Shown in pieces: positions 1 through 64,000 of a stretch of 64,000 nucleotides of DNA. Numbering within the stretch: the stretch's first letter is position 1; the number at the start of each line of letters is the position of its first letter. The stretch is taken from positions 46,272 through 110,271 of the forward strand of contig NZ_JAXAFO010000007.1 in NCBI RefSeq assembly GCF_033898585.1, in the 5' to 3' direction. Made by a program: the position numbers and the translations under genes. This DNA comes from Gilvimarinus gilvus. Lineage in GTDB: Bacteria; Pseudomonadota; Gammaproteobacteria; Pseudomonadales; Cellvibrionaceae. The notes beneath the pieces were generated by a model. It made no database searches, was not told the DNA's origin, and saw nothing but the letters and a program-made list of their open reading frames with translations.

Positions 1-6
1 GACGAA

Positions 7-771
7 GTGTTTTTTATCGCCGGTAAAAATGACATTCGCGCGGTAATCAGCGAATTACGACGCATGGAAACCGCCTACAAACGCATCATAATTGCCGGTG
101 GTGGCAACATCGGTATGCGCCTGGCCCGCAAATTGGAGAACCGCTATAGCGTTCGCGTCGTCGAGCACAACAAGGAGCGCGCCGCGCACTTGTCAGAACA
201 CCTGGAAAGAGCCATTGTCTTGCAGGGCAGCGCCTCTGATCAGGACTTACTGGCCGACGAGAACATCGAAGATACCGATGTATTTTTAGCCCTCACCAAT
301 GACGACGAAGCCAATATTATGTCCTCAATGCTGGCCAAACGATTGGGGGCTCGCAAGGTCATGGCACTGATCAACAACCCAGCCTACGTTGACCTGGTGC
401 AAGGTGGCGACATCGATATCGCCATATCGCCGCAAACAACCACCATCGGCAGCTTGCTCACTCATGTTCGCCGGGGCGATATGGTCAGTGTTTACTCGCT
501 GCGCCGCGGCGCAGCGGAAGCCATCGAACTTATTGCACACGGCGATAAAAACTCGTCCAAAGTGGTGGGGCGGGCGCTGGAGGATATCGACTTACCGCAA
601 GGCGCCAACATTGGCGCTATTGTGCGCGAGAACGGCTCAGGCAGTGAAGTGATTATTGCCCATGACGATGTCGTGGTAGAAAGCGGCGATCATGTGATTG
701 TGTTTTTGCTCAATAAAAAACATACCCGCGATATCGAAAAGCTGTTTCAGGTGGGGTTTACCTTTTTCTAA
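7..771 (+). CDS. trkA: Trk K+ uptake regulatory protein TrkA, C-terminal RCK_N/RCK_C half. 5' end truncated by the window edge.
   Basis: Rossmann motif [17 protein letters not shown] followed by an RCK_C-like tail. Immediately upstream of trkH. Confidence 0.85.
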
Positions 772-839
772 ACAGGTTTCTAAGATACTTTGATGATTAC
801 ACCTATGCCCACAGTTGAGAGCACCATTCCGGAGACGCT

Positions 840-2285
840 ATGCATTTTGCGGTAATCGCCCGCGTGCTCGGCGTACTCCTGATGATGTTCAGCCTAACGC
901 TGCTTATTCCCATCAGCGTCAGTCTCTGGTTTAACGACCACAATTACATGACCTTTCTTATGGCCTTCGCCGTCACATTTGGCTGTGGCCTCGCCATATG
1001 GGCACCGGTTTATAAAAGTCGCGCCGACCTGCGTACCCGCGACGGCTTCTTGATCACCGCGTTGTTTTGGTTTGTTCTGGGCTCCTTCGGCGCCGTGCCC
1101 TTGTTCTTTTCCAACGGTCTGGATTTATCTATTACCGATGCCATATTTGAATCTATCTCGGGCCTGACCACCACGGGTGCGACAGTCATCACCGGGCTCG
1201 ACACGCTGCCGCCCTCGATCCTGTTTTACCGTCAGCAGCTACAGTGGTTTGGCGGTATCGGTATTATTGTAATCGCCGTGGCCATCCTCCCAATGCTGGG
1301 CATCGGCGGCATGCAGTTATACCGTGCTGAGGCACCGGGCCCGGTAAAAGACAACAAGTTAACACCGCGCATTACCGAAACGGCGAAAGCACTGTTCACT
1401 ATGTACCTGGTGTTCACTGTTGCCTGCGCAGTCGCCTACCGCGTTGCAGGTATGAATTGGTTTGAGGCCATCAGCCACGCATTTTCCACCATTGCCAACG
1501 GCGGCTTTTCAACCCACGATGCCAGCATTCTGCACTATCAGTCTCCCGCCATTATGATGGTGTGTACGGTCTTTATGCTGATTGCCGGAATCAACTTCGC
1601 CCTGCACTTTTTTGTCTGGCGAGAAAAATCTCTACGCCATTACTTTGCCGACGCTGAACTCAAATTCTTTTTGTATTGGATAGTGGTTGGCACTGTGATT
1701 ACTGTCGCCTATCTCGCCGGTTCTAAATCATATACACCTTCAGAAAGTTTCTATCTGGGGACATTTAACTTTGTCTCCACCATGACCACCGCGGGTTTTG
1801 CCAGCAACTACTCCAGCTTTCCCAGCTTTTTGCCCTATATGCTATTTATATTTGCCTTTGTTGGCGGCTGTGCCGGCTCCACCGGCGGCGGCATGAAAGC
1901 AATGCGGGTGCTGCTACTTTACAAACAAGGCATCCGCGAAATTCACCGACTGATTCACCCCAACGCGGTTATTTCGGTCAAGATTGGCAAAATCACCGTA
2001 CCCGATCGCGTTATTGAAGCCGTTTGGGGTTTTTTCGCAATGTATGTAGTGGCCTTTGCCGCCATGTTTTTGGTGCTCATCGCCACTGGCCTCGATTTGC
2101 AAACGGCCTTCTCAGCAATTGGCGCCTGCATCACAAATTTGGGGCCCGGCATGGGCAAGGTAGCGTCTCATTACGGGGACATCAACAGTCCGGCAAAATG
2201 GGTACTGTGTTTTGCAATGCTGCTGGGCCGGCTAGAAGTGTTTACGCTGTTAGTATTGTTTAGCCCCGTGTTTTGGCGACGCTAA
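840..2285 (+). CDS. trkH: Trk system K+ uptake protein TrkH (membrane)
   Basis: 481 aa, polytopic. N-terminus MHFAVIARVLGVLL... is typical of TrkH. Follows trkA. Confidence 0.9.
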   Translation: MHFAVIARVLGVLLMMFSLTLLIPISVSLWFNDHNYMTFLMAFAVTFGCGLAIWAPVYKSRADLRTRDGFLITALFWFVLGSFGAVPLFFSNGLDLSITDAIFESISGLTTTGATVITGLDTLPPSILFYRQQLQWFGGIGIIVIAVAILPMLGIGGMQLYRAEAPGPVKDNKLTPRITETAKALFTMYLVFTVACAVAYRVAGMNWFEAISHAFSTIANGGFSTHDASILHYQSPAIMMVCTVFMLIAGINFALHFFVWREKSLRHYFADAELKFFLYWIVVGTVITVAYLAGSKSYTPSESFYLGTFNFVSTMTTAGFASNYSSFPSFLPYMLFIFAFVGGCAGSTGGGMKAMRVLLLYKQGIREIHRLIHPNAVISVKIGKITVPDRVIEAVWGFFAMYVVAFAAMFLVLIATGLDLQTAFSAIGACITNLGPGMGKVASHYGDINSPAKWVLCFAMLLGRLEVFTLLVLFSPVFWRR

Positions 2286-2329
2286 GTAGACACGAACTAT
2301 GTAAGTGACTTTATACAAGGGACATCTGT

Positions 2330-2683
2330 ATGGATTACCATAACAATATTCAGTACCTGGAAATTCCCTCCCAAGACTTAGATGCAACCAAGGCATTCTT
2401 TCAGGCGGCCTTTAACTGGATTTTTACCGACTATGGCTCCGAATACACCGCCTTTACCAGCGCCACTATCGAGGGCGGCTTTTTTAAAAGCTCGGCCGTT
2501 TCACGGACCGAACAGGGCGCTTGCCTAATTATTTTTTACAGTACAGATTTGGAAGAGACTGAACAATTGGTTGTGGGTGCCGGCGCAACTATTGTCCAAC
2601 CCACCTTTGAGTTTCCCGGGGGCCGCCGCTTTCACTTTTGCGAACCCGGCGGCAGTGAATTTGCCGTTTGGTCTGATACCTAA
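2330..2683 (+). CDS. VOC/glyoxalase-like small protein
   Basis: 117 aa. Short beta-alpha-beta-like pattern reminiscent of the glyoxalase/bleomycin-resistance fold. Assignment is weak. Confidence 0.5.
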   Translation: MDYHNNIQYLEIPSQDLDATKAFFQAAFNWIFTDYGSEYTAFTSATIEGGFFKSSAVSRTEQGACLIIFYSTDLEETEQLVVGAGATIVQPTFEFPGGRRFHFCEPGGSEFAVWSDT

Positions 2684-2694
2684 ATGCCCCCACA

Positions 2695-3419
2695 GTGAAA
2701 TATTCACTCGATATAGCAACAATCCACGGCCTGTTACTCTGCCTTTTTGTAACAGCAAGTGCTTGCAATAAACAAAATGACGAGCAGCATTTATCGCAAC
2801 AACTATCGGATCAAGATTTAGCAACCAGCGATTTGGGTAAGCTTTGGCAAGAGCGCGCACACAATGTACAAACCTTTGGTCGAGGTCGGGTGTTGCGAAT
2901 ATTGGCCGATGATAATAAAGGGGACCGTCACCAGCGATTCATCGTCGAACTACCGACACGCCAAACCCTACTGATTGCTCACAATATTGACCTGGCAGGC
3001 TGTTGGAAAACCCCAAGCGTACTCAGGCTTTCAGGCAGGCTCGTAATCTAGGCGGCCTTTTGAAGGTGTGTGTCCACCCATCGAAAAAGGGCAACGACGA
3101 GTGCGGGCCAGCCTGAAAGCCCCGGGGGCGTGGCCTGAAGCGCACATCTGCTGCGCCTTGCCTCTAGCAAAGGGAACCACCCTGTCCGTCGAGACAAGAC
3201 ACAACACCTGCACGCTTCAGGCTACGCTGAGCATGCATGGGGTTTTTCAACAGCCTGCTAGCACCTCGCATTAATAATCTGCGACGCGGCGATACGATTG
3301 AGTTTTATGGCATTTATGAATGGAACGACAAAGGTGGCGTTGTACACTGGACGCATCGCGATCCCGCAAGACGTCAGGAGCCTGGCTATCTTATGCATCA
3401 AGATAAAAAATACTGGTAG
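2695..3419 (+). pseudogene. DUF3465-family lipoprotein gene split by a MITE insertion
   Basis: The N-terminal ORF (2695-3051) carries a lipobox (LFVTASAC) and the motif GDRHQRFIVELPTRQTLLIAHNIDLA. The C-terminal ORF (3237-3419) resumes PRINNLRRGDTIEFYGIYEWNDKGGVVHWTHRDP. Family members have these two segments contiguous (…AHNIDLAPRI…). Confidence 0.6.
2998..3257. mobile_element. Non-autonomous MITE-like element (about 260 bp) with about 30-bp terminal inverted repeats
   Basis: Left end GGCTGTTGGAAAACCCCAAGCGTACTCAG. Reverse complement of the right end is GGCTGTTGAAAAACCCCATGCATGCTCAG (25 of 29 identical). There is an internal inverted repeat GCCTGAAGCG/CGCTTCAGGC. The flanks are near-identical hexamers CTGGCA/CTAGCA. 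The element sits exactly between the codons for ...DLA and PRI... of the host gene. Confidence 0.6.
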
Positions 3420-3440
3420 GGTTTTGCATAAAATTCGCAA

Positions 3441-4400
3441 TCAATCGAACTTGGCAAAGTTCTGCATTACATAAGCTACGCGTGCGTCCGCGTTTGCAAA
3501 CTTTTTCTCACTTAATTTTTCGACATGGCGCAAGCGCGGGAGCAAACCAAATCCATTGGCCACCTGAATCGCCAGACCGGGCCTTGCATTTAACTCAAGC
3601 AGTTCAGGGCCACGATTAGCATCCAATACTAAATCGGCGCCTATGTAACCCAACCCCGTCATATCGTAGCAGCGCGACGCCAGTGTCAGCATTCCTTGCC
3701 AACCGGGAATTTTGATTTCTTTAAGCGGTTGTTTGGTGTCGGGATGTTCAGATATTGGCATGCCGTACTGCACCGCATTTAAACATCGCCCGGTTGCCAA
3801 ATCTAAACCAACACCCACCGCCCCCTGGTGCAGATTAGCCTTTCCGTCTGAGGCGTGGGTGGCCAAACGCAACATAGCCATAACCGGAAAGCCTCGAAAA
3901 ACCACAATCCGAATATCTGGCACACCTTCAAACGAATAGCCTTCAAAACAGTCGTCTATTTCAATGAGATCCTCAACGATGACTTCATCGCTCACGCCCC
4001 CCAATGAGTAGAGGCCCGCTAACGTGTTACTCATATGCCGACGAATATCGTTCAGAGTAATTTCCGCGCCGGATGACTTTATAAAGTTGGCGTCCTGACG
4101 ATGGGTGATTACCCAGATCCCTTTGCCGCCTGAGCCTTTGGCCGGCTTGATGGCAAAACCTTTGAGGTCCCTGAGCTGTTGCTCAATATGAACTATTTCA
4201 TGCTGCTCCCGCACCACAAACCGTAGTTGCGGTGTGGCCACGTCATAATCTTGAGCCAGTAGCTTGGTTTCGAGTTTGTTATCAACGAGTGGATACAATT
4301 CGCGTCGATTGTAACGCCCTATAAAATCGCGATTGCGGCAATTCATCCCGAGCATGCCTAAATCGCGTAGTTTGAAAGGACTAATCAACATCGTTGGCAT
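3441..4400 (-). CDS. alpha-L-glutamate ligase-like ATP-grasp protein (RimK-related, TIGR02291-like)
   Basis: 319 aa. ATP-grasp motifs (…KPAKGSGGKGIWVI…, …LELNARPG…). Terminal gene of the conserved three-gene set. Confidence 0.75.
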   Translation of the reverse strand: MPTMLISPFKLRDLGMLGMNCRNRDFIGRYNRRELYPLVDNKLETKLLAQDYDVATPQLRFVVREQHEIVHIEQQLRDLKGFAIKPAKGSGGKGIWVITHRQDANFIKSSGAEITLNDIRRHMSNTLAGLYSLGGVSDEVIVEDLIEIDDCFEGYSFEGVPDIRIVVFRGFPVMAMLRLATHASDGKANLHQGAVGVGLDLATGRCLNAVQYGMPISEHPDTKQPLKEIKIPGWQGMLTLASRCYDMTGLGYIGADLVLDANRGPELLELNARPGLAIQVANGFGLLPRLRHVEKLSEKKFANADARVAYVMQNFAKFD

Positions 4401-5904
4401 TACTCATGGAGCGGAAACGATGGAGTTCAGACAGCTTATAACCGGTGTACTGGCCCATCATTAAAATCAATGCCAAGATCACGAGATTGAGTTCGGGGAA
4501 ATTAAAACTCAGGTGACTGATCACTTGTATGTTCATAAGCAAAAAGGCAAACACCGCAACCAACAGGCTGCCGCCGCCCTGAATCAACACTTCATGCGCG
4601 CCCTCTTCTTCCCAGAGAATACTCATCCGCTCGATGGTCCAGGCAATAATAATCATTGGGAAGAACGTAATCGTGATTCCCGTATTGAAACCAAGCTGGT
4701 AACCCACCAAACTTAATATGGATATCAAGAAAATGACCAACACGATAAGTGTGGCTATACGAGCCACCAGTAGCAGGTTGAGATAGGACAGGTAACTGCG
4801 CAACAATAAGCCCAGTCCGACAATGAGTACAAAACTAATGAGCCCGGGTACCAGTGACGTTTGTAAAAAGGCCAAAGAGATCAAAATCGGCATAAAAGTC
4901 CCTGCGGTTTTTAGGCCGATCATAACCCGCATAAATACCACCACCATTGCCCCCAGTGGCAACAAAAAGAGCATTTTAAACATGCTTTGTTCTTCAATAG
5001 GCAAGCTGTAAACGCCTAACATACTGAACAGGTTATCGGTAAACTGTACCTGCGAAAGCGCCATCGCCGGTACAGTTTGACGAATCATAGAGAAGGTTAG
5101 CCGCGAGTTTTGACCGCCGATAACATCCAGTTGTGAATTTTCTCCTCGCGACCAAAGTAACAAATTGTCAGGTAGGCCCTGCTCGCCGGTCATAGAATCA
5201 ATCAGCAACCAGCGCCCATCGGCATAGAGCTCCACCATAGGCTGCAGTACCTGGCGCCGGCGCGCATCTTCAAGTTTAAGCGCCATGACTTGGCGGGCGG
5301 GAACCTCCGCCTGATTGAGCAACTTAACCAACAACTCGGCTCGGCTCGACTCGTTTGCCAGCAGCAGCTCCGCATTTTGATCTGCGGCATTGGGGTTGAG
5401 TAATTTAATTAACTCGCGAGCGGTGCTCGCCGGGGTGCTTGAGCGTGCGAGAGCGCCTCGCAATAACTCGCGGGCTGCGGTGGACTGAGGTTCGCTCCAG
5501 TACACAGATTGAGTTTTGGGCAGGTTAGCGGACTCGGCGGTGTCAGCTTCTACTGGTTGATACTGCGCATTGTAATATAGTGTTTGTAAGCCATAGGCTT
5601 CGCGCTTTGTCCATTCGGCCCGACGATTTTTTTGATCATCGAGTACGGCAAACCCATAACCGGGACTTGCCGCCTGCTCGCGAATCAAACGAAACGCCGG
5701 CGCCTCATCTGGCAAATCTAGCGTTATGGTGGTGGCTCCGCCATCGGCAAAAAAATCAACTCTGGCCTCAATCAACCACACGGGTTTTTGTTCGCCGGGA
5801 ACGAGTGGAATTTCGGTGGTTGAATGTCGCAACCATGCCGTCGTCAATCCAGCACCAATAAGCGAGAGAACTAATAGGTAAAAAGGTATTTTGCCTCGAT
5901 TCAT
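4381..5904 (-). CDS. Inactive transglutaminase-like periplasmic domain fused to a 7TM membrane domain
   Basis: 507 aa. N-terminal signal/TM, a soluble domain, then a C-terminal multi-helix hydrophobic region. Overlaps both neighbouring genes by 4 and 20 nt. Confidence 0.7.
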   Translation of the reverse strand: MNRGKIPFYLLVLSLIGAGLTTAWLRHSTTEIPLVPGEQKPVWLIEARVDFFADGGATTITLDLPDEAPAFRLIREQAASPGYGFAVLDDQKNRRAEWTKREAYGLQTLYYNAQYQPVEADTAESANLPKTQSVYWSEPQSTAARELLRGALARSSTPASTARELIKLLNPNAADQNAELLLANESSRAELLVKLLNQAEVPARQVMALKLEDARRRQVLQPMVELYADGRWLLIDSMTGEQGLPDNLLLWSRGENSQLDVIGGQNSRLTFSMIRQTVPAMALSQVQFTDNLFSMLGVYSLPIEEQSMFKMLFLLPLGAMVVVFMRVMIGLKTAGTFMPILISLAFLQTSLVPGLISFVLIVGLGLLLRSYLSYLNLLLVARIATLIVLVIFLISILSLVGYQLGFNTGITITFFPMIIIAWTIERMSILWEEEGAHEVLIQGGGSLLVAVFAFLLMNIQVISHLSFNFPELNLVILALILMMGQYTGYKLSELHRFRSMSNANDVD

Positions 5905-6623
5905 TGAGCCTCATCCACGTTGGAAGCAATATGGTCGCGACTCACGTCCACCACCATGACATCGCGCAGGGCCATTCGGCCAATTCGAACCGGGTTGCGC
6001 GGCATCGCTGTTTGCGTCAGTGCAAACTCGGCACTCTGGGTAACGTTGCCCAACGTAAAGCGCAACTCAACCACGGGTTTTTTCTTATCGCGCTGGCCTG
6101 TAACAAGCGCCTGGCGCAACAGTTTTTTCTCCAGGCTCGTAGCGCTGTCAATCGCAAAGCCAACCCAGTCTTCACCATTGCGCTCAAAGAGCTGCACATC
6201 TGTCACGTAAAGGACCGACAAACTAACACCGGTATCGATCGTGGCCGGTAACGCCAATCCGAACTCCTCAAAACGTACCGTTTCGTTAGCACCCACCAAT
6301 TGCTTGGCGACTTCATCCACATCATCGGTGCCCCGCTGCGGTGTCTCGGGCATAACAGATACGCTGATACACTCTTGAGGTGTTGCACTTAGCTCAGCAA
6401 CCTCTGAGCGCGAATGTTCTAACTCCGTCAGCAAATCCGCCATACCCTGTTTGAGCTCCAGCTGTTGCTGCAACAGTAGCTGGTGCTGGTTGTCAGCGCT
6501 GATTGCGCAGGCGTGCAATTGCGATAGGTCCTCAGTTGCGACCAATTGATAGTGGGAGTTACTGCACGCTGTCAAAGTGGCGGTTATTAAGCCAAGCGTA
6601 AGAACACGCTTCGGTAAATTCAT
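5901..6623 (-). CDS. Retropepsin-like 'ATP-dependent zinc protease' family lipoprotein (PF05618-like)
   Basis: Lipobox LTACSNS. C-terminal motifs ATIDTGVSLSV…WVGF…VELRFTLG…RIGRMAL…VDVS. Confidence 0.6.
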   Translation of the reverse strand: MNLPKRVLTLGLITATLTACSNSHYQLVATEDLSQLHACAISADNQHQLLLQQQLELKQGMADLLTELEHSRSEVAELSATPQECISVSVMPETPQRGTDDVDEVAKQLVGANETVRFEEFGLALPATIDTGVSLSVLYVTDVQLFERNGEDWVGFAIDSATSLEKKLLRQALVTGQRDKKKPVVELRFTLGNVTQSAEFALTQTAMPRNPVRIGRMALRDVMVVDVSRDHIASNVDEAQ

Positions 6624-6640
6624 GCCTTTATACCTTAAAT

Positions 6641-7510
6641 TTAGTAGGGTTCGCCCTGTTTGCGCCCTTTAAATCGTTTGTACTCCCACTGATATTGCGC
6701 GGGCGCTTTTTCAATACTGCTCTGTACCGTTTTGTTTAGCGCCGTAGCGCCGACGATTAGGTCAGGCTCATTAATACCACCTTCGCACGGTGTAACCACA
6801 ACCTTAAATCCCCCCGCCACTCGCAGTGCATAGCACATCAGCACCTCACAATCGGTGCGACGCATCAGATTGTGTACCAGCGTCATTGTCATTGCGGGCT
6901 CGCCGAAAAATAGCGCCTCAACACCGCCATTACCTGAATCCGGCACCTGATCGGGCAGAATTCCGACCATTTCTCCAGCTTTTAAAGCCTTAATCAACAT
7001 TGCGACGCCACGGCGATTAGTCGGCGCTAATGCAACCTGGCTGCGCCGGCGCGCACTCGCAATATAGTCTTCCAGCGCATTGTCCTTGGGCGGCTGGTAC
7101 AACACAGTGATTTTGCCATGCAAGGTGAGGATGCAGGGAAGTAGCTCCCAATTACCCAAGTGGGGCGTCAGCATAATGATGCCTTTGCCCGCCTCGCGCG
7201 AGCGCCGAATATACTCGATGCCCTCATACTCGAGCGCATGTTGACGCAACCAGGACTCTTTACGCTGCCAAAGAACGGGGATTTCAGCGCCGGTACGCCC
7301 CGTTTCTATCAAACTCTTGCGCGCTAACTGATCTCGCTCCGGTTGCGGCATAGCCGGAAAGCAAAGGGCCAAATTCACTTTGGTGACACGGGCGGCTCTG
7401 GAGTTGGTTTTATACAGTAACCACCCCACACAAGCACCCAGGGCCCGAGCCATCCCCAAAGGTAGACGTCCCACACCTTTTAATAACCAGAGAACGAAAC
7501 GCTGCTTCAA
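6641..7510 (-). CDS. lpxL: LpxL/HtrB-family lipid A (Kdo2-lipid IVA) acyltransferase. Likely TTG start.
   Basis: HX4D-type acyltransferase region (…MLTPHLGNWELL…). No in-frame ATG upstream of the conserved N-terminal helix. There is a TTG at 7508-7510 preceded by GAGGTG. Confidence 0.7.
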   Translation of the reverse strand: MKQRFVLWLLKGVGRLPLGMARALGACVGWLLYKTNSRAARVTKVNLALCFPAMPQPERDQLARKSLIETGRTGAEIPVLWQRKESWLRQHALEYEGIEYIRRSREAGKGIIMLTPHLGNWELLPCILTLHGKITVLYQPPKDNALEDYIASARRRSQVALAPTNRRGVAMLIKALKAGEMVGILPDQVPDSGNGGVEALFFGEPAMTMTLVHNLMRRTDCEVLMCYALRVAGGFKVVVTPCEGGINEPDLIVGATALNKTVQSSIEKAPAQYQWEYKRFKGRKQGEPY

Positions 7511-7705
7511 GATACACCTCAACCTCAAAAAGAGGTGAAGCTTACCGGAATTTATCCGCCAGCGGAAAGAACACTGGCACACTTTGCAGTCAGTTTGTGC
7601 TCCTGCCATACCAATGCACCCGCTGTGACGCTATAATTCGCCCCTTTGAATTCCGCAGAGCCTCGAAATCACGGGGGCTGCAACACCAAAATCCGGAGAA
7701 ATCTT

Positions 7706-8653
7706 GTGTCCGAAAGACCCCAAGCCGACGTAAGCACCTTTCAGGGGCTAATTCTCGCCCTGCAAGAATACTGGGCTCGCCAGGGCTGTGTTGTATTGCA
7801 ACCGCTCGATATGGAGGTGGGTGCAGGCACATTCCACCCCGCCACCTTTCTGCGTGCTATCGGCCCGGAAACCTGGAACAGTGCTTATGTGCAACCCTGC
7901 CGTCGCCCAACCGACGGCCGTTACGGCGAAAACCCTAACCGGCTGCAGCACTATTACCAGTTTCAGGTGGCGTTGAAACCTTCACCGGACAATATTCAGG
8001 AACTCTACTTAGAATCCCTGCGCGAGCTTGGCATTGATACCAGCATTCACGACATTCGCTTCGTTGAAGACAACTGGGAATCGCCCACACTTGGGGCCTG
8101 GGGGCTCGGCTGGGAAGTTTGGCTAAACGGTATGGAAGTCACCCAATTTACTTACTTTCAGCAAGTCGGCGGCATTGAATGCTACCCGGTTACCGGTGAA
8201 ATTACCTACGGTCTGGAACGCATTGCCATGTACTTACAGGGCGTTGACTCAATTTTTGATTTGACCTGGACCATTAGCCCGGCCGGCGAAAAAGTCACCT
8301 ATGGCGATGTCTTTCACCAAAATGAGGTGGAAATGTCGACCTACAACTTTGAACAGGCCGATGTCGAATTCCTGTTCCAAACCTTTGATGTATGCGAGCG
8401 CGAAAGCCAGCGTTTAGTGGAAGCCGGACTGCCCCTGCCCGCCTACGAAATGGTCATGAAGGCTTCACACGCCTTTAACTTGCTCGATGCGCGTCACGCT
8501 ATTTCCGTTACCGAGCGTCAGCGCTTTATTTTGCGCGTGCGTACCTTGGCCCGAGCTGTGGCTCAAGCCTACTTTGATGCCCGCAAACAACTGGGCTTTC
8601 CTCTGGCGGAGGAAACATTACGCCAGGAAGTACTCGCCGCGGAGGAGAAATAA
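7706..8653 (+). CDS. glyQ: Glycine--tRNA ligase alpha subunit
   Basis: Near-canonical GlyQ sequence from [17 protein letters not shown] onward. GTG start at 7706 with a GGAGA Shine-Dalgarno 6 nt upstream. The ORF track's ATG at 7646 adds a non-conserved leader. Confidence 0.9.
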
Positions 8654-8656
8654 GCC

Positions 8657-10735
8657 ATGTCTGCCGATTTTTTGTTTGAACTGGGTACCGAAGAGCTGCC
8701 CCCCGTTGCCCTAAAATCACTGCTCAGTGCGCTTGCCGCTGGGGTCACCGACGGCCTGGCAAAAGCCGGCCTGGAACACGCCGGCCTAGAGAGCTATGCC
8801 GCCCCGCGCCGACTGGCCATTATCATTAAAGATCTGGCGCCGGCCACACCGGTAAAAGAAGTCACCGTGTGGGGGCCGCCGGCAAAAATCGCCTTTGATG
8901 GCGAAGGCAACCCCACCAAGGCCGCTGCAGCCTTTGCCAGTAAGAACGGTTTAGCCGTCAGTGAGCTGACGACCGAAAACGACGGCAAGGCCGACAAACT
9001 GGTGGCCCGTCAACAGGCCGGTGGCGAACAAGCAACCTTGCTACTGGGCGATATTTTTAATGATGCGCTGGCCAAACTGCCTATTCCTAAGCGCATGCGC
9101 TGGGGAGCCCGACGCACTGAGTTCGTGCGCCCGGTACATTGGTTGGTCATGGTGTATGGCGAGGCCGTAGTCGATGCACAAATCCTTGGTCTTAAGTCCG
9201 GCCGTGAATCTCGCGGCCATCGCTTCCACCACAATGAAGCCGTCAGCCTGGCAAATGCTTCTGATTATGTAGAAGCTATGCGCTCAGCCTACGTGCTGGT
9301 GGATATGACCGAGCGCCGCTCACTCATTATCGAACAGGTGAATCAGCAAGCGAGCCAAATAGGCGGCGTCGCGGTGATTGATGAAGACCTGCTAGACGAA
9401 GTGACTGCGCTGGTGGAGTGGCCAGTGGCCCTTACTGGCAAATTTGAAGAGCGCTTTTTGCAAGTGCCGGCGGAGGCTTTGATTTCGTCGATGGCCGAGC
9501 ACCAAAAGTACTTCCACGTGGTGGACAATAACGGCGAGCTGAAACCAAACTTTATCACTCTCGCCAACATTGAATCAAAAGACCCCGCCCAGGTCATCGA
9601 CGGCAATGAGCGCGTTATTCGGCCACGCTTGTCCGACGCGGCTTTTTTCTTCGAAACCGATAAGAAAACCCCTCTCGCCAACCAGCGTGCCCGGCTTAAA
9701 AGCATTGTGTTTCAAGCCAAGCTTGGCAGTATTTTTGATAAAACCGAACGCATTGCGAGCCTCGCCGCCGCCATTGCCGCTGAGATTGGCGCTGATGCCA
9801 CCAAGGCCAAACGCGCCGGTGAGCTGTCCAAGGCGGATCTGGTCACCGAAATGGTACTAGAGTTCGATAAAATGCAGGGCATTGCTGGCTACTACTACGC
9901 GCTCAACGACGGCGAGGACGAAGAAGTCGCTAAGGCACTAACCGAGCAATATTTGCCGAAATACGCGGGTGACAAACTGCCCGAGACCACTACAGGCACC
10001 TTGATTGCGCTGGCCGACCGGCTCGATACCATCGTAGGAATTTTTGGCATTGGCCAAAAACCGACAGGCTCCAAGGATCCGTTCGGCCTGCGTCGTGCCA
10101 GCCTCGGAGCGCTGCGCCTAATGGTCGAGCAAGACATAAACCTCGACCTTAAGGCACTGCTGGAAACCGCTGTAGCCGCTCACGGCGACAGTATCGTCAA
10201 GCCAGAAGACACTGTCGCTGAAGCTTTGGCCTATATGCTGGAGCGCTTTCGCGCCTGGTATGAAGAGGACGCTATTGCCACCGAGGTGTATTTGGCCGTT
10301 GCCGCCAAAGGTATCAGCCATCCGCTGGATATCAACGCTCGCGTACTAGCAGTCGATGCCTTCGCTCGCATGAACGAAGCCGCGGCGCTGGCCGCCGCCA
10401 ACAAGCGCGTGTCGAACATCCTTAGCAAACTTGACCAACAGCCAAGCGGTGCGGTCAATACCGAACTGCTGAGCGAAGACGCCGAAAAACGTTTGGCCGA
10501 AGCGGTTGCCCAAAAAGCGACCTCGGTAACGCCGCTGTATCAGGAGCGCCGCTACGCCGACGCTCTGGCGGAACTTGCGAGCCTGCGCGAGCCGGTCGAT
10601 CGTTTCTTCGACGAGGTGATGGTCATGGCCGAGGATGAATCTTTGCGCAATAACCGTTTAGCACTCTTACATCAACTGCGCAGCTTATTTTTGCAAGTTG
10701 CCGACATTTCACTGCTTGCGCCCAGTAAGGGGTAG
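8657..10735 (+). CDS. glyS: Glycine--tRNA ligase beta subunit
   Basis: 692 aa. Starts 4 nt after the glyQ stop. N-terminus MSADFLFELGTEELP is typical of GlyS. Confidence 0.9.
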   Translation: MSADFLFELGTEELPPVALKSLLSALAAGVTDGLAKAGLEHAGLESYAAPRRLAIIIKDLAPATPVKEVTVWGPPAKIAFDGEGNPTKAAAAFASKNGLAVSELTTENDGKADKLVARQQAGGEQATLLLGDIFNDALAKLPIPKRMRWGARRTEFVRPVHWLVMVYGEAVVDAQILGLKSGRESRGHRFHHNEAVSLANASDYVEAMRSAYVLVDMTERRSLIIEQVNQQASQIGGVAVIDEDLLDEVTALVEWPVALTGKFEERFLQVPAEALISSMAEHQKYFHVVDNNGELKPNFITLANIESKDPAQVIDGNERVIRPRLSDAAFFFETDKKTPLANQRARLKSIVFQAKLGSIFDKTERIASLAAAIAAEIGADATKAKRAGELSKADLVTEMVLEFDKMQGIAGYYYALNDGEDEEVAKALTEQYLPKYAGDKLPETTTGTLIALADRLDTIVGIFGIGQKPTGSKDPFGLRRASLGALRLMVEQDINLDLKALLETAVAAHGDSIVKPEDTVAEALAYMLERFRAWYEEDAIATEVYLAVAAKGISHPLDINARVLAVDAFARMNEAAALAAANKRVSNILSKLDQQPSGAVNTELLSEDAEKRLAEAVAQKATSVTPLYQERRYADALAELASLREPVDRFFDEVMVMAEDESLRNNRLALLHQLRSLFLQVADISLLAPSKG

Positions 10736-10739
10736 GAAT

Positions 10740-11300
10740 ATGAAACTGGCGATTCTCGACCGGGACGGAGTCATCAACCGCGACAGCGGTAACTACATCC
10801 GCTCGGCCGACCAGTGGATTCCCATTGCCGGCAGCATTGAAGCCATTGCCCGGCTCAGTGCGGCGGGCTATACCGTGGTGGTCGCGACCAATCAATCCGG
10901 GTTGGCACGCGGCTTTTTCGATCTCGACGACCTCGAGGCCATGCACGCCAAACTGACCGAATTGGTGGAAGATGCCGGTGGCCAAATAAGCGCTATTTTT
11001 TATTGCCCACACGGGCCCGACGATCAGTGCAAGTGCCGCAAACCGTTACCGGGTCTGCTGGATGCCATCGAGGCTGAATTTAATGTCGGTGCGCAAGACG
11101 CTATATTGGTGGGCGACAGCTTGCGCGACTTACAGGCTGGCCTCGCAAAGGGCTGCCAACTATGTTTGGTATTAACCGGCAATGGCGAACAAACACTAAA
11201 CCAATTGAATGGCCAAGCAACCGGCTCTTACACATTAGATGACAACCCGGTCGAAGTATTCTCTGATTTGAGTGCTGTTGTCGATAAGCTACTGTCGTAA
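10740..11300 (+). CDS. gmhB: D-glycero-beta-D-manno-heptose-1,7-bisphosphate 7-phosphatase (HAD family)
   Basis: MKLAILDRDGVIN… HAD motif I. Shine-Dalgarno AAGGGG. Follows glyS, as in Pseudomonas. Confidence 0.85.
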   Translation: MKLAILDRDGVINRDSGNYIRSADQWIPIAGSIEAIARLSAAGYTVVVATNQSGLARGFFDLDDLEAMHAKLTELVEDAGGQISAIFYCPHGPDDQCKCRKPLPGLLDAIEAEFNVGAQDAILVGDSLRDLQAGLAKGCQLCLVLTGNGEQTLNQLNGQATGSYTLDDNPVEVFSDLSAVVDKLLS

Positions 11301-11314
11301 ATTTTCCTACAAGG

Positions 11315-12106
11315 ATGACCCCATTGCTCTACCTACGCACACTGCTTTTCAATGCCGGTTATTACCTGACCGGGGTGATTGCCGGTAGCCTTAGCGTTCT
11401 GCTGTGGCCTCTATTGCCCTACCGGTTGCGTTGGCGCTTTATCACCTTATGGAATCGGTTTGTTATGTTTTGGCTGCGGGTAACCTGCGGTATCCGTTTT
11501 AAAGTCATTGATCAGCGCACCCGTAAAGACCACCCAGTTGTGGTCATGGCCAAACACCAAAGCACCTGGGAAACCATGTTTTTACAATATTATATGGCCC
11601 CCATTAGCACTATTCTTAAAAAAGAATTGATGCGCATACCGTTTTTCGGTTGGGGCCTGGCCGCATTGAAGCCTATTGCCATCGACCGGTCCAACCGTAT
11701 GCAGGCACTCAAGGAAGTAAAAAGCAAAGGAATTGAGCGTTTACAGGAAGGTATCAGCGTGCTGATTTTTCCCGAGGGAACCCGTATGCCCCTCGGCAAA
11801 GTAGGCACTTACTACCGAAGTGGCGCTGACATTGCTTGCGCTGCTAAGGTTCCCGTGGTGCCGGTAGCGCACAATGCCGCCGAGTGTTGGCCACACAAGC
11901 ACTTCCGCAAGTACCCGGGCACGATTACCGTGGTCATTGGCGAGGCGATGTATACGGAAAATGCCGACCGCAAAGCGCTGACAGAGCAGGTAAAAGTCTG
12001 GACTGAAACAACCATTGCCAATCTACCGCTGGCGCGCAAAGACGGTATATACAGCCCGCAACAAGCCGTGAAAAACACCCAGCCTGAACAAGAGCAGGCA
12101 TCGTAA
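11315..12106 (+). CDS. 1-acyl-sn-glycerol-3-phosphate / lysophospholipid acyltransferase
   Basis: H(X4)D motif (AKHQSTWET) and FPEGTR motif. Confidence 0.8.
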   Translation: MTPLLYLRTLLFNAGYYLTGVIAGSLSVLLWPLLPYRLRWRFITLWNRFVMFWLRVTCGIRFKVIDQRTRKDHPVVVMAKHQSTWETMFLQYYMAPISTILKKELMRIPFFGWGLAALKPIAIDRSNRMQALKEVKSKGIERLQEGISVLIFPEGTRMPLGKVGTYYRSGADIACAAKVPVVPVAHNAAECWPHKHFRKYPGTITVVIGEAMYTENADRKALTEQVKVWTETTIANLPLARKDGIYSPQQAVKNTQPEQEQAS

Positions 12107-12121
12107 CGGTGCGCCAATTAA

Positions 12122-13270
12122 TCAAGGTGCTTCTGGCACCTTAGAGACGGGCCTCGCAACAACGTTCTGCCGCCACTGTTTGAGCTCTGCCTGCAATAGT
12201 GGCCTCGCCCAAGCGCCTGTATCGACGGGCCGCCCAAACCAAACTGTGCGCGCCGAACCGGTGGCGGAACTGTGCAACGGGGTGGAGCTGACAATGTCAT
12301 ATCGCTGTGCCCAGAGGGCCTTATCGGGTAGACGTTCCCTACTTTTAAGCGACGTGACGGAGCGCGTCGACGCCTCGGATTGCCTCGCCAACCAGCGCTG
12401 CAGCGTGTTGCCGCGAAACCACTCGGCCGCTCCTTCCACCGAGCGCACGATCTCCGCAGGTGGGCGTTTTATGGCCATTAAGTACCGAACCACTCGCACA
12501 CTTAGCGGGACATTGAGTGCCGCTATAGCCTCACCATCCGCTGCATCGGCAAGGGAAGTACTCAACCGATACGCCGACGCCCAGATTGCGAGTCGGCTGT
12601 CGTAGGCCTGCTGCATACGCAACAACAATTGGTCGCCTTTGCGCACAGCTTCGGCCGCCTGCCGGCGCATATCAAAGGGAATGTAACCGTAGGGAATCTC
12701 TCCGGCTGCAACTTTGCGCAAAAACACCTGTGCATCGAGGGTTGTCGCGGTATCAATCAGCACGGCTTCGCCCTCTTGGGGCTGATCACTGGCCTGCAAC
12801 GTCCAGCCGCCATTATAGACCTGTGAAGCCATAATCAATCGTATCGCCCGGCGCGCTGCGTTGCGATAGCGCACATCACCGGTTTGCAGATACACATGGG
12901 ACAAATAAAACACTTGCGGAAAAATATTGTAGTTGCGAAAGCTGGAATCTTTCGCATTCTGATCTTTAAGATACTGCAGGCGCTCTGTGTCACTGAGCCG
13001 GCGAAAAGGATTGTGATAAGCCGGCCAGCCGCCATTATTGCGCTGCATTAGCAGTAAATTTTCGGCAACAGGCAAAATATCGGCAGGCGGATACTGACTT
13101 TTCTGTGCGCCGGATAAGCCACTTTGCTGATGCCAAAAATCAACCACGCTGGCAAAATTCGCTGTGGGAATTTCGCGATATACCGGCTCGTGAGCCGTAC
13201 AGCCCACTACCCCCATCAAGGCGGCCAGCAGTATACTGAGACTGAGCGAAATAAGCGGCTGATTATTCAT
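12122..13270 (-). CDS. PL10-like pectate lyase lipoprotein (Pec_lyase family)
   Basis: Lipobox LMGVVGC. Repeated NGGW motifs (RNNGGWPAYHN, VYNGGWTLQ) consistent with the PL10 (alpha/alpha)-barrel family. ATG chosen at MNNQPL. Confidence 0.55.
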   Translation of the reverse strand: MNNQPLISLSLSILLAALMGVVGCTAHEPVYREIPTANFASVVDFWHQQSGLSGAQKSQYPPADILPVAENLLLMQRNNGGWPAYHNPFRRLSDTERLQYLKDQNAKDSSFRNYNIFPQVFYLSHVYLQTGDVRYRNAARRAIRLIMASQVYNGGWTLQASDQPQEGEAVLIDTATTLDAQVFLRKVAAGEIPYGYIPFDMRRQAAEAVRKGDQLLLRMQQAYDSRLAIWASAYRLSTSLADAADGEAIAALNVPLSVRVVRYLMAIKRPPAEIVRSVEGAAEWFRGNTLQRWLARQSEASTRSVTSLKSRERLPDKALWAQRYDIVSSTPLHSSATGSARTVWFGRPVDTGAWARPLLQAELKQWRQNVVARPVSKVPEAP

Positions 13271-13367
13271 TCTATGTGGCGTCGGCAATGGCCAACCATT
13301 GTAGCGCAAAGACCGACTGGCGGCGATGCCATGGCCCTTTCGTAAAAGTCACCCACGTTAAGAATCG

Positions 13368-14678
13368 CTAAAGCTCATCGTCCAAAATGGAGCAATTCCT
13401 GCCCAGAGCCTTAGCTTTGTACAAACACGTGTCAGCGCGATCAAATACACTTTCAAAACTCTCACCGTCACGCATTTGCGCCACACCCAAACTGACGCTG
13501 ACCGCCATGGGCTGTTCGACAAAGAACTCGCTAGAAAACACCCGGTGACGAATTTTTTCCGCGATCATCAACGACTGCGCCGAATTGGTTGCGGGGCAAA
13601 CAAGTAGGTACTCCTCTCCCCCCCAGCGCGCCAGCAAATCATCGCCCCGGGTATTGTTCAATAATATATTTGATACCTCACGAATAACGCGGTCGCCTTC
13701 GGAGTGGCCGCGTCTGTCGTTGATGCGCTTAAAATGATCAATATCGATCAAGATAAATGCCATCGGTTGAACAGCCGCCATATCCAATTTTTCAAACGCG
13801 CTGGTTAACGCCCGTCGATTAGGCAAACCCGACAATGTGTCGCGCTCAGACAATGACTTCAGGCTGGCCGCTTCGCCACGCAACTCGCGGTGACGGCTGG
13901 CAAGGTGCCTGAATTTTTTTTCACTACCGCGGGCCTGTTTCCGCCAGTAAACCGCATTGTAGAGTAAATAAAGTACCATCCCGATAATCCACGTCAGCAG
14001 GATTGCCAAGTACCAGGTTTCTGCTTTCACCATGTCACCGGATAAGGTCACCTGATTGATGGTAAATTCATGTACTCCACCATTTAACCGATCTCGCGCA
14101 TCAATCCCCATTAACACAACATTGCTAAAGTCGGGTTGGGTGTACTCTCGCTCAATGTCGCGGTTCACAAGCCACCATTCCGAAACCGAAAACTCATCAA
14201 AGCTAATTGCTATCGGTTGGTCTAAATCCCTTACTCGCAATGGCAGGGAAATATGCTGTGTTGAATTGAAATCAGAGGCGTCCGAATAATCCGGATTAAA
14301 GTTGCGAAAAATTAAAGATATTCGAGACTGATCACTGTTAATATCGATATCCAACAACAAGGTGTCGTAATGACTGAAGTCGATCCCTCGGGTAAAATCT
14401 CCCGGATCTAGCGTTAACTCTAGACTGACGCCGCAGTAGGTAGAGGGCAGCTCCATGTTAAAGCGAATACAACGAAAACTGAGATTTTCCTGATCTATCC
14501 ACTCACCAAGAGTGCCTCCGCCCTCAGTTTTATCGTAATAAAGGTAGGTGATTTGGTCGGCACCAGCGACTAATTGCAACTGCCGCTTCGGTAAATAATC
14601 GCGAAGGGCAATAAGCAAAATGGTCAGTAGGAGAGCACAAAGCAATACCCACTGTTTTTGATTATCCGCTACAGCCAA
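13368..14678 (-). CDS. Membrane-anchored diguanylate cyclase (periplasmic sensor domain + GGDEF)
   Basis: TM, periplasmic domain of about 200 aa, TM, then GGDEF (RWGGEEYLL, GGEEY active site). Confidence 0.8.
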   Translation of the reverse strand: MAVADNQKQWVLLCALLLTILLIALRDYLPKRQLQLVAGADQITYLYYDKTEGGGTLGEWIDQENLSFRCIRFNMELPSTYCGVSLELTLDPGDFTRGIDFSHYDTLLLDIDINSDQSRISLIFRNFNPDYSDASDFNSTQHISLPLRVRDLDQPIAISFDEFSVSEWWLVNRDIEREYTQPDFSNVVLMGIDARDRLNGGVHEFTINQVTLSGDMVKAETWYLAILLTWIIGMVLYLLYNAVYWRKQARGSEKKFRHLASRHRELRGEAASLKSLSERDTLSGLPNRRALTSAFEKLDMAAVQPMAFILIDIDHFKRINDRRGHSEGDRVIREVSNILLNNTRGDDLLARWGGEEYLLVCPATNSAQSLMIAEKIRHRVFSSEFFVEQPMAVSVSLGVAQMRDGESFESVFDRADTCLYKAKALGRNCSILDDEL

Positions 14679-14735
14679 TCAGGTCACCTCGGAAAAGCCA
14701 TTGTGGCACCACTTGTCAATACAGAAAATTTTGCG

Positions 14736-16055
14736 TCAAACATCTTCTGTTTCAACAACACTGCAATTGCGCCCCATAGCTTTTGCACGATAGAGGCAAT
14801 CGTCTGCGCGGCGCAGGGCGTGTTCAAATGATTGTTCTGAGCCCATAGCAGCGATACCTAAACTTATGGTTACGGTCAATTTTTTAGCGGTAAAATACTC
14901 GTCATTAAAAATACGTTGGCGGATTTTTTCTCCCACTTGATGCGCTTGCTGTGTCGATGTATGCGGCAGCACGAGCAGAAACTCTTCTCCTCCCCAACGT
15001 GAAAGTACATCCTGCTCGCGGCTGTGATTGTGCAATATCTCTGCAACCCGGCAAATAACTTTGTCGCCCTCCAGATGACCTCGTCGATCATTGATTCGCT
15101 TAAAGTGATCAATATCGAACATCACAAGCGACACCGGCGCTACACTGGGTATATGCCACTGCTCTATCGCCTGCGCCAAGCCGTATCGATTGAGCAGACC
15201 GGACAGCCCGTCGCGCCGGCTAATTTCCGTAAGCACTTGCGTTTTGTCGTACAGGTTCTTGTGCTCATCCGCCAGATTTTCGTATTTCTTTGCCGTCTCT
15301 ATCGCTTTTTTACGGTGTGTTACGCTAACAAAAATCAGGTAGAGCAAAGTTCCACTCCAAAAAAACACAATAATGCCGAGATACCAATGCTTTTCACTGA
15401 ACCAAGGGCCGGTGAGCGCAATATGCTTTATAACAATATCGTTGTTACCCGCCGGTAAATTGCTCCCCATATTGATGCCAAGCAGTGTAATGTTATTGAA
15501 CTCGGGTGACCGATACGGCCTTTCTAACTTGCGCTGGTTCATCCACCAATCGGCCAGACTGAACTCTGAAAAATCTATACGGAGCTCGGGTTCACGATCC
15601 TCGGGGCGGATAACAAACTGAATATACTGCGCGCTATTGCCGTCCTCGAGTGTCGAATACGCAGGATTGAAGTTGCGCAAAAAAACGGTGATAAGATCGG
15701 CCTGCGTGCGATAGTCCAACGCTAGAACGAGTTCGCTGTAATCGGAAAAATCAATACCTTGCGAATACTCATGTCCGAGCGCCAGATTAAACCCACAGAA
15801 CTGTGATTCCAACGTCGCCTCGCGCCGGCAGCGCCAATGGTGTTGATCAGCATTGACCCAACTGGCGGTGTTAGCGCCACCTATACCGGAATCATCATAC
15901 AAATAGTAGGTGCCCTCCGGATGAGGCATAAGCACGAGCCGCCGCTCGGGAATCCAGCGGTAAACAAGAACAAATAGTGCCGACACTATAAGTAGAACGA
16001 CAATAGCAAGGTGACCTTTTTTAACCGATTGACTCAACCCGATCGCTCTCCTCAT
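14736..16055 (-). CDS. Membrane-anchored diguanylate cyclase, tandem paralog of the upstream gene
   Basis: Same architecture. Shared periplasmic motifs YLYDD…W…RC…FCG…GIDFS.Y…VFLRNFNP.YS…NS.QYI. GGDEF core RWGGEEFLL. Confidence 0.8.
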   Translation of the reverse strand: MRRAIGLSQSVKKGHLAIVVLLIVSALFVLVYRWIPERRLVLMPHPEGTYYLYDDSGIGGANTASWVNADQHHWRCRREATLESQFCGFNLALGHEYSQGIDFSDYSELVLALDYRTQADLITVFLRNFNPAYSTLEDGNSAQYIQFVIRPEDREPELRIDFSEFSLADWWMNQRKLERPYRSPEFNNITLLGINMGSNLPAGNNDIVIKHIALTGPWFSEKHWYLGIIVFFWSGTLLYLIFVSVTHRKKAIETAKKYENLADEHKNLYDKTQVLTEISRRDGLSGLLNRYGLAQAIEQWHIPSVAPVSLVMFDIDHFKRINDRRGHLEGDKVICRVAEILHNHSREQDVLSRWGGEEFLLVLPHTSTQQAHQVGEKIRQRIFNDEYFTAKKLTVTISLGIAAMGSEQSFEHALRRADDCLYRAKAMGRNCSVVETEDV

Positions 16056-16120
16056 ATAGGCCGCTCAAAGGCGGCTTATATCAGTTTAGCAGTAAAAACA
16101 GACCTTCAGAGAGCCAAAAA

Positions 16121-17815
16121 TTAGCCAACTTGGTCGCGTTGGGAACCATCAACCGTCAAGGCCTGGGAACGACTAATACCGTTTAGCAAGGCGCGAACCG
16201 CCGCCGCGACAATACTTTTATCGCGCCCAACGCCAAAAACGGGCGGCTGATCAGAGATTTTCAACTCAATATAGCCGACCGCCTCTCCCAATGCTCCACC
16301 GCCTTGAATCGCGTGCTCATGGTAATCCACGACCTGAATATCGACACCTAACCGGTCTGCCAAAGCGGCCACAGCAGCCGCAATCGGACCACTACCCTGA
16401 CCAAAGAGCCGCTCAGTATTACCTTTGAAGTCGACGTCGACGGCCAGTGTGACAGACTCGTCGGTACTGTGTTGCTCGATGTTCTTATAGGCCAGCTCGT
16501 TCGGGCGCTGTAAATATTCCGACTCAAACAGGGCAAAAATATCGGCACTGCGCGCCTCTTTTCCCGTGCTATCTGTGTGGGCCTGGACGATACGGCTAAA
16601 TTCAATTTGCAGCCGGCGCGGTATATCCAACCCATACTCCTGTGCCAGCAGAAAACTGATCCCGCCCTTGCCGGACTGGCTATTGACCCTCACCACAGAC
16701 TCATAATCGCGGCCCAAATCCTTGGGGTCAATGGGTAAGTAGGGCACACGCCAATGCTCCCCTTCCCTGCGGACAGCAAAACCCTTTTTAATAGCATCCT
16801 GATGCGATCCAGAAAATGCGGTAAAAACCAACTCCCCCGCGTACGGGTGACGTGGATGAACGGGTATTTTGTTGCATTGCTCGACTAATTGGCGCACTTC
16901 ATCGATGCGACTAAAATCCAGACCCGGCGCCACCCCCTGAGTGTACATATTCAAAGCCAATGTCACCAAGTCAACATTTCCGGTGCGTTCACCGTTGCCA
17001 AAAAGACATCCCTCGACTCGATCTGCCCCCGCCATGATCGCTAACTCTGCGGCGGCCACGGCAGTGCCGCGATCATTGTGCGGGTGCACACTGAGTGTGA
17101 TGCTTTCACGCCGCGCAATATGCCGATGCATCCACTCAATTTGATCGGCATAGGTGTTGGGCGTCGACATTTCTACCGTGGCGGGCAAATTTACTATCAT
17201 TTTGTGATCAGCGGTGGGCTGCCATATGGCCGACACGGCATCCACAACCTCTTTTGCAAACTCAAGCTCCGTACTGGAAAACACTTCGGGCGAGTACTGA
17301 TAAACCCACTCGGTATTCGGATATTGAGCTACCGCCTGTTTCACCCAATGGGTACCCTGCTCGGCAATGGCTTTGACACCGTCCTGATCCGTGCGATAGA
17401 CAATCTCGCGAAAATCCGGTGCGGTGGGGTTGTACATATGCACAATGGCCCGATGGGCTCCCTGTACGGATTCTACAGTGCGGTTAATCAACTCTTCGCG
17501 GGCTTGGGTCAGAACCTCGATGGTGACGTCCGCCGGAATATGATCTTGCTCGATCAGCAACCGGACAAACTCAAAATCCGTGGCCGACGCGGACGGAAAG
17601 CCAACCTCAATTTCTTTGAAGCCCATAGCGACCAAGGCTTTGAAAAACTTCAGTTTAGTCGCCACTGACATAGGGTCAATCAACGCCTGATTACCATCGC
17701 GCAAATCGGTACTCATCCAAATCGGAGGCTGCTCAATGGCTCTGTTCGGCCACTGGCGCTCTGGCAGAGCAACGGGCCTGAAGGCTTGGTATTTTTGGCT
17801 TGGCTGCTTCAACAT
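16121..17815 (-). CDS. leuA: 2-isopropylmalate synthase (long form, about 560 aa)
   Basis: DRE-TIM barrel signature ([21 protein letters not shown]) plus the C-terminal LeuA regulatory domain. Confidence 0.9.
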
Positions 17816-18078
17816 ATCGTTTTCCCGTGTCTGTGTAGTTAGGTAAGCGGGTAAGGCAGTAACTCGGTGTCATGGGGATCACCCAAGGAACGCGCTACTA
17901 TGAGCTTTTGGCTCGAAGCCATTGCCGGCGGGTGACCCGCGCTGACTTTCCTACCCTTTGCGTAAAGTCTAAAGGAGCTACAGCAGCATATGATTGCGAA
18001 ACTACCGTTATATTTACATTAATTAGCATATTGTTGCGCTACTATCTCCATAAGTGAAATTTAGAAAGGGAAGGCTCA

Positions 18079-18558
18079 GTGACAACGCAACTCGACCGAT
18101 ACGATGGCATGATATTAGAGCGCTTACAGCGCGAAGGGCGTATTTCCAATCAGGAATTGGCCGATGCCATTAGCCTATCGCCCTCACCGTGCTTACGGCG
18201 GGTACGACAGCTTGAAGAAGACGGACTGATCGACGGCTACGTTGCTTTGCTTAACGCCCGCAAACTAGGCTTGAACCTAATGGCGTTTATCCATATCAGC
18301 ATGGATAAACATACACCCGAGCGATTCGAGCATTTTGAGACCACAATAGCCAGCTACCCCGAGGTACTGGAGTGTCATTTGATCACCGGTCAAAGTGCTG
18401 ACTATTTGCTTAAAGTTATTGTTGAGGACATGGATGCATTTCAGCAGTTTTTACTGGGTAAGCTCACCCGTGTTGAAGGGGTCAACGGTGTTCAATCTTC
18501 ATTCGTGCTGAAATCCCCGATTCGCACGACAGCTCTGCCAATACAACACAGGGCCTAA
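18079..18558 (+). CDS. lrp: Lrp/AsnC-family transcriptional regulator (GTG start)
   Basis: HTH …RISNQELADAISLSPSPCLRRVRQLEEDGLI… plus an RAM domain. Divergent from leuA. Confidence 0.85.
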   Translation: MTTQLDRYDGMILERLQREGRISNQELADAISLSPSPCLRRVRQLEEDGLIDGYVALLNARKLGLNLMAFIHISMDKHTPERFEHFETTIASYPEVLECHLITGQSADYLLKVIVEDMDAFQQFLLGKLTRVEGVNGVQSSFVLKSPIRTTALPIQHRA

Positions 18559-18587
18559 TGCATACCATGCAAATTCGAGGTTGCTCA

Positions 18588-19511
18588 ATGCGCTTTATAT
18601 CTACATTTTTTCTGTCAGGGCTACTCGCGACCGGGTCCGCCACAGCCGACAGCGAGACCGCGCGCGCCGAACCACAGCTCAAACGCATAAGCTATAACAG
18701 CACGGCAGACAATAAGGCGCGCGACTTTTATCTTTATTTACCGCGCGAATACGAGACCGACAGCGAGCGCTCATGGCCTGTTATCGTATTCCTGCACGGC
18801 AACGGCGAAAGAGGCAACGGAAAAGATGAACTGGATTATGTGCTAATACATGGCCCCGTTTACGAAGCCTGGATACAGAAAAATGACTTGCCGTTTATTA
18901 TCATCTCCCCTCAGCTGCACATGTTTGATATGGACAAACGGGGCATAAGCTACATTGACAATCGCACCCGATCACAAATACCGCAGCGCCTGGAGGATGG
19001 AACACCGCCAAGAGACCCGTATTTTGCCACGCCACAAGCTATGACTGGCATGCCAGAACATAAGGACATGAGTAACGTGCCACCCATGCTGCCCGAAGGA
19101 TGGGACAAGGTGGAAACCGACCTACTCAACATTATTAGCACGGTGCAAACCAACTACAGAACCGATAAAAACCGACTTTATTTAACCGGCATGAGTTATG
19201 GCGGCTTTGGCGCCTGGTGGCTTGCCAGTAAACACCCCGAGCTGTTTGCAGCCATTGCCCCGGTTGTGGGCTGGGGGCATCCGTCCTATATTGCGCCTAT
19301 CGCCAAACATCAGATCCCAATTTGGCAATTCGCTGGCGGCCGTGATCAAACCGTGCCGGCGCAGTACTTTTACCCGGCGCTTAATCGACTCGAACAGCTC
19401 GGCCACCCCAACGTCCGATTCACCATTCATGAGGACATGGGACACGACGCCTGGCGGCGGGTCTACCGCAGTGAAGACTTCTACCGCTGGCTGCTCGACC
19501 AAAGCCGCTAG
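18588..19511 (+). CDS. Secreted alpha/beta-hydrolase (esterase / PHB-depolymerase-like)
   Basis: Signal peptide MRFISTFFLSGLLATGSATA. GMSYGG nucleophile elbow. HGNGERG motif. Confidence 0.6.
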   Translation: MRFISTFFLSGLLATGSATADSETARAEPQLKRISYNSTADNKARDFYLYLPREYETDSERSWPVIVFLHGNGERGNGKDELDYVLIHGPVYEAWIQKNDLPFIIISPQLHMFDMDKRGISYIDNRTRSQIPQRLEDGTPPRDPYFATPQAMTGMPEHKDMSNVPPMLPEGWDKVETDLLNIISTVQTNYRTDKNRLYLTGMSYGGFGAWWLASKHPELFAAIAPVVGWGHPSYIAPIAKHQIPIWQFAGGRDQTVPAQYFYPALNRLEQLGHPNVRFTIHEDMGHDAWRRVYRSEDFYRWLLDQSR

Positions 19512-19556
19512 CGCTGGGCGGTATACACCTCAGCCAAAACCGTTGGCCGCGACGGA

Positions 19557-22181
19557 TTAGCTATTGTTGGGCTCGGCCAAAGGCAAGCTGATAAAGAATT
19601 CACTGCCTTTGCCAAGTTCAGACTCAAAACTGATGCTGCCTTGCATTTTTTCTGTCAGCGATTTTGCAATGTATAATCCAAGGCCGGTGCCGCTCTTTTC
19701 CCGCGTGTCGGTGGAATCAGCTTGAGAGAATTTTTGGAAAATTTGTTTTCTAAAATACTCTGGCATACCCCGGCCTGAGTCCCGAACCGCAATCACGGCA
19801 TGTTTACCTTCTACGCCCACAGATACGATAACGCTCGCACCCTTATTCGAATATTTAATTGCGTTAGACAAAATATTTACAATGACCTGTGTCAAGCGAT
19901 GTGCGTCGGCCCGAATACAGGTGGCATCTGTCACGTGCTCTTGCCAACTTAACTCTAGGGTCACACCGAAACCATCCGCAAAGCCTTCAACTTGCTGAAC
20001 GACCTGTTTCACTATCGATACCAAGGGAACATCGCTGATTGCAATTTTTAGTTGATCAAACTCCAGCTTTTCAACATCCAATATATCATTCACTAAGGCG
20101 TTCAGGCGCTCGGTATTATTGCGGGCAATGGTAATCATGCTTTTTGCCTTAGCACTGATTTCACCCGTGACACCAGCCTCTACTAATTTCAAGGAGCCCA
20201 CAATAGACGTTAACGGTGTACGCAATTCGTGACTGACGGTACTGATAAATTCACTTTTTAGTTTTTCAGTTTTTTTCCGCTCGGTAATATCATGCAACAT
20301 CACTACATAGTAGGAGCCTTGACTCAATTCTACCGAGCTAATACCGACCTCTACCGCCACTCTTTCGCCATTTTGGGTAATTAATGTGGTATCAAAAACC
20401 GTATTGTTGTGTTCATCGAAGAATCGGCTAATAGTGACTTTTTCTCTGGCAAATGCCTCTAGCCATTCATCAATATGAGAGCCACTGATCGTCGCATCGG
20501 TTGTCGAGAACAGTGTTACAGCAGATTGATTGTGGCGATGTATTACACCGTTTGCGTCGACCGTTAAGATGACATCGGTTGCGCTGTTCAAAATAGACGA
20601 AAGTTCGGCGGTCCTTTCATCCACCAGTTCGCCAATACGTTCAGAACGAACACTCAGCGAAAGTAAAAAACCTCCCAGCAACGCACAAAAAAGAAAACCA
20701 CCCGCCAGCACCGTCCACGTTAGTGTACTTTTGTGCTTGGTAATAAACGTATCGGTAGGCTCTAACGTTATTTTCAACGCCGCACCTGCGAAGGGGTAGG
20801 TCTGCTCAAATCGCAACAATGGCGCCAATTGAGACAGCTTTGCGCTATCTAAAGTCGCGAGATTTTCTTGTTGGTTGCCAACATAATCTACCGCGACAGT
20901 AAATCCCGGGCTTGTACCGTAATCACTTATCAGCTTATTGATCAGTTCTTCCATGACAACGACGGCGGTGGCGAAGCCCTGAGTAGCGCTGAGTTGTTGA
21001 CGACTGACACCTTTTTTATATACAGGGTAAAAAATAAGTAACGCTTTACGTTGCACGGTATCTTGTACCAGCTGTATCGGTGAGGTCATCACCGCCTCGC
21101 CTGTATTTGCACTACGTACCAACGCTTCGCGACGATTTGCTATGGAACCGACATTGAAACTTTGCGCCATTTCATTGCCGACTTTCGGCTCTATATATTT
21201 TACGAAAATATAATCACTATGCTGTCCGGCACCTACCAACACGCCCTCTTCGGAACGCTCGCGAATCATCGCGGGCAAGCCTCGCGCTGCCAGGGCTCGC
21301 TCCTCTTTTGCACGTTCAGGGTGTGCAATGTAAGCATTCCACGATAGTGCATAGAACGCCGGATTGGTTTCCAACACATCCTGCGTAAAAACTGCAAAGT
21401 CCTGTTCGGTGACATCTTGTGAAGCTTGTAGCAAGCCATCAATACTTCTCAGGACTCCCAGTTGCCCCGCCAGAGCCGAATTGAAGTTTGCTGCGAACGG
21501 GACACTCAATTGATTAAAGGCCTTTTCTAGCCGATCAAGTTCAGCGGTATTAATTCTCACAAAAACAAGCGTCATTAAGCTCGTCGCTATGACAATAGGC
21601 AAACCAACGTGAAGAGCGCGTTTTCGCCATACATCCGCCGGTTTGCCAAACGCTACATACATCAAGGGTAACGCCAACATGACACCAATGCTGTCGCCGA
21701 TCCACCAGGTCCACCAGGTAACACCAAGGCTGCCGAGTCCCACAACCCCTGCTGCGTACAGAGCGGCGGTACAAAAGCTAGCACTGAGCACGCAAGCGAT
21801 AGGCCCTGTTGCCAAAAGCAGGGTCGCTATTTCGCCCTCGCGGGTAAACGCTTGTCGCTCTTTTAATATGACCCGGCTCAGCGCGTGAGCCACTGAAACC
21901 GCGAGTGTAGTGCCCAACGCGATACCAGACGCTAATAAGCCACCTTCTGTGGTGAGTGTTTGGTTACTCTGAAAGCTAACCGTCAGATTGAGCGCCAGCG
22001 ACCCCAAAAAGACTGCAGGCAATAGCCGTACGCCTACAAGCAGTACGGCGCCAATGGCAATCCCAATAGGTGGAAAAATAGCCGTGGCGAAACCAGGAGG
22101 AATGGCTAGCATGAGCGCCAATAGGCCCACCACCCAGTAAGCAACCACTAACGATAGGGATTGAATAAAAAACTTAAACAA
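19557..22181 (-). CDS. Sensor histidine kinase: MASE1 - CHASE - PAS - HisKA - HATPase_c (no receiver domain)
   Basis: N-terminal MASE1 polytopic domain. Periplasmic CHASE-like segment. H-box SHELRTPL. G1/G2 boxes (…RDSGRGMP…, …GTGLGL…). Confidence 0.8.
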   Translation of the reverse strand: MFKFFIQSLSLVVAYWVVGLLALMLAIPPGFATAIFPPIGIAIGAVLLVGVRLLPAVFLGSLALNLTVSFQSNQTLTTEGGLLASGIALGTTLAVSVAHALSRVILKERQAFTREGEIATLLLATGPIACVLSASFCTAALYAAGVVGLGSLGVTWWTWWIGDSIGVMLALPLMYVAFGKPADVWRKRALHVGLPIVIATSLMTLVFVRINTAELDRLEKAFNQLSVPFAANFNSALAGQLGVLRSIDGLLQASQDVTEQDFAVFTQDVLETNPAFYALSWNAYIAHPERAKEERALAARGLPAMIRERSEEGVLVGAGQHSDYIFVKYIEPKVGNEMAQSFNVGSIANRREALVRSANTGEAVMTSPIQLVQDTVQRKALLIFYPVYKKGVSRQQLSATQGFATAVVVMEELINKLISDYGTSPGFTVAVDYVGNQQENLATLDSAKLSQLAPLLRFEQTYPFAGAALKITLEPTDTFITKHKSTLTWTVLAGGFLFCALLGGFLLSLSVRSERIGELVDERTAELSSILNSATDVILTVDANGVIHRHNQSAVTLFSTTDATISGSHIDEWLEAFAREKVTISRFFDEHNNTVFDTTLITQNGERVAVEVGISSVELSQGSYYVVMLHDITERKKTEKLKSEFISTVSHELRTPLTSIVGSLKLVEAGVTGEISAKAKSMITIARNNTERLNALVNDILDVEKLEFDQLKIAISDVPLVSIVKQVVQQVEGFADGFGVTLELSWQEHVTDATCIRADAHRLTQVIVNILSNAIKYSNKGASVIVSVGVEGKHAVIAVRDSGRGMPEYFRKQIFQKFSQADSTDTREKSGTGLGLYIAKSLTEKMQGSISFESELGKGSEFFISLPLAEPNNS

Positions 22182-22463
22182 GCGGCGATCCTTAACTAGT
22201 TACCCGAGGCTATTAGAAATTGTAGTCTGATAATCTGGTGCCAAAGCAATATATCATCAGAACACCATAAACATTGCCCGGCGAAGGCTTGTGAGCATTG
22301 ATCGCCCGCAGCTTAAGAGCGCCCGCTTTCTCCAACTAGCTCAATTATTAAGCGCATAGGGCCACTTCGACACCAATAAAAGAACCACAACTGTTTTCGT
22401 TGGCGTATTTTTAAGCATGTCGCGCCAAATACGGCTATAGTCATTGCAACGATGTATTAAATT

Positions 22464-25058
22464 TTGGCAGTAGACAACCAATACCCTGCATATATGAATC
22501 ACCACTCATCCATTCGAGCGACTGCCAAACGCTGGGCCATTATTAGTGTCCTGATAGTGATCGTCACCATGCTACTCGTTGAGCTAAGCCTTGAACGCTA
22601 TATCGCTCAGGTGGAAGGTCAACAGCAGCAATTGATCGCTACCCAAGAGCTTAGCCGACTCAGTGCCGAACTCAGTGGTGTCCTCAACAATAATCTTTCG
22701 TTACTCAGCGGCTTAGCCGCGCATATTGCGATATACCCAGATATCAATCAGCGTGATTTTGAACGCTATGCCAGTACGATCTTTCGCCAGGAGCCTCTAC
22801 TGGTTAATGTTGCGGCTGCGCCCGATCTCGTTGTCGAACTGATCTACCCTCTGGATAACAATAATCGACGCGCCGTCGGTCTCAATTATCGAACCAATAT
22901 CGAACAGCTTCCCGCTGTGGCCAGCTTAACAAAACGCGGCGATATGATTTTGGCGGGACCGGTACAAATGGTGCAGGGTGGCGAAGCGGTTATTGGCCGC
23001 GCCGCAGTCATCACCGCAGACGATCAATTTTGGGGCATTGTTTCAGCGCCTATCTATACGCAAAAGCTTTATAAGGCAGCCGGTATACTCGACAGCAATC
23101 TCCCTGTTGAGATTGGCATACGAGGCTTCGACGGTAAAGGCCGTGACGGCGCCGTCTTTTTTGGCGACCCTTTACTGTTCGACGACCCTCTGACCCAACG
23201 CACAGAATTAACGGTTGCCAATGGCACTTGGCAACTCGCGGCGAGAACCAACTCGAACGTAACCGGGGGTCAGGGTACTACCTACTGGGCGCTGCGCCTG
23301 GCGATTTTGCTCATAGGTGCTACCTTAAGCGCTCTGGTTTTATATCGCTTTCGGCAAACGACACAGGAACAGGATTTTCAGATTGCTCTAAATAAAAATC
23401 AGACATTATTAGAAGAGGTGGGTAAGTTGGCGTTAGTCGGCGGCTGGCAGCTTACCCCTAGGCGAGACTCGTTAGTGTTAAGTCTTTGGAGCGAGCAAGC
23501 CGGGAACATCCTGTGTATGGATACCCCCAACCCCAGCTTAGCGGAGATACTGCGTAGATTTGACCCGAAGCAGGCTAATGACCTAGCCGGACATTTTAAA
23601 AAAGCCTCTCGTGGAAAACCCTTTGATGTAGAGCTACAATTCACGGCGCCAGATAGCGATCAACACTGGGTTAGATTCAAAGGAAAACCACTGGACGATA
23701 CTTCTCCGCCCTACACTGTTCTCGGCTCTGTACAAGATATAACTCAGCGTAAAATTATTACCAATAAAATTCAGCATCAGGCTATTTACGACCAACTCAC
23801 AGGTTTGCCCAATCGCTTGCTTCTTTCCAATCGTCTTAACAAAGCAATTCATCTGAGTCAAAGAAACGGCGAGAAACTCGCCATTTTGTTTATTGATCTA
23901 GACAATTTCAAGCCGGTGAACGATAACTTAGGCCACGCAATCGGTGATCAACTTCTCAGGGAGGTAGCTGCCAGAATCAAAAGCTGTGTCCGGACAACTG
24001 ATACCGTTGCCCGTTATAGCGGAGACGAGTTTATTGTCATATTGATTGATTTGAGCGACGGTAAAATACCGGTGAACATTTCTCAGAGTATTATATCTAG
24101 TATCAACAAGCCATTTTCTATCGATCAGAATACCATATTTTGTGGCGCTAGTATCGGAATATCGCTTTACCCGGATGACGGTACAAATGCCGAGTCGCTG
24201 GTATCAAACGCTGACAAAGCCATGTACGAGGTGAAGAGATCGGGTCGCAACGGCTGGCAGTATTTTACCAAGATCATGCAAATAGAATCGGAAAAAAAGC
24301 ATAATCTTACGACCCAATTAATTCACGCTATACAGAACCGAGAACTGAATGTTCATTATCAACCCATAATCGATTTAGCGTCGCACACCATTTGCAAGTG
24401 TGAAGCCTTAGTTCGATGGAGCAATTCGTCGACCAACATCACAACAGAAGCGTTTATTTCTCTGGCAGAGGAAACCGGTCGCATCAATGAGATTGACCGA
24501 TATGTATTACAGACCGCTAGTGACTATATTACGCAGTTAAACAGGCAGACCGGTAAAGACATAGGCCTTTCGGTTAACGTGTCGCCAAGGGTATTCAGTA
24601 GTAAAGACGATTCGTTAGAGTTATGGATAGCAATTATTGAAAAGGCAGCTCAAAATTTACACATTACTGTGGAAATCACTGAGCGCTTACTGATTGATGA
24701 ATCTGACCATATACTGTCAACCCTTAATAAGCTTAAGTCGTTGGGTGTAAGTTTAGCCATCGATGATTTTGGTACTGGCTATTCATCGCTCAGTTATCTA
24801 ACTCGCTTTCCTATCGACATTCTAAAAGTTGATAAATCTTTTGTCAGCCAACTGGGAGTGCAGAAAACACCTGAATCTCTAACTAAAGCCGTCCTCAGCC
24901 TTGCACACAGTTTGGGCTTGCAAGTAGTCGCGGAAGGCGTGGAAACCGATCGTCAGTTGGCTATTTTGATGAAATGGAACTGTGACTTTGGCCAGGGCTA
25001 TTTCTTTGGTAAGCCTATCCCCGGTGAAGAATTTTTATTGCTCCTCGAAGACAAGTAG
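22464..25058 (+). CDS. CHASE-type periplasmic sensor - PAS - GGDEF - EAL c-di-GMP turnover protein
   Basis: GGDEF (RYSGDEF). EAL (ECEALVRW, DDFGTGYSSLSYL, KVDKSFV). Confidence 0.85.
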   Translation: MAVDNQYPAYMNHHSSIRATAKRWAIISVLIVIVTMLLVELSLERYIAQVEGQQQQLIATQELSRLSAELSGVLNNNLSLLSGLAAHIAIYPDINQRDFERYASTIFRQEPLLVNVAAAPDLVVELIYPLDNNNRRAVGLNYRTNIEQLPAVASLTKRGDMILAGPVQMVQGGEAVIGRAAVITADDQFWGIVSAPIYTQKLYKAAGILDSNLPVEIGIRGFDGKGRDGAVFFGDPLLFDDPLTQRTELTVANGTWQLAARTNSNVTGGQGTTYWALRLAILLIGATLSALVLYRFRQTTQEQDFQIALNKNQTLLEEVGKLALVGGWQLTPRRDSLVLSLWSEQAGNILCMDTPNPSLAEILRRFDPKQANDLAGHFKKASRGKPFDVELQFTAPDSDQHWVRFKGKPLDDTSPPYTVLGSVQDITQRKIITNKIQHQAIYDQLTGLPNRLLLSNRLNKAIHLSQRNGEKLAILFIDLDNFKPVNDNLGHAIGDQLLREVAARIKSCVRTTDTVARYSGDEFIVILIDLSDGKIPVNISQSIISSINKPFSIDQNTIFCGASIGISLYPDDGTNAESLVSNADKAMYEVKRSGRNGWQYFTKIMQIESEKKHNLTTQLIHAIQNRELNVHYQPIIDLASHTICKCEALVRWSNSSTNITTEAFISLAEETGRINEIDRYVLQTASDYITQLNRQTGKDIGLSVNVSPRVFSSKDDSLELWIAIIEKAAQNLHITVEITERLLIDESDHILSTLNKLKSLGVSLAIDDFGTGYSSLSYLTRFPIDILKVDKSFVSQLGVQKTPESLTKAVLSLAHSLGLQVVAEGVETDRQLAILMKWNCDFGQGYFFGKPIPGEEFLLLLEDK

Positions 25059-25094
25059 ATCTGGCCGTTGTCTCAGAGTTGGAATATTCACTTG

Positions 25095-25607
25095 TTATCC
25101 GCAACCAAGTTTTTTTGTTCCAACTATTGCGGAAAAAATAATACCAGCCAATGCGCCGAACAAATGAGACTCAAAAGAGACACCTTCCCGAGTTGGTAGT
25201 ACTCCGTAAATCATCCCACCATATAGAAATACCACTAACATCGCGATAGCGAAACTCTTTAAACTTCGCTCAAACCAAGCAGCGACAATGAGAAAACTCC
25301 ACAACCCAAAAATCCAGCCACTGGCTCCTATGTGAACAGCGTTTCGTCCGAAAGCCCAAACCAGGGTACCGCCAACAACAATAATAAAGACACTGGCAGT
25401 AAAAAACTGACGAATTGAGCGCAGTAAAAAAATGCCGGCCAACACACTAAGGCCAATTATATTGTTAAGCAAATGACTGTAGCTTGCGTGGATAAACGGC
25501 GCCGTCAATACACCAAACCAGTGTTGTTTGTCGCGGGGTATGATTCCATATTGAATCAATTCCCCCCCCATACCTAGATTAATAATATGTACGGCGAGTA
25601 AAAGCAA
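25095..25607 (-). CDS. Rhomboid-family intramembrane serine protease. N-terminus uncertain.
   Basis: TM2 H…N motif (YSHLLNN), TM4 GASGW (GxSG), TM6 SHLFGALAG (His). TTG start from the ORF track. The in-frame hydrophobic stretch continues upstream, where no canonical start codon is available. Confidence 0.65.
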   Translation of the reverse strand: MLLLAVHIINLGMGGELIQYGIIPRDKQHWFGVLTAPFIHASYSHLLNNIIGLSVLAGIFLLRSIRQFFTASVFIIVVGGTLVWAFGRNAVHIGASGWIFGLWSFLIVAAWFERSLKSFAIAMLVVFLYGGMIYGVLPTREGVSFESHLFGALAGIIFSAIVGTKKLGCG

Positions 25608-25665
25608 AACCAGGCCTGCAATAATACGTAGGCGCAGGTATAGAGATTTTTCAACGGTAGTAATA

Positions 25666-28600
25666 CTAGCTCGTTCCTTTATTTGGGGTACTCGCCACTT
25701 CCGCCTCCAGTGACCTCAATTGGTTTGAAATGTCAGACATTTTTTCATGGGTACGCAAATCAATTTCAAGCTTCTTGTCCATACTCCTCACCAGAGGAAA
25801 TATACTATGCTCTATTGTCTCAGCTAGTACGGTCAGTACTTTGTCGATACCAGGCACAGGTTCATTGACAACTTTAATGGAGGGTTTTGACTTTTTCACG
25901 ACCTCTGACAGTTTATCTATCATTGCGGTTAGCGCTTCACTTGCTGCGGTATCACTGGATTCAACTTTTTTCGTATTGATCACAGCATTTGACAGGGTCT
26001 GTACCCCACTCACCAAATCAGCCAATTGGACGACTATCTTGCCGCCCGTATTTGCGTCATCGCCACCCATGGCTTTATTACGCTGGAAGTCTGTTTTTAT
26101 TTGCTGCCAACGCGATTGCTGCTCTGGGCTCATATTTCCGCGAATTTCAGCCAACTTCAGTAGGTTATCTTCTGCGCCTGTGGTTAATAACTGTGCCTCA
26201 CCCTGGTAGTGATCCTCAATCATTTGCATTAATTCGCGTTCGTTCATGACGGCAGATACCTTCTCCGTCATTTTGTTCATGTTCCGATAGCTACCTTGCA
26301 GCTTAAAGGGCGGCTCTGTTCGATATTTGTCGTTCTGCACAGCAGAGGCAATATACTGCTGGTTAATTTTGAGAATAACGTCTTGAATAACGAACATCTT
26401 TTGCAGTACTTGTTTGATTTCGTTAATTTCCGCCCCGCTATAGGAGTGGCTCAAGTCAGTCGTAGCAATGTTCACGCCTTTTGCCATATCGATGAGTTTA
26501 TAAACATCATTCATTTCTCGAACGGCTAGCGGTGCCAATACCGGATTGGACGTCAGCGCATTCTCAACGTAACTCAACGCAAACTGCTCGTCCATTCCAC
26601 CCAGTATATCGCCCAGATTGTATATATCCGCCCGGTTAGCAAGCATATCCGGAATTTTGAATGCCTCCCCTGATTCCGTGTAAGGGTTACCCGCCATAAC
26701 GACACAGAATTTTCTGCCACGCATATCATAGGTTTTTGTTCTTCCCTTCCAAACACCTTCTATACGCCGGGTACCATCACACAAGGATATAAATTTCTGC
26801 AGAAATTCCGGGTGTGTATGTTGAATATCATCTAAATACAGCATGACATTGTTGCCCATTTCCAGGGCCAGATTTAGCTTATACAACTCCTGTCTGGCGG
26901 TTGCGTTGGGAGCCTGGTCCGGGTCCAAGGACATTACGTCGTGCCCCAAAGAGGGACAGTTGATTTTCATGAATATCAACCCCAGACGGTTTGCCACATA
27001 TTCCATCAAAGTGGTTTTACCGTAGCCCGGAGGGGAAATCATCATCAACAGGCCCATAAGATCAGTACGCTTGTTTTCCCCCACCGTTCCCATTTGTTTT
27101 GCTAAATTGTCGCCAATTAGTGGCAAATAAGATTCGTTGATTAACCGGTTGCGCACGAACGAACTCAGCGGTCTTGGCTTATATTCCTCTAACCGCAATG
27201 CTTCGCGGTTGCGGCCAATTACTTCCTGTCGCAGGTTTAAATACTTCTGATAGGTAGGTATGACTTCGAATTTGTGTTGCTCCATACGCTGAAGGTAGGC
27301 GTCCAACGCAAAGCTTGTTTGTCTGTTTTCGATACGCGGGTGATCGCCGAGTAATCCGTTAAACGTCAGCTCCAGATCAGCCTCCGTAAAACGTCGCTCC
27401 AACCTCTCATCGGCGTTAATAAGCGCTACTGCTTCCGGTATATAACGGCGCAAATGCTCCAAGTCCTTTTCCACGATGAGCGCTTGCAACCATGCCACGG
27501 ATAGATTCCAGCGCTCCGCTGGCCAACCCATCATTTTTTCCAGCGCCATCTGGTAGCGGCGCCAGGTATTATCGTCCATAGACCGCTTGAGCTCTTCGGC
27601 TAGCTGTGTTGCGTACTTACTGCCAATAAATTCAACACGTTCGCGGCTAAGCTCTGCGACTAGATAGTCCGCAGCCCGGCGAATATCAATACTCGATACC
27701 GGTATTGGGTGACGCTCGATGAAAACACAAAGTGCTTCGCGCACTTCAGTCGCTAAAAGCTCGAGCGCCTCTGTACTGGCAAATACCGTTTGCATGTGCG
27801 ACGCAGACTGAGCGCGTTCTGGCCAGGTGTTAAAAGACAATAATTCGCGCTCGGATTGTTTCGGTTTACGTTTTACCTGGCTGTTTATATTTGCCCAGAA
27901 TATTTGGGCTAAACCGCGACTCAATGGATCAAAACGCAGGAGGTCTGCGCGCTCCAGTGCGGGCAGTATTTCTTTCAGCAAGACGACCGCATCGTGATCA
28001 TGAATACCTCTTTCATACCCCTCTTTGTACCTGGGAGCGGCAAAGTCCTTCACAATTGTCGCCAGCACGTCCTCGTCAAGAAGCCCTTTGTTTAACTTGT
28101 CCAGCGAGAGGCCATGTTGCTGCTTATGAGCCGCATCAATAATGAGCGACGCCAAAAACTCTCCGCGATAAACGTCCGGCGTTTCAGACTCCAGAGATAG
28201 ATCCCAGAAGTCTTCTGAATCCTGTAGACCGGGATCTTCCACCGGCTCAAAATAATTTGTTCCTGTTAAATGTAAGTTCAGTTTTCCTTCGCGCGGTATT
28301 ATCGTAAGGTCAAGCTCCTGGGTGTTAACTGAAAACTTGTGGCGGGGGCCCAGCTTAATAACATTGCCACCATCTTCAAAAATGTCACTTTTATCGCGCA
28401 ACGACCGCAGCGCTTGCTCTTTAATTGCTTTATAGCGCGACTCAATATCATCGGCTTTTACCGAGCTGTCGAGTTCGCGCAACTGTTCTACCAGCTCTTT
28501 TGACTTTAGTACGAGCGCGTCTGACGCGAAATAAGTATTTAACTTGTCTGAATCTGTGAATTTTAACGAACGTTTTTCGACACTCAGCAAAATACGCTCT

Positions 28601-30975
28601 GCAGCATCACCGACCGATTGCGCCTTGCGCTGTCTGGCGTCAAGCAACTTTTGCTTGTGGCTTTCAAAGGACTCATAGACTTCTTCACGCTTGTCCATTA
28701 TATCGGTCAGAAACTGGTCAAAATCACTAAATTGACTTTCAAATTCCTCCAACTGAACAAGCAGGCGCGATAACTGTTCGTCGCACTTTTCTGGGGTTGT
28801 GGAAAGGCCCAATGCATTGGTTATACTTTGAGAGAACAGTTTAAATTGAGCCGAAAATTGAGATTTCGCCTCCTCTGACCCTAGATTCTTTCGTTTGTGT
28901 GTTGCATTGGCCTTGCTCTGATTAAGCTTCGCATAAACTGTAGAAATGGCGTCGATGATGCGAGTTCTAACAGTAGCATCATCCACCTTTAGTGTGCCCA
29001 TCAACTCAGACAGCAAATCAAGACTAAAAGCTGACTGCTCTATAGACTCTATAAGCGGCTGCAGGCTCGCATTGGTATTCGCTTTTTCAACTTCGCTATT
29101 GAGGTCTTCAATTTTCTGCAAAAAAGGGTCTAGGGAGTTCTCGTGTGATAGAAATTCAACGGTTTTTTTAGATACCGTTGCTTCAACCTCCCGTAGCTGT
29201 TCATCGAGCTCTTCAATTCTGACAACATCGATATAGCGATAATCTTTAATGGTGGTCAGGTGACCGCGTTGCTGGCGTATTTTTGCCAGAGCATCTACAT
29301 ACTCTTGTGCTGCAACCCAATTTTCAGATTGCACCGATTGAACCAGTATTTGCTGATTCCGCTCGGCCTCAGACATGGTTTTATCTGACTGCAGACGTAT
29401 ACTTTGAACCTTTTCAAATTCATCAATAACCAGCTCTGATGTCGCTGCAATATCCTTTACAATGTCAACGATCGCTTGGGTTTGTTCGGTACTAATCCAG
29501 TAGTGATCGTCAAATATTTTCTGGGCTGCTTTGCTAAGCTCTTCGTATAGGCGAAGCGATACAGACTGATCATCGATAATACGACTTATACTGAACAGGT
29601 CCGAAACACCTCGAACTAACTCCGCATTACCAATTTTACCGAGAAAGGTTTGGCTACTGGGTACCTTGCTCGCAAATTCTGCACTTTGATAGGGTGTTTG
29701 CCATACCTGCATGGGGTGTACGCGCGTTGGCTCACTTTCTGCCGAAAAAATAACCAACTGCCCATTCTCGGCGAGTGCATAACCGTGGCCGTATATCGGA
29801 TTCTGAAGCTTTTTTTCAATTAAATTGTAAGCGAAAAGCCCTACGACTCCATCAATCGGATCGTAGAATATGTAGAGTACATCCTCACCGTTTGGCGATC
29901 GGATGGAGCGCTTAAACTTTAAACTAACCGAGACTTCGTCGAAATTTTTGAACTCTCCGGTTTGCAAATAGTATCCGCCGGGAAAGACTAGCCCGTGATC
30001 TTCTGGTAGCTGGACGCATGACTGGCCAATCGCATCAACCCTAATAACTGTCTCAGTCAACGAATTGAATATAAGATAACGAAACTCGTCTTCACGGTAG
30101 GGTTTCACACGCACTAGTATAAGGTCGCCTACCGACGCATAGGCTATTTCTGCATCATCGAGAGATTGGGTTCGATCTTCCACAGGCTCGCGATAGACGC
30201 CCAGCCCGTCTTCCGTATTGTTCTCCGTTTTTATTGTGAGGTCACCGTTTGTGGTCTCTACAAAAACGGTATCGAGAATATTGATATGAGCGTGGCGACC
30301 ATGCACAATATCATCACGCGTGGTGTTTACCCACTCAAAGTCATACCGCGAAGGTAGTTTTATGTCTCGTTCGCCGCGGTTATCAATATACTGAACCTCT
30401 GTGCCATCGGCCGACACCGACCAGCGGAAAACACGTATATCATCCGGGCGCTCACCGATTTGAAATCCGGCTAACAGCTTTCCATCTTTAATAGTCAGTT
30501 CGGTCAATCGGGTTTGCTTGTAGTAGCGATAGAGCTCCTCGAAGTCGTTGACAAAGCCAGACTGAGACAAAAAAGTACCCGCAAAGGGAGCCGGCTTCAT
30601 CTCATAACTTTCATTGGTTTCTTCAAGTTTAAATAATGCGAAAACGTCTTCAACTTTGGTTTCTTTTTTTAACCCAATAAAAACGTTGTAACCAAATAGG
30701 AGGTACTCACCAACCTGCACAATATCGCGGGCAATGCAGTTGTTTTCAGTGCGCACCCGAACGCGCGCCTTAACTTCCATATCCGCGCTACCAAACTCCT
30801 CAAGTCGCGCAGCGTTGAGATTCGAGGCCTGTTCGAAAAGAGCTTTGCTTTGAGCTTCTAGCCGCTTGCGTATGATTTCATAGGCACCACCTTCGGCTAC
30901 TGCGCTATCGACAACATCATTGTTTTCCACCGCCACATCCGGTTGTTCCATATCACCACCTTTTACTCTGTACAC
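25666..30975 (-). CDS. 1769-aa multidomain protein: beta-rich N-terminal domain, about 800 aa of helical/coiled-coil region, then a MoxR/AAA_5-like AAA+ ATPase domain near the C-terminus
   Basis: Walker A MISPPGYGKTTL. Walker B VMLYLDD. MoxR-like VVMAGNPYTESGEAFKIPDMLANRADIYNL. Single uninterrupted ORF 42 nt downstream of the flotillin gene. Confidence 0.7.
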   Translation of the reverse strand: MYRVKGGDMEQPDVAVENNDVVDSAVAEGGAYEIIRKRLEAQSKALFEQASNLNAARLEEFGSADMEVKARVRVRTENNCIARDIVQVGEYLLFGYNVFIGLKKETKVEDVFALFKLEETNESYEMKPAPFAGTFLSQSGFVNDFEELYRYYKQTRLTELTIKDGKLLAGFQIGERPDDIRVFRWSVSADGTEVQYIDNRGERDIKLPSRYDFEWVNTTRDDIVHGRHAHINILDTVFVETTNGDLTIKTENNTEDGLGVYREPVEDRTQSLDDAEIAYASVGDLILVRVKPYREDEFRYLIFNSLTETVIRVDAIGQSCVQLPEDHGLVFPGGYYLQTGEFKNFDEVSVSLKFKRSIRSPNGEDVLYIFYDPIDGVVGLFAYNLIEKKLQNPIYGHGYALAENGQLVIFSAESEPTRVHPMQVWQTPYQSAEFASKVPSSQTFLGKIGNAELVRGVSDLFSISRIIDDQSVSLRLYEELSKAAQKIFDDHYWISTEQTQAIVDIVKDIAATSELVIDEFEKVQSIRLQSDKTMSEAERNQQILVQSVQSENWVAAQEYVDALAKIRQQRGHLTTIKDYRYIDVVRIEELDEQLREVEATVSKKTVEFLSHENSLDPFLQKIEDLNSEVEKANTNASLQPLIESIEQSAFSLDLLSELMGTLKVDDATVRTRIIDAISTVYAKLNQSKANATHKRKNLGSEEAKSQFSAQFKLFSQSITNALGLSTTPEKCDEQLSRLLVQLEEFESQFSDFDQFLTDIMDKREEVYESFESHKQKLLDARQRKAQSVGDAAERILLSVEKRSLKFTDSDKLNTYFASDALVLKSKELVEQLRELDSSVKADDIESRYKAIKEQALRSLRDKSDIFEDGGNVIKLGPRHKFSVNTQELDLTIIPREGKLNLHLTGTNYFEPVEDPGLQDSEDFWDLSLESETPDVYRGEFLASLIIDAAHKQQHGLSLDKLNKGLLDEDVLATIVKDFAAPRYKEGYERGIHDHDAVVLLKEILPALERADLLRFDPLSRGLAQIFWANINSQVKRKPKQSERELLSFNTWPERAQSASHMQTVFASTEALELLATEVREALCVFIERHPIPVSSIDIRRAADYLVAELSRERVEFIGSKYATQLAEELKRSMDDNTWRRYQMALEKMMGWPAERWNLSVAWLQALIVEKDLEHLRRYIPEAVALINADERLERRFTEADLELTFNGLLGDHPRIENRQTSFALDAYLQRMEQHKFEVIPTYQKYLNLRQEVIGRNREALRLEEYKPRPLSSFVRNRLINESYLPLIGDNLAKQMGTVGENKRTDLMGLLMMISPPGYGKTTLMEYVANRLGLIFMKINCPSLGHDVMSLDPDQAPNATARQELYKLNLALEMGNNVMLYLDDIQHTHPEFLQKFISLCDGTRRIEGVWKGRTKTYDMRGRKFCVVMAGNPYTESGEAFKIPDMLANRADIYNLGDILGGMDEQFALSYVENALTSNPVLAPLAVREMNDVYKLIDMAKGVNIATTDLSHSYSGAEINEIKQVLQKMFVIQDVILKINQQYIASAVQNDKYRTEPPFKLQGSYRNMNKMTEKVSAVMNERELMQMIEDHYQGEAQLLTTGAEDNLLKLAEIRGNMSPEQQSRWQQIKTDFQRNKAMGGDDANTGGKIVVQLADLVSGVQTLSNAVINTKKVESSDTAASEALTAMIDKLSEVVKKSKPSIKVVNEPVPGIDKVLTVLAETIEHSIFPLVRSMDKKLEIDLRTHEKMSDISNQLRSLEAEVASTPNKGTS

Positions 30976-31018
30976 CTAAAGAAGCAGGGAGCAGCTGCCC
31001 CCTGTTACCCGCAAATTT

Positions 31019-32983
31019 TTATCCTTGGGTTTCTTCTTTATCTGTCGATGTAAAGCTTGGAATAATGGGCTTTCCGGAAATTACACGATCGATTAACGAC
31101 TGAATCGTGCTACTTTTGTCAGCCAGACCATCGACAGCTTTACCGATAGACAGCGATTTCGCAAAGTTGTCGAAGAAATGATCCTCACCGCCAACAATAT
31201 CGATTTTCGCTTTTTGCAGCGCAACAGCAAGAACTTCTGCATTCTCCTTCGCGATATCTTTACCGGCGTCAATAGAAGCCAATGCCTCTTTAAGCGCAGT
31301 CTCTAAGCCCATACGATATTCTTCGTGTGCGCGCGCATCTTCACTCATGCTGTTCATCGCGCCAAATTTATCGACCAGACCATCAGCTTCGGCTTTGAAC
31401 TGTTCGCGTGTTACTTCGGCATTTGACATACCAATTTCTCTCGCGGCTTTGGCTTCTGATTCGCCTTTTGCTGCAATTACTTCAGCTTCTGCTTTACCCG
31501 TTCCTAAGTGAGCGTCTGCTTCGGCATCCCCTTTCGCGCGAATAACGTTGGCCTCTGCAACACCTTCTTTTTCCAACGCATCCGCTTTGGCTTCCTGCAC
31601 TTTAGCGTCAGCCAGACCAGGAGCGGCTCGCTCAGCCTGAACGCCTTCAGCAAGCTTTTTCTTGGAGTCGGCTTCTTTAGCCGATGCTTCAAGGTTAGCT
31701 TGTGCAATAGTAGTGATTTCTACGGCTTTGTGTTTTGCCGCAAGCTCTTCGGCCTCAGCAGCCTTGACCTGCTTGACCTTCTCTTCGTCGGCTTGCGCCT
31801 CGGCGGCAAGCACTTGTGTTTGCTTGGCGCGATCCGCTTCTGAAATTTCACGAACCTCTTTAATTCGCTCTTCTTCAATGGCGACTGTTTTGTCAACAGC
31901 GATACGTTCGCGAATAACATTCGCTATTTCTTTTCTCTCTACCTCTACAGCTTTTTCCGCGGCTATACGTTGGAGTTCTACTTCGCGCTCTCTGGAAACA
32001 ATTTCCAGGTCCCTTGCCCGGGTTACTTTTTCAACTTCAATAACCACGGCTCTTTGGCGATTTTGCTCGGCCACTTCAATTTCGCGTTTTTGGTTCTCCG
32101 TTTGAACGGAAAGGTCTTGATCGGCCTGAATGGTTGCTGTTTCAAATTTGAGCCTTTCTTCTTCCTGAACCTTTTTGGTTTCAGCTTCTTCGCGTGCGCG
32201 TATAGTGGCAATTTCTCTTTCTTGCTTAGCTTCGGCATCCGCCTGCTGACGATCCAGCTCTAGCATCGCCTCCACGGTTTCAACGTTCTTTTTCTTTACG
32301 GCGAGCTCTTCATCGCGCTCCAGCATGTTTGTTGTCACATTCTGCTTCGCGGTGAGCTCTGTAATCTTTTTGATACCCTCGGAGTCGAGAATATTGGTAG
32401 GGTCGAGTGACGATTTTGGTGTTTGTTCAAGATAGTCGATTGCCACGTCTTCAAGCACGTAACCGTTGAGATCTTCCCCGATAACTCGAATAATCTTTTC
32501 GCGGAACTCTAAGCGGTCTTCAAATAACTTAACAAAGTCAATTTGTTTACCTACAGTTTTTAGCGCCTCAGAAAACTTCGCGTTGAACAGTTCGTTAACC
32601 GCGCCTTTGTCAGAGGCCCGATTGGCGCCAATGGATTTGGCCACTTTCAAAACATCCTCCGCGGTTTCATTGACTCTTAAGTAGAAGGCAACCGTGATAT
32701 CAGCTCGCATATTATCCGCACAAATAAGGCCATCCTTGCCTCTTCTGTCGACTTCGAGCGTAATCAAAGAGATTTTCATCATCTCTTTTTTGTAGATGAT
32801 CGGATAGACCAGAGCACCGGTAAAATGCACTTTGGGTTTCGCTGACATATCATTGACGATAAGGGCCGTACCCTGATCGACCTTGACATAGAAGGCTTTG
32901 AATAGAGCCGCAAACCCCATTAAGACAATAAAGAAAATGCCAGCGCCAATTGCGATTGGCATAAGGCCTGATAGATCAGCCAT
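31019..32983 (-). CDS. yqiK: Flotillin-family (YqiK-type SPFH/band 7) membrane protein
   Basis: N-terminal TM, an SPFH domain, then a long E/A/K-rich flotillin coiled-coil region. Confidence 0.8.
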   Translation of the reverse strand: MADLSGLMPIAIGAGIFFIVLMGFAALFKAFYVKVDQGTALIVNDMSAKPKVHFTGALVYPIIYKKEMMKISLITLEVDRRGKDGLICADNMRADITVAFYLRVNETAEDVLKVAKSIGANRASDKGAVNELFNAKFSEALKTVGKQIDFVKLFEDRLEFREKIIRVIGEDLNGYVLEDVAIDYLEQTPKSSLDPTNILDSEGIKKITELTAKQNVTTNMLERDEELAVKKKNVETVEAMLELDRQQADAEAKQEREIATIRAREEAETKKVQEEERLKFETATIQADQDLSVQTENQKREIEVAEQNRQRAVVIEVEKVTRARDLEIVSREREVELQRIAAEKAVEVERKEIANVIRERIAVDKTVAIEEERIKEVREISEADRAKQTQVLAAEAQADEEKVKQVKAAEAEELAAKHKAVEITTIAQANLEASAKEADSKKKLAEGVQAERAAPGLADAKVQEAKADALEKEGVAEANVIRAKGDAEADAHLGTGKAEAEVIAAKGESEAKAAREIGMSNAEVTREQFKAEADGLVDKFGAMNSMSEDARAHEEYRMGLETALKEALASIDAGKDIAKENAEVLAVALQKAKIDIVGGEDHFFDNFAKSLSIGKAVDGLADKSSTIQSLIDRVISGKPIIPSFTSTDKEETQG

Positions 32984-33017
32984 AGTGGTTACTCCGTTTC
33001 CAAATTAGTTAAAGTAA

Positions 33018-33707
33018 TTATTCGTTTCCTAAGAACTCTTTTTCCGATATAACCCGGAAAGTGTTTTTCTCTTTTAGGTGCTCGAGTAGAACCACACGAT
33101 CACCCTTGCTAAAGGTCTCGCCAGATGTAGACCTAACTTTCAGTAGTAAACCAGCACCACCGTCTTCTAAAATTGCTTCGCCAAATGTCTCATCGACTAC
33201 TGATGTTCTTACAATAGCCGTTTGTCCCACCACATATTTAATGGCCTGGTACTGGGAGCTCTTAAAAAGGGGGCGAATCGGTTTTATCACCACCGCTGTC
33301 ACCATTACCGCGAGATATAGGCAGAACAACAGAACGGGTATTCCAACCAGAAAACTGACAAACCCGCCAGGAATAAAACCAAACAGGAAGTGCACGATAT
33401 AGTAGGAAATTAGCCAGCCGAACAAAGCAATAAATGAAATAATAATCGTTAACGGCACACCGTGTAGGCCAAAGCGCAACATTAAACCTGCTAGCATCTC
33501 GGGATTGCTAAGCCCATCACCCTGTGCGCCGACGCCGTCCGGGTCCGGAAGATCGAAATCCAAAAATTCGATATCGATAAAACCCAATACAGCCACCAAC
33601 CAGTACAAAACCGTTATGACCAGTAGAAACGTAAAGATTACGGTGGGAAAGGAAGATATATTCTGATAAAAAGGGTCCATATCTTCGAGAAAAAAGATTG
33701 TAAACAT
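33018..33707 (-). CDS. yqiJ: YqiJ/NfeD-like membrane protein with a C-terminal OB-fold
   Basis: Multi-TM N-terminus. C-terminal beta domain (…GQTAIVRTSVVDETFGEAILEDGG…GDRVVLLE…). The classic partner of yqiK. Confidence 0.6.
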   Translation of the reverse strand: MFTIFFLEDMDPFYQNISSFPTVIFTFLLVITVLYWLVAVLGFIDIEFLDFDLPDPDGVGAQGDGLSNPEMLAGLMLRFGLHGVPLTIIISFIALFGWLISYYIVHFLFGFIPGGFVSFLVGIPVLLFCLYLAVMVTAVVIKPIRPLFKSSQYQAIKYVVGQTAIVRTSVVDETFGEAILEDGGAGLLLKVRSTSGETFSKGDRVVLLEHLKEKNTFRVISEKEFLGNE

Positions 33708-33766
33708 TGGCCCACGTCCCTATTCTATTTTGATGGGCGACCAAAACACGGCCGCCCTAATAGCTG

Positions 33767-34450
33767 TTATTTTTTCTTTAAACGCTCAAGAATGTCATCG
33801 GCACTTTTGCCACTGGGCGCAATACCTGCTTCTTCAAGTTTGGACTTTAAAGACGCCTCCGTAGTTTCTTCGGATATTTCTTTAGCCGCTTCCATTTGTG
33901 CCGCTTTCAGTGCTTGCTTTTCTTTAATTCGTTCCAATGAGTCCATTGCGGTTCTCATTTTTGACTGCGAGCCACTATGTCTTTCTGCCACGGCGGCCTG
34001 CGCTCTTTGCACATTCTCCGTGGCCTTTACCGTATCCACTTGCTGTTTGAAGCGTTTCAGGTTTTGCTCGGCCTGCTTTATCGCAATGCGCAGTGACGTC
34101 AGGCTTTGCTCAAAGCCTTTTGCTGCGTCAGCCTCATTTGCCAACTGATTCTCAAGGTCAGCTAGCTTTTCCGCCACCTCGCGGGCGAGCGCCTCTTCGC
34201 CCTTGTCTAGCGCTTTTATCGCATAACTTTCGTGCTCTTTGATCTGACCTTCAATCTGAGCGCACCGCTCTTCAGCGACCTTTTTGCGCGCCAGTATATC
34301 GGCGAGACTGTCTTTTGATTGCTTTAGCTCCTCGGCAGATTCGCGAATTTCCTGATCCAGAATCCGCAAAGCCTGGCTATCTACAATGGCTTCACCGGCT
34401 TCGTTTACGCCGCCTTTAAGGGCTGTCATCATTTTTGACCAAATGTTCAT
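33767..34450 (-). CDS. PspA/IM30/Vipp1 (ESCRT-III-like) family protein, YjfJ-like
   Basis: 227 aa, all-helical. MNIWSKMMTALKGGVNEAGEAIVDSQALRILDQEIRE… matches the PspA/YjfJ N-terminal pattern. Confidence 0.85.
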   Translation of the reverse strand: MNIWSKMMTALKGGVNEAGEAIVDSQALRILDQEIRESAEELKQSKDSLADILARKKVAEERCAQIEGQIKEHESYAIKALDKGEEALAREVAEKLADLENQLANEADAAKGFEQSLTSLRIAIKQAEQNLKRFKQQVDTVKATENVQRAQAAVAERHSGSQSKMRTAMDSLERIKEKQALKAAQMEAAKEISEETTEASLKSKLEEAGIAPSGKSADDILERLKKK

Positions 34451-34464
34451 TACTATGCTCCTGA

Positions 34465-35097
34465 TTAACTCGCCGCGACGGATAGTTTTAAATGTTCGCC
34501 ATAGGCCTCGGTCGCCTGAATCACATTGCTCGCCAACACCTCGATTTCAAAGACCACATTGTGCAACAATGACGTGGAACTAAGGGCTCCGAACATTTGA
34601 TAGTAATCTCCGTTGGCGCCCATCTGGTCAAGGCTAATGGTAGAAAGCGGAAAGTATTTATGAGTCCTAAGAATTAAATCGTTGAATCGAGCAACATCAA
34701 CCACTTCGTCTACCGACCAAAGTACAGACTCAACAATAATCTGATCGCCCGCCACGGTTAGGAAAATCGGCAAGTCACCATACTCTTTCATGGTGATGTG
34801 TATCGCCTTGTCTACCCCCTCAATCAGCTCGACACTCGCCATATCACTGGTAAGCAACTCTGTATTGGTAAGGGCTTCATATAGGCTGGTAGTATCCCAA
34901 CTATTCTCTCGTCTCTCAGTCATGCTTTTTTCTCCTTTTAAAGCAAACGACTCGCCACGCTCTCTTAGCAACTTCTCTAGCTCAGCAAGTTGTCCCGCAT
35001 TTTCTGGAAGTATCCAGACTTCTTTCTTAACCAGGCCCTGTTCACGGAGCCTTTTTCGATATTCGCGCTGATAGTGTGCAGAAGATTTCGCTTTCAT
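34465..35097 (-). CDS. YjfI-like (DUF2170) protein with an extra basic N-terminal segment of about 50 aa
   Basis: C-terminal 150 aa match the DUF2170 pattern (DLPIFLTVAGDQIIVESVLW…FNDLILRTHKYFPLSTISL…GDYYQMFGALS). N-terminus AHYQREYRKRLREQGLVKKEVWILPE. Followed 14 nt downstream by the PspA gene. Confidence 0.55.
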   Translation of the reverse strand: MKAKSSAHYQREYRKRLREQGLVKKEVWILPENAGQLAELEKLLRERGESFALKGEKSMTERRENSWDTTSLYEALTNTELLTSDMASVELIEGVDKAIHITMKEYGDLPIFLTVAGDQIIVESVLWSVDEVVDVARFNDLILRTHKYFPLSTISLDQMGANGDYYQMFGALSSTSLLHNVVFEIEVLASNVIQATEAYGEHLKLSVAAS

Positions 35098-35110
35098 AGG
35101 ATCATCTTAG

Positions 35111-35160
35111 TTTGTTACATGTGATACTGTCAAGAAATTACATGTAATATCAACAGTATC
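35111..35160. promoter_or_regulatory. Concentric palindromic operator-like site upstream of the operon
   Basis: TTACATGT-GATACTGT-caagaaa-TTACATGTAA-tatca-ACAGTATC. The outer 8-bp inverted repeat and the inner perfect 10-bp palindrome share a centre 40-45 bp upstream of the start codon at 35097. Confidence 0.4.
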
Positions 35161-35633
35161 GTTTTAGTTACGGCACTGGGGCCAATCAAAAACGATAGTT
35201 CGGGTATCAAATGCACACTAGCAGACGCGTGCTGGACGGGTTGTGTTTTAGCTTGGGCAGAAATAATTCAATATCCTTATGAGTGGGCGCTTATCCTTAA
35301 AACAGGGCGCTGACGGAAACTTGGCCCCCTTATTTTATGCTCTGATACGGGACATGTACCAGCTAACGCAGACTTCGGAGAAGTATATCCAATTATCTAT
35401 GTGTTAGGTATGTCTTCCATATTATCGGTTTACTGTTGCAATTTCTGGTCACTCTGGAGCGCTTTTTTGGCAATTGCACATCAGGATGCAGGGGCGGCAC
35501 ACCTTAGTTGCAACGAATGATGCGAACCCGCAAAAACGAAGAGAAAAAGGCGTTGGCGCACTGAGCACCTAACAGACAAAAGGTGCAAGCCTAATAATAT
35601 CCCAGTTGATTCGCTTCGACACATTAGCTTCCT

Positions 35634-35668
35634 ATAAAAAAGGCGCCAATACAAAGTAAAGGCGCCTC
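35634..35668 (-). terminator. Rho-independent terminator of gyrB
   Basis: Minus strand reads AGGCGCC-(13-nt loop)-GGCGCCT followed by TTTTTTATAG, about 25 nt after the gyrB stop. Confidence 0.6.
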
Positions 35669-35693
35669 AAATTACTTAATAGTGAATACTTAC

Positions 35694-39255
<3,562 letters not shown>

Positions 39256-39265
39256 GACGTTATAC

Positions 39266-40369
39266 TTAAAGCCTCATAGGCATTACGACATAAAGAGAGT
39301 CACCCTCTTCAGGTTCTTCTAATAACGCGCTACTATTGGCATCTGACAGTGTAATCTTGACCGTATCACTGTCCAAAACATTCGCCACATCGGTCAAATA
39401 GCTCACATTAAAACCGACTTCCAGCGAATCTCCATCATAATCAACGGTCAGTTGCTCTTCCGCCTCTTCCTGCTCTGGGTTATTTGCGACTATAGTCAAC
39501 TGACCACTGTCTAATAGCAGCCGAACTCCGCGATACTTTTCATTAGAAAGAATCGCGGTACGTGAAAACGCCTGTTTCAGTTCGCTGCGCGAACCGTACA
39601 TAGTCTTATCGCCGCCTCTGGGCAGAACACGCTCGTAGTCGGGAAACTTGCCATCGACCAACTTAGAGGTAAACGTGTACTCCTCTGAAGCAACTCGTAT
39701 ATGGTTTGCACTGAGAATAATATCAACCAAATCTTCGTTATCGTTCATCAGGCGCGCTAACTCTAACACCCCTTTTCGAGGCAAAATTGCCTGTACCAAC
39801 TCGGCCGTATTGATACCCAATTCGCGGGTGCACATAGCCATACGATGACCATCGGTTGCCACGACTCGCAACTGGTCCTGCTTTACCTCCCAAAGCATGC
39901 CGTTGAGGTAATAGCGAACATCTTGTTGGGCCATTGCAAATGCCGTGCGATCAATCAAGCGCTTAATCTCACCTTGTTGAGCACTGAATTGCAGGTCACT
40001 TGGGCCATCTTCCACATTGGGGAAGTCACTGGCTGGTAAAGTAGAAAGAGTAAAACGGCTTCTGCCACTTTTTAGTAAAATACGACCTTCTTCTTCGATT
40101 ACTTCAATCATTGAGTCATCAGGCAAAGAGCGCACGATATCGACAAACTTTCGTGCGGGAACAGTGATCTCACCATCAACGCCTGGCGCCTCTAATTCAA
40201 CGCGACCGACTATCTCTACTTCAAGATCGGTACCAGTAAGTGCGAGCTTATCGCCCTCTAGCACCAGCAACACATTGGAAAGTACGGGTAAGGTCTGGCG
40301 ACGCTCAACTACACCGGCCACCAACTGCAGGGGTTTAATCAATGCCTCTCGCGATACGACGAATTTCAT
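39266..40369 (-). CDS. dnaN: DNA polymerase III beta sliding clamp
   Basis: 367 aa. MKFVVSREALIKPLQLVAGVVERRQTLPVLSNVLL is canonical. Confidence 0.95.
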   Translation of the reverse strand: MKFVVSREALIKPLQLVAGVVERRQTLPVLSNVLLVLEGDKLALTGTDLEVEIVGRVELEAPGVDGEITVPARKFVDIVRSLPDDSMIEVIEEEGRILLKSGRSRFTLSTLPASDFPNVEDGPSDLQFSAQQGEIKRLIDRTAFAMAQQDVRYYLNGMLWEVKQDQLRVVATDGHRMAMCTRELGINTAELVQAILPRKGVLELARLMNDNEDLVDIILSANHIRVASEEYTFTSKLVDGKFPDYERVLPRGGDKTMYGSRSELKQAFSRTAILSNEKYRGVRLLLDSGQLTIVANNPEQEEAEEQLTVDYDGDSLEVGFNVSYLTDVANVLDSDTVKITLSDANSSALLEEPEEGDSLYVVMPMRL

Positions 40370-40390
40370 GTGATGGTCTCTTAGTCCTAA

Positions 40391-41848
40391 TTAAGTGGTC
40401 AAGGAGCGCAGCAGGTTTTTCAAATCTTCCCTGATATCCGCATCCTCTTCTTCTAACTGTTTAATTTTACGGCAAGCGTGTAAAACTGTCGTATGATCAC
40501 GCCCCCCGAACGCTTCGCCAATTTCCGGTAAACTGTGGTTGGTCAGCTCCTTAGCCAAGGCCATAGCCACCTGGCGAGGGCGGGCAACGGAACGACTGCG
40601 GCGCTTAGACAGCATATCGGCGATTTTAATCTTGTAGTACTCCCCGACAACTCGCTGAATATTATCAACACTCACCTGCTTATCCTGCAGCGCTAACAAG
40701 TCTTTTAGGGCTTCTCGCACCAGTTCAACATCGATTGACCGTCCAGTGAAGTGAGCGCTCGCTATCACCCTTTTTAGCGCACCTTCAAGCTCTCGAACGT
40801 TGGATCGGATTCTCTGGGCGATAAAAAAAGCCGCATCATCGGGTAAATCCACCTCCACTTGCTGCGCCTTTTTCTTTAAGATAGCCACGCGCATTTCCAA
40901 CTCAGGCGGCTCTACCGCCACCGTGAGCCCCCAACCAAAGCGAGACTTTAACCTCTCTTCAAGACCGTTAATCTCTTTCGGGTATCGATCGCACGTCAGA
41001 ATAATTTGCTGCCCACCCTCCAGTAACGAATTGAAGGTGTGGAAAAATTCCTCTTGCGAGCGCTCCTTGCCTGCGAAAAACTGAATATCATCAATCAGCA
41101 ACGCATCCACAGACCGATAATAACGTTTAAAGTCATTAATAGCGTTAAGCTGCAGCGCCTTAACCATATCCGCCACAAACCGCTCCGAGTGCAGGTAAAT
41201 AACCTTAGCGTTAGGGTTCTTTTGTAGCAACGCATTGCCCACGGCCTGCATTAAGTGAGTCTTACCTAAGCCGACGCCACCGTAAATAAACAGGGGGTTA
41301 TAGGCACCGCCAGGATTCTCCGCGACCTGGCGCGCCGCAGCCAACCCAAGTTGGTTAGACTTACCTTCAACAAAACTGGCAAACGTAAAAGCGCGGTTCA
41401 CGTTACTCTGATGCTTCAATCCGCCTTCGACATCAGTCTTCGACGCTACTGTTGCGGCGGATGGTTGCCGCGGCTCTTCGGGGGATGGCAGCGGACTGTC
41501 GGAGCGCCCGATAGGCTCGGAGGCATTATTGTTGAAATGGCCAGGGGCTGGACGTGGCGCAGTGGGAGCTGGACGTCGCATTACATTAGTTGTCGTACCG
41601 CGATTGCCCACACCAACTTCGATGCTCAAAGCAGGGTCAGCCTGGTACTGGTTTGCCAGCTCTCCAATGCGATCGAGAAACTTTTCTCTTACCCAGTCAC
41701 AAACGAACCGATTTGGGGCCAAAATGCGCAGACAGTCGCCCTCGGCACCACCTTCAATTTTTAAAGGTCGAATCCACGTATTAAACTGTTGCGATGGCAA
41801 CTCGTCCTGAAGACTGGAAACGCAATATTCCCAAACCGATTCCGGCAA
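40391..41848 (-). CDS. dnaA: Chromosomal replication initiator DnaA
   Basis: AAA+ motifs ([10 protein letters not shown]) and the C-terminal DNA-binding signature. Divergent from rpmH. Confidence 0.95.
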
Positions 41849-42271
41849 AACTAACCCCCAATATTAATCACAAGCACACTGCTACAACGGTCGGCGCCCG
41901 TGTTAGAACCCGCTAGTTTACCCTTGTCACGACAAGTTATCCACATGTAAAACCAAATTTACGCATTATTGCCGTTAATAGCCGTAAATTGTTAATTTTA
42001 AGAGCTTTTATTCAGGTTATCAAAAAGATTCCCACAGACTTATCCACATATTTGAGCAAAAATTGCAAGATTACCGCATAAACACACTGAGCCCTGCAAA
42101 ACTACTGTATAACTACTGAGTAAGCTGAATAAAACCACTGCAAAACCTGCATACAAACTAATTTAAGGTTATCACCTACTTAGACGTTGATTTTGCTCGC
42201 TATATTCTATAAACTCGCCGCCTCTTTTTCGCACACTGTGTGATCAATACAGGTAATCGGTAGGTTAACCC
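41849..42271. promoter_or_regulatory. dnaA-rpmH divergent spacer with DnaA boxes (Pseudomonas-type oriC candidate and/or dnaA autoregulatory region)
   Basis: Perfect TTATCCACA at 41937-41945 and 42040-42048. Weaker TTATCAAAA (42017) and TTATCACCT (42169). AT-rich segment 41950-42010. Confidence 0.5.
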
Positions 42272-42406
42272 ATGAAAAGAACATTTCAGCCCAGCGTTTT
42301 GAAACGCGCCCGCGCCCACGGCTTCCGTGCACGTATGGCCAACAAAAACGGTCGTGCCGTACTGGCTCGTCGTCGCGCTAAAGGTCGTAAAAGCTTAACT
42401 GCATAA
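42272..42406 (+). CDS. rpmH: 50S ribosomal protein L34
   Basis: [44 protein letters not shown]. Not in the ORF track because it is under 60 aa. Confidence 0.9.
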
Positions 42407-42531
42407 GTTAGCCAATCGGCCGCGTGTGACCCAAGGGGCACCGCTGTAGCGTCTCGCCACATGTATGAGACCCTACACCGGTGCCTTTTGTTTGTGGCTC
42501 AATAATACTCCCAATACGAGGTCGCAGCCCT

Positions 42532-42912
42532 GTGAGCTCGAAAACCTTCAGCAAACACCAGCGCCTGTTAAACGCAACCGAATTTCAAACGGTCTTTGAT
42601 AACGCGCCATTTCGCGCCTCTCACCAGTTCATATTGATGCTGTCGCGACCCAATGCAGAACAACCCGCTCGTCTGGGGTTAATCATCGCCAAAAAGAACA
42701 TCCGTCGGGCTGTCGATCGCAATCGGGTGAAACGACTTATTCGCGAAAGTTTTCGTGAACACCAGCAACATTTATATGGGTTAGATGTTATTGTACTGGC
42801 TCGCCGCGGTCTGGCCGAACTCGACAACGCTCAGATATTTAAATTACTCGCTAAGCAGTGGCGACGCTTAGAAAACAAAAAAGCCCAAACCAGCCAAGAG
42901 GCCCAATCGTGA
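42532..42912 (+). CDS. rnpA: RNase P protein component
   Basis: Basic RnpA sequence. GTG start at VSSKTF. The upstream part of the 143-aa ORF is not conserved. Confidence 0.8.
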   Translation: MSSKTFSKHQRLLNATEFQTVFDNAPFRASHQFILMLSRPNAEQPARLGLIIAKKNIRRAVDRNRVKRLIRESFREHQQHLYGLDVIVLARRGLAELDNAQIFKLLAKQWRRLENKKAQTSQEAQS

Positions 42913-43157
42913 GTTGGCTCGCCATCAAACTGATACATACCTACCGGTACTTACTCAGCCCCTGGGTCGGCAACCAATGTCGGTTTTACCCCAGTTGTTC
43001 CCACTACGGCGAAGAAGCAATAAAAACCCACGGTTTTATAAAAGGGGGTTATCTAACCACCCGCCGCCTTTTAAAATGTCACCCTTGGCATCCAGGCGGA
43101 TTGGACCCGGTACCGGCAAAATCAAACAATCAACCACTAACCAATGGCAAACACTAA
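42909..43157 (+). CDS. yidD: Membrane protein insertion efficiency factor YidD
   Basis: CRFYPSCSHYGEEAI…CHPWHPGGLDPVP. GTG start overlapping the rnpA stop (GTGA). Confidence 0.8.
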   Translation: MSWLAIKLIHTYRYLLSPWVGNQCRFYPSCSHYGEEAIKTHGFIKGGYLTTRRLLKCHPWHPGGLDPVPAKSNNQPLTNGKH

Positions 43158-43158
43158 G

Positions 43159-44817
43159 ATGGATTGGCAAAAGAATCTGTTAATCGCGGCAATGGTCGCT
43201 GTAATCATTCTCCTGGTGATTCGCTGGGAAGAGTTCCAGGAGCGGCAAGCACTCAACACTGCAGCAGTGGCAGAAAGCCAGGTCAGCAGCGCTCGCAGTG
43301 ATAATGATGTTCCCGCTGTGGTAACCAACGATGTTCCCCAGCCCGATGTACCCGGCGCGACGCCAGCACAACAAGCTACCGGACAACTAATAGAAGTTGC
43401 CACTGACTCTCTGCTGGTTTCCATCGATCCACGCGGTGGCGATATCGTCAATGTTGCACTGCCGAAACATTTCGCCGAAGTGGATACACCGGATCAACCC
43501 TTTGTTCTGGTCGATAATAGTGGTACGAAAACTTATACCGCTCAAAGCGGTCTGGTCGGACCAAATGGCACCGACAGCGCGGACGGACGGCCTCTGTTTG
43601 TGAGCACAGACTATAACTTTCAAATGGCCGACGGTGCCGGTTCATTACAAGTAGATTTAACCACTGAGCAAGACGGCGTCGTCATCACCAAACGCTTTAC
43701 CTTCTATCGCGGTGAATACCGGGTAGAGGTGAACTACTTAATTAACAATGCCAGCAGCTCTACTTGGCAGGCGGCGCTATACGGTCAAATTAAGCGAGAT
43801 AGCCACAAACCTAACACAGCCAATGGCTTCGGTATGCAACCATTTGTGGGGGCAGCCCTAACCACCGAAGATGAGCGCTATAAAAAGTTCTCTTTCGACG
43901 ATCTTGAAGATAAGAGCTTTAAAGCGACTGTTGAAGGCGGCTGGATCTCCATGGTTCAGCACTACTTTATCAGCGCCTGGATCCCTGCTCAGGAAAGCAA
44001 AAATCAATACTACTTGCGCCAGCAGGGTAACCAAGACATTTTCCTGATGGGTTTCACCTCACCACTGATGTCCGTCGCCGCCGGAGAAACTAAAACCTTT
44101 GGCGCAGAGTTTTACGCAGGCCCTAAAGACACTGAAGCGCTCGAAGCCATTGCTCCCTACCTGGACCTGACCGTTGATTACGGTTGGCTATGGTGGATGG
44201 CCAAGCCATTGTTCAGTGTTCTAAAGTATATTCATGAACTAATTGGTAATTGGGGTATATCAATTATTGCCCTGACAATTATTATTAAAGCAATCTTCTT
44301 TAAGCTAAGTGCCACAAGCTATAGGTCTATGGCTCGTATGCGCAAGCTAGCTCCCAAAATGAAGGACCTAAAAGAACGCTACGGTGATGATCGTCAAAAA
44401 ATGTCGCAAGAGACCATGAAGCTCTATCGCGACGAGAAAGTGAACCCTCTGGGCGGATGTTTACCGATGCTTATTCAGATGCCTGTATTTTTGGCTCTGT
44501 ATTGGGTGTTAATGGAGTCAGTCGAACTTCGCCATACTCCGTTCCTATGGATGGCGGACTTATCGGTCAAAGATCCAATATTTATATTGCCTCTGTTGAT
44601 GGGTTTCACCATGTGGCTGACTATGCGCCTTAACCCAGAACCACCGGACCCAATGCAGGCAAAAATTATGAAGATGATGCCTGTGGTCTTCACCTTTATG
44701 TTCCTATGGTTCCCCGCCGGTCTGGTTCTGTACTGGGTAACCAACAACACATTATCATTCTTACAGCAGATGATTATTACCCGGCAGATTGAAAAGTCGG
44801 AAAGCGCCAGCGCTTAA
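43159..44817 (+). CDS. yidC: Membrane protein insertase YidC
   Basis: MDWQKNLLIAAMVAVIILL N-terminus. The ATG follows directly on the yidD stop. An alternative start lies at 43144. Confidence 0.9.
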   Translation: MDWQKNLLIAAMVAVIILLVIRWEEFQERQALNTAAVAESQVSSARSDNDVPAVVTNDVPQPDVPGATPAQQATGQLIEVATDSLLVSIDPRGGDIVNVALPKHFAEVDTPDQPFVLVDNSGTKTYTAQSGLVGPNGTDSADGRPLFVSTDYNFQMADGAGSLQVDLTTEQDGVVITKRFTFYRGEYRVEVNYLINNASSSTWQAALYGQIKRDSHKPNTANGFGMQPFVGAALTTEDERYKKFSFDDLEDKSFKATVEGGWISMVQHYFISAWIPAQESKNQYYLRQQGNQDIFLMGFTSPLMSVAAGETKTFGAEFYAGPKDTEALEAIAPYLDLTVDYGWLWWMAKPLFSVLKYIHELIGNWGISIIALTIIIKAIFFKLSATSYRSMARMRKLAPKMKDLKERYGDDRQKMSQETMKLYRDEKVNPLGGCLPMLIQMPVFLALYWVLMESVELRHTPFLWMADLSVKDPIFILPLLMGFTMWLTMRLNPEPPDPMQAKIMKMMPVVFTFMFLWFPAGLVLYWVTNNTLSFLQQMIITRQIEKSESASA

Positions 44818-44838
44818 ACCAAAAGGATCTTTATTCCG

Positions 44839-46197
44839 GTGTTACCTCCCACCGACACCATTGCCGCCGTCGCGACCGCCACCGGTCGCGGTGGCGTCGG
44901 CATTGTTCGAGTTTCTGGACCTCAGGCCCCTGAGATTGCAAAAGCTATAACCAAAGCCACACTGACACCTCGGCAGGCGCACTATCTGCCTTTCTGGGAC
45001 GAAAATACCCAAGAGCTAGACCGGGGCATAGCACTTCTGTTTAGCGGCCCCAACTCATTTACCGGGGAAGACATACTCGAACTACAAGGTCACGGCGGCC
45101 CCATTGTTCTAGGCCTACTGTTAGAGCGAGTGAAACAACTGGGTGCCCGGCAGGCTCGACCCGGCGAGTTCTCAGAGCGTGCTTTTTTGAACGACAAACT
45201 CGACCTCGCTCAGGCTGAGGCAATAGCCGACTTGATTGAAGCCAGCTCCGAACAAGCGGCCCGCAACGCCCTAAATTCCTTACAGGGGTTGTTTTCTAAT
45301 CAGGTGCATGCGCTGGTGGAATCATTGATTGCCATGCGCATCTACGTAGAAGCGGCCATCGATTTCCCCGAAGAAGAGATCGATTTTCTCAGTGATGGCA
45401 AAGTCGCCGGTGATCTAACTCATATCAGCGAAAGTTTGGTCGAGCTGATTCAACAGGCCCGCCAGGGACAACTGGTTCGAGATGGCATGCAGGTTGTTAT
45501 CGCAGGTAAACCCAACGCCGGTAAATCCAGCTTGCTAAACGCTTTGGTTGAACGCGACAGTGCTATTGTTACTGATATCGCCGGCACCACGCGCGATGTG
45601 CTCAAGGAGCATATCCATATCGACGGTATGCCATTGCACATTATCGATACCGCTGGTTTGCGTGAAGCATCGGATCAAGTGGAAAAAATTGGGATTGAGC
45701 GCGCCTGGGCAGAGATCGAAAAGGCCGATCGCATTCTTCTTATGATCGATGCCGTTGACGCTATTAATCACCCAGACTGGCAACCGGAAAATGTTTGGCC
45801 AGAATTCACTGAGCGTCTTAAACACTCAGACAAGGTTAGCGTTATCTACAATAAGGTGGACTTAGCTGATACCTCAAAACTTCCCGACAACGCTCTCGCC
45901 ATCAGCGCCAAAACCGGTCAGGGCCTGAAGACTCTAAAGCAACACCTGAAAGACTGCATCGGCTACCAGAGCACAACCGAAGCCACCTTCACGGCAAGGC
46001 AAAGACACATAGACGCCCTCTTATCGGCGCAGCGCTGCCTGCAACAAGGAGAAGAACAGCTACAGCTACACGCGGCGGGAGAACTGTTAGCCGAAGACCT
46101 GCGCGATGCGCAAAATTATCTTTCAGAAATCACCGGAGAGTTCACCTCCGATGACTTGTTGGGAAGGATTTTCTCGTCTTTTTGTATAGGAAAATAG
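44839..46197 (+). CDS. mnmE: tRNA modification GTPase MnmE
   Basis: G-domain [15 protein letters not shown]-terminal CIGK. Confidence 0.9.
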
Positions 46198-46250
46198 AGG
46201 TCTGAGGTCTGAGGTCTGATAGCGTCCGACATCAGACTTCAGACCTCTAG
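46194..46250. terminator. Bidirectional hairpin built from a tandem heptamer (GGTCTGA)x3
   Basis: TAGAGGTCTGAGGTCTGAGGTCTGA-tagcgtccgaca-TCAGACTTCAGACCTCTA. Lies between convergent mnmE (+) and the XRE-2TM gene (-). Confidence 0.5.
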
Positions 46251-46259
46251 CGACTTACT

Positions 46260-46772
46260 CTACAACTTCCTTCCCAGCCGCTTCTCAACCTGTTTGCGCT
46301 CCCAGTCGGGGCCGAATAGATTAAACACCTCAAACACATTGAGTGCGTGTAGGGCGAGGCCGATTCCCCAACCAAAAGCGGGCCAGAATACCCACATATA
46401 ACCCGGTGAAGTGGTTAAATTTACAAACACCAGAAACGGGATAATCACCAGGTACGACGCAAGATTAGAGTAAAACGCTTTAACATCCCTTACATACTCT
46501 ATAGCTTTTTGCTCTTCTAAAGCTTCCGCCTTGGCGTCTTGATGATCCGTCGCAGTATCGTTTGGTGTAGTAGATGTTGAGTTCATATCACTGCCCTCCA
46601 TAGGCCATTCACTGATATCAACCTCAAACACAGCGGCAAGTGCATTGCGCGTTTCCAATGAGGGCGGCTGCCCCCTTTCAATGCGTTGAATGGTCCGAAT
46701 GCTGACGCCAGCCATTTCGGCTAACTGTTCCTGAGACCAGCCTTTCACTAATCTGAGTTTTCGAACGTTCAT
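46260..46772 (-). CDS. XRE-family HTH regulator fused to a C-terminal 2TM membrane domain
   Basis: HTH WSQEQLAEMAGVSIRTIQRIERG. The C-terminus has two hydrophobic helices. ATG chosen at MNVRKL. Confidence 0.6.
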   Translation of the reverse strand: MNVRKLRLVKGWSQEQLAEMAGVSIRTIQRIERGQPPSLETRNALAAVFEVDISEWPMEGSDMNSTSTTPNDTATDHQDAKAEALEEQKAIEYVRDVKAFYSNLASYLVIIPFLVFVNLTTSPGYMWVFWPAFGWGIGLALHALNVFEVFNLFGPDWERKQVEKRLGRKL

Positions 46773-46897
46773 TCCTTGCTCCGTAATGTACTGAGGTGTG
46801 CGGTATGAATTGCACAACCTAAGTATTGTAAAAATCCACCTGACAAAGCCACGTCACCTACCTGACATCTTGGTGACAAATCAATAAAAACAATAAC

Positions 46898-47521
46898 TTA
46901 CATTATTTTGTGGGCAAAACGTTGAGCAAACCGATCAGTAAAATTTAACCCGACCGCCACAACTTTACCGATCACCTGGCTTTCGTCCACCAACCCCCAG
47001 AAGCGAGAATCTAAGCTGTTGTCGCGGTTATCACCCATAACAAAATACTTGCCCTCAGGAATCAGCAACTCGCCTTCAAGAATTGGCTGCTCACCGGTTG
47101 GGTCCAAAAGATGTTTTGCACCGGGTAAAAGCTCCCAATACTGGCCGTTATCGTGCTCTACCGAAACCAACTCACTGTTTACCCAAATGCGATGCCCCTC
47201 TATTTTTAATCTATCGCCGGGTACACCAATAACCCGCTTTACCAGACAATTGTCAGTGTGAGACGGGAAGAAAGTAATGATATCTCCTCTGCTAGGGTTA
47301 CCGACACTCAACAATCTCGATCGAGTAAAGGGTACCGCCGGCCCGTACGCTAACTTATTAACGACCAAAACATCACCGGGATAAAGCGTTGGCTCCATAG
47401 AACTGGATGGGACGTAATTCCAGTCAGCAACCGCCGTGCGGAAAAAAGCCAGGCAGCATACAAACAACAAAAATCCAGCATTGCGACGTATAAATCCGGG
47501 GGTTTTAGGTTTGGCAGTCAT
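46898..47521 (-). CDS. S26-family signal peptidase I (short, accessory copy)
   Basis: SSSMEPTL (Ser box), VKRVIG (Lys box), GDNRDNSLDSRFWG. Confidence 0.7.
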   Translation of the reverse strand: MTAKPKTPGFIRRNAGFLLFVCCLAFFRTAVADWNYVPSSSMEPTLYPGDVLVVNKLAYGPAVPFTRSRLLSVGNPSRGDIITFFPSHTDNCLVKRVIGVPGDRLKIEGHRIWVNSELVSVEHDNGQYWELLPGAKHLLDPTGEQPILEGELLIPEGKYFVMGDNRDNSLDSRFWGLVDESQVIGKVVAVGLNFTDRFAQRFAHKIM

Positions 47522-47588
47522 ATTTTAAATCCATGTATTTATAGGCTAAGGCACCTTAGAGCGCTCGCACTAAGGAAAGTTTCCCCAC

Positions 47589-48452
47589 TCACCTAACAGC
47601 CAGAACGCCAAGCTCCCGAAGTAAACTGTTAACAGCAAACTCATACCCAGAACCGAAAAGGTTGTAGTGATTGAGCATATGATAGAGGTTATACAGAGGC
47701 CTACGTTGAGCGGCATCAGCAGGCAGAGCCCAACGACTGCTATAGCCACGATAGAAGTCTGAACCGAAGCCGCCAAAAACATAGGTAAAGGCGATATCGG
47801 TTTCTCTGTCCCCATAGTAAGTGGCAGGATCAAACAGCACGGGCTCACCAGACGCCGTATATGCTTTATTTCCACTCCACAGGTCGCCGTGCAAAAGCGA
47901 TGCCTTAGGTTGATGGCGCGACAACAGATCAAACGAGCATTCTCTCAAGGATGATGCCTTTACCGTCGCTAATCCGGCTTGTTGCGCCATAGCGAGCTGC
48001 GGCCTTAAACGCTGCTGCCACCAAAATTCTGCCCAATTTTGGTTTTTAGTATTGTGCTGCACAGTATGGCCAATAAAATTGCTGGATTTAAACCCATACA
48101 TATTGTCTTCAGCAGGAATTGCATGCATATCCGCCAAAGCAACCCCTAATTGATACTCATCTCCTGTATCGACAAGGGATATATACTCTAACAACAGAAT
48201 TGCGACGTCAGCGCCACAAAAGTAACCCAACGACTTGGGCGTGCGCACGGATGCCCTTGCAAGCTCCTGCAAATTGGCAAACTCTGCTTCAAGCAACTGA
48301 CCATTGCGATGGCATTTTAAAAAATACTGAACACCGCTCAGGTTGCTTGCGCTGAAACTTTGGCAAATATCACCACCGCTGACAGCCCGAATTGTTTTCT
48401 CATCCAACTCACCGAAGAAGACTTCTTGAATCAGCTGTGACCAATCGAACAT
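47589..48452 (-). CDS. Fructosamine/ketosamine-3-kinase family protein
   Basis: 287 aa, kinase-like fold. LLHGDLWSGN catalytic loop. GDRETD. Confidence 0.75.
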   Translation of the reverse strand: MFDWSQLIQEVFFGELDEKTIRAVSGGDICQSFSASNLSGVQYFLKCHRNGQLLEAEFANLQELARASVRTPKSLGYFCGADVAILLLEYISLVDTGDEYQLGVALADMHAIPAEDNMYGFKSSNFIGHTVQHNTKNQNWAEFWWQQRLRPQLAMAQQAGLATVKASSLRECSFDLLSRHQPKASLLHGDLWSGNKAYTASGEPVLFDPATYYGDRETDIAFTYVFGGFGSDFYRGYSSRWALPADAAQRRPLYNLYHMLNHYNLFGSGYEFAVNSLLRELGVLAVR

Positions 48453-48454
48453 AG

Positions 48455-49018
48455 TTACGCTGCGCTAAATTCCCGGCAAATGAGTTCAACATCATCAACC
48501 GACAATGCTTCTTCGGTTAACCCACACCAATACCCGCCGTTTCGGTTCAGGTTGTGCTGACAGGAATGACACTGACCAAAAGCCTTTGCTTTGTTGGTTC
48601 TTTGCATCGCTGACAATAACTCCATCAACCCTGCCGCTAAAGATTGCTGGCAATCGGGAGACAAAGAACCAAGCGCTTGTTGCAACAGTGGTGACGGTTT
48701 TAGCTGATTCAGGACCTGCTCACCTTTACGGGTCAATACAAGATGCACTACTCGGCGGTCTTCAGCATCGGGCGTTTTGTGTATTAAACCGCGACCTTGC
48801 AACACTTTTATCGTCTGCGACACAGTGCCTTTGGTTTGCCCCAAATATTCAGTGACTGACATTGCTGTATCACTGAACCGGTTCGCCCTCTTCAGGTAAT
48901 CCAGTACCTCTAACTGCACCGGCTGTAAAGTCTCTGCGGACTCCAGTCGCCGCACTTCGGTGCGCAACAACCCACTAAGGCGATCGAGTAAGTGATCAAT
49001 CTTCTCTGCTTCATTCAT
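48455..49018 (-). CDS. MarR-family regulator with a Cys-rich C-terminal tail
   Basis: wHTH (…SDTAMSVTEYLGQTKGTVSQTIKVLQGRGLI…). C-terminal CHSCQHNLNRNGGYWC…ICREF. Confidence 0.7.
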   Translation of the reverse strand: MNEAEKIDHLLDRLSGLLRTEVRRLESAETLQPVQLEVLDYLKRANRFSDTAMSVTEYLGQTKGTVSQTIKVLQGRGLIHKTPDAEDRRVVHLVLTRKGEQVLNQLKPSPLLQQALGSLSPDCQQSLAAGLMELLSAMQRTNKAKAFGQCHSCQHNLNRNGGYWCGLTEEALSVDDVELICREFSAA

Positions 49019-49078
49019 ACCACAATAGTATCGACTAAAAACAATATTGACAAGCCACCTAAATAATGGAAAACTCAA

Positions 49079-49101
49079 TATTGTATCGAGTCGACACAAT
49101 A
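49079..49101. promoter_or_regulatory. Near-perfect 23-bp palindrome in the MarR divergent promoter (candidate MarR operator)
   Basis: TATTGTATCGAGTCGACACAATA, 20 of 23 symmetric. Lies between the MarR start (49018, -) and the 49133 (+) gene. Confidence 0.4.
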
Positions 49102-49132
49102 CTTAAATAAGCAAAACAGTGAGGAAATTACA

Positions 49133-49888
49133 ATGAAACACAGTGGAATTATCAGCTTATACGCCGCCCTTTTTATGGCCAACGGCGCGGTGGCGCACGA
49201 CCAACACAAAGGCGGCCTTCAATCGCCCACCGATAAAACAACCCCTAAAGCCATGGACATTGTGCACGCAAAGGTCAGTTATGCCGGTAATGTCGCAACA
49301 TTCCATATGGCAACTGCAGCCAGTGCAGGACACCACAAACCAAAAGCAAAAGGAGAGCTGGCCGGCAGTGAGGTTTATTCTTATGTTTGGCCCACCACAC
49401 TGGATACTGCTAGCGTCGGTTTTGAATCAGATGCCGGTTTACTGGCGCTTGCGGTCACCTCTCATCCAGATTTCGACGACACTCCACTGTTCGACGAAAA
49501 CAGCGACGGGCAGTACGACAACGATGGCAGTAACTGGCATAGCCACTGGGTCGTTCTAGCCCCAAACGAACAGTGTGGTGCAGGAGCACTGGGCGTTGTG
49601 GATATCCCCGATGGCTCTACGCCAAGCCTACCTAAAACCTGGCCAGGCCTACCTATATTAATCGACAGCCCTGGTTGGCAACCGGTTTTCGAGCAACAGA
49701 GCGTTAATGTGCGAGTACCCTTTGACTCGACAGTCGAACTTGAGGGGACACAATACGATGGGGTGATCGCGGGGTTACGGGTTAACCAAAGCGTACACGC
49801 ACCATTATTGTGTGTCGTTAATGTATTCGATGTGGCAAGCGGTGACCTCTCCTTGCCCGGTATCTTCGATGAACAACATGATCATTAG
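49133..49888 (+). CDS. Secreted His-rich hypothetical protein
   Basis: Signal peptide MKHSGIISLYAALFMANGAVA. Several His clusters (HDQHKGG, AGHHKPK, NWHSHW). No family recognised. Confidence 0.5.
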   Translation: MKHSGIISLYAALFMANGAVAHDQHKGGLQSPTDKTTPKAMDIVHAKVSYAGNVATFHMATAASAGHHKPKAKGELAGSEVYSYVWPTTLDTASVGFESDAGLLALAVTSHPDFDDTPLFDENSDGQYDNDGSNWHSHWVVLAPNEQCGAGALGVVDIPDGSTPSLPKTWPGLPILIDSPGWQPVFEQQSVNVRVPFDSTVELEGTQYDGVIAGLRVNQSVHAPLLCVVNVFDVASGDLSLPGIFDEQHDH

Positions 49889-49899
49889 GAGCAACGGCG

Positions 49900-50409
49900 A
49901 TGAATTCGAAACCCTTTGTACCCGTGTATGCCAGCGAATGGCTTAACGTCGACACAAGCGACTACCGGGTGTTTCTATCAGGCAAAGCACTATTGATACA
50001 CTCTTTTCAAATGCTTTGCCCAGGCTGTGTTTATCACAGCCTGCCCCAGCTCGCTTCTGTGCGAAAGGTCTACTCCGAAGATCAGCTTTCCATTGTCGGG
50101 TTACACAGCGTATTTGAGCATCACGATGCAATGACGCCAACAGCCCTAAAAGCGTTTGTGAGTGAAATGGGGATTACCTACCCTGTTGCTATAGATGCCG
50201 CCTCAGATGGGCCAGTCCCCAAAACTATGGCCCACTATAATTTACAAGGGACGCCATCAATGTTGATATTTTCAGCAGACGGCAGCCTTATAGTGCAACA
50301 CTTTGGCAGACTCAGTGACATGCAATTAAGTGCCTTTATCACTCAAGCGATTTGGAGCGATAACAAAACAATCATACAGCGCTCAGCTACCCAAGGTTGC
50401 TCAATATAA
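49900..50409 (+). CDS. Thioredoxin-fold (TlpA/redoxin-like) thiol-disulfide oxidoreductase
   Basis: CPGC active-site motif in a thioredoxin-like context. 12 nt after the previous gene. Confidence 0.6.
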   Translation: MNSKPFVPVYASEWLNVDTSDYRVFLSGKALLIHSFQMLCPGCVYHSLPQLASVRKVYSEDQLSIVGLHSVFEHHDAMTPTALKAFVSEMGITYPVAIDAASDGPVPKTMAHYNLQGTPSMLIFSADGSLIVQHFGRLSDMQLSAFITQAIWSDNKTIIQRSATQGCSI

Positions 50410-50434
50410 AAGTATTCAACAGAAGTGGACAAGG

Positions 50435-50900
50435 TTATCCACAGATATAACTGACTCAAAAAGGGCACTTACAAGATTTATCCACAATTGTTCACAGGTT
50501 TATCCCATAACTCCATGTTTTTACACGTTTTTCGATTAAATAGTAATCAGGGTTCGGTATAAGCCTGTGTGTTTCCACTGACAAACCTGCATAACGAATT
50601 GGGGATAAATCAATTTTCCAGATTTCAGTGGATAACTGGCCATTTCATCCCAAGCTTGTGCAGGGGTCTCTGTCAGCTTACCGGCATCTTTTACTAAGGG
50701 TTATACTTTCTTTAACTTATTGTTTTATATACTTAAATATGGGTTAACCACAGAAATATAGCTCAGTATATATAGTAATAACATTAATCTTTAATACCTA
50801 TATAAATATATATTTTAATTATTCTTTATATGTATAAAACAATTTCAACGTTTAAGTATTGAACATGTTTTGTACAATTGAACTTTCCCTATATAATGCT
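50435..50900. promoter_or_regulatory. E. coli/Vibrio-type oriC candidate: DnaA-box cluster plus AT-rich DUE-like region adjacent to mnmG
   Basis: TTATCCACA at 50435-50443 and 50478-50486. TTATCCCAT at 50500. Reverse AGTGGATAA at 50627-50635. About 200 bp of roughly 80% AT (50700-50900) abutting the mnmG promoter. Confidence 0.5.
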
Positions 50901-50934
50901 CGCCCATTTTTCTCTAGCAACCTTGAGACACTGA

Positions 50935-52830
50935 ATGAATTACCCGGATCGATTTGACGTAATTGTTGTTGGCGGCGGACACGCAGGCACCGAGGCCTGT
51001 TTAGCCGCTGCACGCATGGGGGCTAAGACCCTGCTGCTGTCGCACAACATAGAGACGCTGGGTCAAATGTCTTGTAACCCAGCCATTGGCGGTATTGGCA
51101 AAAGCCACCTGGTTAAAGAAATTGACGCTCTGGGTGGCGCCATGGCACTGGCCACCGATGCCGGTGGCATACAGTTTCGAATACTCAATGCCCGCAAGGG
51201 CCCTGCAGTAAGAGCAACGCGCGCACAGGCCGACCGCGTTTTATACAAAGCGGCGATTCGCGAAACCCTGGAAAACCAACCCAACCTTTGGATTTTCCAA
51301 CAGGCCGTGGATGACCTCATTGTTGAATCCGATGAGGTTCGCGGTGTGGTTACGCAAATGGGCTTAAAGTTTTTTGCTAACCAGGTGGTACTAACCGCGG
51401 GGACTTTTCTCGGTGGTGTTATTCACATTGGAATGCAAAACCATTCCGGCGGGCGTGCCGGTGATCCACCTGCGCAGGCATTGTCACAGCGATTGCGCGA
51501 GTACCCATTGCGTGTTGATCGACTAAAAACTGGAACTCCTCCAAGAATTGACGCCAAATCAGTTGATTACTCTGAACTGCAAGAGCAATGGGGAGATGAG
51601 CCTCGCCCGGTTATGTCGGTACGGGGTAACCGCCAAATGCAACCTAAGCAAGTGTGTTGCTGGATTACGCATACCAACGAGCAAACCCACGAGATTATTC
51701 GCAGTGGTTTGGATCGCTCACCGATGTACTCCGGCGTTATTGAAGGTGTGGGGCCACGCTATTGTCCATCCATTGAAGATAAAATCCATCGCTTTGCCGA
51801 CAAGCCTAGCCACCAAATCTTTATTGAACCAGAGGGGTTAACCACACACGAGCTCTACCCCAATGGTATCTCCACCAGCCTGCCGTTTGATGTGCAAATG
51901 AATTTGGTGCGCTCCATTAAAGGTTTTGAAAACGCCCACATCATGCGCCCGGGCTATGCCATTGAATACGATTATTTTAATCCGCAAGATTTAAAATATT
52001 CACTAGAGACTAAAGTCATTGGCGGCCTTTATTTCGCAGGGCAAATTAATGGTACTACCGGTTATGAAGAAGCCGGCGCTCAAGGTTTGTTGGCCGGTCT
52101 TAACGCTGCCCGTCGATCCCGTGAACTCGAAGCCTGGTGTCCACGTCGTGATCAAGCTTATCTTGGCGTATTAGTGGATGACCTCATCACACTGGGAACA
52201 AGTGAGCCCTACCGTATGTTTACCAGCCGCGCAGAATACCGTTTGCTGCTGCGCGAAGATAATGCTGATGAGCGCCTAACACAACTCGGTTTTGAAATGG
52301 GACTGGTTGGCGAGGCTCAGTGGCAATCTTATTGTGAAAAGCGTGAAGCGGTCGATCGTGAACGCGCAAGATTAAAAGATACCTGGGTGCAGGCTGGTAC
52401 CGATGAGGCCGATAAATTACAGGGAAAAGTAAAGAGCCCGCTTACCCGGGAATACAGTTTGTTTGATTTGTTAAAGCGTCCGGAATTGAAATACATTGAT
52501 ATTGCGTCTTTGAAGGGAGATGTCAATGTGAGTGAAGCTGTAGCCGAGCAAATCGAAATCGACGCGAAATACTCTGGCTATATTTCCCGACAGCAAGAAG
52601 AAATTGATCGCTTGCGCGCTTATGAAAATACACGCTTCCCTGAAGCGTTTGATTTTAATGCCGTCGATGGTTTGTCTAATGAAGTCAAACAAAAGCTAAG
52701 CGACGCCCGACCAGAAACGCTAGCCCGTGCCCAACGTATTCCCGGGGTAACGCCGGCTGCTGTTTCTTTACTTTTGGTGTATATGAAAAAACGCGGACTG
52801 TTAGGTCGCGCTAAGGCCGAGGCTGTTTGA
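50935..52830 (+). CDS. mnmG: tRNA uridine-5-carboxymethylaminomethyl modification enzyme MnmG (GidA)
   Basis: FAD motif [13 protein letters not shown]. 631 aa. Confidence 0.95.
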
Positions 52831-53474
52831 TGGCGAAATCACTTCGTGATCAGCTTGAGCAAGGTTGTGACGCATTAGAGTTAAGTTTAGATACGCAAAC
52901 TATTGAGAAATTATTGCAGTACTTACAAGAGTTCGCTCGCTGGAACAAGGCCTATAACTTATCGGCTGTTCGCAATATAGATCAGATGGTGAGTCGCCAC
53001 TTATTGGATTCTCTGGCTGTATTACCGCATTTACCCGAGGGGCGTTTTATTGATGTGGGGACGGGCGGTGGTTTACCGGGCATGGTGATGGCAATTTGTC
53101 GTCCGCAACAACCACTGACACTACTCGATAGCAATGGCAAGAAAACTCGATTTTTATTTCACGTAAAAACCCTGTTAGGGCTCGATTGGGTTGCGGTGGA
53201 AAATTGTCGCGTGGAAAAACATGTGCCAGAGCAAAAGTATCACGGAGTGGTCAGTCGCGCTTTCGCCAGTCTTGCGGATATGACGCACTGGTGCCATCAC
53301 TTGCTGGATAATGATGGGCGCTTTTACGCGATGAAGGGCGTATTTCCAGAGCGGGAATTGGCGGCCATTAACGATGAATATCGGTTGTGTGATAACACTC
53401 CATTGACTGTTCCCGGCGAAGAGGGCGAGCGGCATTTACTGGTAATTGCCAAACGGCCTGCCCGGCAAGAATAA
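52827..53474 (+). CDS. rsmG: 16S rRNA (guanine527-N7)-methyltransferase RsmG (GidB)
   Basis: SAM motif [11 protein letters not shown]. Overlaps the mnmG stop. Confidence 0.9.
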
Positions 53475-53630
53475 TACACAGATGGTTCCCGAGCTTGCCC
53501 GATGATCGTATCTGCCACACAATAGAGGGCTCGCTCAGGCCAAGCTCAACTCAGTCTGGGTGTTGTGGCCTGTTTTCACCGACTGCACAGTGGCTGGACT
53601 TAGACCGATCACCAGAAGAAGGATAACGAC

Positions 53631-54437
53631 TTGACTAAAATCTACGCCATAGCCAATCAAAAAGGTGGAGTGGGTAAAACCACCACCTGTGTGAACTTGG
53701 CAGCCTCTTTGGTAGCAACCAAAAAGCGAGTATTGCTGGTGGATCTGGATCCCCAGGGCAACGCGACTATGGGCAGTGGTGTGGACAAGTCCGAGCTGGA
53801 AGAAACCATTTACGATGTCCTGACCAATCGCGCCGACATCGCCGATTGTCTGGTGGTGTCCGAGGAAGGCAAATACCACGTTTTACCGGCTAATGGCGAT
53901 TTAACCGCCGCCGAAGTTGAAATGTTGTCGATGCCCAACAAGGAGCGACTGCTGGGACAGGTTTTGCAGCAAATCGCGGACAGCTACGATTATATATTGA
54001 TCGACTGCCCCCCCTCGCTGAATATGCTCACACTTAATGCGCTTGCCGCCTGCGATGGTGTAATAATTACCATGCAATGTGAGTACTACGCACTGGAAGG
54101 CTTGTCGGCTTTGATTGGCACAATTAATCAGATCCATGACCTTCTCAATCCCAAGTTGCGCATCGAAGGCATACTGCGCACCATGTATGATCCGCGCAAT
54201 AGCTTGACCAACGACGTGTCTGCACAGTTGCATGAACATTTTGCTGATCGCGTTTATCGTACCTGTATACCGCGCAATGTCCGCCTGGCCGAGGCGCCCA
54301 GTTACGGTCAGCCAGTGCTGGTTTACGATCGTCAGTCCAAAGGCGCTCTGGCGTATTTAGCGTTGGCCGGTGAAATTATTCGCCGCAATGAACTGGGTGC
54401 GAGCAGCACTCCGATGAACTCCGAAGTGGCGCAATAG
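53631..54437 (+). CDS. parA: Chromosome partitioning ATPase ParA (Soj)
   Basis: Deviant Walker A KGGVGKTTT. Confidence 0.9.
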   Translation: MTKIYAIANQKGGVGKTTTCVNLAASLVATKKRVLLVDLDPQGNATMGSGVDKSELEETIYDVLTNRADIADCLVVSEEGKYHVLPANGDLTAAEVEMLSMPNKERLLGQVLQQIADSYDYILIDCPPSLNMLTLNALAACDGVIITMQCEYYALEGLSALIGTINQIHDLLNPKLRIEGILRTMYDPRNSLTNDVSAQLHEHFADRVYRTCIPRNVRLAEAPSYGQPVLVYDRQSKGALAYLALAGEIIRRNELGASSTPMNSEVAQ

Positions 54438-54465
54438 CGCTTTTTGTCAGAACACAGGTATAACC

Positions 54466-55374
54466 ATGGCAGGAAAACGTAAAGGTTTGGGGAAAGGTTT
54501 AGATGCGCTATTGGGCGCCGGTGTAAATATTCCCGCGGCTGATGCTCCGGAGGGAGCGCCCGAAGCTGAGGCCAAAACCACCGTACCGGCCGACGGCAAG
54601 CTCATGCAAATTCCTGTCGAACTGATTCAACGCGGCAAATACCAACCGCGCCGTGATATGCACCCGGAAGCGCTGGAAGAGTTGGCCGCTTCAATACGGG
54701 CGCAAGGGGTGATGCAGCCCATAGTGGTTCGCCCTATCAGCGAAGATCGCTTCGAAATTATCGCCGGTGAGCGCCGCTGGCGCGCCACACAGCAGGCGGG
54801 ATTGGACAAGATCCCCGCTGTCGTGCGCGATGTACCAGATGAAGCCGCTATTGCTATGGCGCTGATTGAAAATATTCAGCGCGAAGATCTTAACCCCATC
54901 GAAGAGGCCATGGCCCTCAAGCGACTGCAAGATGAATTCGAGCTGACGCATCAGGAAGTCGCACAGGCCGTTGGTAAATCCCGCACCACCGTGACTAACT
55001 TGCTGCGTTTGATTGCCCTCGATGACGAAGTGAAAAAATTACTCGAGCACGGTGATTTAGAAATGGGCCATGCCCGTGCCCTATTGTCACTGACTCTTGA
55101 GCAACAACGCGAAGTGGCTCGCCAAATTGTCGGTAAAGGCATGACCGTACGCCAGGCCGAAGCCCTGGTGCGGAAGATTCAGGAAGAGCAAAATAAAGGT
55201 ACTATCGGCGCCAAGCCGCAAGTATCGGCTGACATTAAGCGCCTGCAAACCGAGTTGTCGGAAACTCTTGGCGCGGGAGTGGCTATTCAGCATTCCGCCA
55301 AAGGTAAGGGCAAGCTGGTGATTAGCTACAACAATCTCGACGAGCTCGACGGCATTCTCGCGCACATCAAATAA
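54466..55374 (+). CDS. parB: Chromosome partitioning protein ParB (Spo0J)
   Basis: ParB box GERRWRA. HTH. Confidence 0.9.
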   Translation: MAGKRKGLGKGLDALLGAGVNIPAADAPEGAPEAEAKTTVPADGKLMQIPVELIQRGKYQPRRDMHPEALEELAASIRAQGVMQPIVVRPISEDRFEIIAGERRWRATQQAGLDKIPAVVRDVPDEAAIAMALIENIQREDLNPIEEAMALKRLQDEFELTHQEVAQAVGKSRTTVTNLLRLIALDDEVKKLLEHGDLEMGHARALLSLTLEQQREVARQIVGKGMTVRQAEALVRKIQEEQNKGTIGAKPQVSADIKRLQTELSETLGAGVAIQHSAKGKGKLVISYNNLDELDGILAHIK

Positions 55375-55678
55375 CTTCTGTTGCGGATTTATCAGAGCCC
55401 AACACATCAGTGCAAAACACCGGTGTGCCACGATTTGGGTCATTTTTAGGTTATCCACAGGGATTGGTCAGGCCGGTTAAGGACTGTAAATCGCTGTTAT
55501 AGGGGCTTTGCTCACCTTAACTCGCTCATTTACAGCAATTTAGCCGAAATTAGCGGGTGCACTGTTGAAAGGCACTCTTGAAACCCCCTATAATGCTGCG
55601 GCTTTGCAGCTGATCTGTAAGCAGACGTAAACATGCGGCGTAAATCGACAGATTTGCCTAATTGCAGGATAAAACGCA

Positions 55679-56110
55679 GTGGCGAACCGGAAAGAGACGA
55701 TGCCTAAGGCGCGCCGACGGACAGCTGTTATTGCCAAATTGCCGGTATTTAACTATTTGCTGAAGTTGTGGATAGTTTTAATTGTTATCAGTATGCCGGT
55801 CGTGTTTTGGCAGTCGAGTTGGGGGATTTCTTTGCTCTGGGGGTTTTCCGTGTGTCTGGTGCCAGCAATGGTCTTCGCCAGATATGCCGGTCATATTCAC
55901 GGCGCCACCAATATTCGCGCGAGTGTGAATCGTTTCTACGGAGCAGAAACAGCTAAATTTATGTTAACCACTGCCCTGTTTGTGGTGGTGTTTACCCGTG
56001 ACGTAAACTTCAGCGTCCCGGTATTTTTGTGCGCGTTTATAGCGGCACAAGTTGCGCAGTTAATAGTGACGGCGAGAGTTATTCGCCGCCTTGGTCAGCC
56101 GGGGCTTTAA
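55679..56110 (+). CDS. atpI: ATP synthase protein I
   Basis: Small hydrophobic protein preceding atpB. Start uncertain. Confidence 0.65.
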   Translation: MANRKETMPKARRRTAVIAKLPVFNYLLKLWIVLIVISMPVVFWQSSWGISLLWGFSVCLVPAMVFARYAGHIHGATNIRASVNRFYGAETAKFMLTTALFVVVFTRDVNFSVPVFLCAFIAAQVAQLIVTARVIRRLGQPGL

Positions 56111-56125
56111 GCCGCGGTGAGATAA

Positions 56126-57097
<972 letters not shown>

Positions 57098-57104
57098 TTC
57101 TTGA

Positions 57105-57389
<285 letters not shown>

Positions 57390-57444
57390 TAAGGCTCTGC
57401 CTTAGTGACGACGCACAGAAACTTCCCATAACCGAGGTGATGGC

Positions 57445-57915
57445 GTGAACCTTAATTTAACCCTTATCGGACAGTCGCTGGCCTTTATTGTCTTTGTGTT
57501 TATATGCATGAAGTTCATCTGGCCACATCTGACCGCGGCACTGGCAGAACGTCAGAAGAAGATCGCTGACGGTTTAGCTGCAGCAGATCGTGCTGGTAAA
57601 GATCTAGAGCTGGCGCAAGAGAAGGCCACCAAAACTTTGCGTGAAGCAAAGGCTGAGGCGGCTGGCATTATCGAGTCGGCAAATAAGCGTGCTGCACAAA
57701 TCGTTGATGAAGCGAAAGAGCAAGCTCGTACTGAAGGCGACCGTATCAAAGCGGCCGCGCAAGCTGAGGTTGAGCAGGAAGTGAATCGCGCGAAAGAACA
57801 ACTGCGTTCACAAGTTTCTGTTCTGGCTTTTGCCGGTGCCGAGAAAGTACTCGAGTCTTCTGTCGATCAAGCGGCTCACAAAGACATGATCGACAAACTG
57901 GCTGCCAGTTTATAA
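57445..57915 (+). CDS. atpF: F0F1 ATP synthase subunit b
   Basis: N-terminal TM plus a long charged helix. Confidence 0.9.
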
Positions 57916-57927
57916 GCGAGGTGAATT

Positions 57928-58464
57928 GTGGCTGAATTGACTACCCTCGCAAGACCCTATGCCAAAGCGGCGTTTGCATACGCGCGCGACCATAGCGATC
58001 TTGCGAGTTGGGCAACGCAACTGGAAACACTGGCTCTGGTGAGTGAGTATGGCAAGGCGAAAGAGATAGTGGCTTCGCCAGGCGTAACTCCCGCTGATCA
58101 GGCCACCGCTCTGATTGAAGTTTGCGGTGAAGAGTTGAGCGAAAAGGTCAAAAACTTTGTCCAGCTTTTGGCGGACAATAAGCGTTTGGCGTTGTTGCCT
58201 GAGGTATTCACCCTTTTCGATGCGCTGAAATCCGCCCAAGAGCAAGCCGTTAACGTTGAGTTGACTACAGCATATGAACTAGACGATGCCAGCCAGCAAA
58301 AACTGGCCGACGCGCTCAGTGCCAAACTTGAGCGCAAGGTAAAAGTGTCCGCAGCTATCGATCAGCAACTGCTGGCCGGTGCGGTCATTAAAGCTGGTGA
58401 CTTGGTGATCGACGGCTCCATGCGCGGTCGGTTAGAAAAACTCGCAAAAGCAATCAATTCGTAG
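57928..58464 (+). CDS. atpH: F0F1 ATP synthase subunit delta
   Basis: 178 aa OSCP-like. Position in the operon. Confidence 0.9.
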
Positions 58465-58480
58465 GATTGAGGAAAAAAGC

Positions 58481-60025
58481 ATGCAGCAGCTGAATCCATC
58501 CGAGATTAGCGAAATTATCAAACAGCGCATCGAAAACCTCGATGTGTCTTCTGAGGCCCGTAACGAAGGTACGGTTGTCTCTGTATCAGACGGTATTGTA
58601 CGCATCCACGGTTTGATGGATGTGATGTACGGTGAAATGATCGAGTTTGAAGGTGGCATTTTTGGTATGGCACTGAACCTCGAGCAAGACTCCGTAGGTG
58701 CCGTAATTCTGGGTGACTACTTCGGCATTGCTGAAGGTCAAACCTGTAAATGTACTGGCCGAATTTTGGAAGTTCCGGTTGGCCCTGAGTTGGAAGGCCG
58801 CGTGGTCGACGCCCTGGGTAATCCAATCGACGGTAAAGGCCCAATTGACGCCAAACAAACCGACGCCATTGAAAAAGTTGCGCCAGGCGTAATTTGGCGC
58901 CAGTCGGTTGATGAGCCAGTACAAATTGGTTTGAAGGCCGTTGATTCAATGGTGCCAATCGGTCGTGGTCAGCGCGAGCTGATTATTGGTGACCGTCAGA
59001 TTGGTAAATCAGCCATCGCCGTTGATGCCATTATCAACCAGAAAGACTCTGGCATTAAATGTGTTTATGTAGCGATCGGTCAAAAAGCCTCGTCGATTGC
59101 CAGCGTAGTGCGCAAGCTCGAAGAGCACGGCGCTATGGAGCACACCGTAGTGGTTGCCGCTACCGCATCAGACCCTGCGTCTATGCAGTACCTGGCTGCA
59201 TTCGCCGGTTGTACCATCGGTGAGTACTACCGTGACCGCGGTGAAGATGCCCTGATTATTTACGATGATTTGACCAAGCAAGCTTGGGCTTACCGTCAGA
59301 TTTCTCTGCTTCTGCGTCGCCCACCGGGTCGTGAAGCTTACCCTGGGGATGTTTTCTACTTGCACTCGCGCCTGCTCGAGCGTGCCGCTCGCGTAAACGC
59401 TGAGTACGTAGAAAAACAAACCAACGGTGAAGTAAAAGGCAAAACCGGTTCTTTGACCGCATTGCCAATTATTGAAACCCAAGGTGGTGATGTTTCTGCA
59501 TTCGTACCGACCAACGTAATTTCGATTACCGATGGTCAGATCTTCCTCGAAGCGGATATGTTTAACTCAGGTATTCGCCCCGCGATGAACGCCGGTATTT
59601 CGGTATCCCGTGTGGGTGGTTCAGCGCAAAGCAAGATCATCAAAAAGCTTTCTGGTGGTATTCGTACCGCACTGGCACAGTACCGCGAATTGGCGGCCTT
59701 TGCTCAGTTTGCTTCTGATCTGGACGACGCCACTAAAGCTCAGCTGGATCACGGTGAACGTGTTACCGAGTTGATGAAGCAAAAACAATACTCTCCTATG
59801 AGCATTGCGCAAATGGGCTTGGTACTGTACTGCGCCAACGAAGGTTACCTGAAGGATATCGAAACCAATAAGATTTTGGCTTTTGAAGCAGCCCTTCTGT
59901 CCTACGCTGAATCCGAAAACGGAGCGTTGATGAAGCAAATCAATGACACCGGTGATTGGAACGGCGATTTGGAAGAGCAATTTAAAGCCTTGGTTGAGAA
60001 GTTCAAATCTAGCCAAACTTGGTAA
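58481..60025 (+). CDS. atpA: F0F1 ATP synthase subunit alpha
   Basis: P-loop GDRQIGKS. Confidence 0.95.
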
Positions 60026-60077
60026 GTCGGTGGTGCGCGTAGCGCACCACGGTTAAGAAATCTCGAGGGCCGGATTA

Positions 60078-60941
60078 ATGGCAGGCGCAAAAGAAATACG
60101 CACACAGATTTCGAGCATTAAGAGCACGCAGAAAATTACTAGCGCGATGGAAATGGTCGCTGCCAGTAAAATGCGTAAAGCTCAGGAACGTATGCAAAAA
60201 GGTAAGCCTTACGCTAACCGTATGCGTTCAGTGATCGGACATCTGGCTAACGCCAACCCCGAATACAAACACAGCTTTATGCAGCAACGTGAAGTAAAAC
60301 GCGTTGGCTTCATTATTGTTTCCACCGACCGTGGTTTGTGTGGTGGCTTGAATGTCAACTTGTTCAAAGCGGCTTTGAAGAAAATGAAAAGCTACTCTGA
60401 GCAGCAAGTTGGTGTTGATCTGTGTTTGATCGGTGCGAAATCACAGGCGTTTTTTAATCGCTTTGGCGGTAGTGTGTTGGCAAGCACACGCGATATTGGT
60501 GAAGCACCAACCGTTGCGGATTTGATTGGTTCAGTCAAGGTTATGTTGGACGCCTACTCAGAAGGCAATATCGACAAACTGTACCTGGTGAGCAATGAAT
60601 TCGTGAACACCATGACACAAAGTCCTGAAGTCGCTCAGTTGTTGCCACTTGAACCAAAAGAAGACGAGCAGCTGCAACATCACTGGGATTACCTGTATGA
60701 GCCAGATGCAGAGCAACTGCTGGAAGGCCTGCTGACACGCTACATTGAGTCGCAAGTTTATCAAGCTGTTGTAGAAAACGGCGCTTGTGAACAAGCCGCT
60801 CGTATGATTGCTATGAAAAGCGCCACCGACAACGCCGGTGACCTTATCGATGGTCTGCAGCTTGTCTACAACAAGGCTCGTCAGGCGGCGATTACTCAGG
60901 AATTGTCAGAAATCGTGGGCGGTGCAGCGGCGATTTCATAA
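60078..60941 (+). CDS. atpG: F0F1 ATP synthase subunit gamma
   Basis: 287 aa. Canonical N-terminus [36 protein letters not shown]. Confidence 0.95.
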
Positions 60942-60995
60942 ATCGCGCATCGTTATCGTTAAGAAATTAGCTTAAACCTTCAGGTTGTAGCCTGA

Positions 60996-62393
<1,398 letters not shown>

Positions 62394-62438
62394 TTGGGCG
62401 CGGCGCAAGCCGCTCCCTAAAAGCTTGAGAGGCAGATT

Positions 62439-62864
62439 ATGGCAATGACTGTCCATTGCGATATCGTTAGCGCAGAAACAGAAATCTTTTCCGGATTGGT
62501 AGAGATGGTTGTGGCAACCGGTAGCCTGGGTGACCTGGGTGTAACCTATGGTCACGCCCCATTACTGACCGGTTTAGAGCCTGGTCCGGTACGCGTCAAA
62601 AAACAAGGCGGGGAAGAAGAAGTCTTCTATGTATCCGGCGGATACCTTGAAGTTCAGCCCAACCATGTTTCCATTTTGGCCGATACCGCTTTACGCGCCG
62701 GCGATATGGATGAAGCGGCCGCTGAAAATGCCAAGAAACAAGCGGCGGCCAAGTTGTTGAATAACTCCGGTGAATTGGATTATTCAAAAGCTGCCATTCA
62801 ATTGGCCGAAGCTTCCGCTCAGTTACGTGCTCTACAAGCGGTTCGACGCAAAACCCGCAAGTAA
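62439..62864 (+). CDS. atpC: F0F1 ATP synthase subunit epsilon
   Basis: 141 aa. Last gene of the atp operon. Confidence 0.9.
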
Positions 62865-62902
62865 TTAACGATCTAAATGCAGCAGTATTCGTATTGCTTC
62901 AA

Positions 62903-62937
62903 AAAGGGTAGCCTAGGGGCTGCCCTTTTTTGTTTGC
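62903..62937 (+). terminator. Rho-independent terminator of the atp operon
   Basis: AAAAAGGGTAGCC-TAGG-GGCTGCCC-TTTTTTGTTT. Confidence 0.55.
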
Positions 62938-63021
62938 TTGCAAGCTGTGAACCTAAGCGGTTGAGCCGAGATCTTGGTATCATAGCAATAGGCTAGGTTA
63001 CACGGTTAATGGAGTAAATCA

Positions 63022-64000
63022 GTGCTGGATATTGTGATTTTGGCAGCAGGCAAAGGTACGCGCATGCGCTCTGCCAAGCCCAAGGTGTTGCAAACCATTT
63101 CAGGTCTGCCAATGGTCGCTCATGTACATAACGCCGCTTGCGCTTTGCTGGGCGAAAAACAAGCGCCGGTTATCGTCGTTGGCCACGGCGCAAACGAAGT
63201 ACAAGACTATTTTGCTGATAAATCAGTACATTGGGCTGAACAAACCGAGCAATTAGGCACAGGCCATGCCGTACGGCAGGCTCTGCCCTACCTTACCGAT
63301 TTACAGACCACGCTTATTCTTTACGGCGACGTACCGCTTATCCAGCCAGAGACTCTCAAAGCTTTAGTAGAGAAGTGCAATAGCGCAAAATTGGCACTGC
63401 TGACCGTAAATTTGTCTGACCCTTCCGGTTACGGTCGTATCGTGCGCGATACGCAGGACAATAGTATTGTCGCTATTGTCGAAGAAAAAGACGCTTCGCA
63501 GGCGCAAAAGCAGATTCGCGAAATTAATACTGGCATCATGGCGGTGCCCACAGCCAAACTGCGCGAATGGATGCCCAAACTTTCTAATGATAACGCTCAG
63601 CAAGAATACTATCTGACCGATATTGTCGCCATGGCACGCGCTGATGGCTTAGCGATAGAACATTGCCAGCCACAGGCTCAGTGGGAAGTCGATGGCGTCA
63701 ATAATCGCCATCAGCAAGCCGCACTTGAGCGTCAGTTCCAGCTAAACCAAGCCAATCTATACATGCAGCAAGGGTTAATGTTACTGGATCCCGTCCGCTT
63801 TGACTGTCGCGGGCAACTGGCGTTTGGCGTGGATGTCTGTATCGACATCAACGTTGTTATCGAAGGAGTGGTTGAGCTTGGTGACGGCGTCAGTATTGGC
63901 CCCAACTGCGTTATCAAAGATTCAGTGATTGCCGCGGGAACCCGAATTGAAGCCAACAGTATGGTCGATGGCAGCCGGGTTGGCCCACATTGCAGCGTAG
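63022..64000 (+). CDS. glmU: Bifunctional UDP-GlcNAc pyrophosphorylase / GlcN-1-P acetyltransferase GlmU. 3' end truncated by the window edge.
   Basis: LAAGKGTRMRS nucleotidyltransferase motif. GTG start with a GGAG Shine-Dalgarno. Left-handed beta-helix hexapeptide repeats at the end. Confidence 0.9.
   Translation, partial: MLDIVILAAGKGTRMRSAKPKVLQTISGLPMVAHVHNAACALLGEKQAPVIVVGHGANEVQDYFADKSVHWAEQTEQLGTGHAVRQALPYLTDLQTTLILYGDVPLIQPETLKALVEKCNSAKLALLTVNLSDPSGYGRIVRDTQDNSIVAIVEEKDASQAQKQIREINTGIMAVPTAKLREWMPKLSNDNAQQEYYLTDIVAMARADGLAIEHCQPQAQWEVDGVNNRHQQAALERQFQLNQANLYMQQGLMLLDPVRFDCRGQLAFGVDVCIDINVVIEGVVELGDGVSIGPNCVIKDSVIAAGTRIEANSMVDGSRVGPHCSV

Follow-up and report, generated by a model that had tools for sequence, protein, structure and literature searches.

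The closest described relative of the locus analysed here is bacABCDEF, the 'biofilm-associated cluster' of Pseudomonas aeruginosa (PA3732-PA3727 / PA14_16140-16200; Mace 2008, PMC2587700; Wallart 2024, PMC10948618). Co-transcription of this operon was demonstrated by RT-PCR, and phenotypes were described for biofilm, rhamnolipids and virulence (PMC2587700, PMC10948618). Downstream of bacA, the operon encodes a PspA-like BacB, a membrane protein BacC, BacD of 70-76 kDa and the giant BacE. Osmotic shock induces PA3731, and P. aeruginosa mutants no longer form biofilm, swarm, produce rhamnolipids or show virulence (PMC2587700). In a bacA::Tn mutant, BacB-F are increased 6- to 13-fold (PMC10948618). 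A sigma-54 promoter has been proposed for the operon (PMC2587700, PMC10948618), and an interaction between BacA and BacB has been predicted by AF2 (0.981; PMC13092808). An operon class which combines CesT/Tir-PspA, Band-7/flotillin, a novel AAA+ protein and YqiJ/YuaF has been catalogued by Ravi et al. (mSystems 2024, PMC11237479).

We analysed a stretch of 64,000 nucleotides from Gilvimarinus gilvus, referred to as the window. The original prediction had described six consecutive genes as a combination that is not known from any described system. All six minus-strand open reading frames were verified at the predicted coordinates (Table 1), but the combination has been described, both as the bac operon (PMC2587700, PMC10948618) and as an operon class (PMC11237479). 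Only the rhomboid is missing there; it is not mentioned in PMC2587700, in PMC10948618, or in the text and supplement of PMC11237479. The gene order A-B-C-D-E on one strand is common to the window, to P. paraeruginosa and to 52 other loci, as judged by phmmer synteny. BacA from the window scores 307.6 bits against the NCBIfam BacA equivalog NF050185 (cutoff 300) and matches PDB entry 8Q8O with an E-value of 2e-38. Comparison at the sequence level thus shows that the first five genes are orthologues of P. aeruginosa bacABCDE in the same order, and the locus adds a member to a system which is known but poorly understood. We consider it likely that it represents the Gilvimarinus orthologue of the bac / PspA-flotillin-AAA+ operon and that this is a conserved system for envelope membrane stress and remodelling in Gammaproteobacteria and relatives. 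New in this analysis are an N-terminal domain of BacA and predicted operator palindromes in a predicted leaderless sigma-70 promoter.

Table 1. Features of the bac locus, with positions in the 64,000-nucleotide window.
Feature	Position	Strand	Basis or remark
Palindrome 1, TTACATGTAA	35138-35147	-	TYACATGTRA match
-35 element, TTGACA	35128-35133	-	predicted sigma-70 promoter element
Palindrome 2, TCACATGTAA	35115-35124	-	TYACATGTRA match
-10 element, TAAGAT	35104-35109	-	ends 6 nt before the bacA ATG
Predicted promoter/operator region	35104..35147	-	best sigma-70 match in the region; conserved in orthologues
bacA, 210 aa	34465..35097	-	Pfam DUF2170; NCBIfam BacA equivalog
bacB, 227 aa, PspA/IM30 (ESCRT-III fold), YjfJ type	33767..34450	-	Pfam PspA_IM30; 35% identity to YjfJ
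bacC, 229 aa, probable YqiJ/YuaF type (short NfeD, DUF1449)	33018..33707	-	BLASTP to YqiJ; position before flotillin gene
bacD, 654 aa, flotillin-like SPFH protein	31019..32983	-	hhalign to YqiK
bacE, 1761 aa, giant ATPase	25666..30951 (maximal ORF to 30975)	-	Pfam DUF3686, DUF7902, AAA
Rhomboid, minimal core form	25095..25664 (annotated from TTG 25607)	-	Pfam Rhomboid

The gaps between the six maximal open reading frames are 14, 59, 34, 43 and 58 nt in operon order, as predicted except for the fourth gap, which had been given as 42 nt. For bacE, the most likely start is ATG 30951, which has the Shine-Dalgarno sequence AAAGGTGG, GTG 30975 being less likely, and thus the distance between bacD and bacE is 67 nt. 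This start fits an NCBI protein of 1761 aa with 100% identity; the protein had originally been assigned 1769 aa. Besides the short gaps, the six-gene run has one strong predicted promoter, and no convincing internal terminator was found upon scanning its sequence. The operon is clearly delimited. On the 5′ side, a hairpin with a T-run after gyrB was read directly from the sequence (ca. 35635-35667), while a convergent gene of the CHASE-GGDEF-EAL type delimits the 3′ side. Upstream of the operon is recF-gyrB, a core-chromosome setting. Dozens of genomes have their genes in this order, so that the arrangement is not a matter of chance.

We surveyed synteny in 80 genomes, where the neighbourhood of the giant ATPase could be scored in 77 loci, the YqiJ-like gene in 73, and BacA/PspA in 70. 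A flotillin gene adjoins the ATPase gene on its upstream side in all 77 loci, across families, which bears out the functional linkage between the giant ATPase and SPFH genes that had been proposed. A YqiJ-like gene is located directly before the flotillin gene in every one of the 73 scored cases. Of 70 loci, 53 have PspA together with the long form of BacA, 14 lack the two and 3 have them rearranged. Among the three partners that had been considered for the ATPase, only flotillin is therefore constant, while PspA and the rhomboid (36 of 77) are not always found. The YqiJ-flotillin-ATPase triad is thus shown to be an invariant core, to which BacA and PspA are added as an optional front module.

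The rhomboid assignment itself is secure, with an E-value of 1.6e-18 for Pfam Rhomboid (67.7 bits, cutoff 22.6), an intact Ser/His catalytic dyad, and the motifs GASG and H...G...G. At least 95% of 37 operon-linked homologues keep the motifs HxxxxHLxxN, HxGASG and SxExHxxGxxxG. A rhombosortase (GlyGly-CTERM) was considered and rejected (TIGR03902, 40.1 bits; cutoff 84). NCBI annotates a protein of 170 aa from TTG 25607. However, the frame is open up to the stop codon of the ATPase gene, and the residues upstream of this TTG align with TM1 of rhomboid homologues, which have 181-200 aa. The protein probably has 189 aa and starts at ATT 25664, which is preceded by AAGGA, leaving a gap of about 1 nt to the ATPase gene.

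The position downstream of the ATPase is variable among the 77 loci. Both a rhomboid and a PLD protein are encoded there in 21 loci, a rhomboid only in 12 and a PLD only in 7, and the remaining 37 are of other kinds. A Zn-ribbon protein or no further gene also occurs in this slot. BacF of the P. aeruginosa type is a PLD rather than a rhomboid (PLDc_2 in P. paraeruginosa). The rhomboid could also be an unrelated housekeeping gene which abuts the operon in this genome, with bacABCDE only as the functional unit. A rhomboid is lacking in 41 of the 77 operons from the 80 genomes, those of the P. aeruginosa type having a PLD instead, and two of five further rhomboid homologues, with 55-60% identity, occur in unrelated neighbourhoods. 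However, the other three of these five adjoin a DUF3686 ATPase. In addition, the 36 rhomboid genes found with the operon often have a 4-nt overlap with the stop codon of the ATPase gene, and they occupy three different positions, being located between B and C in one locus and divergent from A in two others. Given also the open frame in the window, we regard an unrelated housekeeping gene as rather unlikely and retain the rhomboid as an operon member. As two of the five homologues are located elsewhere, and as no feature of the BacD transmembrane segment was found to track the presence of a rhomboid, its role is the weakest link of our model. That it occupies the slot of the ClpP-like protease in SPFH/NfeD operons, as had been suggested by analogy, is speculative for a subfamily which in two of five cases also occurs in unrelated contexts.

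The assignments for BacB, BacC and BacD were supported with different strength. BacB matches Pfam PspA_IM30 (E 8.1e-46) and is 35% identical to E. coli YjfJ over its full length (E 5e-36). As a canonical PspA it was rejected, with 17.8 bits against TIGR02977 at a cutoff of 243. BacC is a multi-pass membrane protein with a C-terminal OB-like domain, named DUF1449 protein by NCBI. Its YqiJ-like assignment is based on a weak BLASTP match to the C-terminal half of E. coli YqiJ, which is the OB-fold region (E 1e-5); Pfam YqiJ_N stays below threshold (E 0.053). BacD consists of an N-terminal transmembrane anchor, an SPFH domain, and a long coiled coil rich in Glu, Ala and Lys. It has no match in Pfam, Band_7 and Flot included, and no sequence match in the PDB. 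The flotillin assignment holds nevertheless, because the family profile aligns by hhalign with E. coli YqiK, which itself has Band_7 and Flot (probability 99.8%, E 5e-29, 32% identity over 409 columns, aa 7-470). Across Cellvibrionales, BacD homologues are 80-92% identical.

BacE belongs to a family with 943 representatives at 50% clustering and members of 1590-2036 aa. Its Pfam matches are DUF3686 (E 1.5e-202), DUF7902, AAA, AAA_22 and AAA_5. An N-terminal helix is followed by a beta-propeller (DUF3686), a long helical region that includes DUF7902, the AAA+ module, and a helical C-terminus. In the AF2 model of aa 1-720 (pLDDT 72), the helix covers residues 17-61 and the propeller strands 67-426, with helices thereafter; fold searches with the propeller retrieved only generic propellers. 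The single AAA+ module is divergent, with GYGKT as Walker A (ca. aa 1317-1321 in the numbering of the 1769-aa frame) and LYLDD as Walker B. The protein had been called MoxR-like. Its AAA+ fold was confirmed, and the evidence on its clade was mixed. AAA_5 is marginal (23.5 bits, cutoff 22), a PDB profile search matched only the Walker A region of p97, NVL, Rix7 and RuvB and had no MoxR protein in its top 60, and Foldseek with a poor AF2 model of the AAA+ region (pLDDT 60) returned a mixture of clades (RuvB, ClpB, Rix7, NorQ, CbbQ). A VWA domain, the partner of MoxR, was found neither in the six proteins nor in the flanking genes. A protease domain was not detected in BacE.

It had also been suggested that the six genes encode one ATP-driven PspA machine in which BacE, by analogy with Vps4, disassembles polymers of the ESCRT-III-like PspA. 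In favour of this, 53 of 70 loci have PspA and the ATPase in one operon, BacE is similar around Walker A to the classical AAA clade (Vps4, p97), and Ravi et al. drew the same analogy for other PspA-AAA+ pairs (PMC11237479). However, the similarity to classical AAA proteins is restricted to about 35 residues (E ca. 1e-3), and no MIT-like domain was found in BacE. The analogy is further weakened by the 14 of 70 loci where the triad has no adjoining PspA and the 3 with a rearrangement. Because the triad is invariant while BacA and PspA are not, the flotillin pair is the obligate partner of the ATPase, and a Vps4-like motor seems improbable to us. As the triad occurs without PspA, gene distribution makes it more likely that BacE acts on the flotillin scaffold.

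The DUF2170/YjfI assignment of BacA was upheld (Pfam DUF2170, E 3.8e-50; 30% identity to E. coli YjfI). This DUF2170/YjfI domain, a CesT/Tir-like chaperone domain, covers aa 66-205 and accounts for the whole alignment with 8Q8O. It is preceded by a basic N-terminal domain of about 45 aa and a variable linker. Conservation of this N-terminal domain extends to 53 orthologues, but YjfI and the published BacA model lack it. The domain has no match in the PDB or Pfam, and a match to UrfF, 'plasmid repression protein F', is below threshold (E 2.4e-4). We consider it a putative DNA-binding repressor domain.

Upstream of bacA, the best sigma-70 match of the region is combined with two palindromes that match TYACATGTRA exactly, as nothing else in the 64-kb window does (0.18 matches expected). 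At least two copies of ACATGT are found in 49 of 53 orthologous upstream regions, at -26/-25 and at -50 to -47, and in 48 of 53 a TAnnnT ends 5-8 nt before the ATG. Palindromes, -35, -10 and ATG are conserved in every aligned locus that keeps the start-anchoring motif (51 and the window). Since the -10 element is so close to the ATG and no Shine-Dalgarno sequence was found before it, the bacA transcript appears to be leaderless, starting at the ATG. None of the 17 loci without the long form of BacA has the palindromes. As they strictly co-occur with the N-terminal domain, from which we infer that BacA binds DNA, and are located within the sigma-70 promoter, the data suggest that BacA autorepresses the operon, rather than control by sigma-54. 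For the latter, TGGCAC-N5-TTGC with up to 2 mismatches was not found in 35098-35693, and matches in 6 of 52 orthologous regions correspond to the 6.1 expected by chance.

Two further explanations concern the operon as a whole and its largest protein. PspA is related to phage shock, and PLD and rhomboid resemble effector enzymes, so that the operon could be an anti-phage or abortive-infection module which senses envelope damage and uses these two as membrane effectors. In one relative, the operon is located beside genes for Vsr, a DNA methylase, Z1 and DUF4420, and in another it is near an integrase. However, PADLOC gave no match above noise (coiled-coil similarity to LmuB only, E ca. 5e-4), the operon resides next to gyrB in the core chromosome, sequence identity of 68-92% across the whole order indicates vertical conservation, and the phenotypes in P. 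aeruginosa are physiological (PMC2587700, PMC10948618); we thus consider such a module very unlikely. It is extremely improbable that BacE is a 'DNA repair ATPase' with incidental membrane-gene neighbours, as the Pfam title of DUF3686, the NCBI product name and the location downstream of recF-gyrB might imply, because DUF3686 is mentioned in no paper of the literature searched and no experimental basis for the name was found, BacE has no detectable nuclease, helicase or DNA-binding domain, synteny with flotillin and YqiJ is kept at all 77 loci across families, and BacE is co-regulated with BacB-D in P. aeruginosa (PMC10948618).

For the envelope-stress system, we propose that BacD, with BacC as its NfeD-like partner, builds SPFH/flotillin assemblies at the inner membrane. 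BacE would dock on this scaffold via its beta-propeller and helical regions, and its single AAA+ module may build up, remodel or remove the scaffold or its clients. BacB, with its ESCRT-III fold, would be recruited and would stabilise or repair the membrane. The CesT-like domain of BacA may bind BacB, while its N-terminal domain would repress the operon at the two palindromes, which would bracket the -35 element and fill the spacer of the promoter. Stress could then draw BacB together with BacA to the membrane, and repression would be relieved. The rhomboid would be an optional accessory enzyme, replaced elsewhere by PLD, by both enzymes or by a Zn-ribbon protein. Its substrate may be a component or client which is anchored in the membrane within the flotillin domain.

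SPFH scaffold-protease assemblies such as HflK/C-FtsH, stomatin-STOPP (long NfeD) and the mitochondrial SLP2-PARL-YME1L couple an SPFH scaffold, an NfeD-type partner and an AAA+ protein, to which the mitochondrial case adds a rhomboid. Homology of BacE to FtsH and YME1L is restricted to the AAA+ fold. As in ESCRT-III/Vps4 and PspF-PspABC, genes for an ESCRT-III-fold protein and an AAA+ protein occur together in the locus, and the operon would be under negative feedback from its own product. However, the operon differs from canonical PspF-PspABC in having neither pspF nor pspBC and no conserved sigma-54 promoter, and from ESCRT-III/Vps4 in that its AAA+ protein is without MIT domain and linked primarily to flotillin. 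In E. coli, YjfI/YjfJ are homologous to BacA/BacB, YqiK is to BacD and YqiJ probably to BacC, but the pairs are, as predicted, in separate places, ca. 1.2 Mb apart. Neither adjoins a giant ATPase or a rhomboid, and yjfIJ is grouped with polyamine-related genes (yjfKLMC). The class of Ravi et al. (PMC11237479) does not include the BacA N-terminal domain and the operator, but has the dyad of a DUF2170 CesT/Tir-like protein and a YjfJ-type PspA seen in the window. Its short form with Band-7, YqiJ and AAA+ corresponds to our C-D-E-only loci, and PLD is an occasional member in both. As to the P. aeruginosa bac operon, the published BacA model (16 kDa; 146-aa chain of 8Q8O) is without the conserved N-terminal domain, and the published sigma-54 proposal is unsupported by our comparative data. 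The sixth gene codes for a 235-aa PLDc_2 protein in P. paraeruginosa, whereas the window has a rhomboid with no PLD adjoining, but the architecture of predicted promoter and palindromes is the same in both.

The six-gene operon in the window is a further example of the bac operon, a known system whose mechanism is unexplained. All six products are 100% identical to NCBI entries of Gilvimarinus sp. SDUM040013 / G. gilvus, and the first gene scores above the curated cutoff of the NCBI equivalog model 'biofilm formation regulator BacA'. [quoted passage not shown] 2008, PMC2587700). Osmotic shock induces its PspA-like member PA3731, on which biofilm, swarming, rhamnolipid production and virulence depend. 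In P. aeruginosa, the six genes bacA-F were found by RT-PCR to be co-transcribed, BacB-F over-accumulate 6- to 13-fold in a bacA mutant, and the structure of BacA has been solved, which shows a T3SS-chaperone fold (Wallart et al. 2024, PMC10948618). An operon class that combines CesT/Tir-like and PspA genes with Band-7/flotillin, AAA+ and YqiJ genes has been catalogued as well, together with abbreviated forms having Band-7, YqiJ and AAA+ genes (Ravi et al. 2024, PMC11237479). Because the bac operon and this related operon class had already been published, the original prediction was mistaken in taking the gene combination to be undescribed. It was right in its domain assignments and in the linkage of the genes, and all six ORFs were found exactly where it had placed them on the minus strand, with two start codons to be revised. 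The details that we did not find in the literature searched are the rhomboid-bearing architecture, the N-terminal domain of BacA with its operator, and the leaderless promoter. A rhomboid is mentioned neither in the operon descriptions of Wallart (PMC10948618) and Ravi (PMC11237479) nor in the supplement, and no mention of DUF3686 was found in the literature searched.

The first gene codes for a DUF2170/YjfI protein (Pfam E 3.8e-50) and the second for a PspA/IM30 protein with 35% identity to E. coli YjfJ over the full length. Direct Pfam, NCBIfam and PDB sequence searches gave nothing for BacD and BacC, and these were resolved only when profiles were compared with YqiK and YqiJ of E. coli. BacC, which is named DUF1449 by NCBI and for which a significant Pfam match was not found, aligns with the OB-fold half of YqiJ (E 1e-5), while the family profile of BacD matches YqiK, in which Band_7 and Flot are present, with 99.8% probability and 32% identity over 409 columns. 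The sixth product is a rhomboid in which the motifs HxxxxHxxxN, GASG and H...G...G are intact; its identification as a rhombosortase was ruled out by model scores.

Coordinates of the operon, of its surroundings and of features discussed in relatives (L numbers denote loci of relatives compared with the window operon)
Feature	Locus	Position	Strand	Remark
bacA	window	34465-35097	-	DUF2170/YjfI
bacB	window	33767-34450	-	PspA/YjfJ
bacC	window	33018-33707	-	YqiJ-like
bacD	window	31019-32983	-	YqiK-type flotillin
bacE	window	25666-30951	-	giant DUF3686 ATPase
rhomboid gene	window	25095-25664	-	sixth gene
BacA N-terminal part	window	34903-35097	-	bacA codons 1-65; conserved in orthologues
bacA promoter/operator	window	35104-35147	-	two TYACATGTRA palindromes in sigma-70 promoter
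gyrB and recF	window	35694-39255		immediately upstream of operon
two CHASE-domain protein genes	window	19557-25058		at operon 3' end
Zn-ribbon protein gene	L002	15325-15858		
Zn-ribbon protein gene	L026	15333-15881		
Zn-ribbon protein gene	L074	15070-15618		
Zn-ribbon protein gene	L088	9553-10083		
DUF2059 gene (163 aa)	L088	2163-2654		between flotillin and ATPase genes
integrase gene	L088	14736-15170		near operon
unannotated ORF (107 aa)	L083	4120-4443		between flotillin and ATPase genes
genes following the operon	L089	9468-16591		metagenomic relative; defence-island-like

The operon is located directly downstream of recF-gyrB, and a convergent CHASE-GGDEF-EAL gene lies beyond its other end. 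The two large CHASE-domain signalling proteins encoded there are a MASE1-CHASE-PAS histidine kinase on the minus strand and the CHASE-GGDEF-EAL protein on the plus strand, convergent with the rhomboid gene. The cumulative GC skew has its minimum near 50-52 kb of the window, which therefore probably spans the replication origin region. This core-genome place beside gyrB differs from the context in some relatives: in the metagenomic locus L089 the operon is followed by Vsr, DNA methylase, Z1 and DUF4420 genes, and in L088 an integrase gene is found near the operon. Among defence-system models, no PADLOC match was obtained for the operon proteins.

Relatives were collected by scanning GTDB, one genome for each species, for two conserved ATPase motifs, which resulted in at least 572 confirmed matches, and the best 80 loci were analysed. 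Among these, the flotillin gene is immediately 5' of the ATPase gene in all 77 loci having any upstream sequence, and it is itself preceded by a YqiJ-like gene in 73 of 73 loci. BacA in its long form, i.e. with the conserved N-terminal domain, and PspA precede the YqiJ-like and flotillin genes in 53 of 70 loci. From the 17 loci without this pair, 14 have neither gene nearby, and in the other 3 PspA is present with BacA being absent or represented only by a short YjfI-like protein. In the loci examined, the DUF3686 ATPase gene always adjoins flotillin and YqiJ genes, and the ATPase has the flotillin and YqiJ proteins, rather than PspA, as its obligate partners. A constant co-occurrence of the ATPase with flotillin, PspA and rhomboid genes holds for flotillin; it fails for PspA and for the rhomboid, which is frequent but variable. 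Given the obligate neighbours, it is probably wrong that PspA is the main substrate of the motor, as had been suggested.

BacE contains DUF3686 (E 1.5e-202), DUF7902 and one AAA+ module (Pfam). When defined by its N-terminal 720 residues, the family has 943 representatives at 50% clustering, and full-length members are uniformly 1590-2036 aa long, down to 27% identity. In an AF2 model of residues 1-720 (pLDDT 72), an N-terminal helix is followed by a beta-propeller (67-426) and by long helices. The propeller retrieved only generic propellers with low TM-scores, and a likeness to the 'propeller + solenoid' proteins of IFT-A and nucleoporins, which were the top fold matches, was dismissed as unreliable. 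For the AAA+ region the model is poor (pLDDT 60) and Foldseek matches are mixed, with RuvB, ClpB, Rix7, NorQ and CbbQ found alike; scores for the Pfam AAA+ clades are marginal and mutually conflicting, and the family profile matches classical AAA proteins and RuvB of the PDB in their Walker A segment only. On these results, the label 'MoxR-like' for this module is neither confirmed nor refuted and is unproven. A VWA partner for BacE was searched for among the six proteins and the flanking genes, and none was found. The database name 'DNA repair ATPase' (DUF3686, Pfam PF12458) has no support in domain content, literature searched or gene context, and the largest protein of the system is mislabelled.

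One of the revised starts is that of bacE, for which ATG 30951 has a good Shine-Dalgarno sequence and results in 1761 aa, as in the NCBI model, while GTG 30975, the start of the longest ORF, is without one. A GC-rich hairpin (30985-31004) just upstream of the bacE start was considered as an attenuator between bacD and bacE and was rejected, as shuffled sequence reaches a similar folding energy (z = 0.09). For the rhomboid, the NCBI model has 170 aa starting from a TTG (WP_302723869.1), and homologues have 181-200 aa. The reading frame stays open as far back as the ATPase stop codon (window 25607-25668), the 19 residues preceding the TTG can be aligned with TM1 of the homologues, and ATT 25664, which is preceded by an AAGGA Shine-Dalgarno sequence, would give a rhomboid of 189 aa. 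Judged from these alignments, the annotated version looks too short.

The genes found 3' of the ATPase gene vary. In 77 loci among the best 80, these are a rhomboid and then a PLD gene (21 loci), only a rhomboid (12), only a PLD (7), or other genes, including a recurrent Zn-ribbon gene, or nothing (37). The rhomboid gene may also be placed elsewhere, between the PspA and YqiJ-like genes in one relative (L043) and divergently upstream of bacA in two others (L012 and L040). The sixth gene codes for an accessory enzyme that varies between loci (rhomboid and/or PLD). In P. paraeruginosa (L041), bacE is followed by a gene for a 235-aa PLDc_2 protein, and thus 'BacF' of the P. aeruginosa group is a PLD and the sixth gene of the window is not its orthologue. 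When five further homologues of the window rhomboid were sampled, three adjoined a DUF3686 ATPase and the other two had unrelated neighbours, which rules out a rhomboid subfamily dedicated to the operon and indicates a frequent accessory rather than a dedicated subunit. With respect to a rhomboid-substrate signature in the TM anchor of BacD, no difference was seen between loci with and without a rhomboid. A TFIIB-type Zn-ribbon protein of about 180 aa recurs in several relatives, either directly 3' of the ATPase or past rhomboid and PLD, and may be one more accessory of the system. Some relatives have an extra gene between flotillin and ATPase genes (L088 and L083, see table).

A strongly conserved N-terminal domain of about 45 aa (KSSAHYQREYRxRLREQGLVKKEVWILPE..L...E..LR), followed by a variable linker, is shared by all 53 BacA orthologues. 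This segment of the window BacA is lacking in the published P. aeruginosa BacA (16 kDa; PMC2587700) and absent from E. coli YjfI, and in PDB 8Q8O the 146-aa chain can be aligned with residues 66-205 only. PDB and Pfam searches were without a match to its fold, and the match to UrfF, 'plasmid repression protein F', is sub-threshold (E 2.4e-4).

Upstream of bacA, two or more ACATGT cores are present within 110 nt in 49 of 53 regions, the background being 0.016 per 110 nt. The cores are at fixed positions (-26/-25 and -50 to -47) inside the palindrome T(T/C)ACATGT(A/G)A, and the palindromes flank a TTGAC(A) -35 element. A TAnnnT -10 element ends 5-8 nt before the bacA ATG in 48 of 53 loci; in the window, where a Shine-Dalgarno sequence upstream of bacA was not found, it ends 6 nt before the ATG, and a leaderless bacA mRNA is therefore predicted. 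All aligned loci in which the start-anchoring motif is retained (51 and the window) begin with ATG. The only two exact palindrome matches in the 64-kb window are those at the bacA promoter, where together with TTGACA-18-TAAGAT they make up the region's best sigma-70 promoter. The 53 BacA loci contain 97 occurrences, of which 92 are at the bacA start, and the 17 loci without long-form BacA all lack the palindrome upstream of their YqiJ-like gene. It co-occurs strictly with the N-terminal domain of BacA.

A sigma-54 promoter has been proposed in the literature. The intergenic region upstream of bacA in the window contains no sigma-54 element, and in relatives such elements are no more frequent than chance would predict (6 of 52 observed, 6.1 expected), so that the comparative data do not support this proposal. 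We infer that BacA is a putative autorepressor, which would act with its N-terminal domain on the palindromes and be translated from a leaderless mRNA. Autorepression fits the 6- to 13-fold derepression in the bacA mutant (PMC10948618) as well as the BacA-BacB complex that has been predicted (PMC13092808). The published BacA model and the sigma-54 hypothesis probably leave out a conserved domain at the BacA N-terminus, an operator made of palindromes and a sigma-70 transcript without a leader.

This comparison establishes what the genes are, their synteny, an invariant core and a conserved architecture of the promoter, and on this basis we propose a mechanism. BacD and BacC would build a flotillin/NfeD scaffold. 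BacE, with bacC and bacD as its only obligate neighbours, would act on the scaffold or its clients and not primarily on PspA, while BacB would provide an ESCRT-III-type stabilisation of the membrane, with transcription being coupled to BacB availability through BacA. Rhomboid and/or PLD would be optional membrane enzymes inside the flotillin domain. A more far-reaching view, which we consider rather unlikely, is that the rhomboid, PLD and Zn-ribbon genes code for genuine subunits. The system would then be a bacterial flotillin-caged machine for membrane quality control or remodelling, in which an SPFH scaffold and its NfeD partner are combined with a giant AAA+ motor, an intramembrane protease and an enzyme that modifies lipids. 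Such a machine would be a functional analogue, so far undescribed, of mitochondrial SLP2-PARL-YME1L with an ESCRT-III repair arm, controlled by BacA as a chaperone-fused autorepressor of a new type on a leaderless transcript.

The system brings together ESCRT-III/PspA, SPFH/flotillin and AAA+, three ancient modules of membrane organisation. It is widespread, as a single stringent scan detected it in more than 570 species-level genomes, and it affects biofilm formation and virulence in P. aeruginosa. To our knowledge, an activity is known for none of its components. SPFH proteins are otherwise paired with proteases in HflKC-FtsH, stomatin-STOPP and SLP2-PARL-YME1L. A rhomboid or PLD working inside the flotillin domain would be comparable to these pairings.

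Follow-up and report, generated by a model that had tools for sequence, protein, structure and literature searches.

Bacterial flotillins and the PspA/Vipp1 proteins of the ESCRT-III superfamily have been studied intensively, and no energy-consuming partner is known for them that would be the counterpart of Vps4, or of FtsH in HflK/C cages. The closest described genetic system is the bacABCDEF cluster of Pseudomonas aeruginosa, which in strain PA14 is co-transcribed and in which a bacA mutant shows 6–13-fold upregulation of all of BacB–F (PMC10948618). Deletion of paFlo3 (bacD) in PA14 lowers biofilm formation by only ~20 % (PMC13086221); phenotypes of the system may therefore be subtle. Both the protein architecture and the operon considered here have already been described in silico by Ravi et al. 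(2024, mSystems), who placed a 'beta-propeller + coiled-coil + AAA-ATPase' partner in CesT/Tir-PspA-YqiJ/YuaF-Band-7/flotillin operons and reported that shorter flotillin + YqiJ + ATPase operons are more widespread (PMC11237479). Our literature search returned no experimental study of any member of the BacE-type ATPase family, and databases call these ATPases DNA-repair proteins.

The window, a 64,000-nt stretch of the Gilvimarinus gilvus genome, carries an operon (Table 1) that shares with bacABCDEF the gene order DUF2170/BacA, PspA/BacB, short NfeD/BacC, SPFH/BacD (PaFlo3) and large ATPase, with a further small gene after the large ATPase in both. The genes of the window operon are separated by 14–67 nt, and the operon follows dnaA-dnaN-recF-gyrB. 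In Pseudomonas species with an equal gene order, the ATPases are 56–58 % identical to the window ATPase, and from synteny in these other Pseudomonas species we infer that the operon is the counterpart of the bacABCDEF cluster and its ATPase that of BacE (PA14_16190/PA3728). Domain order and neighbours are also those of the partner protein of Ravi et al. We put at roughly 0.5 the probability that this ATPase belongs, as a soluble protein, to the BacE/PA3728 family and acts, as a component of a conserved three-gene module, as an ATP-driven remodeller of flotillin/PspA assemblies or of the clients that they hold.

Table 1. Features of the BacE-type operon, in window coordinates
Feature	Positions	Strand	Basis or remark
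Rhomboid-family intramembrane protease, directly 3′ of ATPase gene	25095..25664	minus	PF01694, 67.7 bits
BacE-type AAA+ ATPase gene, 1,761 aa	25666..30951	minus	ORF list and translation; stop codon included
Variable helical C-terminal tail, aa 1601–1761	25669..26151	minus	Low conservation, heptad signal
AAA+ module, aa 1260–1600	26152..27174	minus	Walker A/B, sensors, lid helices
Globular, mainly helical domain with small beta elements, aa 880–1249	27205..28314	minus	No family recognised
Helical rod, spectrin-like bundles, aa 485–856	28384..29499	minus	Contains DUF7902, aa 606–689
Beta-rich N-terminal domain, Pfam DUF3686, aa 38–484	29500..30840	minus	Helix aa 23–53 before domain
GC-rich stem-loop then CTTCTTT, between flotillin-like and ATPase genes (candidate element)	30985..31004	minus	Terminator scan
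BacD-like flotillin/SPFH scaffold, 654 aa	31019..32983	minus	hhalign to YqiK; synteny
BacC-like YqiJ/short-NfeD membrane protein, 229 aa	33018..33707	minus	hhalign to YqiJ; synteny
PspA/IM30-family protein, BacB-like, ESCRT-III superfamily	33767..34450	minus	PF04012, 156.8 bits
DUF2170/CesT-like protein, BacA-like	34465..35097	minus	PF09938, 169.7 bits
Best sigma-70-like promoter match, TTGACA-18-TAAGAT	35104..35133	minus	Just upstream of BacA-like gene

Single-sequence Pfam and PDB searches with the BacD-like and BacC-like proteins gave nothing beyond a weak YqiJ_N match for the latter (E = 0.053), and their homology emerged only once their profiles were aligned to E. coli YqiK and YqiJ (hhalign, BacD-like: probability 99.9 %, E = 4e-32, 410 columns; BacC-like: probability 93.7 %, E = 1.9e-7). 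The BacD-like protein has one transmembrane helix, at its N terminus (aa 1–35), followed by an SPFH-like domain and a Glu/Ala/Lys-rich coiled coil; the BacC-like protein has several transmembrane segments. The BacA-like protein matches NCBIfam NF050185, 'biofilm formation regulator BacA' (307.6 bits, cut-off 300). In the rhomboid, the HxxxxHxxxN and GASG motifs and the catalytic His are intact, and the ATT at 25664 is the probable start codon rather than the TTG at 25607, since in-frame codons upstream of the latter can be aligned to the N termini of homologues. PADLOC, which searches for anti-phage defence systems, returned 0 matches for the ATPase or the BacC-, BacD- and BacA-like proteins, and coiled-coil noise only for the PspA protein.

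A dependence on sigma-54 has been proposed for the P. aeruginosa bac operon (PMC10948618), whereas no −24/−12 match was found in the intergenic region 35098–35693 of the window. On either side of the sigma-70-like match in Table 1 lie the palindromes ATTACATGTAAT and TCACATGTAAC. The stem-loop that lies between the scaffold gene and the putative motor gene (MFE −16.5 kcal/mol) recurs in 75 loci, with no such enrichment at a control junction; it may act as a partial terminator or attenuator.

The original prediction, an uninterrupted ORF of 1769 aa, was right as to the ORF, which the ORF list and translation confirmed as real; the length falls to 1,761 aa. The first possible start codon is a GTG at 30975, and the likely start is the ATG at 30951, which is preceded by the Shine-Dalgarno-like AAAGGTGGTGAT. 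The resulting protein is identical (100 % identity, 100 % coverage) to a 1,761-aa Gilvimarinus protein named 'DNA repair ATPase' at NCBI. It matches no NCBIfam model and has no transmembrane segments (maximum KD19 = 1.25). This very large and highly conserved type of ATPase occurs in at least 591 species and in more than 6,000 sequence clusters at 90 % identity.

The N-terminal domain matches DUF3686 (PF12458) over profile positions 2–448 of 448 (673.5 bits, cut-off 25), bearing out the beta-rich region that had been predicted at residues ~60–480. DUF7902 (PF25472) follows at 92.8 bits (cut-off 26), and the set of Pfam domains is identical in all homologues listed. The ~800 aa of coiled coil in the original prediction are overstated; the middle of the protein is helical, with ~420 aa of spectrin-like bundles and a globular, mainly helical domain. 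No structural relative was found for that 370-aa helical domain. The C-terminal tail is poorly conserved (~50 % gaps across relatives, many of whose matches end near aa 1650–1660), heptad-like over aa 1640–1750 and of low or patchy pLDDT in the AF2 model. Searches of PDB chains with the whole ATPase and with a 32-sequence profile gave P-loop-length matches only (Rix7, RuvB, p97), and the protein is therefore without a solved relative. Literature searches for DUF3686, PF12458, DUF7902 and PF25472 returned nothing.

The AAA+ module is the best-conserved region of the protein, and its structural matches are AAA+ only, confirming the fold. It contains a Walker A motif (SPPGYGKTT, K1312), a Walker B motif (LYLDD, D1374 and D1375), sensor 1 (N1422), an arginine-finger candidate (R1440, in IPDMLANRAD), a sensor-2-like motif (LQGSYRNMNK, R1556) and lid helices. 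Both Walker motifs, sensor 1, R1440 and R1556 are 100 % invariant over 81 sequences drawn from several phyla; the DD in Walker B, picked out in the original prediction, is thus an unusual variant that is nevertheless invariant. The family motifs SPPGYGKT, LDDIQH, GNPYT, IPDMLANR and LQGSYRN are all present near residue 1300 and do not vary among the 81 sequences, and relatives match at positions ~1080–1650 in proteins 1,550–2,036 aa long. AF2 confidence is low near beta1/P-loop (aa 1278–1310) and around R1440, so that ring formation and pore features are not readable from the model. The module shows no obvious canonical aromatic pore loop. These data bear on the possibility that the ATPase is mainly a structural membrane skeleton or tether, its rod and beta-domain linking flotillin platforms to other structures and its AAA+ module acting only as a nucleotide-controlled oligomerisation switch rather than as a motor. 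The ~420 aa of spectrin-like bundles, the large extra helical domain, the unusual DD and the lack of a recognisable pore-loop motif in the module are in keeping with such a role. However, sensor 1 and the arginine-finger and sensor-2 candidates are invariant across phyla, and an invariant ATPase site that is conserved better than any other region argues for real hydrolysis, which makes the tether doubtful, if still the best placed of the alternatives.

A search for orthologues and their neighbours, suggested along with the original prediction, showed that the YqiJ/NfeD-like, YqiK/flotillin-like and ATPase genes (C-D-E) lie in this order on one strand in 72–75 of 80 loci, that is, in all loci with enough upstream DNA: the flotillin-like gene directly precedes the ATPase gene in 75, and the full C-D-E set is present in 72. 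These loci come from Gamma-, Beta- and Zetaproteobacteria, Myxococcota, Actinomycetota, one Clostridia MAG and others. A PspA gene adjoins C-D-E in 39 of the 80 loci, all of them proteobacterial and sometimes in divergent orientation, and PspA and DUF2170 genes together accompany C-D-E in just 39/80. A rhomboid gene lies 3′ of the ATPase gene in 13/80, the window included. Besides rhomboid and HKD genes, no further neighbour family is conserved over the 80 loci, and no upstream gene family recurs, DNA-repair genes included. The constant partner of the ATPase is therefore the flotillin/NfeD pair and not PspA; such a neighbourhood indicates functional linkage, not mechanism.

In a second alternative, the ATPase is a dedicated PspA disassemblase, a functional analogue of Vps4 that would recycle PspA polymers, with the flotillin serving only as platform. 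Like Vps4/CdvC, BacE is an AAA+ ATPase, here encoded beside an ESCRT-III-superfamily protein, with PspA in the same operon in the window and in 39/80 loci; a Vps4-like ATPase appears to be absent from bacteria according to a 2025 review (PMC7619361), and Ravi et al. propose that associations of PspA with AAA+ proteins may remodel membranes in an ATP-dependent way (PMC11237479). On the other hand, the N-terminal MIT domain of the Vps4 type is absent from BacE (no MIT match) and PspA is adjacent in those 39 loci only. We consider a dedicated disassemblase unlikely.

The original prediction had further assigned the ATPase to the MoxR/AAA_5 type rather than to the classic AAA clade, and the second half of this held. 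The PF00004 match combined with a two-arginine R-x-x-R second region of homology that marks classic AAA proteins (FtsH, p97, Vps4) was not found. AAA_5 (PF07728) does pass (23.5 bits, cut-off 22; profile positions 2–125 of 139), but the match overlaps PF00004 matches of equal or better score; in relatives it reaches up to 36 bits, with one of nine members just under the cut-off (21.4 bits). ABC and SMC relationships, named beforehand as what would speak against the assignment, received no support, as no ABC signature or SMC head was matched in Pfam, NCBIfam or structures. The core belongs to the pre-sensor-1 hairpin group, the hairpin being predicted at aa 1396–1409, with a tie between Hsp100/Clp and NorQ/CbbQ/midasin matches. 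The MoxR half did not hold, and with it weakens the idea that the protein is a MoxR-type chaperone for client maturation or cofactor insertion in the manner of RavA-ViaA, CbbQO or NorQD. The MoxR model AAA_3 (PF07726) scores 12.8 and 14.2 bits (cut-off 27) in two of nine diverse members, hhalign with E. coli RavA gives a probability of 10.9 % over 22 columns, the lowest among eight AAA+ references, and Hsp100/Clp matches equal the MoxR-type ones. The ATPase is also far larger than NorQ/CbbQ-type proteins (~6 times the size of a MoxR protein) and has no vWA partner; as had been predicted, no vWA gene was detected, either among nine neighbouring proteins scanned or as a conserved neighbour over the 80 loci. 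A chaperone of this kind is improbable. Of the structural inserts of clade 7, the pre-sensor-1 hairpin is predicted, whereas a helix-2 beta insert does not appear in the AF2 model, the confidence of which is low in parts of the module.

A DNA-repair enzyme, as the database name has it, is very improbable indeed: inherited names only ('DNA repair ATPase', 'ATPase involved in DNA repair') and the place of the operon after gyrB point that way, whereas domain searches with the ATPase picked up no nuclease, helicase or DNA-binding module, the conserved partners are membrane proteins, repair genes do not recur upstream across loci and no literature supporting the name was found. In our best explanation the ATPase is neither a repair enzyme nor half of a MoxR-vWA chaperone pair.

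We favour remodelling of a membrane scaffold, which the ATPase most likely powers because it is encoded beside a flotillin-like scaffold and an NfeD-like partner; Ravi et al. drew the same conclusion from gene context (PMC11237479). The ATPase would be the third, constant component of the C-D-E module with the BacC-like and BacD-like proteins, a module that in proteobacteria, this genome included, is extended by the CesT-like DUF2170 protein and the PspA/ESCRT-III-family protein, and here also by the rhomboid. Its AAA+ modules would oligomerise, presumably into a hexameric ring, and would hydrolyse ATP on the cytoplasmic side of the inner membrane so as to assemble, disassemble or otherwise remodel their targets, which could be the flotillin cage, any PspA polymers, or client proteins that these hold. 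Binding to the scaffold would fall to the N-terminal beta-domain and helical rod, as an adaptor or reach arm. More tentatively, the BacE-type ATPase is possibly the long-sought ATP-driven engine of both flotillin and PspA remodelling. A ring of AAA+ modules, which the non-canonical beta-domain and spectrin-like arm would keep on the cytoplasmic face of a YqiK-type cage, would then open, close or recycle this cage together with its PspA coat and might pass clients to the rhomboid; DUF3686 and aa 880–1249 would be new folds. As one more orthologue of a catalogued, widespread family, the window ATPase is of limited value in itself; what is sharpened here is the flotillin/NfeD partner, the intact ATPase site, the spectrin-like nature of the 'coiled coil' and the conserved stem-loop. 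Being conserved and encoded right after the flotillin/NfeD pair, BacE-type ATPases are the obvious candidate for an energy-consuming partner.

Compared with the D2 modules of Hsp100/Clp proteins (ClpA, ClpB-NBD2, Hsp101, Skd3), the ATPase shows 13–17 % identity, has a single AAA+ module with DD rather than DE in Walker B, and lacks the Clp N-domain, middle domain and ClpP-binding loop. The pairing of an SPFH cage with an AAA+ machine is an established theme, exemplified by HflK/C-FtsH, prohibitin-m-AAA and SLP2-YME1L-PARL. The likeness of BacE to these assemblies is one of analogy and not homology; the common feature is a genetic link between an SPFH scaffold and an AAA+ ATPase. BacE differs from FtsH in the type of its AAA+ core, and it has neither a protease domain nor a membrane anchor. 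In the 13 loci with a rhomboid gene, the window among them, the three types of protein encoded match those of the SPY complex (SLP2-PARL-YME1L).

The ATPase gene of the Gilvimarinus gilvus window is a single minus-strand ORF with no interruption in either the ORF list or the translation, and its earliest possible start is a GTG that would give 1,769 codons. An ATG lies eight codons inside this GTG, with AAAGGTGGTGAT just before it, and its 1,761-aa product, on which residues are numbered throughout, has a match of 100 % identity and 100 % coverage in NCBI, from Gilvimarinus sp. SDUM040013. Pfam returned a full-length match to DUF3686 (PF12458; 673.5 bits), a match to DUF7902 (PF25472) and weak, overlapping matches to AAA, AAA_22 and AAA_5; no NCBIfam model matched. 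Two AlphaFold2 models, made from alignments of 55 sequences with 46–82 % identity to the query, covered residues 1–900 (pLDDT 83.9) and 840–1761 (pLDDT 76.6). The original prediction described the gene largely correctly, but left its strand unstated and overstated the coiled coil, put at about 800 aa, where the models place a shorter run of helices followed by a globular, mostly helical domain.

Features of the ATPase locus (window positions) and of the ATPase protein (aa)
Feature	Position	Strand	Remark
dnaA, dnaN, recF, gyrB	35694–41848	minus	directly upstream of operon
Region of promoter-like site	35098–35200	minus	TTGACA-18-TAAGAT
DUF2170/BacA-like gene	34465–35097	minus
PspA/IM30 gene	33767–34450	minus
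YqiJ/NfeD-like gene	33018–33707	minus	229 aa, multi-transmembrane
YqiK/flotillin-like gene	31019–32983	minus	654 aa, one N-terminal transmembrane helix, Glu/Ala/Lys-rich coiled coil
Stem-loop	30985–31004	minus	GC-rich
ATPase ORF from GTG	25666–30975	minus
ATPase gene from ATG	25666–30951	minus
Upstream in-frame codons of rhomboid gene	25608–25664	minus
CHASE-GGDEF-EAL gene	22464–25058	plus	convergent with rhomboid gene
MASE1-CHASE-PAS histidine kinase gene	19557–22181	minus
DUF3686	aa 38–484		Pfam
DUF7902	aa 606–689		Pfam
AAA, AAA_22, AAA_5	aa 1300–1425		Pfam
Helix	aa 23–53		AlphaFold2
Beta-rich domain	aa 59–418		AlphaFold2; ~29 strands
Series of helices	aa 436–856		AlphaFold2; 15–58 residues each
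Small beta element	between 436–856 and 880–1249		AlphaFold2
Globular domain, mostly helical	aa 880–1249		AlphaFold2; very high confidence
AAA+ module	~aa 1260–1600		AlphaFold2
Pre-sensor-1 hairpin	aa 1396–1409		AlphaFold2; predicted
Helical tail, patchy	after AAA+ module		AlphaFold2

The AAA+ module is the best-conserved region of the protein. Among 81 sequences, that of the window and those from 80 genomes, Walker A (SPPGYGKTT, K1312), Walker B (LYLDD, D1374 and D1375, then IQH), sensor-1 N1422 (within MAGNP), R1440 (within IPDMLANRAD) and R1556, an arginine in sensor-2 position and context (LQGSYRNMNK), are 100 % conserved, so the DD Walker B is a family trait rather than decay. The module scored 9.4 against ClpA, 8.9 against Hsp101, 8.8 against ClpB-NBD2 and 8.0 against Skd3 (all Hsp100/Clp), 9.1 against NorQ and 8.7 against CbbQ (MoxR-type), 8.2 against midasin (AAA_5) and 6.7–7.7 against p97, FtsH, spastin and Vps4 (classic clade). 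The helix-2 beta insert is absent from its model, in which confidence is low near beta1/P-loop and near R1440. Among nine diverse AAA+ segments searched against Pfam, PF00004 was on par with AAA_5, RuvB_N reached E values of 1e-3 to 1e-4 and the MoxR model AAA_3 appeared in two segments only (12.8–14.2 bits, cut-off 27). Comparison of the segment profile with single E. coli proteins by hhalign gave probabilities of 95.5 % for RuvB, 90 % for ClpB-NBD2 (117 columns), 89.6 % for FtsH, 89.4 % for ClpX, 86.9 % for Lon, 79.5 % for DnaA, 38.6 % for PspF and 10.9 % for RavA. The ATPase is therefore an AAA+ protein, predicted to be of the pre-sensor-1-hairpin group and roughly equidistant from Hsp100/Clp and NorQ/CbbQ/midasin, and not an ABC/SMC protein. 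The earlier reading as an AAA+ ATPase in a membrane context stands, whereas its placement in the MoxR family does not, on account of the AAA_3 and RavA values.

Four same-strand genes lie upstream of the ATPase gene, separated by gaps of 14–67 nt. The DUF2170 protein passes the NCBIfam equivalog of Pseudomonas aeruginosa BacA (307.6 bits, cut-off 300), and a second gene encodes PspA/IM30. The other two proteins found no match in Pfam (Band_7, Flot and NfeD included), NCBIfam or PDB sequence searches and were recognised solely by comparing profiles from 19 orthologues with the E. coli flotillin-family protein YqiK (99.9 %, E value 4e-32, 410 columns) and with YqiJ (93.7 %, E value 1.9e-7); this flotillin–NfeD subfamily is probably under-annotated in genomes. 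The genes preceding the operon place it beside the replication-origin gene cluster of G. gilvus, and no upstream gene family recurs across related loci. As originally noted, no vWA protein is encoded here: the nine neighbouring proteins scanned contain no vWA domain.

Directly downstream lies a rhomboid-family gene with intact catalytic Ser/His. Its start is probably ~19 codons upstream of the ORF finder's TTG, in codons that encode a hydrophobic segment aligning with homologues' N-termini and include no ATG, GTG or TTG. An ATT one nucleotide past the ATPase stop codon is the earliest candidate, suggesting a non-canonical start or translational coupling. Two CHASE-domain sensors lie just past the operon.

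Of the promoter-like sites for the operon, the best ends only 6 nt before the BacA-like ATG, predicting a nearly leaderless transcript, and is flanked by palindromes (ATTACATGTAAT and TCACATGTAAC) that could be operator sites. No sigma-54 −24/−12 element was found upstream of this gene, although one has been proposed for bacA of P. aeruginosa.

In Pseudomonas this operon is known as the 'biofilm-associated cluster'. Its PA14 genes bacA–bacF (PA14_16140–16200) are co-transcribed, a bacA mutant shows 6–13-fold higher BacB–F, and bacE (PA14_16190) and bacF are named, no more (PMC10948618). BacD (PA14_16180) is the SPFH protein PaFlo3, whose partner is the short NfeD PA14_16160 and whose deletion lowers biofilm by ~20 % (PMC13086221). 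Isolates from cystic fibrosis recurrently carry mutations in PA3728, which is entered as 'ATPase'. Ravi et al. described shorter operons as more widespread, recorded an occasional HKD hydrolase, gave a Bacteroidota example and proposed ATP-dependent membrane remodelling (PMC11237479). No experiments on the ATPase surfaced in our literature searches; it is a further member of a family described computationally and experimentally untouched.

The architecture, originally called unusual for MoxR proteins, is not new and is shared by other proteins. At 90 % identity, over 6,200 clusters scored E < 1e-5 against the ATPase, and 422 clusters at 50 % identity matched its C-terminal third (E < 1e-30); full-length relatives of 1,550–2,036 aa match at ~1080–1650, indicating a conserved architecture. 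A relative is present in the genomes of at least 591 species, and these include Gamma-, Beta- and Zetaproteobacteria, Myxococcota, Actinomycetota, a Clostridia MAG and Thermoanaerobaculia.

All ORFs of 80 related loci were searched with the window proteins by iterated HMMs. The YqiJ-like gene was found in 72 and the YqiK-like gene in 75; where present, they invariably precede the ATPase gene on its strand, the YqiJ-like gene first and the YqiK-like gene second. Nearly all loci lacking either have a contig end just upstream of the ATPase gene, one locus (L075) having the YqiK-like gene ~6 kb upstream and no YqiJ-like gene. DUF2170 and PspA occur in only 39/80 loci, all proteobacterial (divergently oriented in three), so the constant partners of the ATPase are the flotillin/NfeD pair, not PspA, with which it shares one operon in proteobacteria. 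A rhomboid gene follows in 13 loci, and an HKD/phospholipase-D-like gene (~229 aa), absent from the window, is encoded after the ATPase or rhomboid gene in 12 (L001, L007–L009, L011, L012, L014, L021, L029, L033, L041 and L057). No further neighbour is conserved across the 80 loci.

The stem-loop between the YqiK-like and ATPase genes recurs in most related loci, often followed by a T-tract, without sequence conservation. Within 90 nt of the upstream stop codon, the best 45-nt MFE averaged −20.7 kcal/mol, as against −15.5 after shuffling (75 loci; z < −2 in 44 %), compared with −13.0 against −12.9 (8 %) at the YqiJ-like/YqiK-like control junction. It may be an intra-operon attenuator fixing the scaffold-to-motor expression ratio.

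The ATPase is thus a giant soluble protein whose AAA+ site is intact and invariant and whose gene is firmly tied to those of a flotillin/NfeD membrane scaffold. We favour, at a probability of about 0.5, an ATP-driven scaffold remodeller that would oligomerise via its AAA+ module and dock on the cytoplasmic flotillin assembly via the beta-domain and a spectrin-like arm; the targets of its ATP-driven remodelling or recycling would be the scaffold, the PspA coat or bound clients. That this protein is instead a structural tether switched by nucleotide seems unlikely. A PspA-specific disassemblase would suit the shared proteobacterial operon but not the many loci without PspA, and we consider it a poor candidate. 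A MoxR-like chaperone is improbable in view of the AAA_3 and RavA values. A DNA-repair enzyme, after the NCBI name 'DNA repair ATPase' of the identical protein, is scarcely credible, as we found no support for that name.

The family, to which the window contributes one orthologue only, is a strong candidate for the motor still missing from the bacterial systems of flotillin and PspA. SPFH cages pair with AAA+ machines in HflK/C–FtsH, prohibitin–m-AAA and SLP2–PARL–YME1L. The proposed ATPase–flotillin assembly would be analogous to these pairings, and the parallel with SLP2–PARL–YME1L is especially close because a rhomboid gene is occasionally present.
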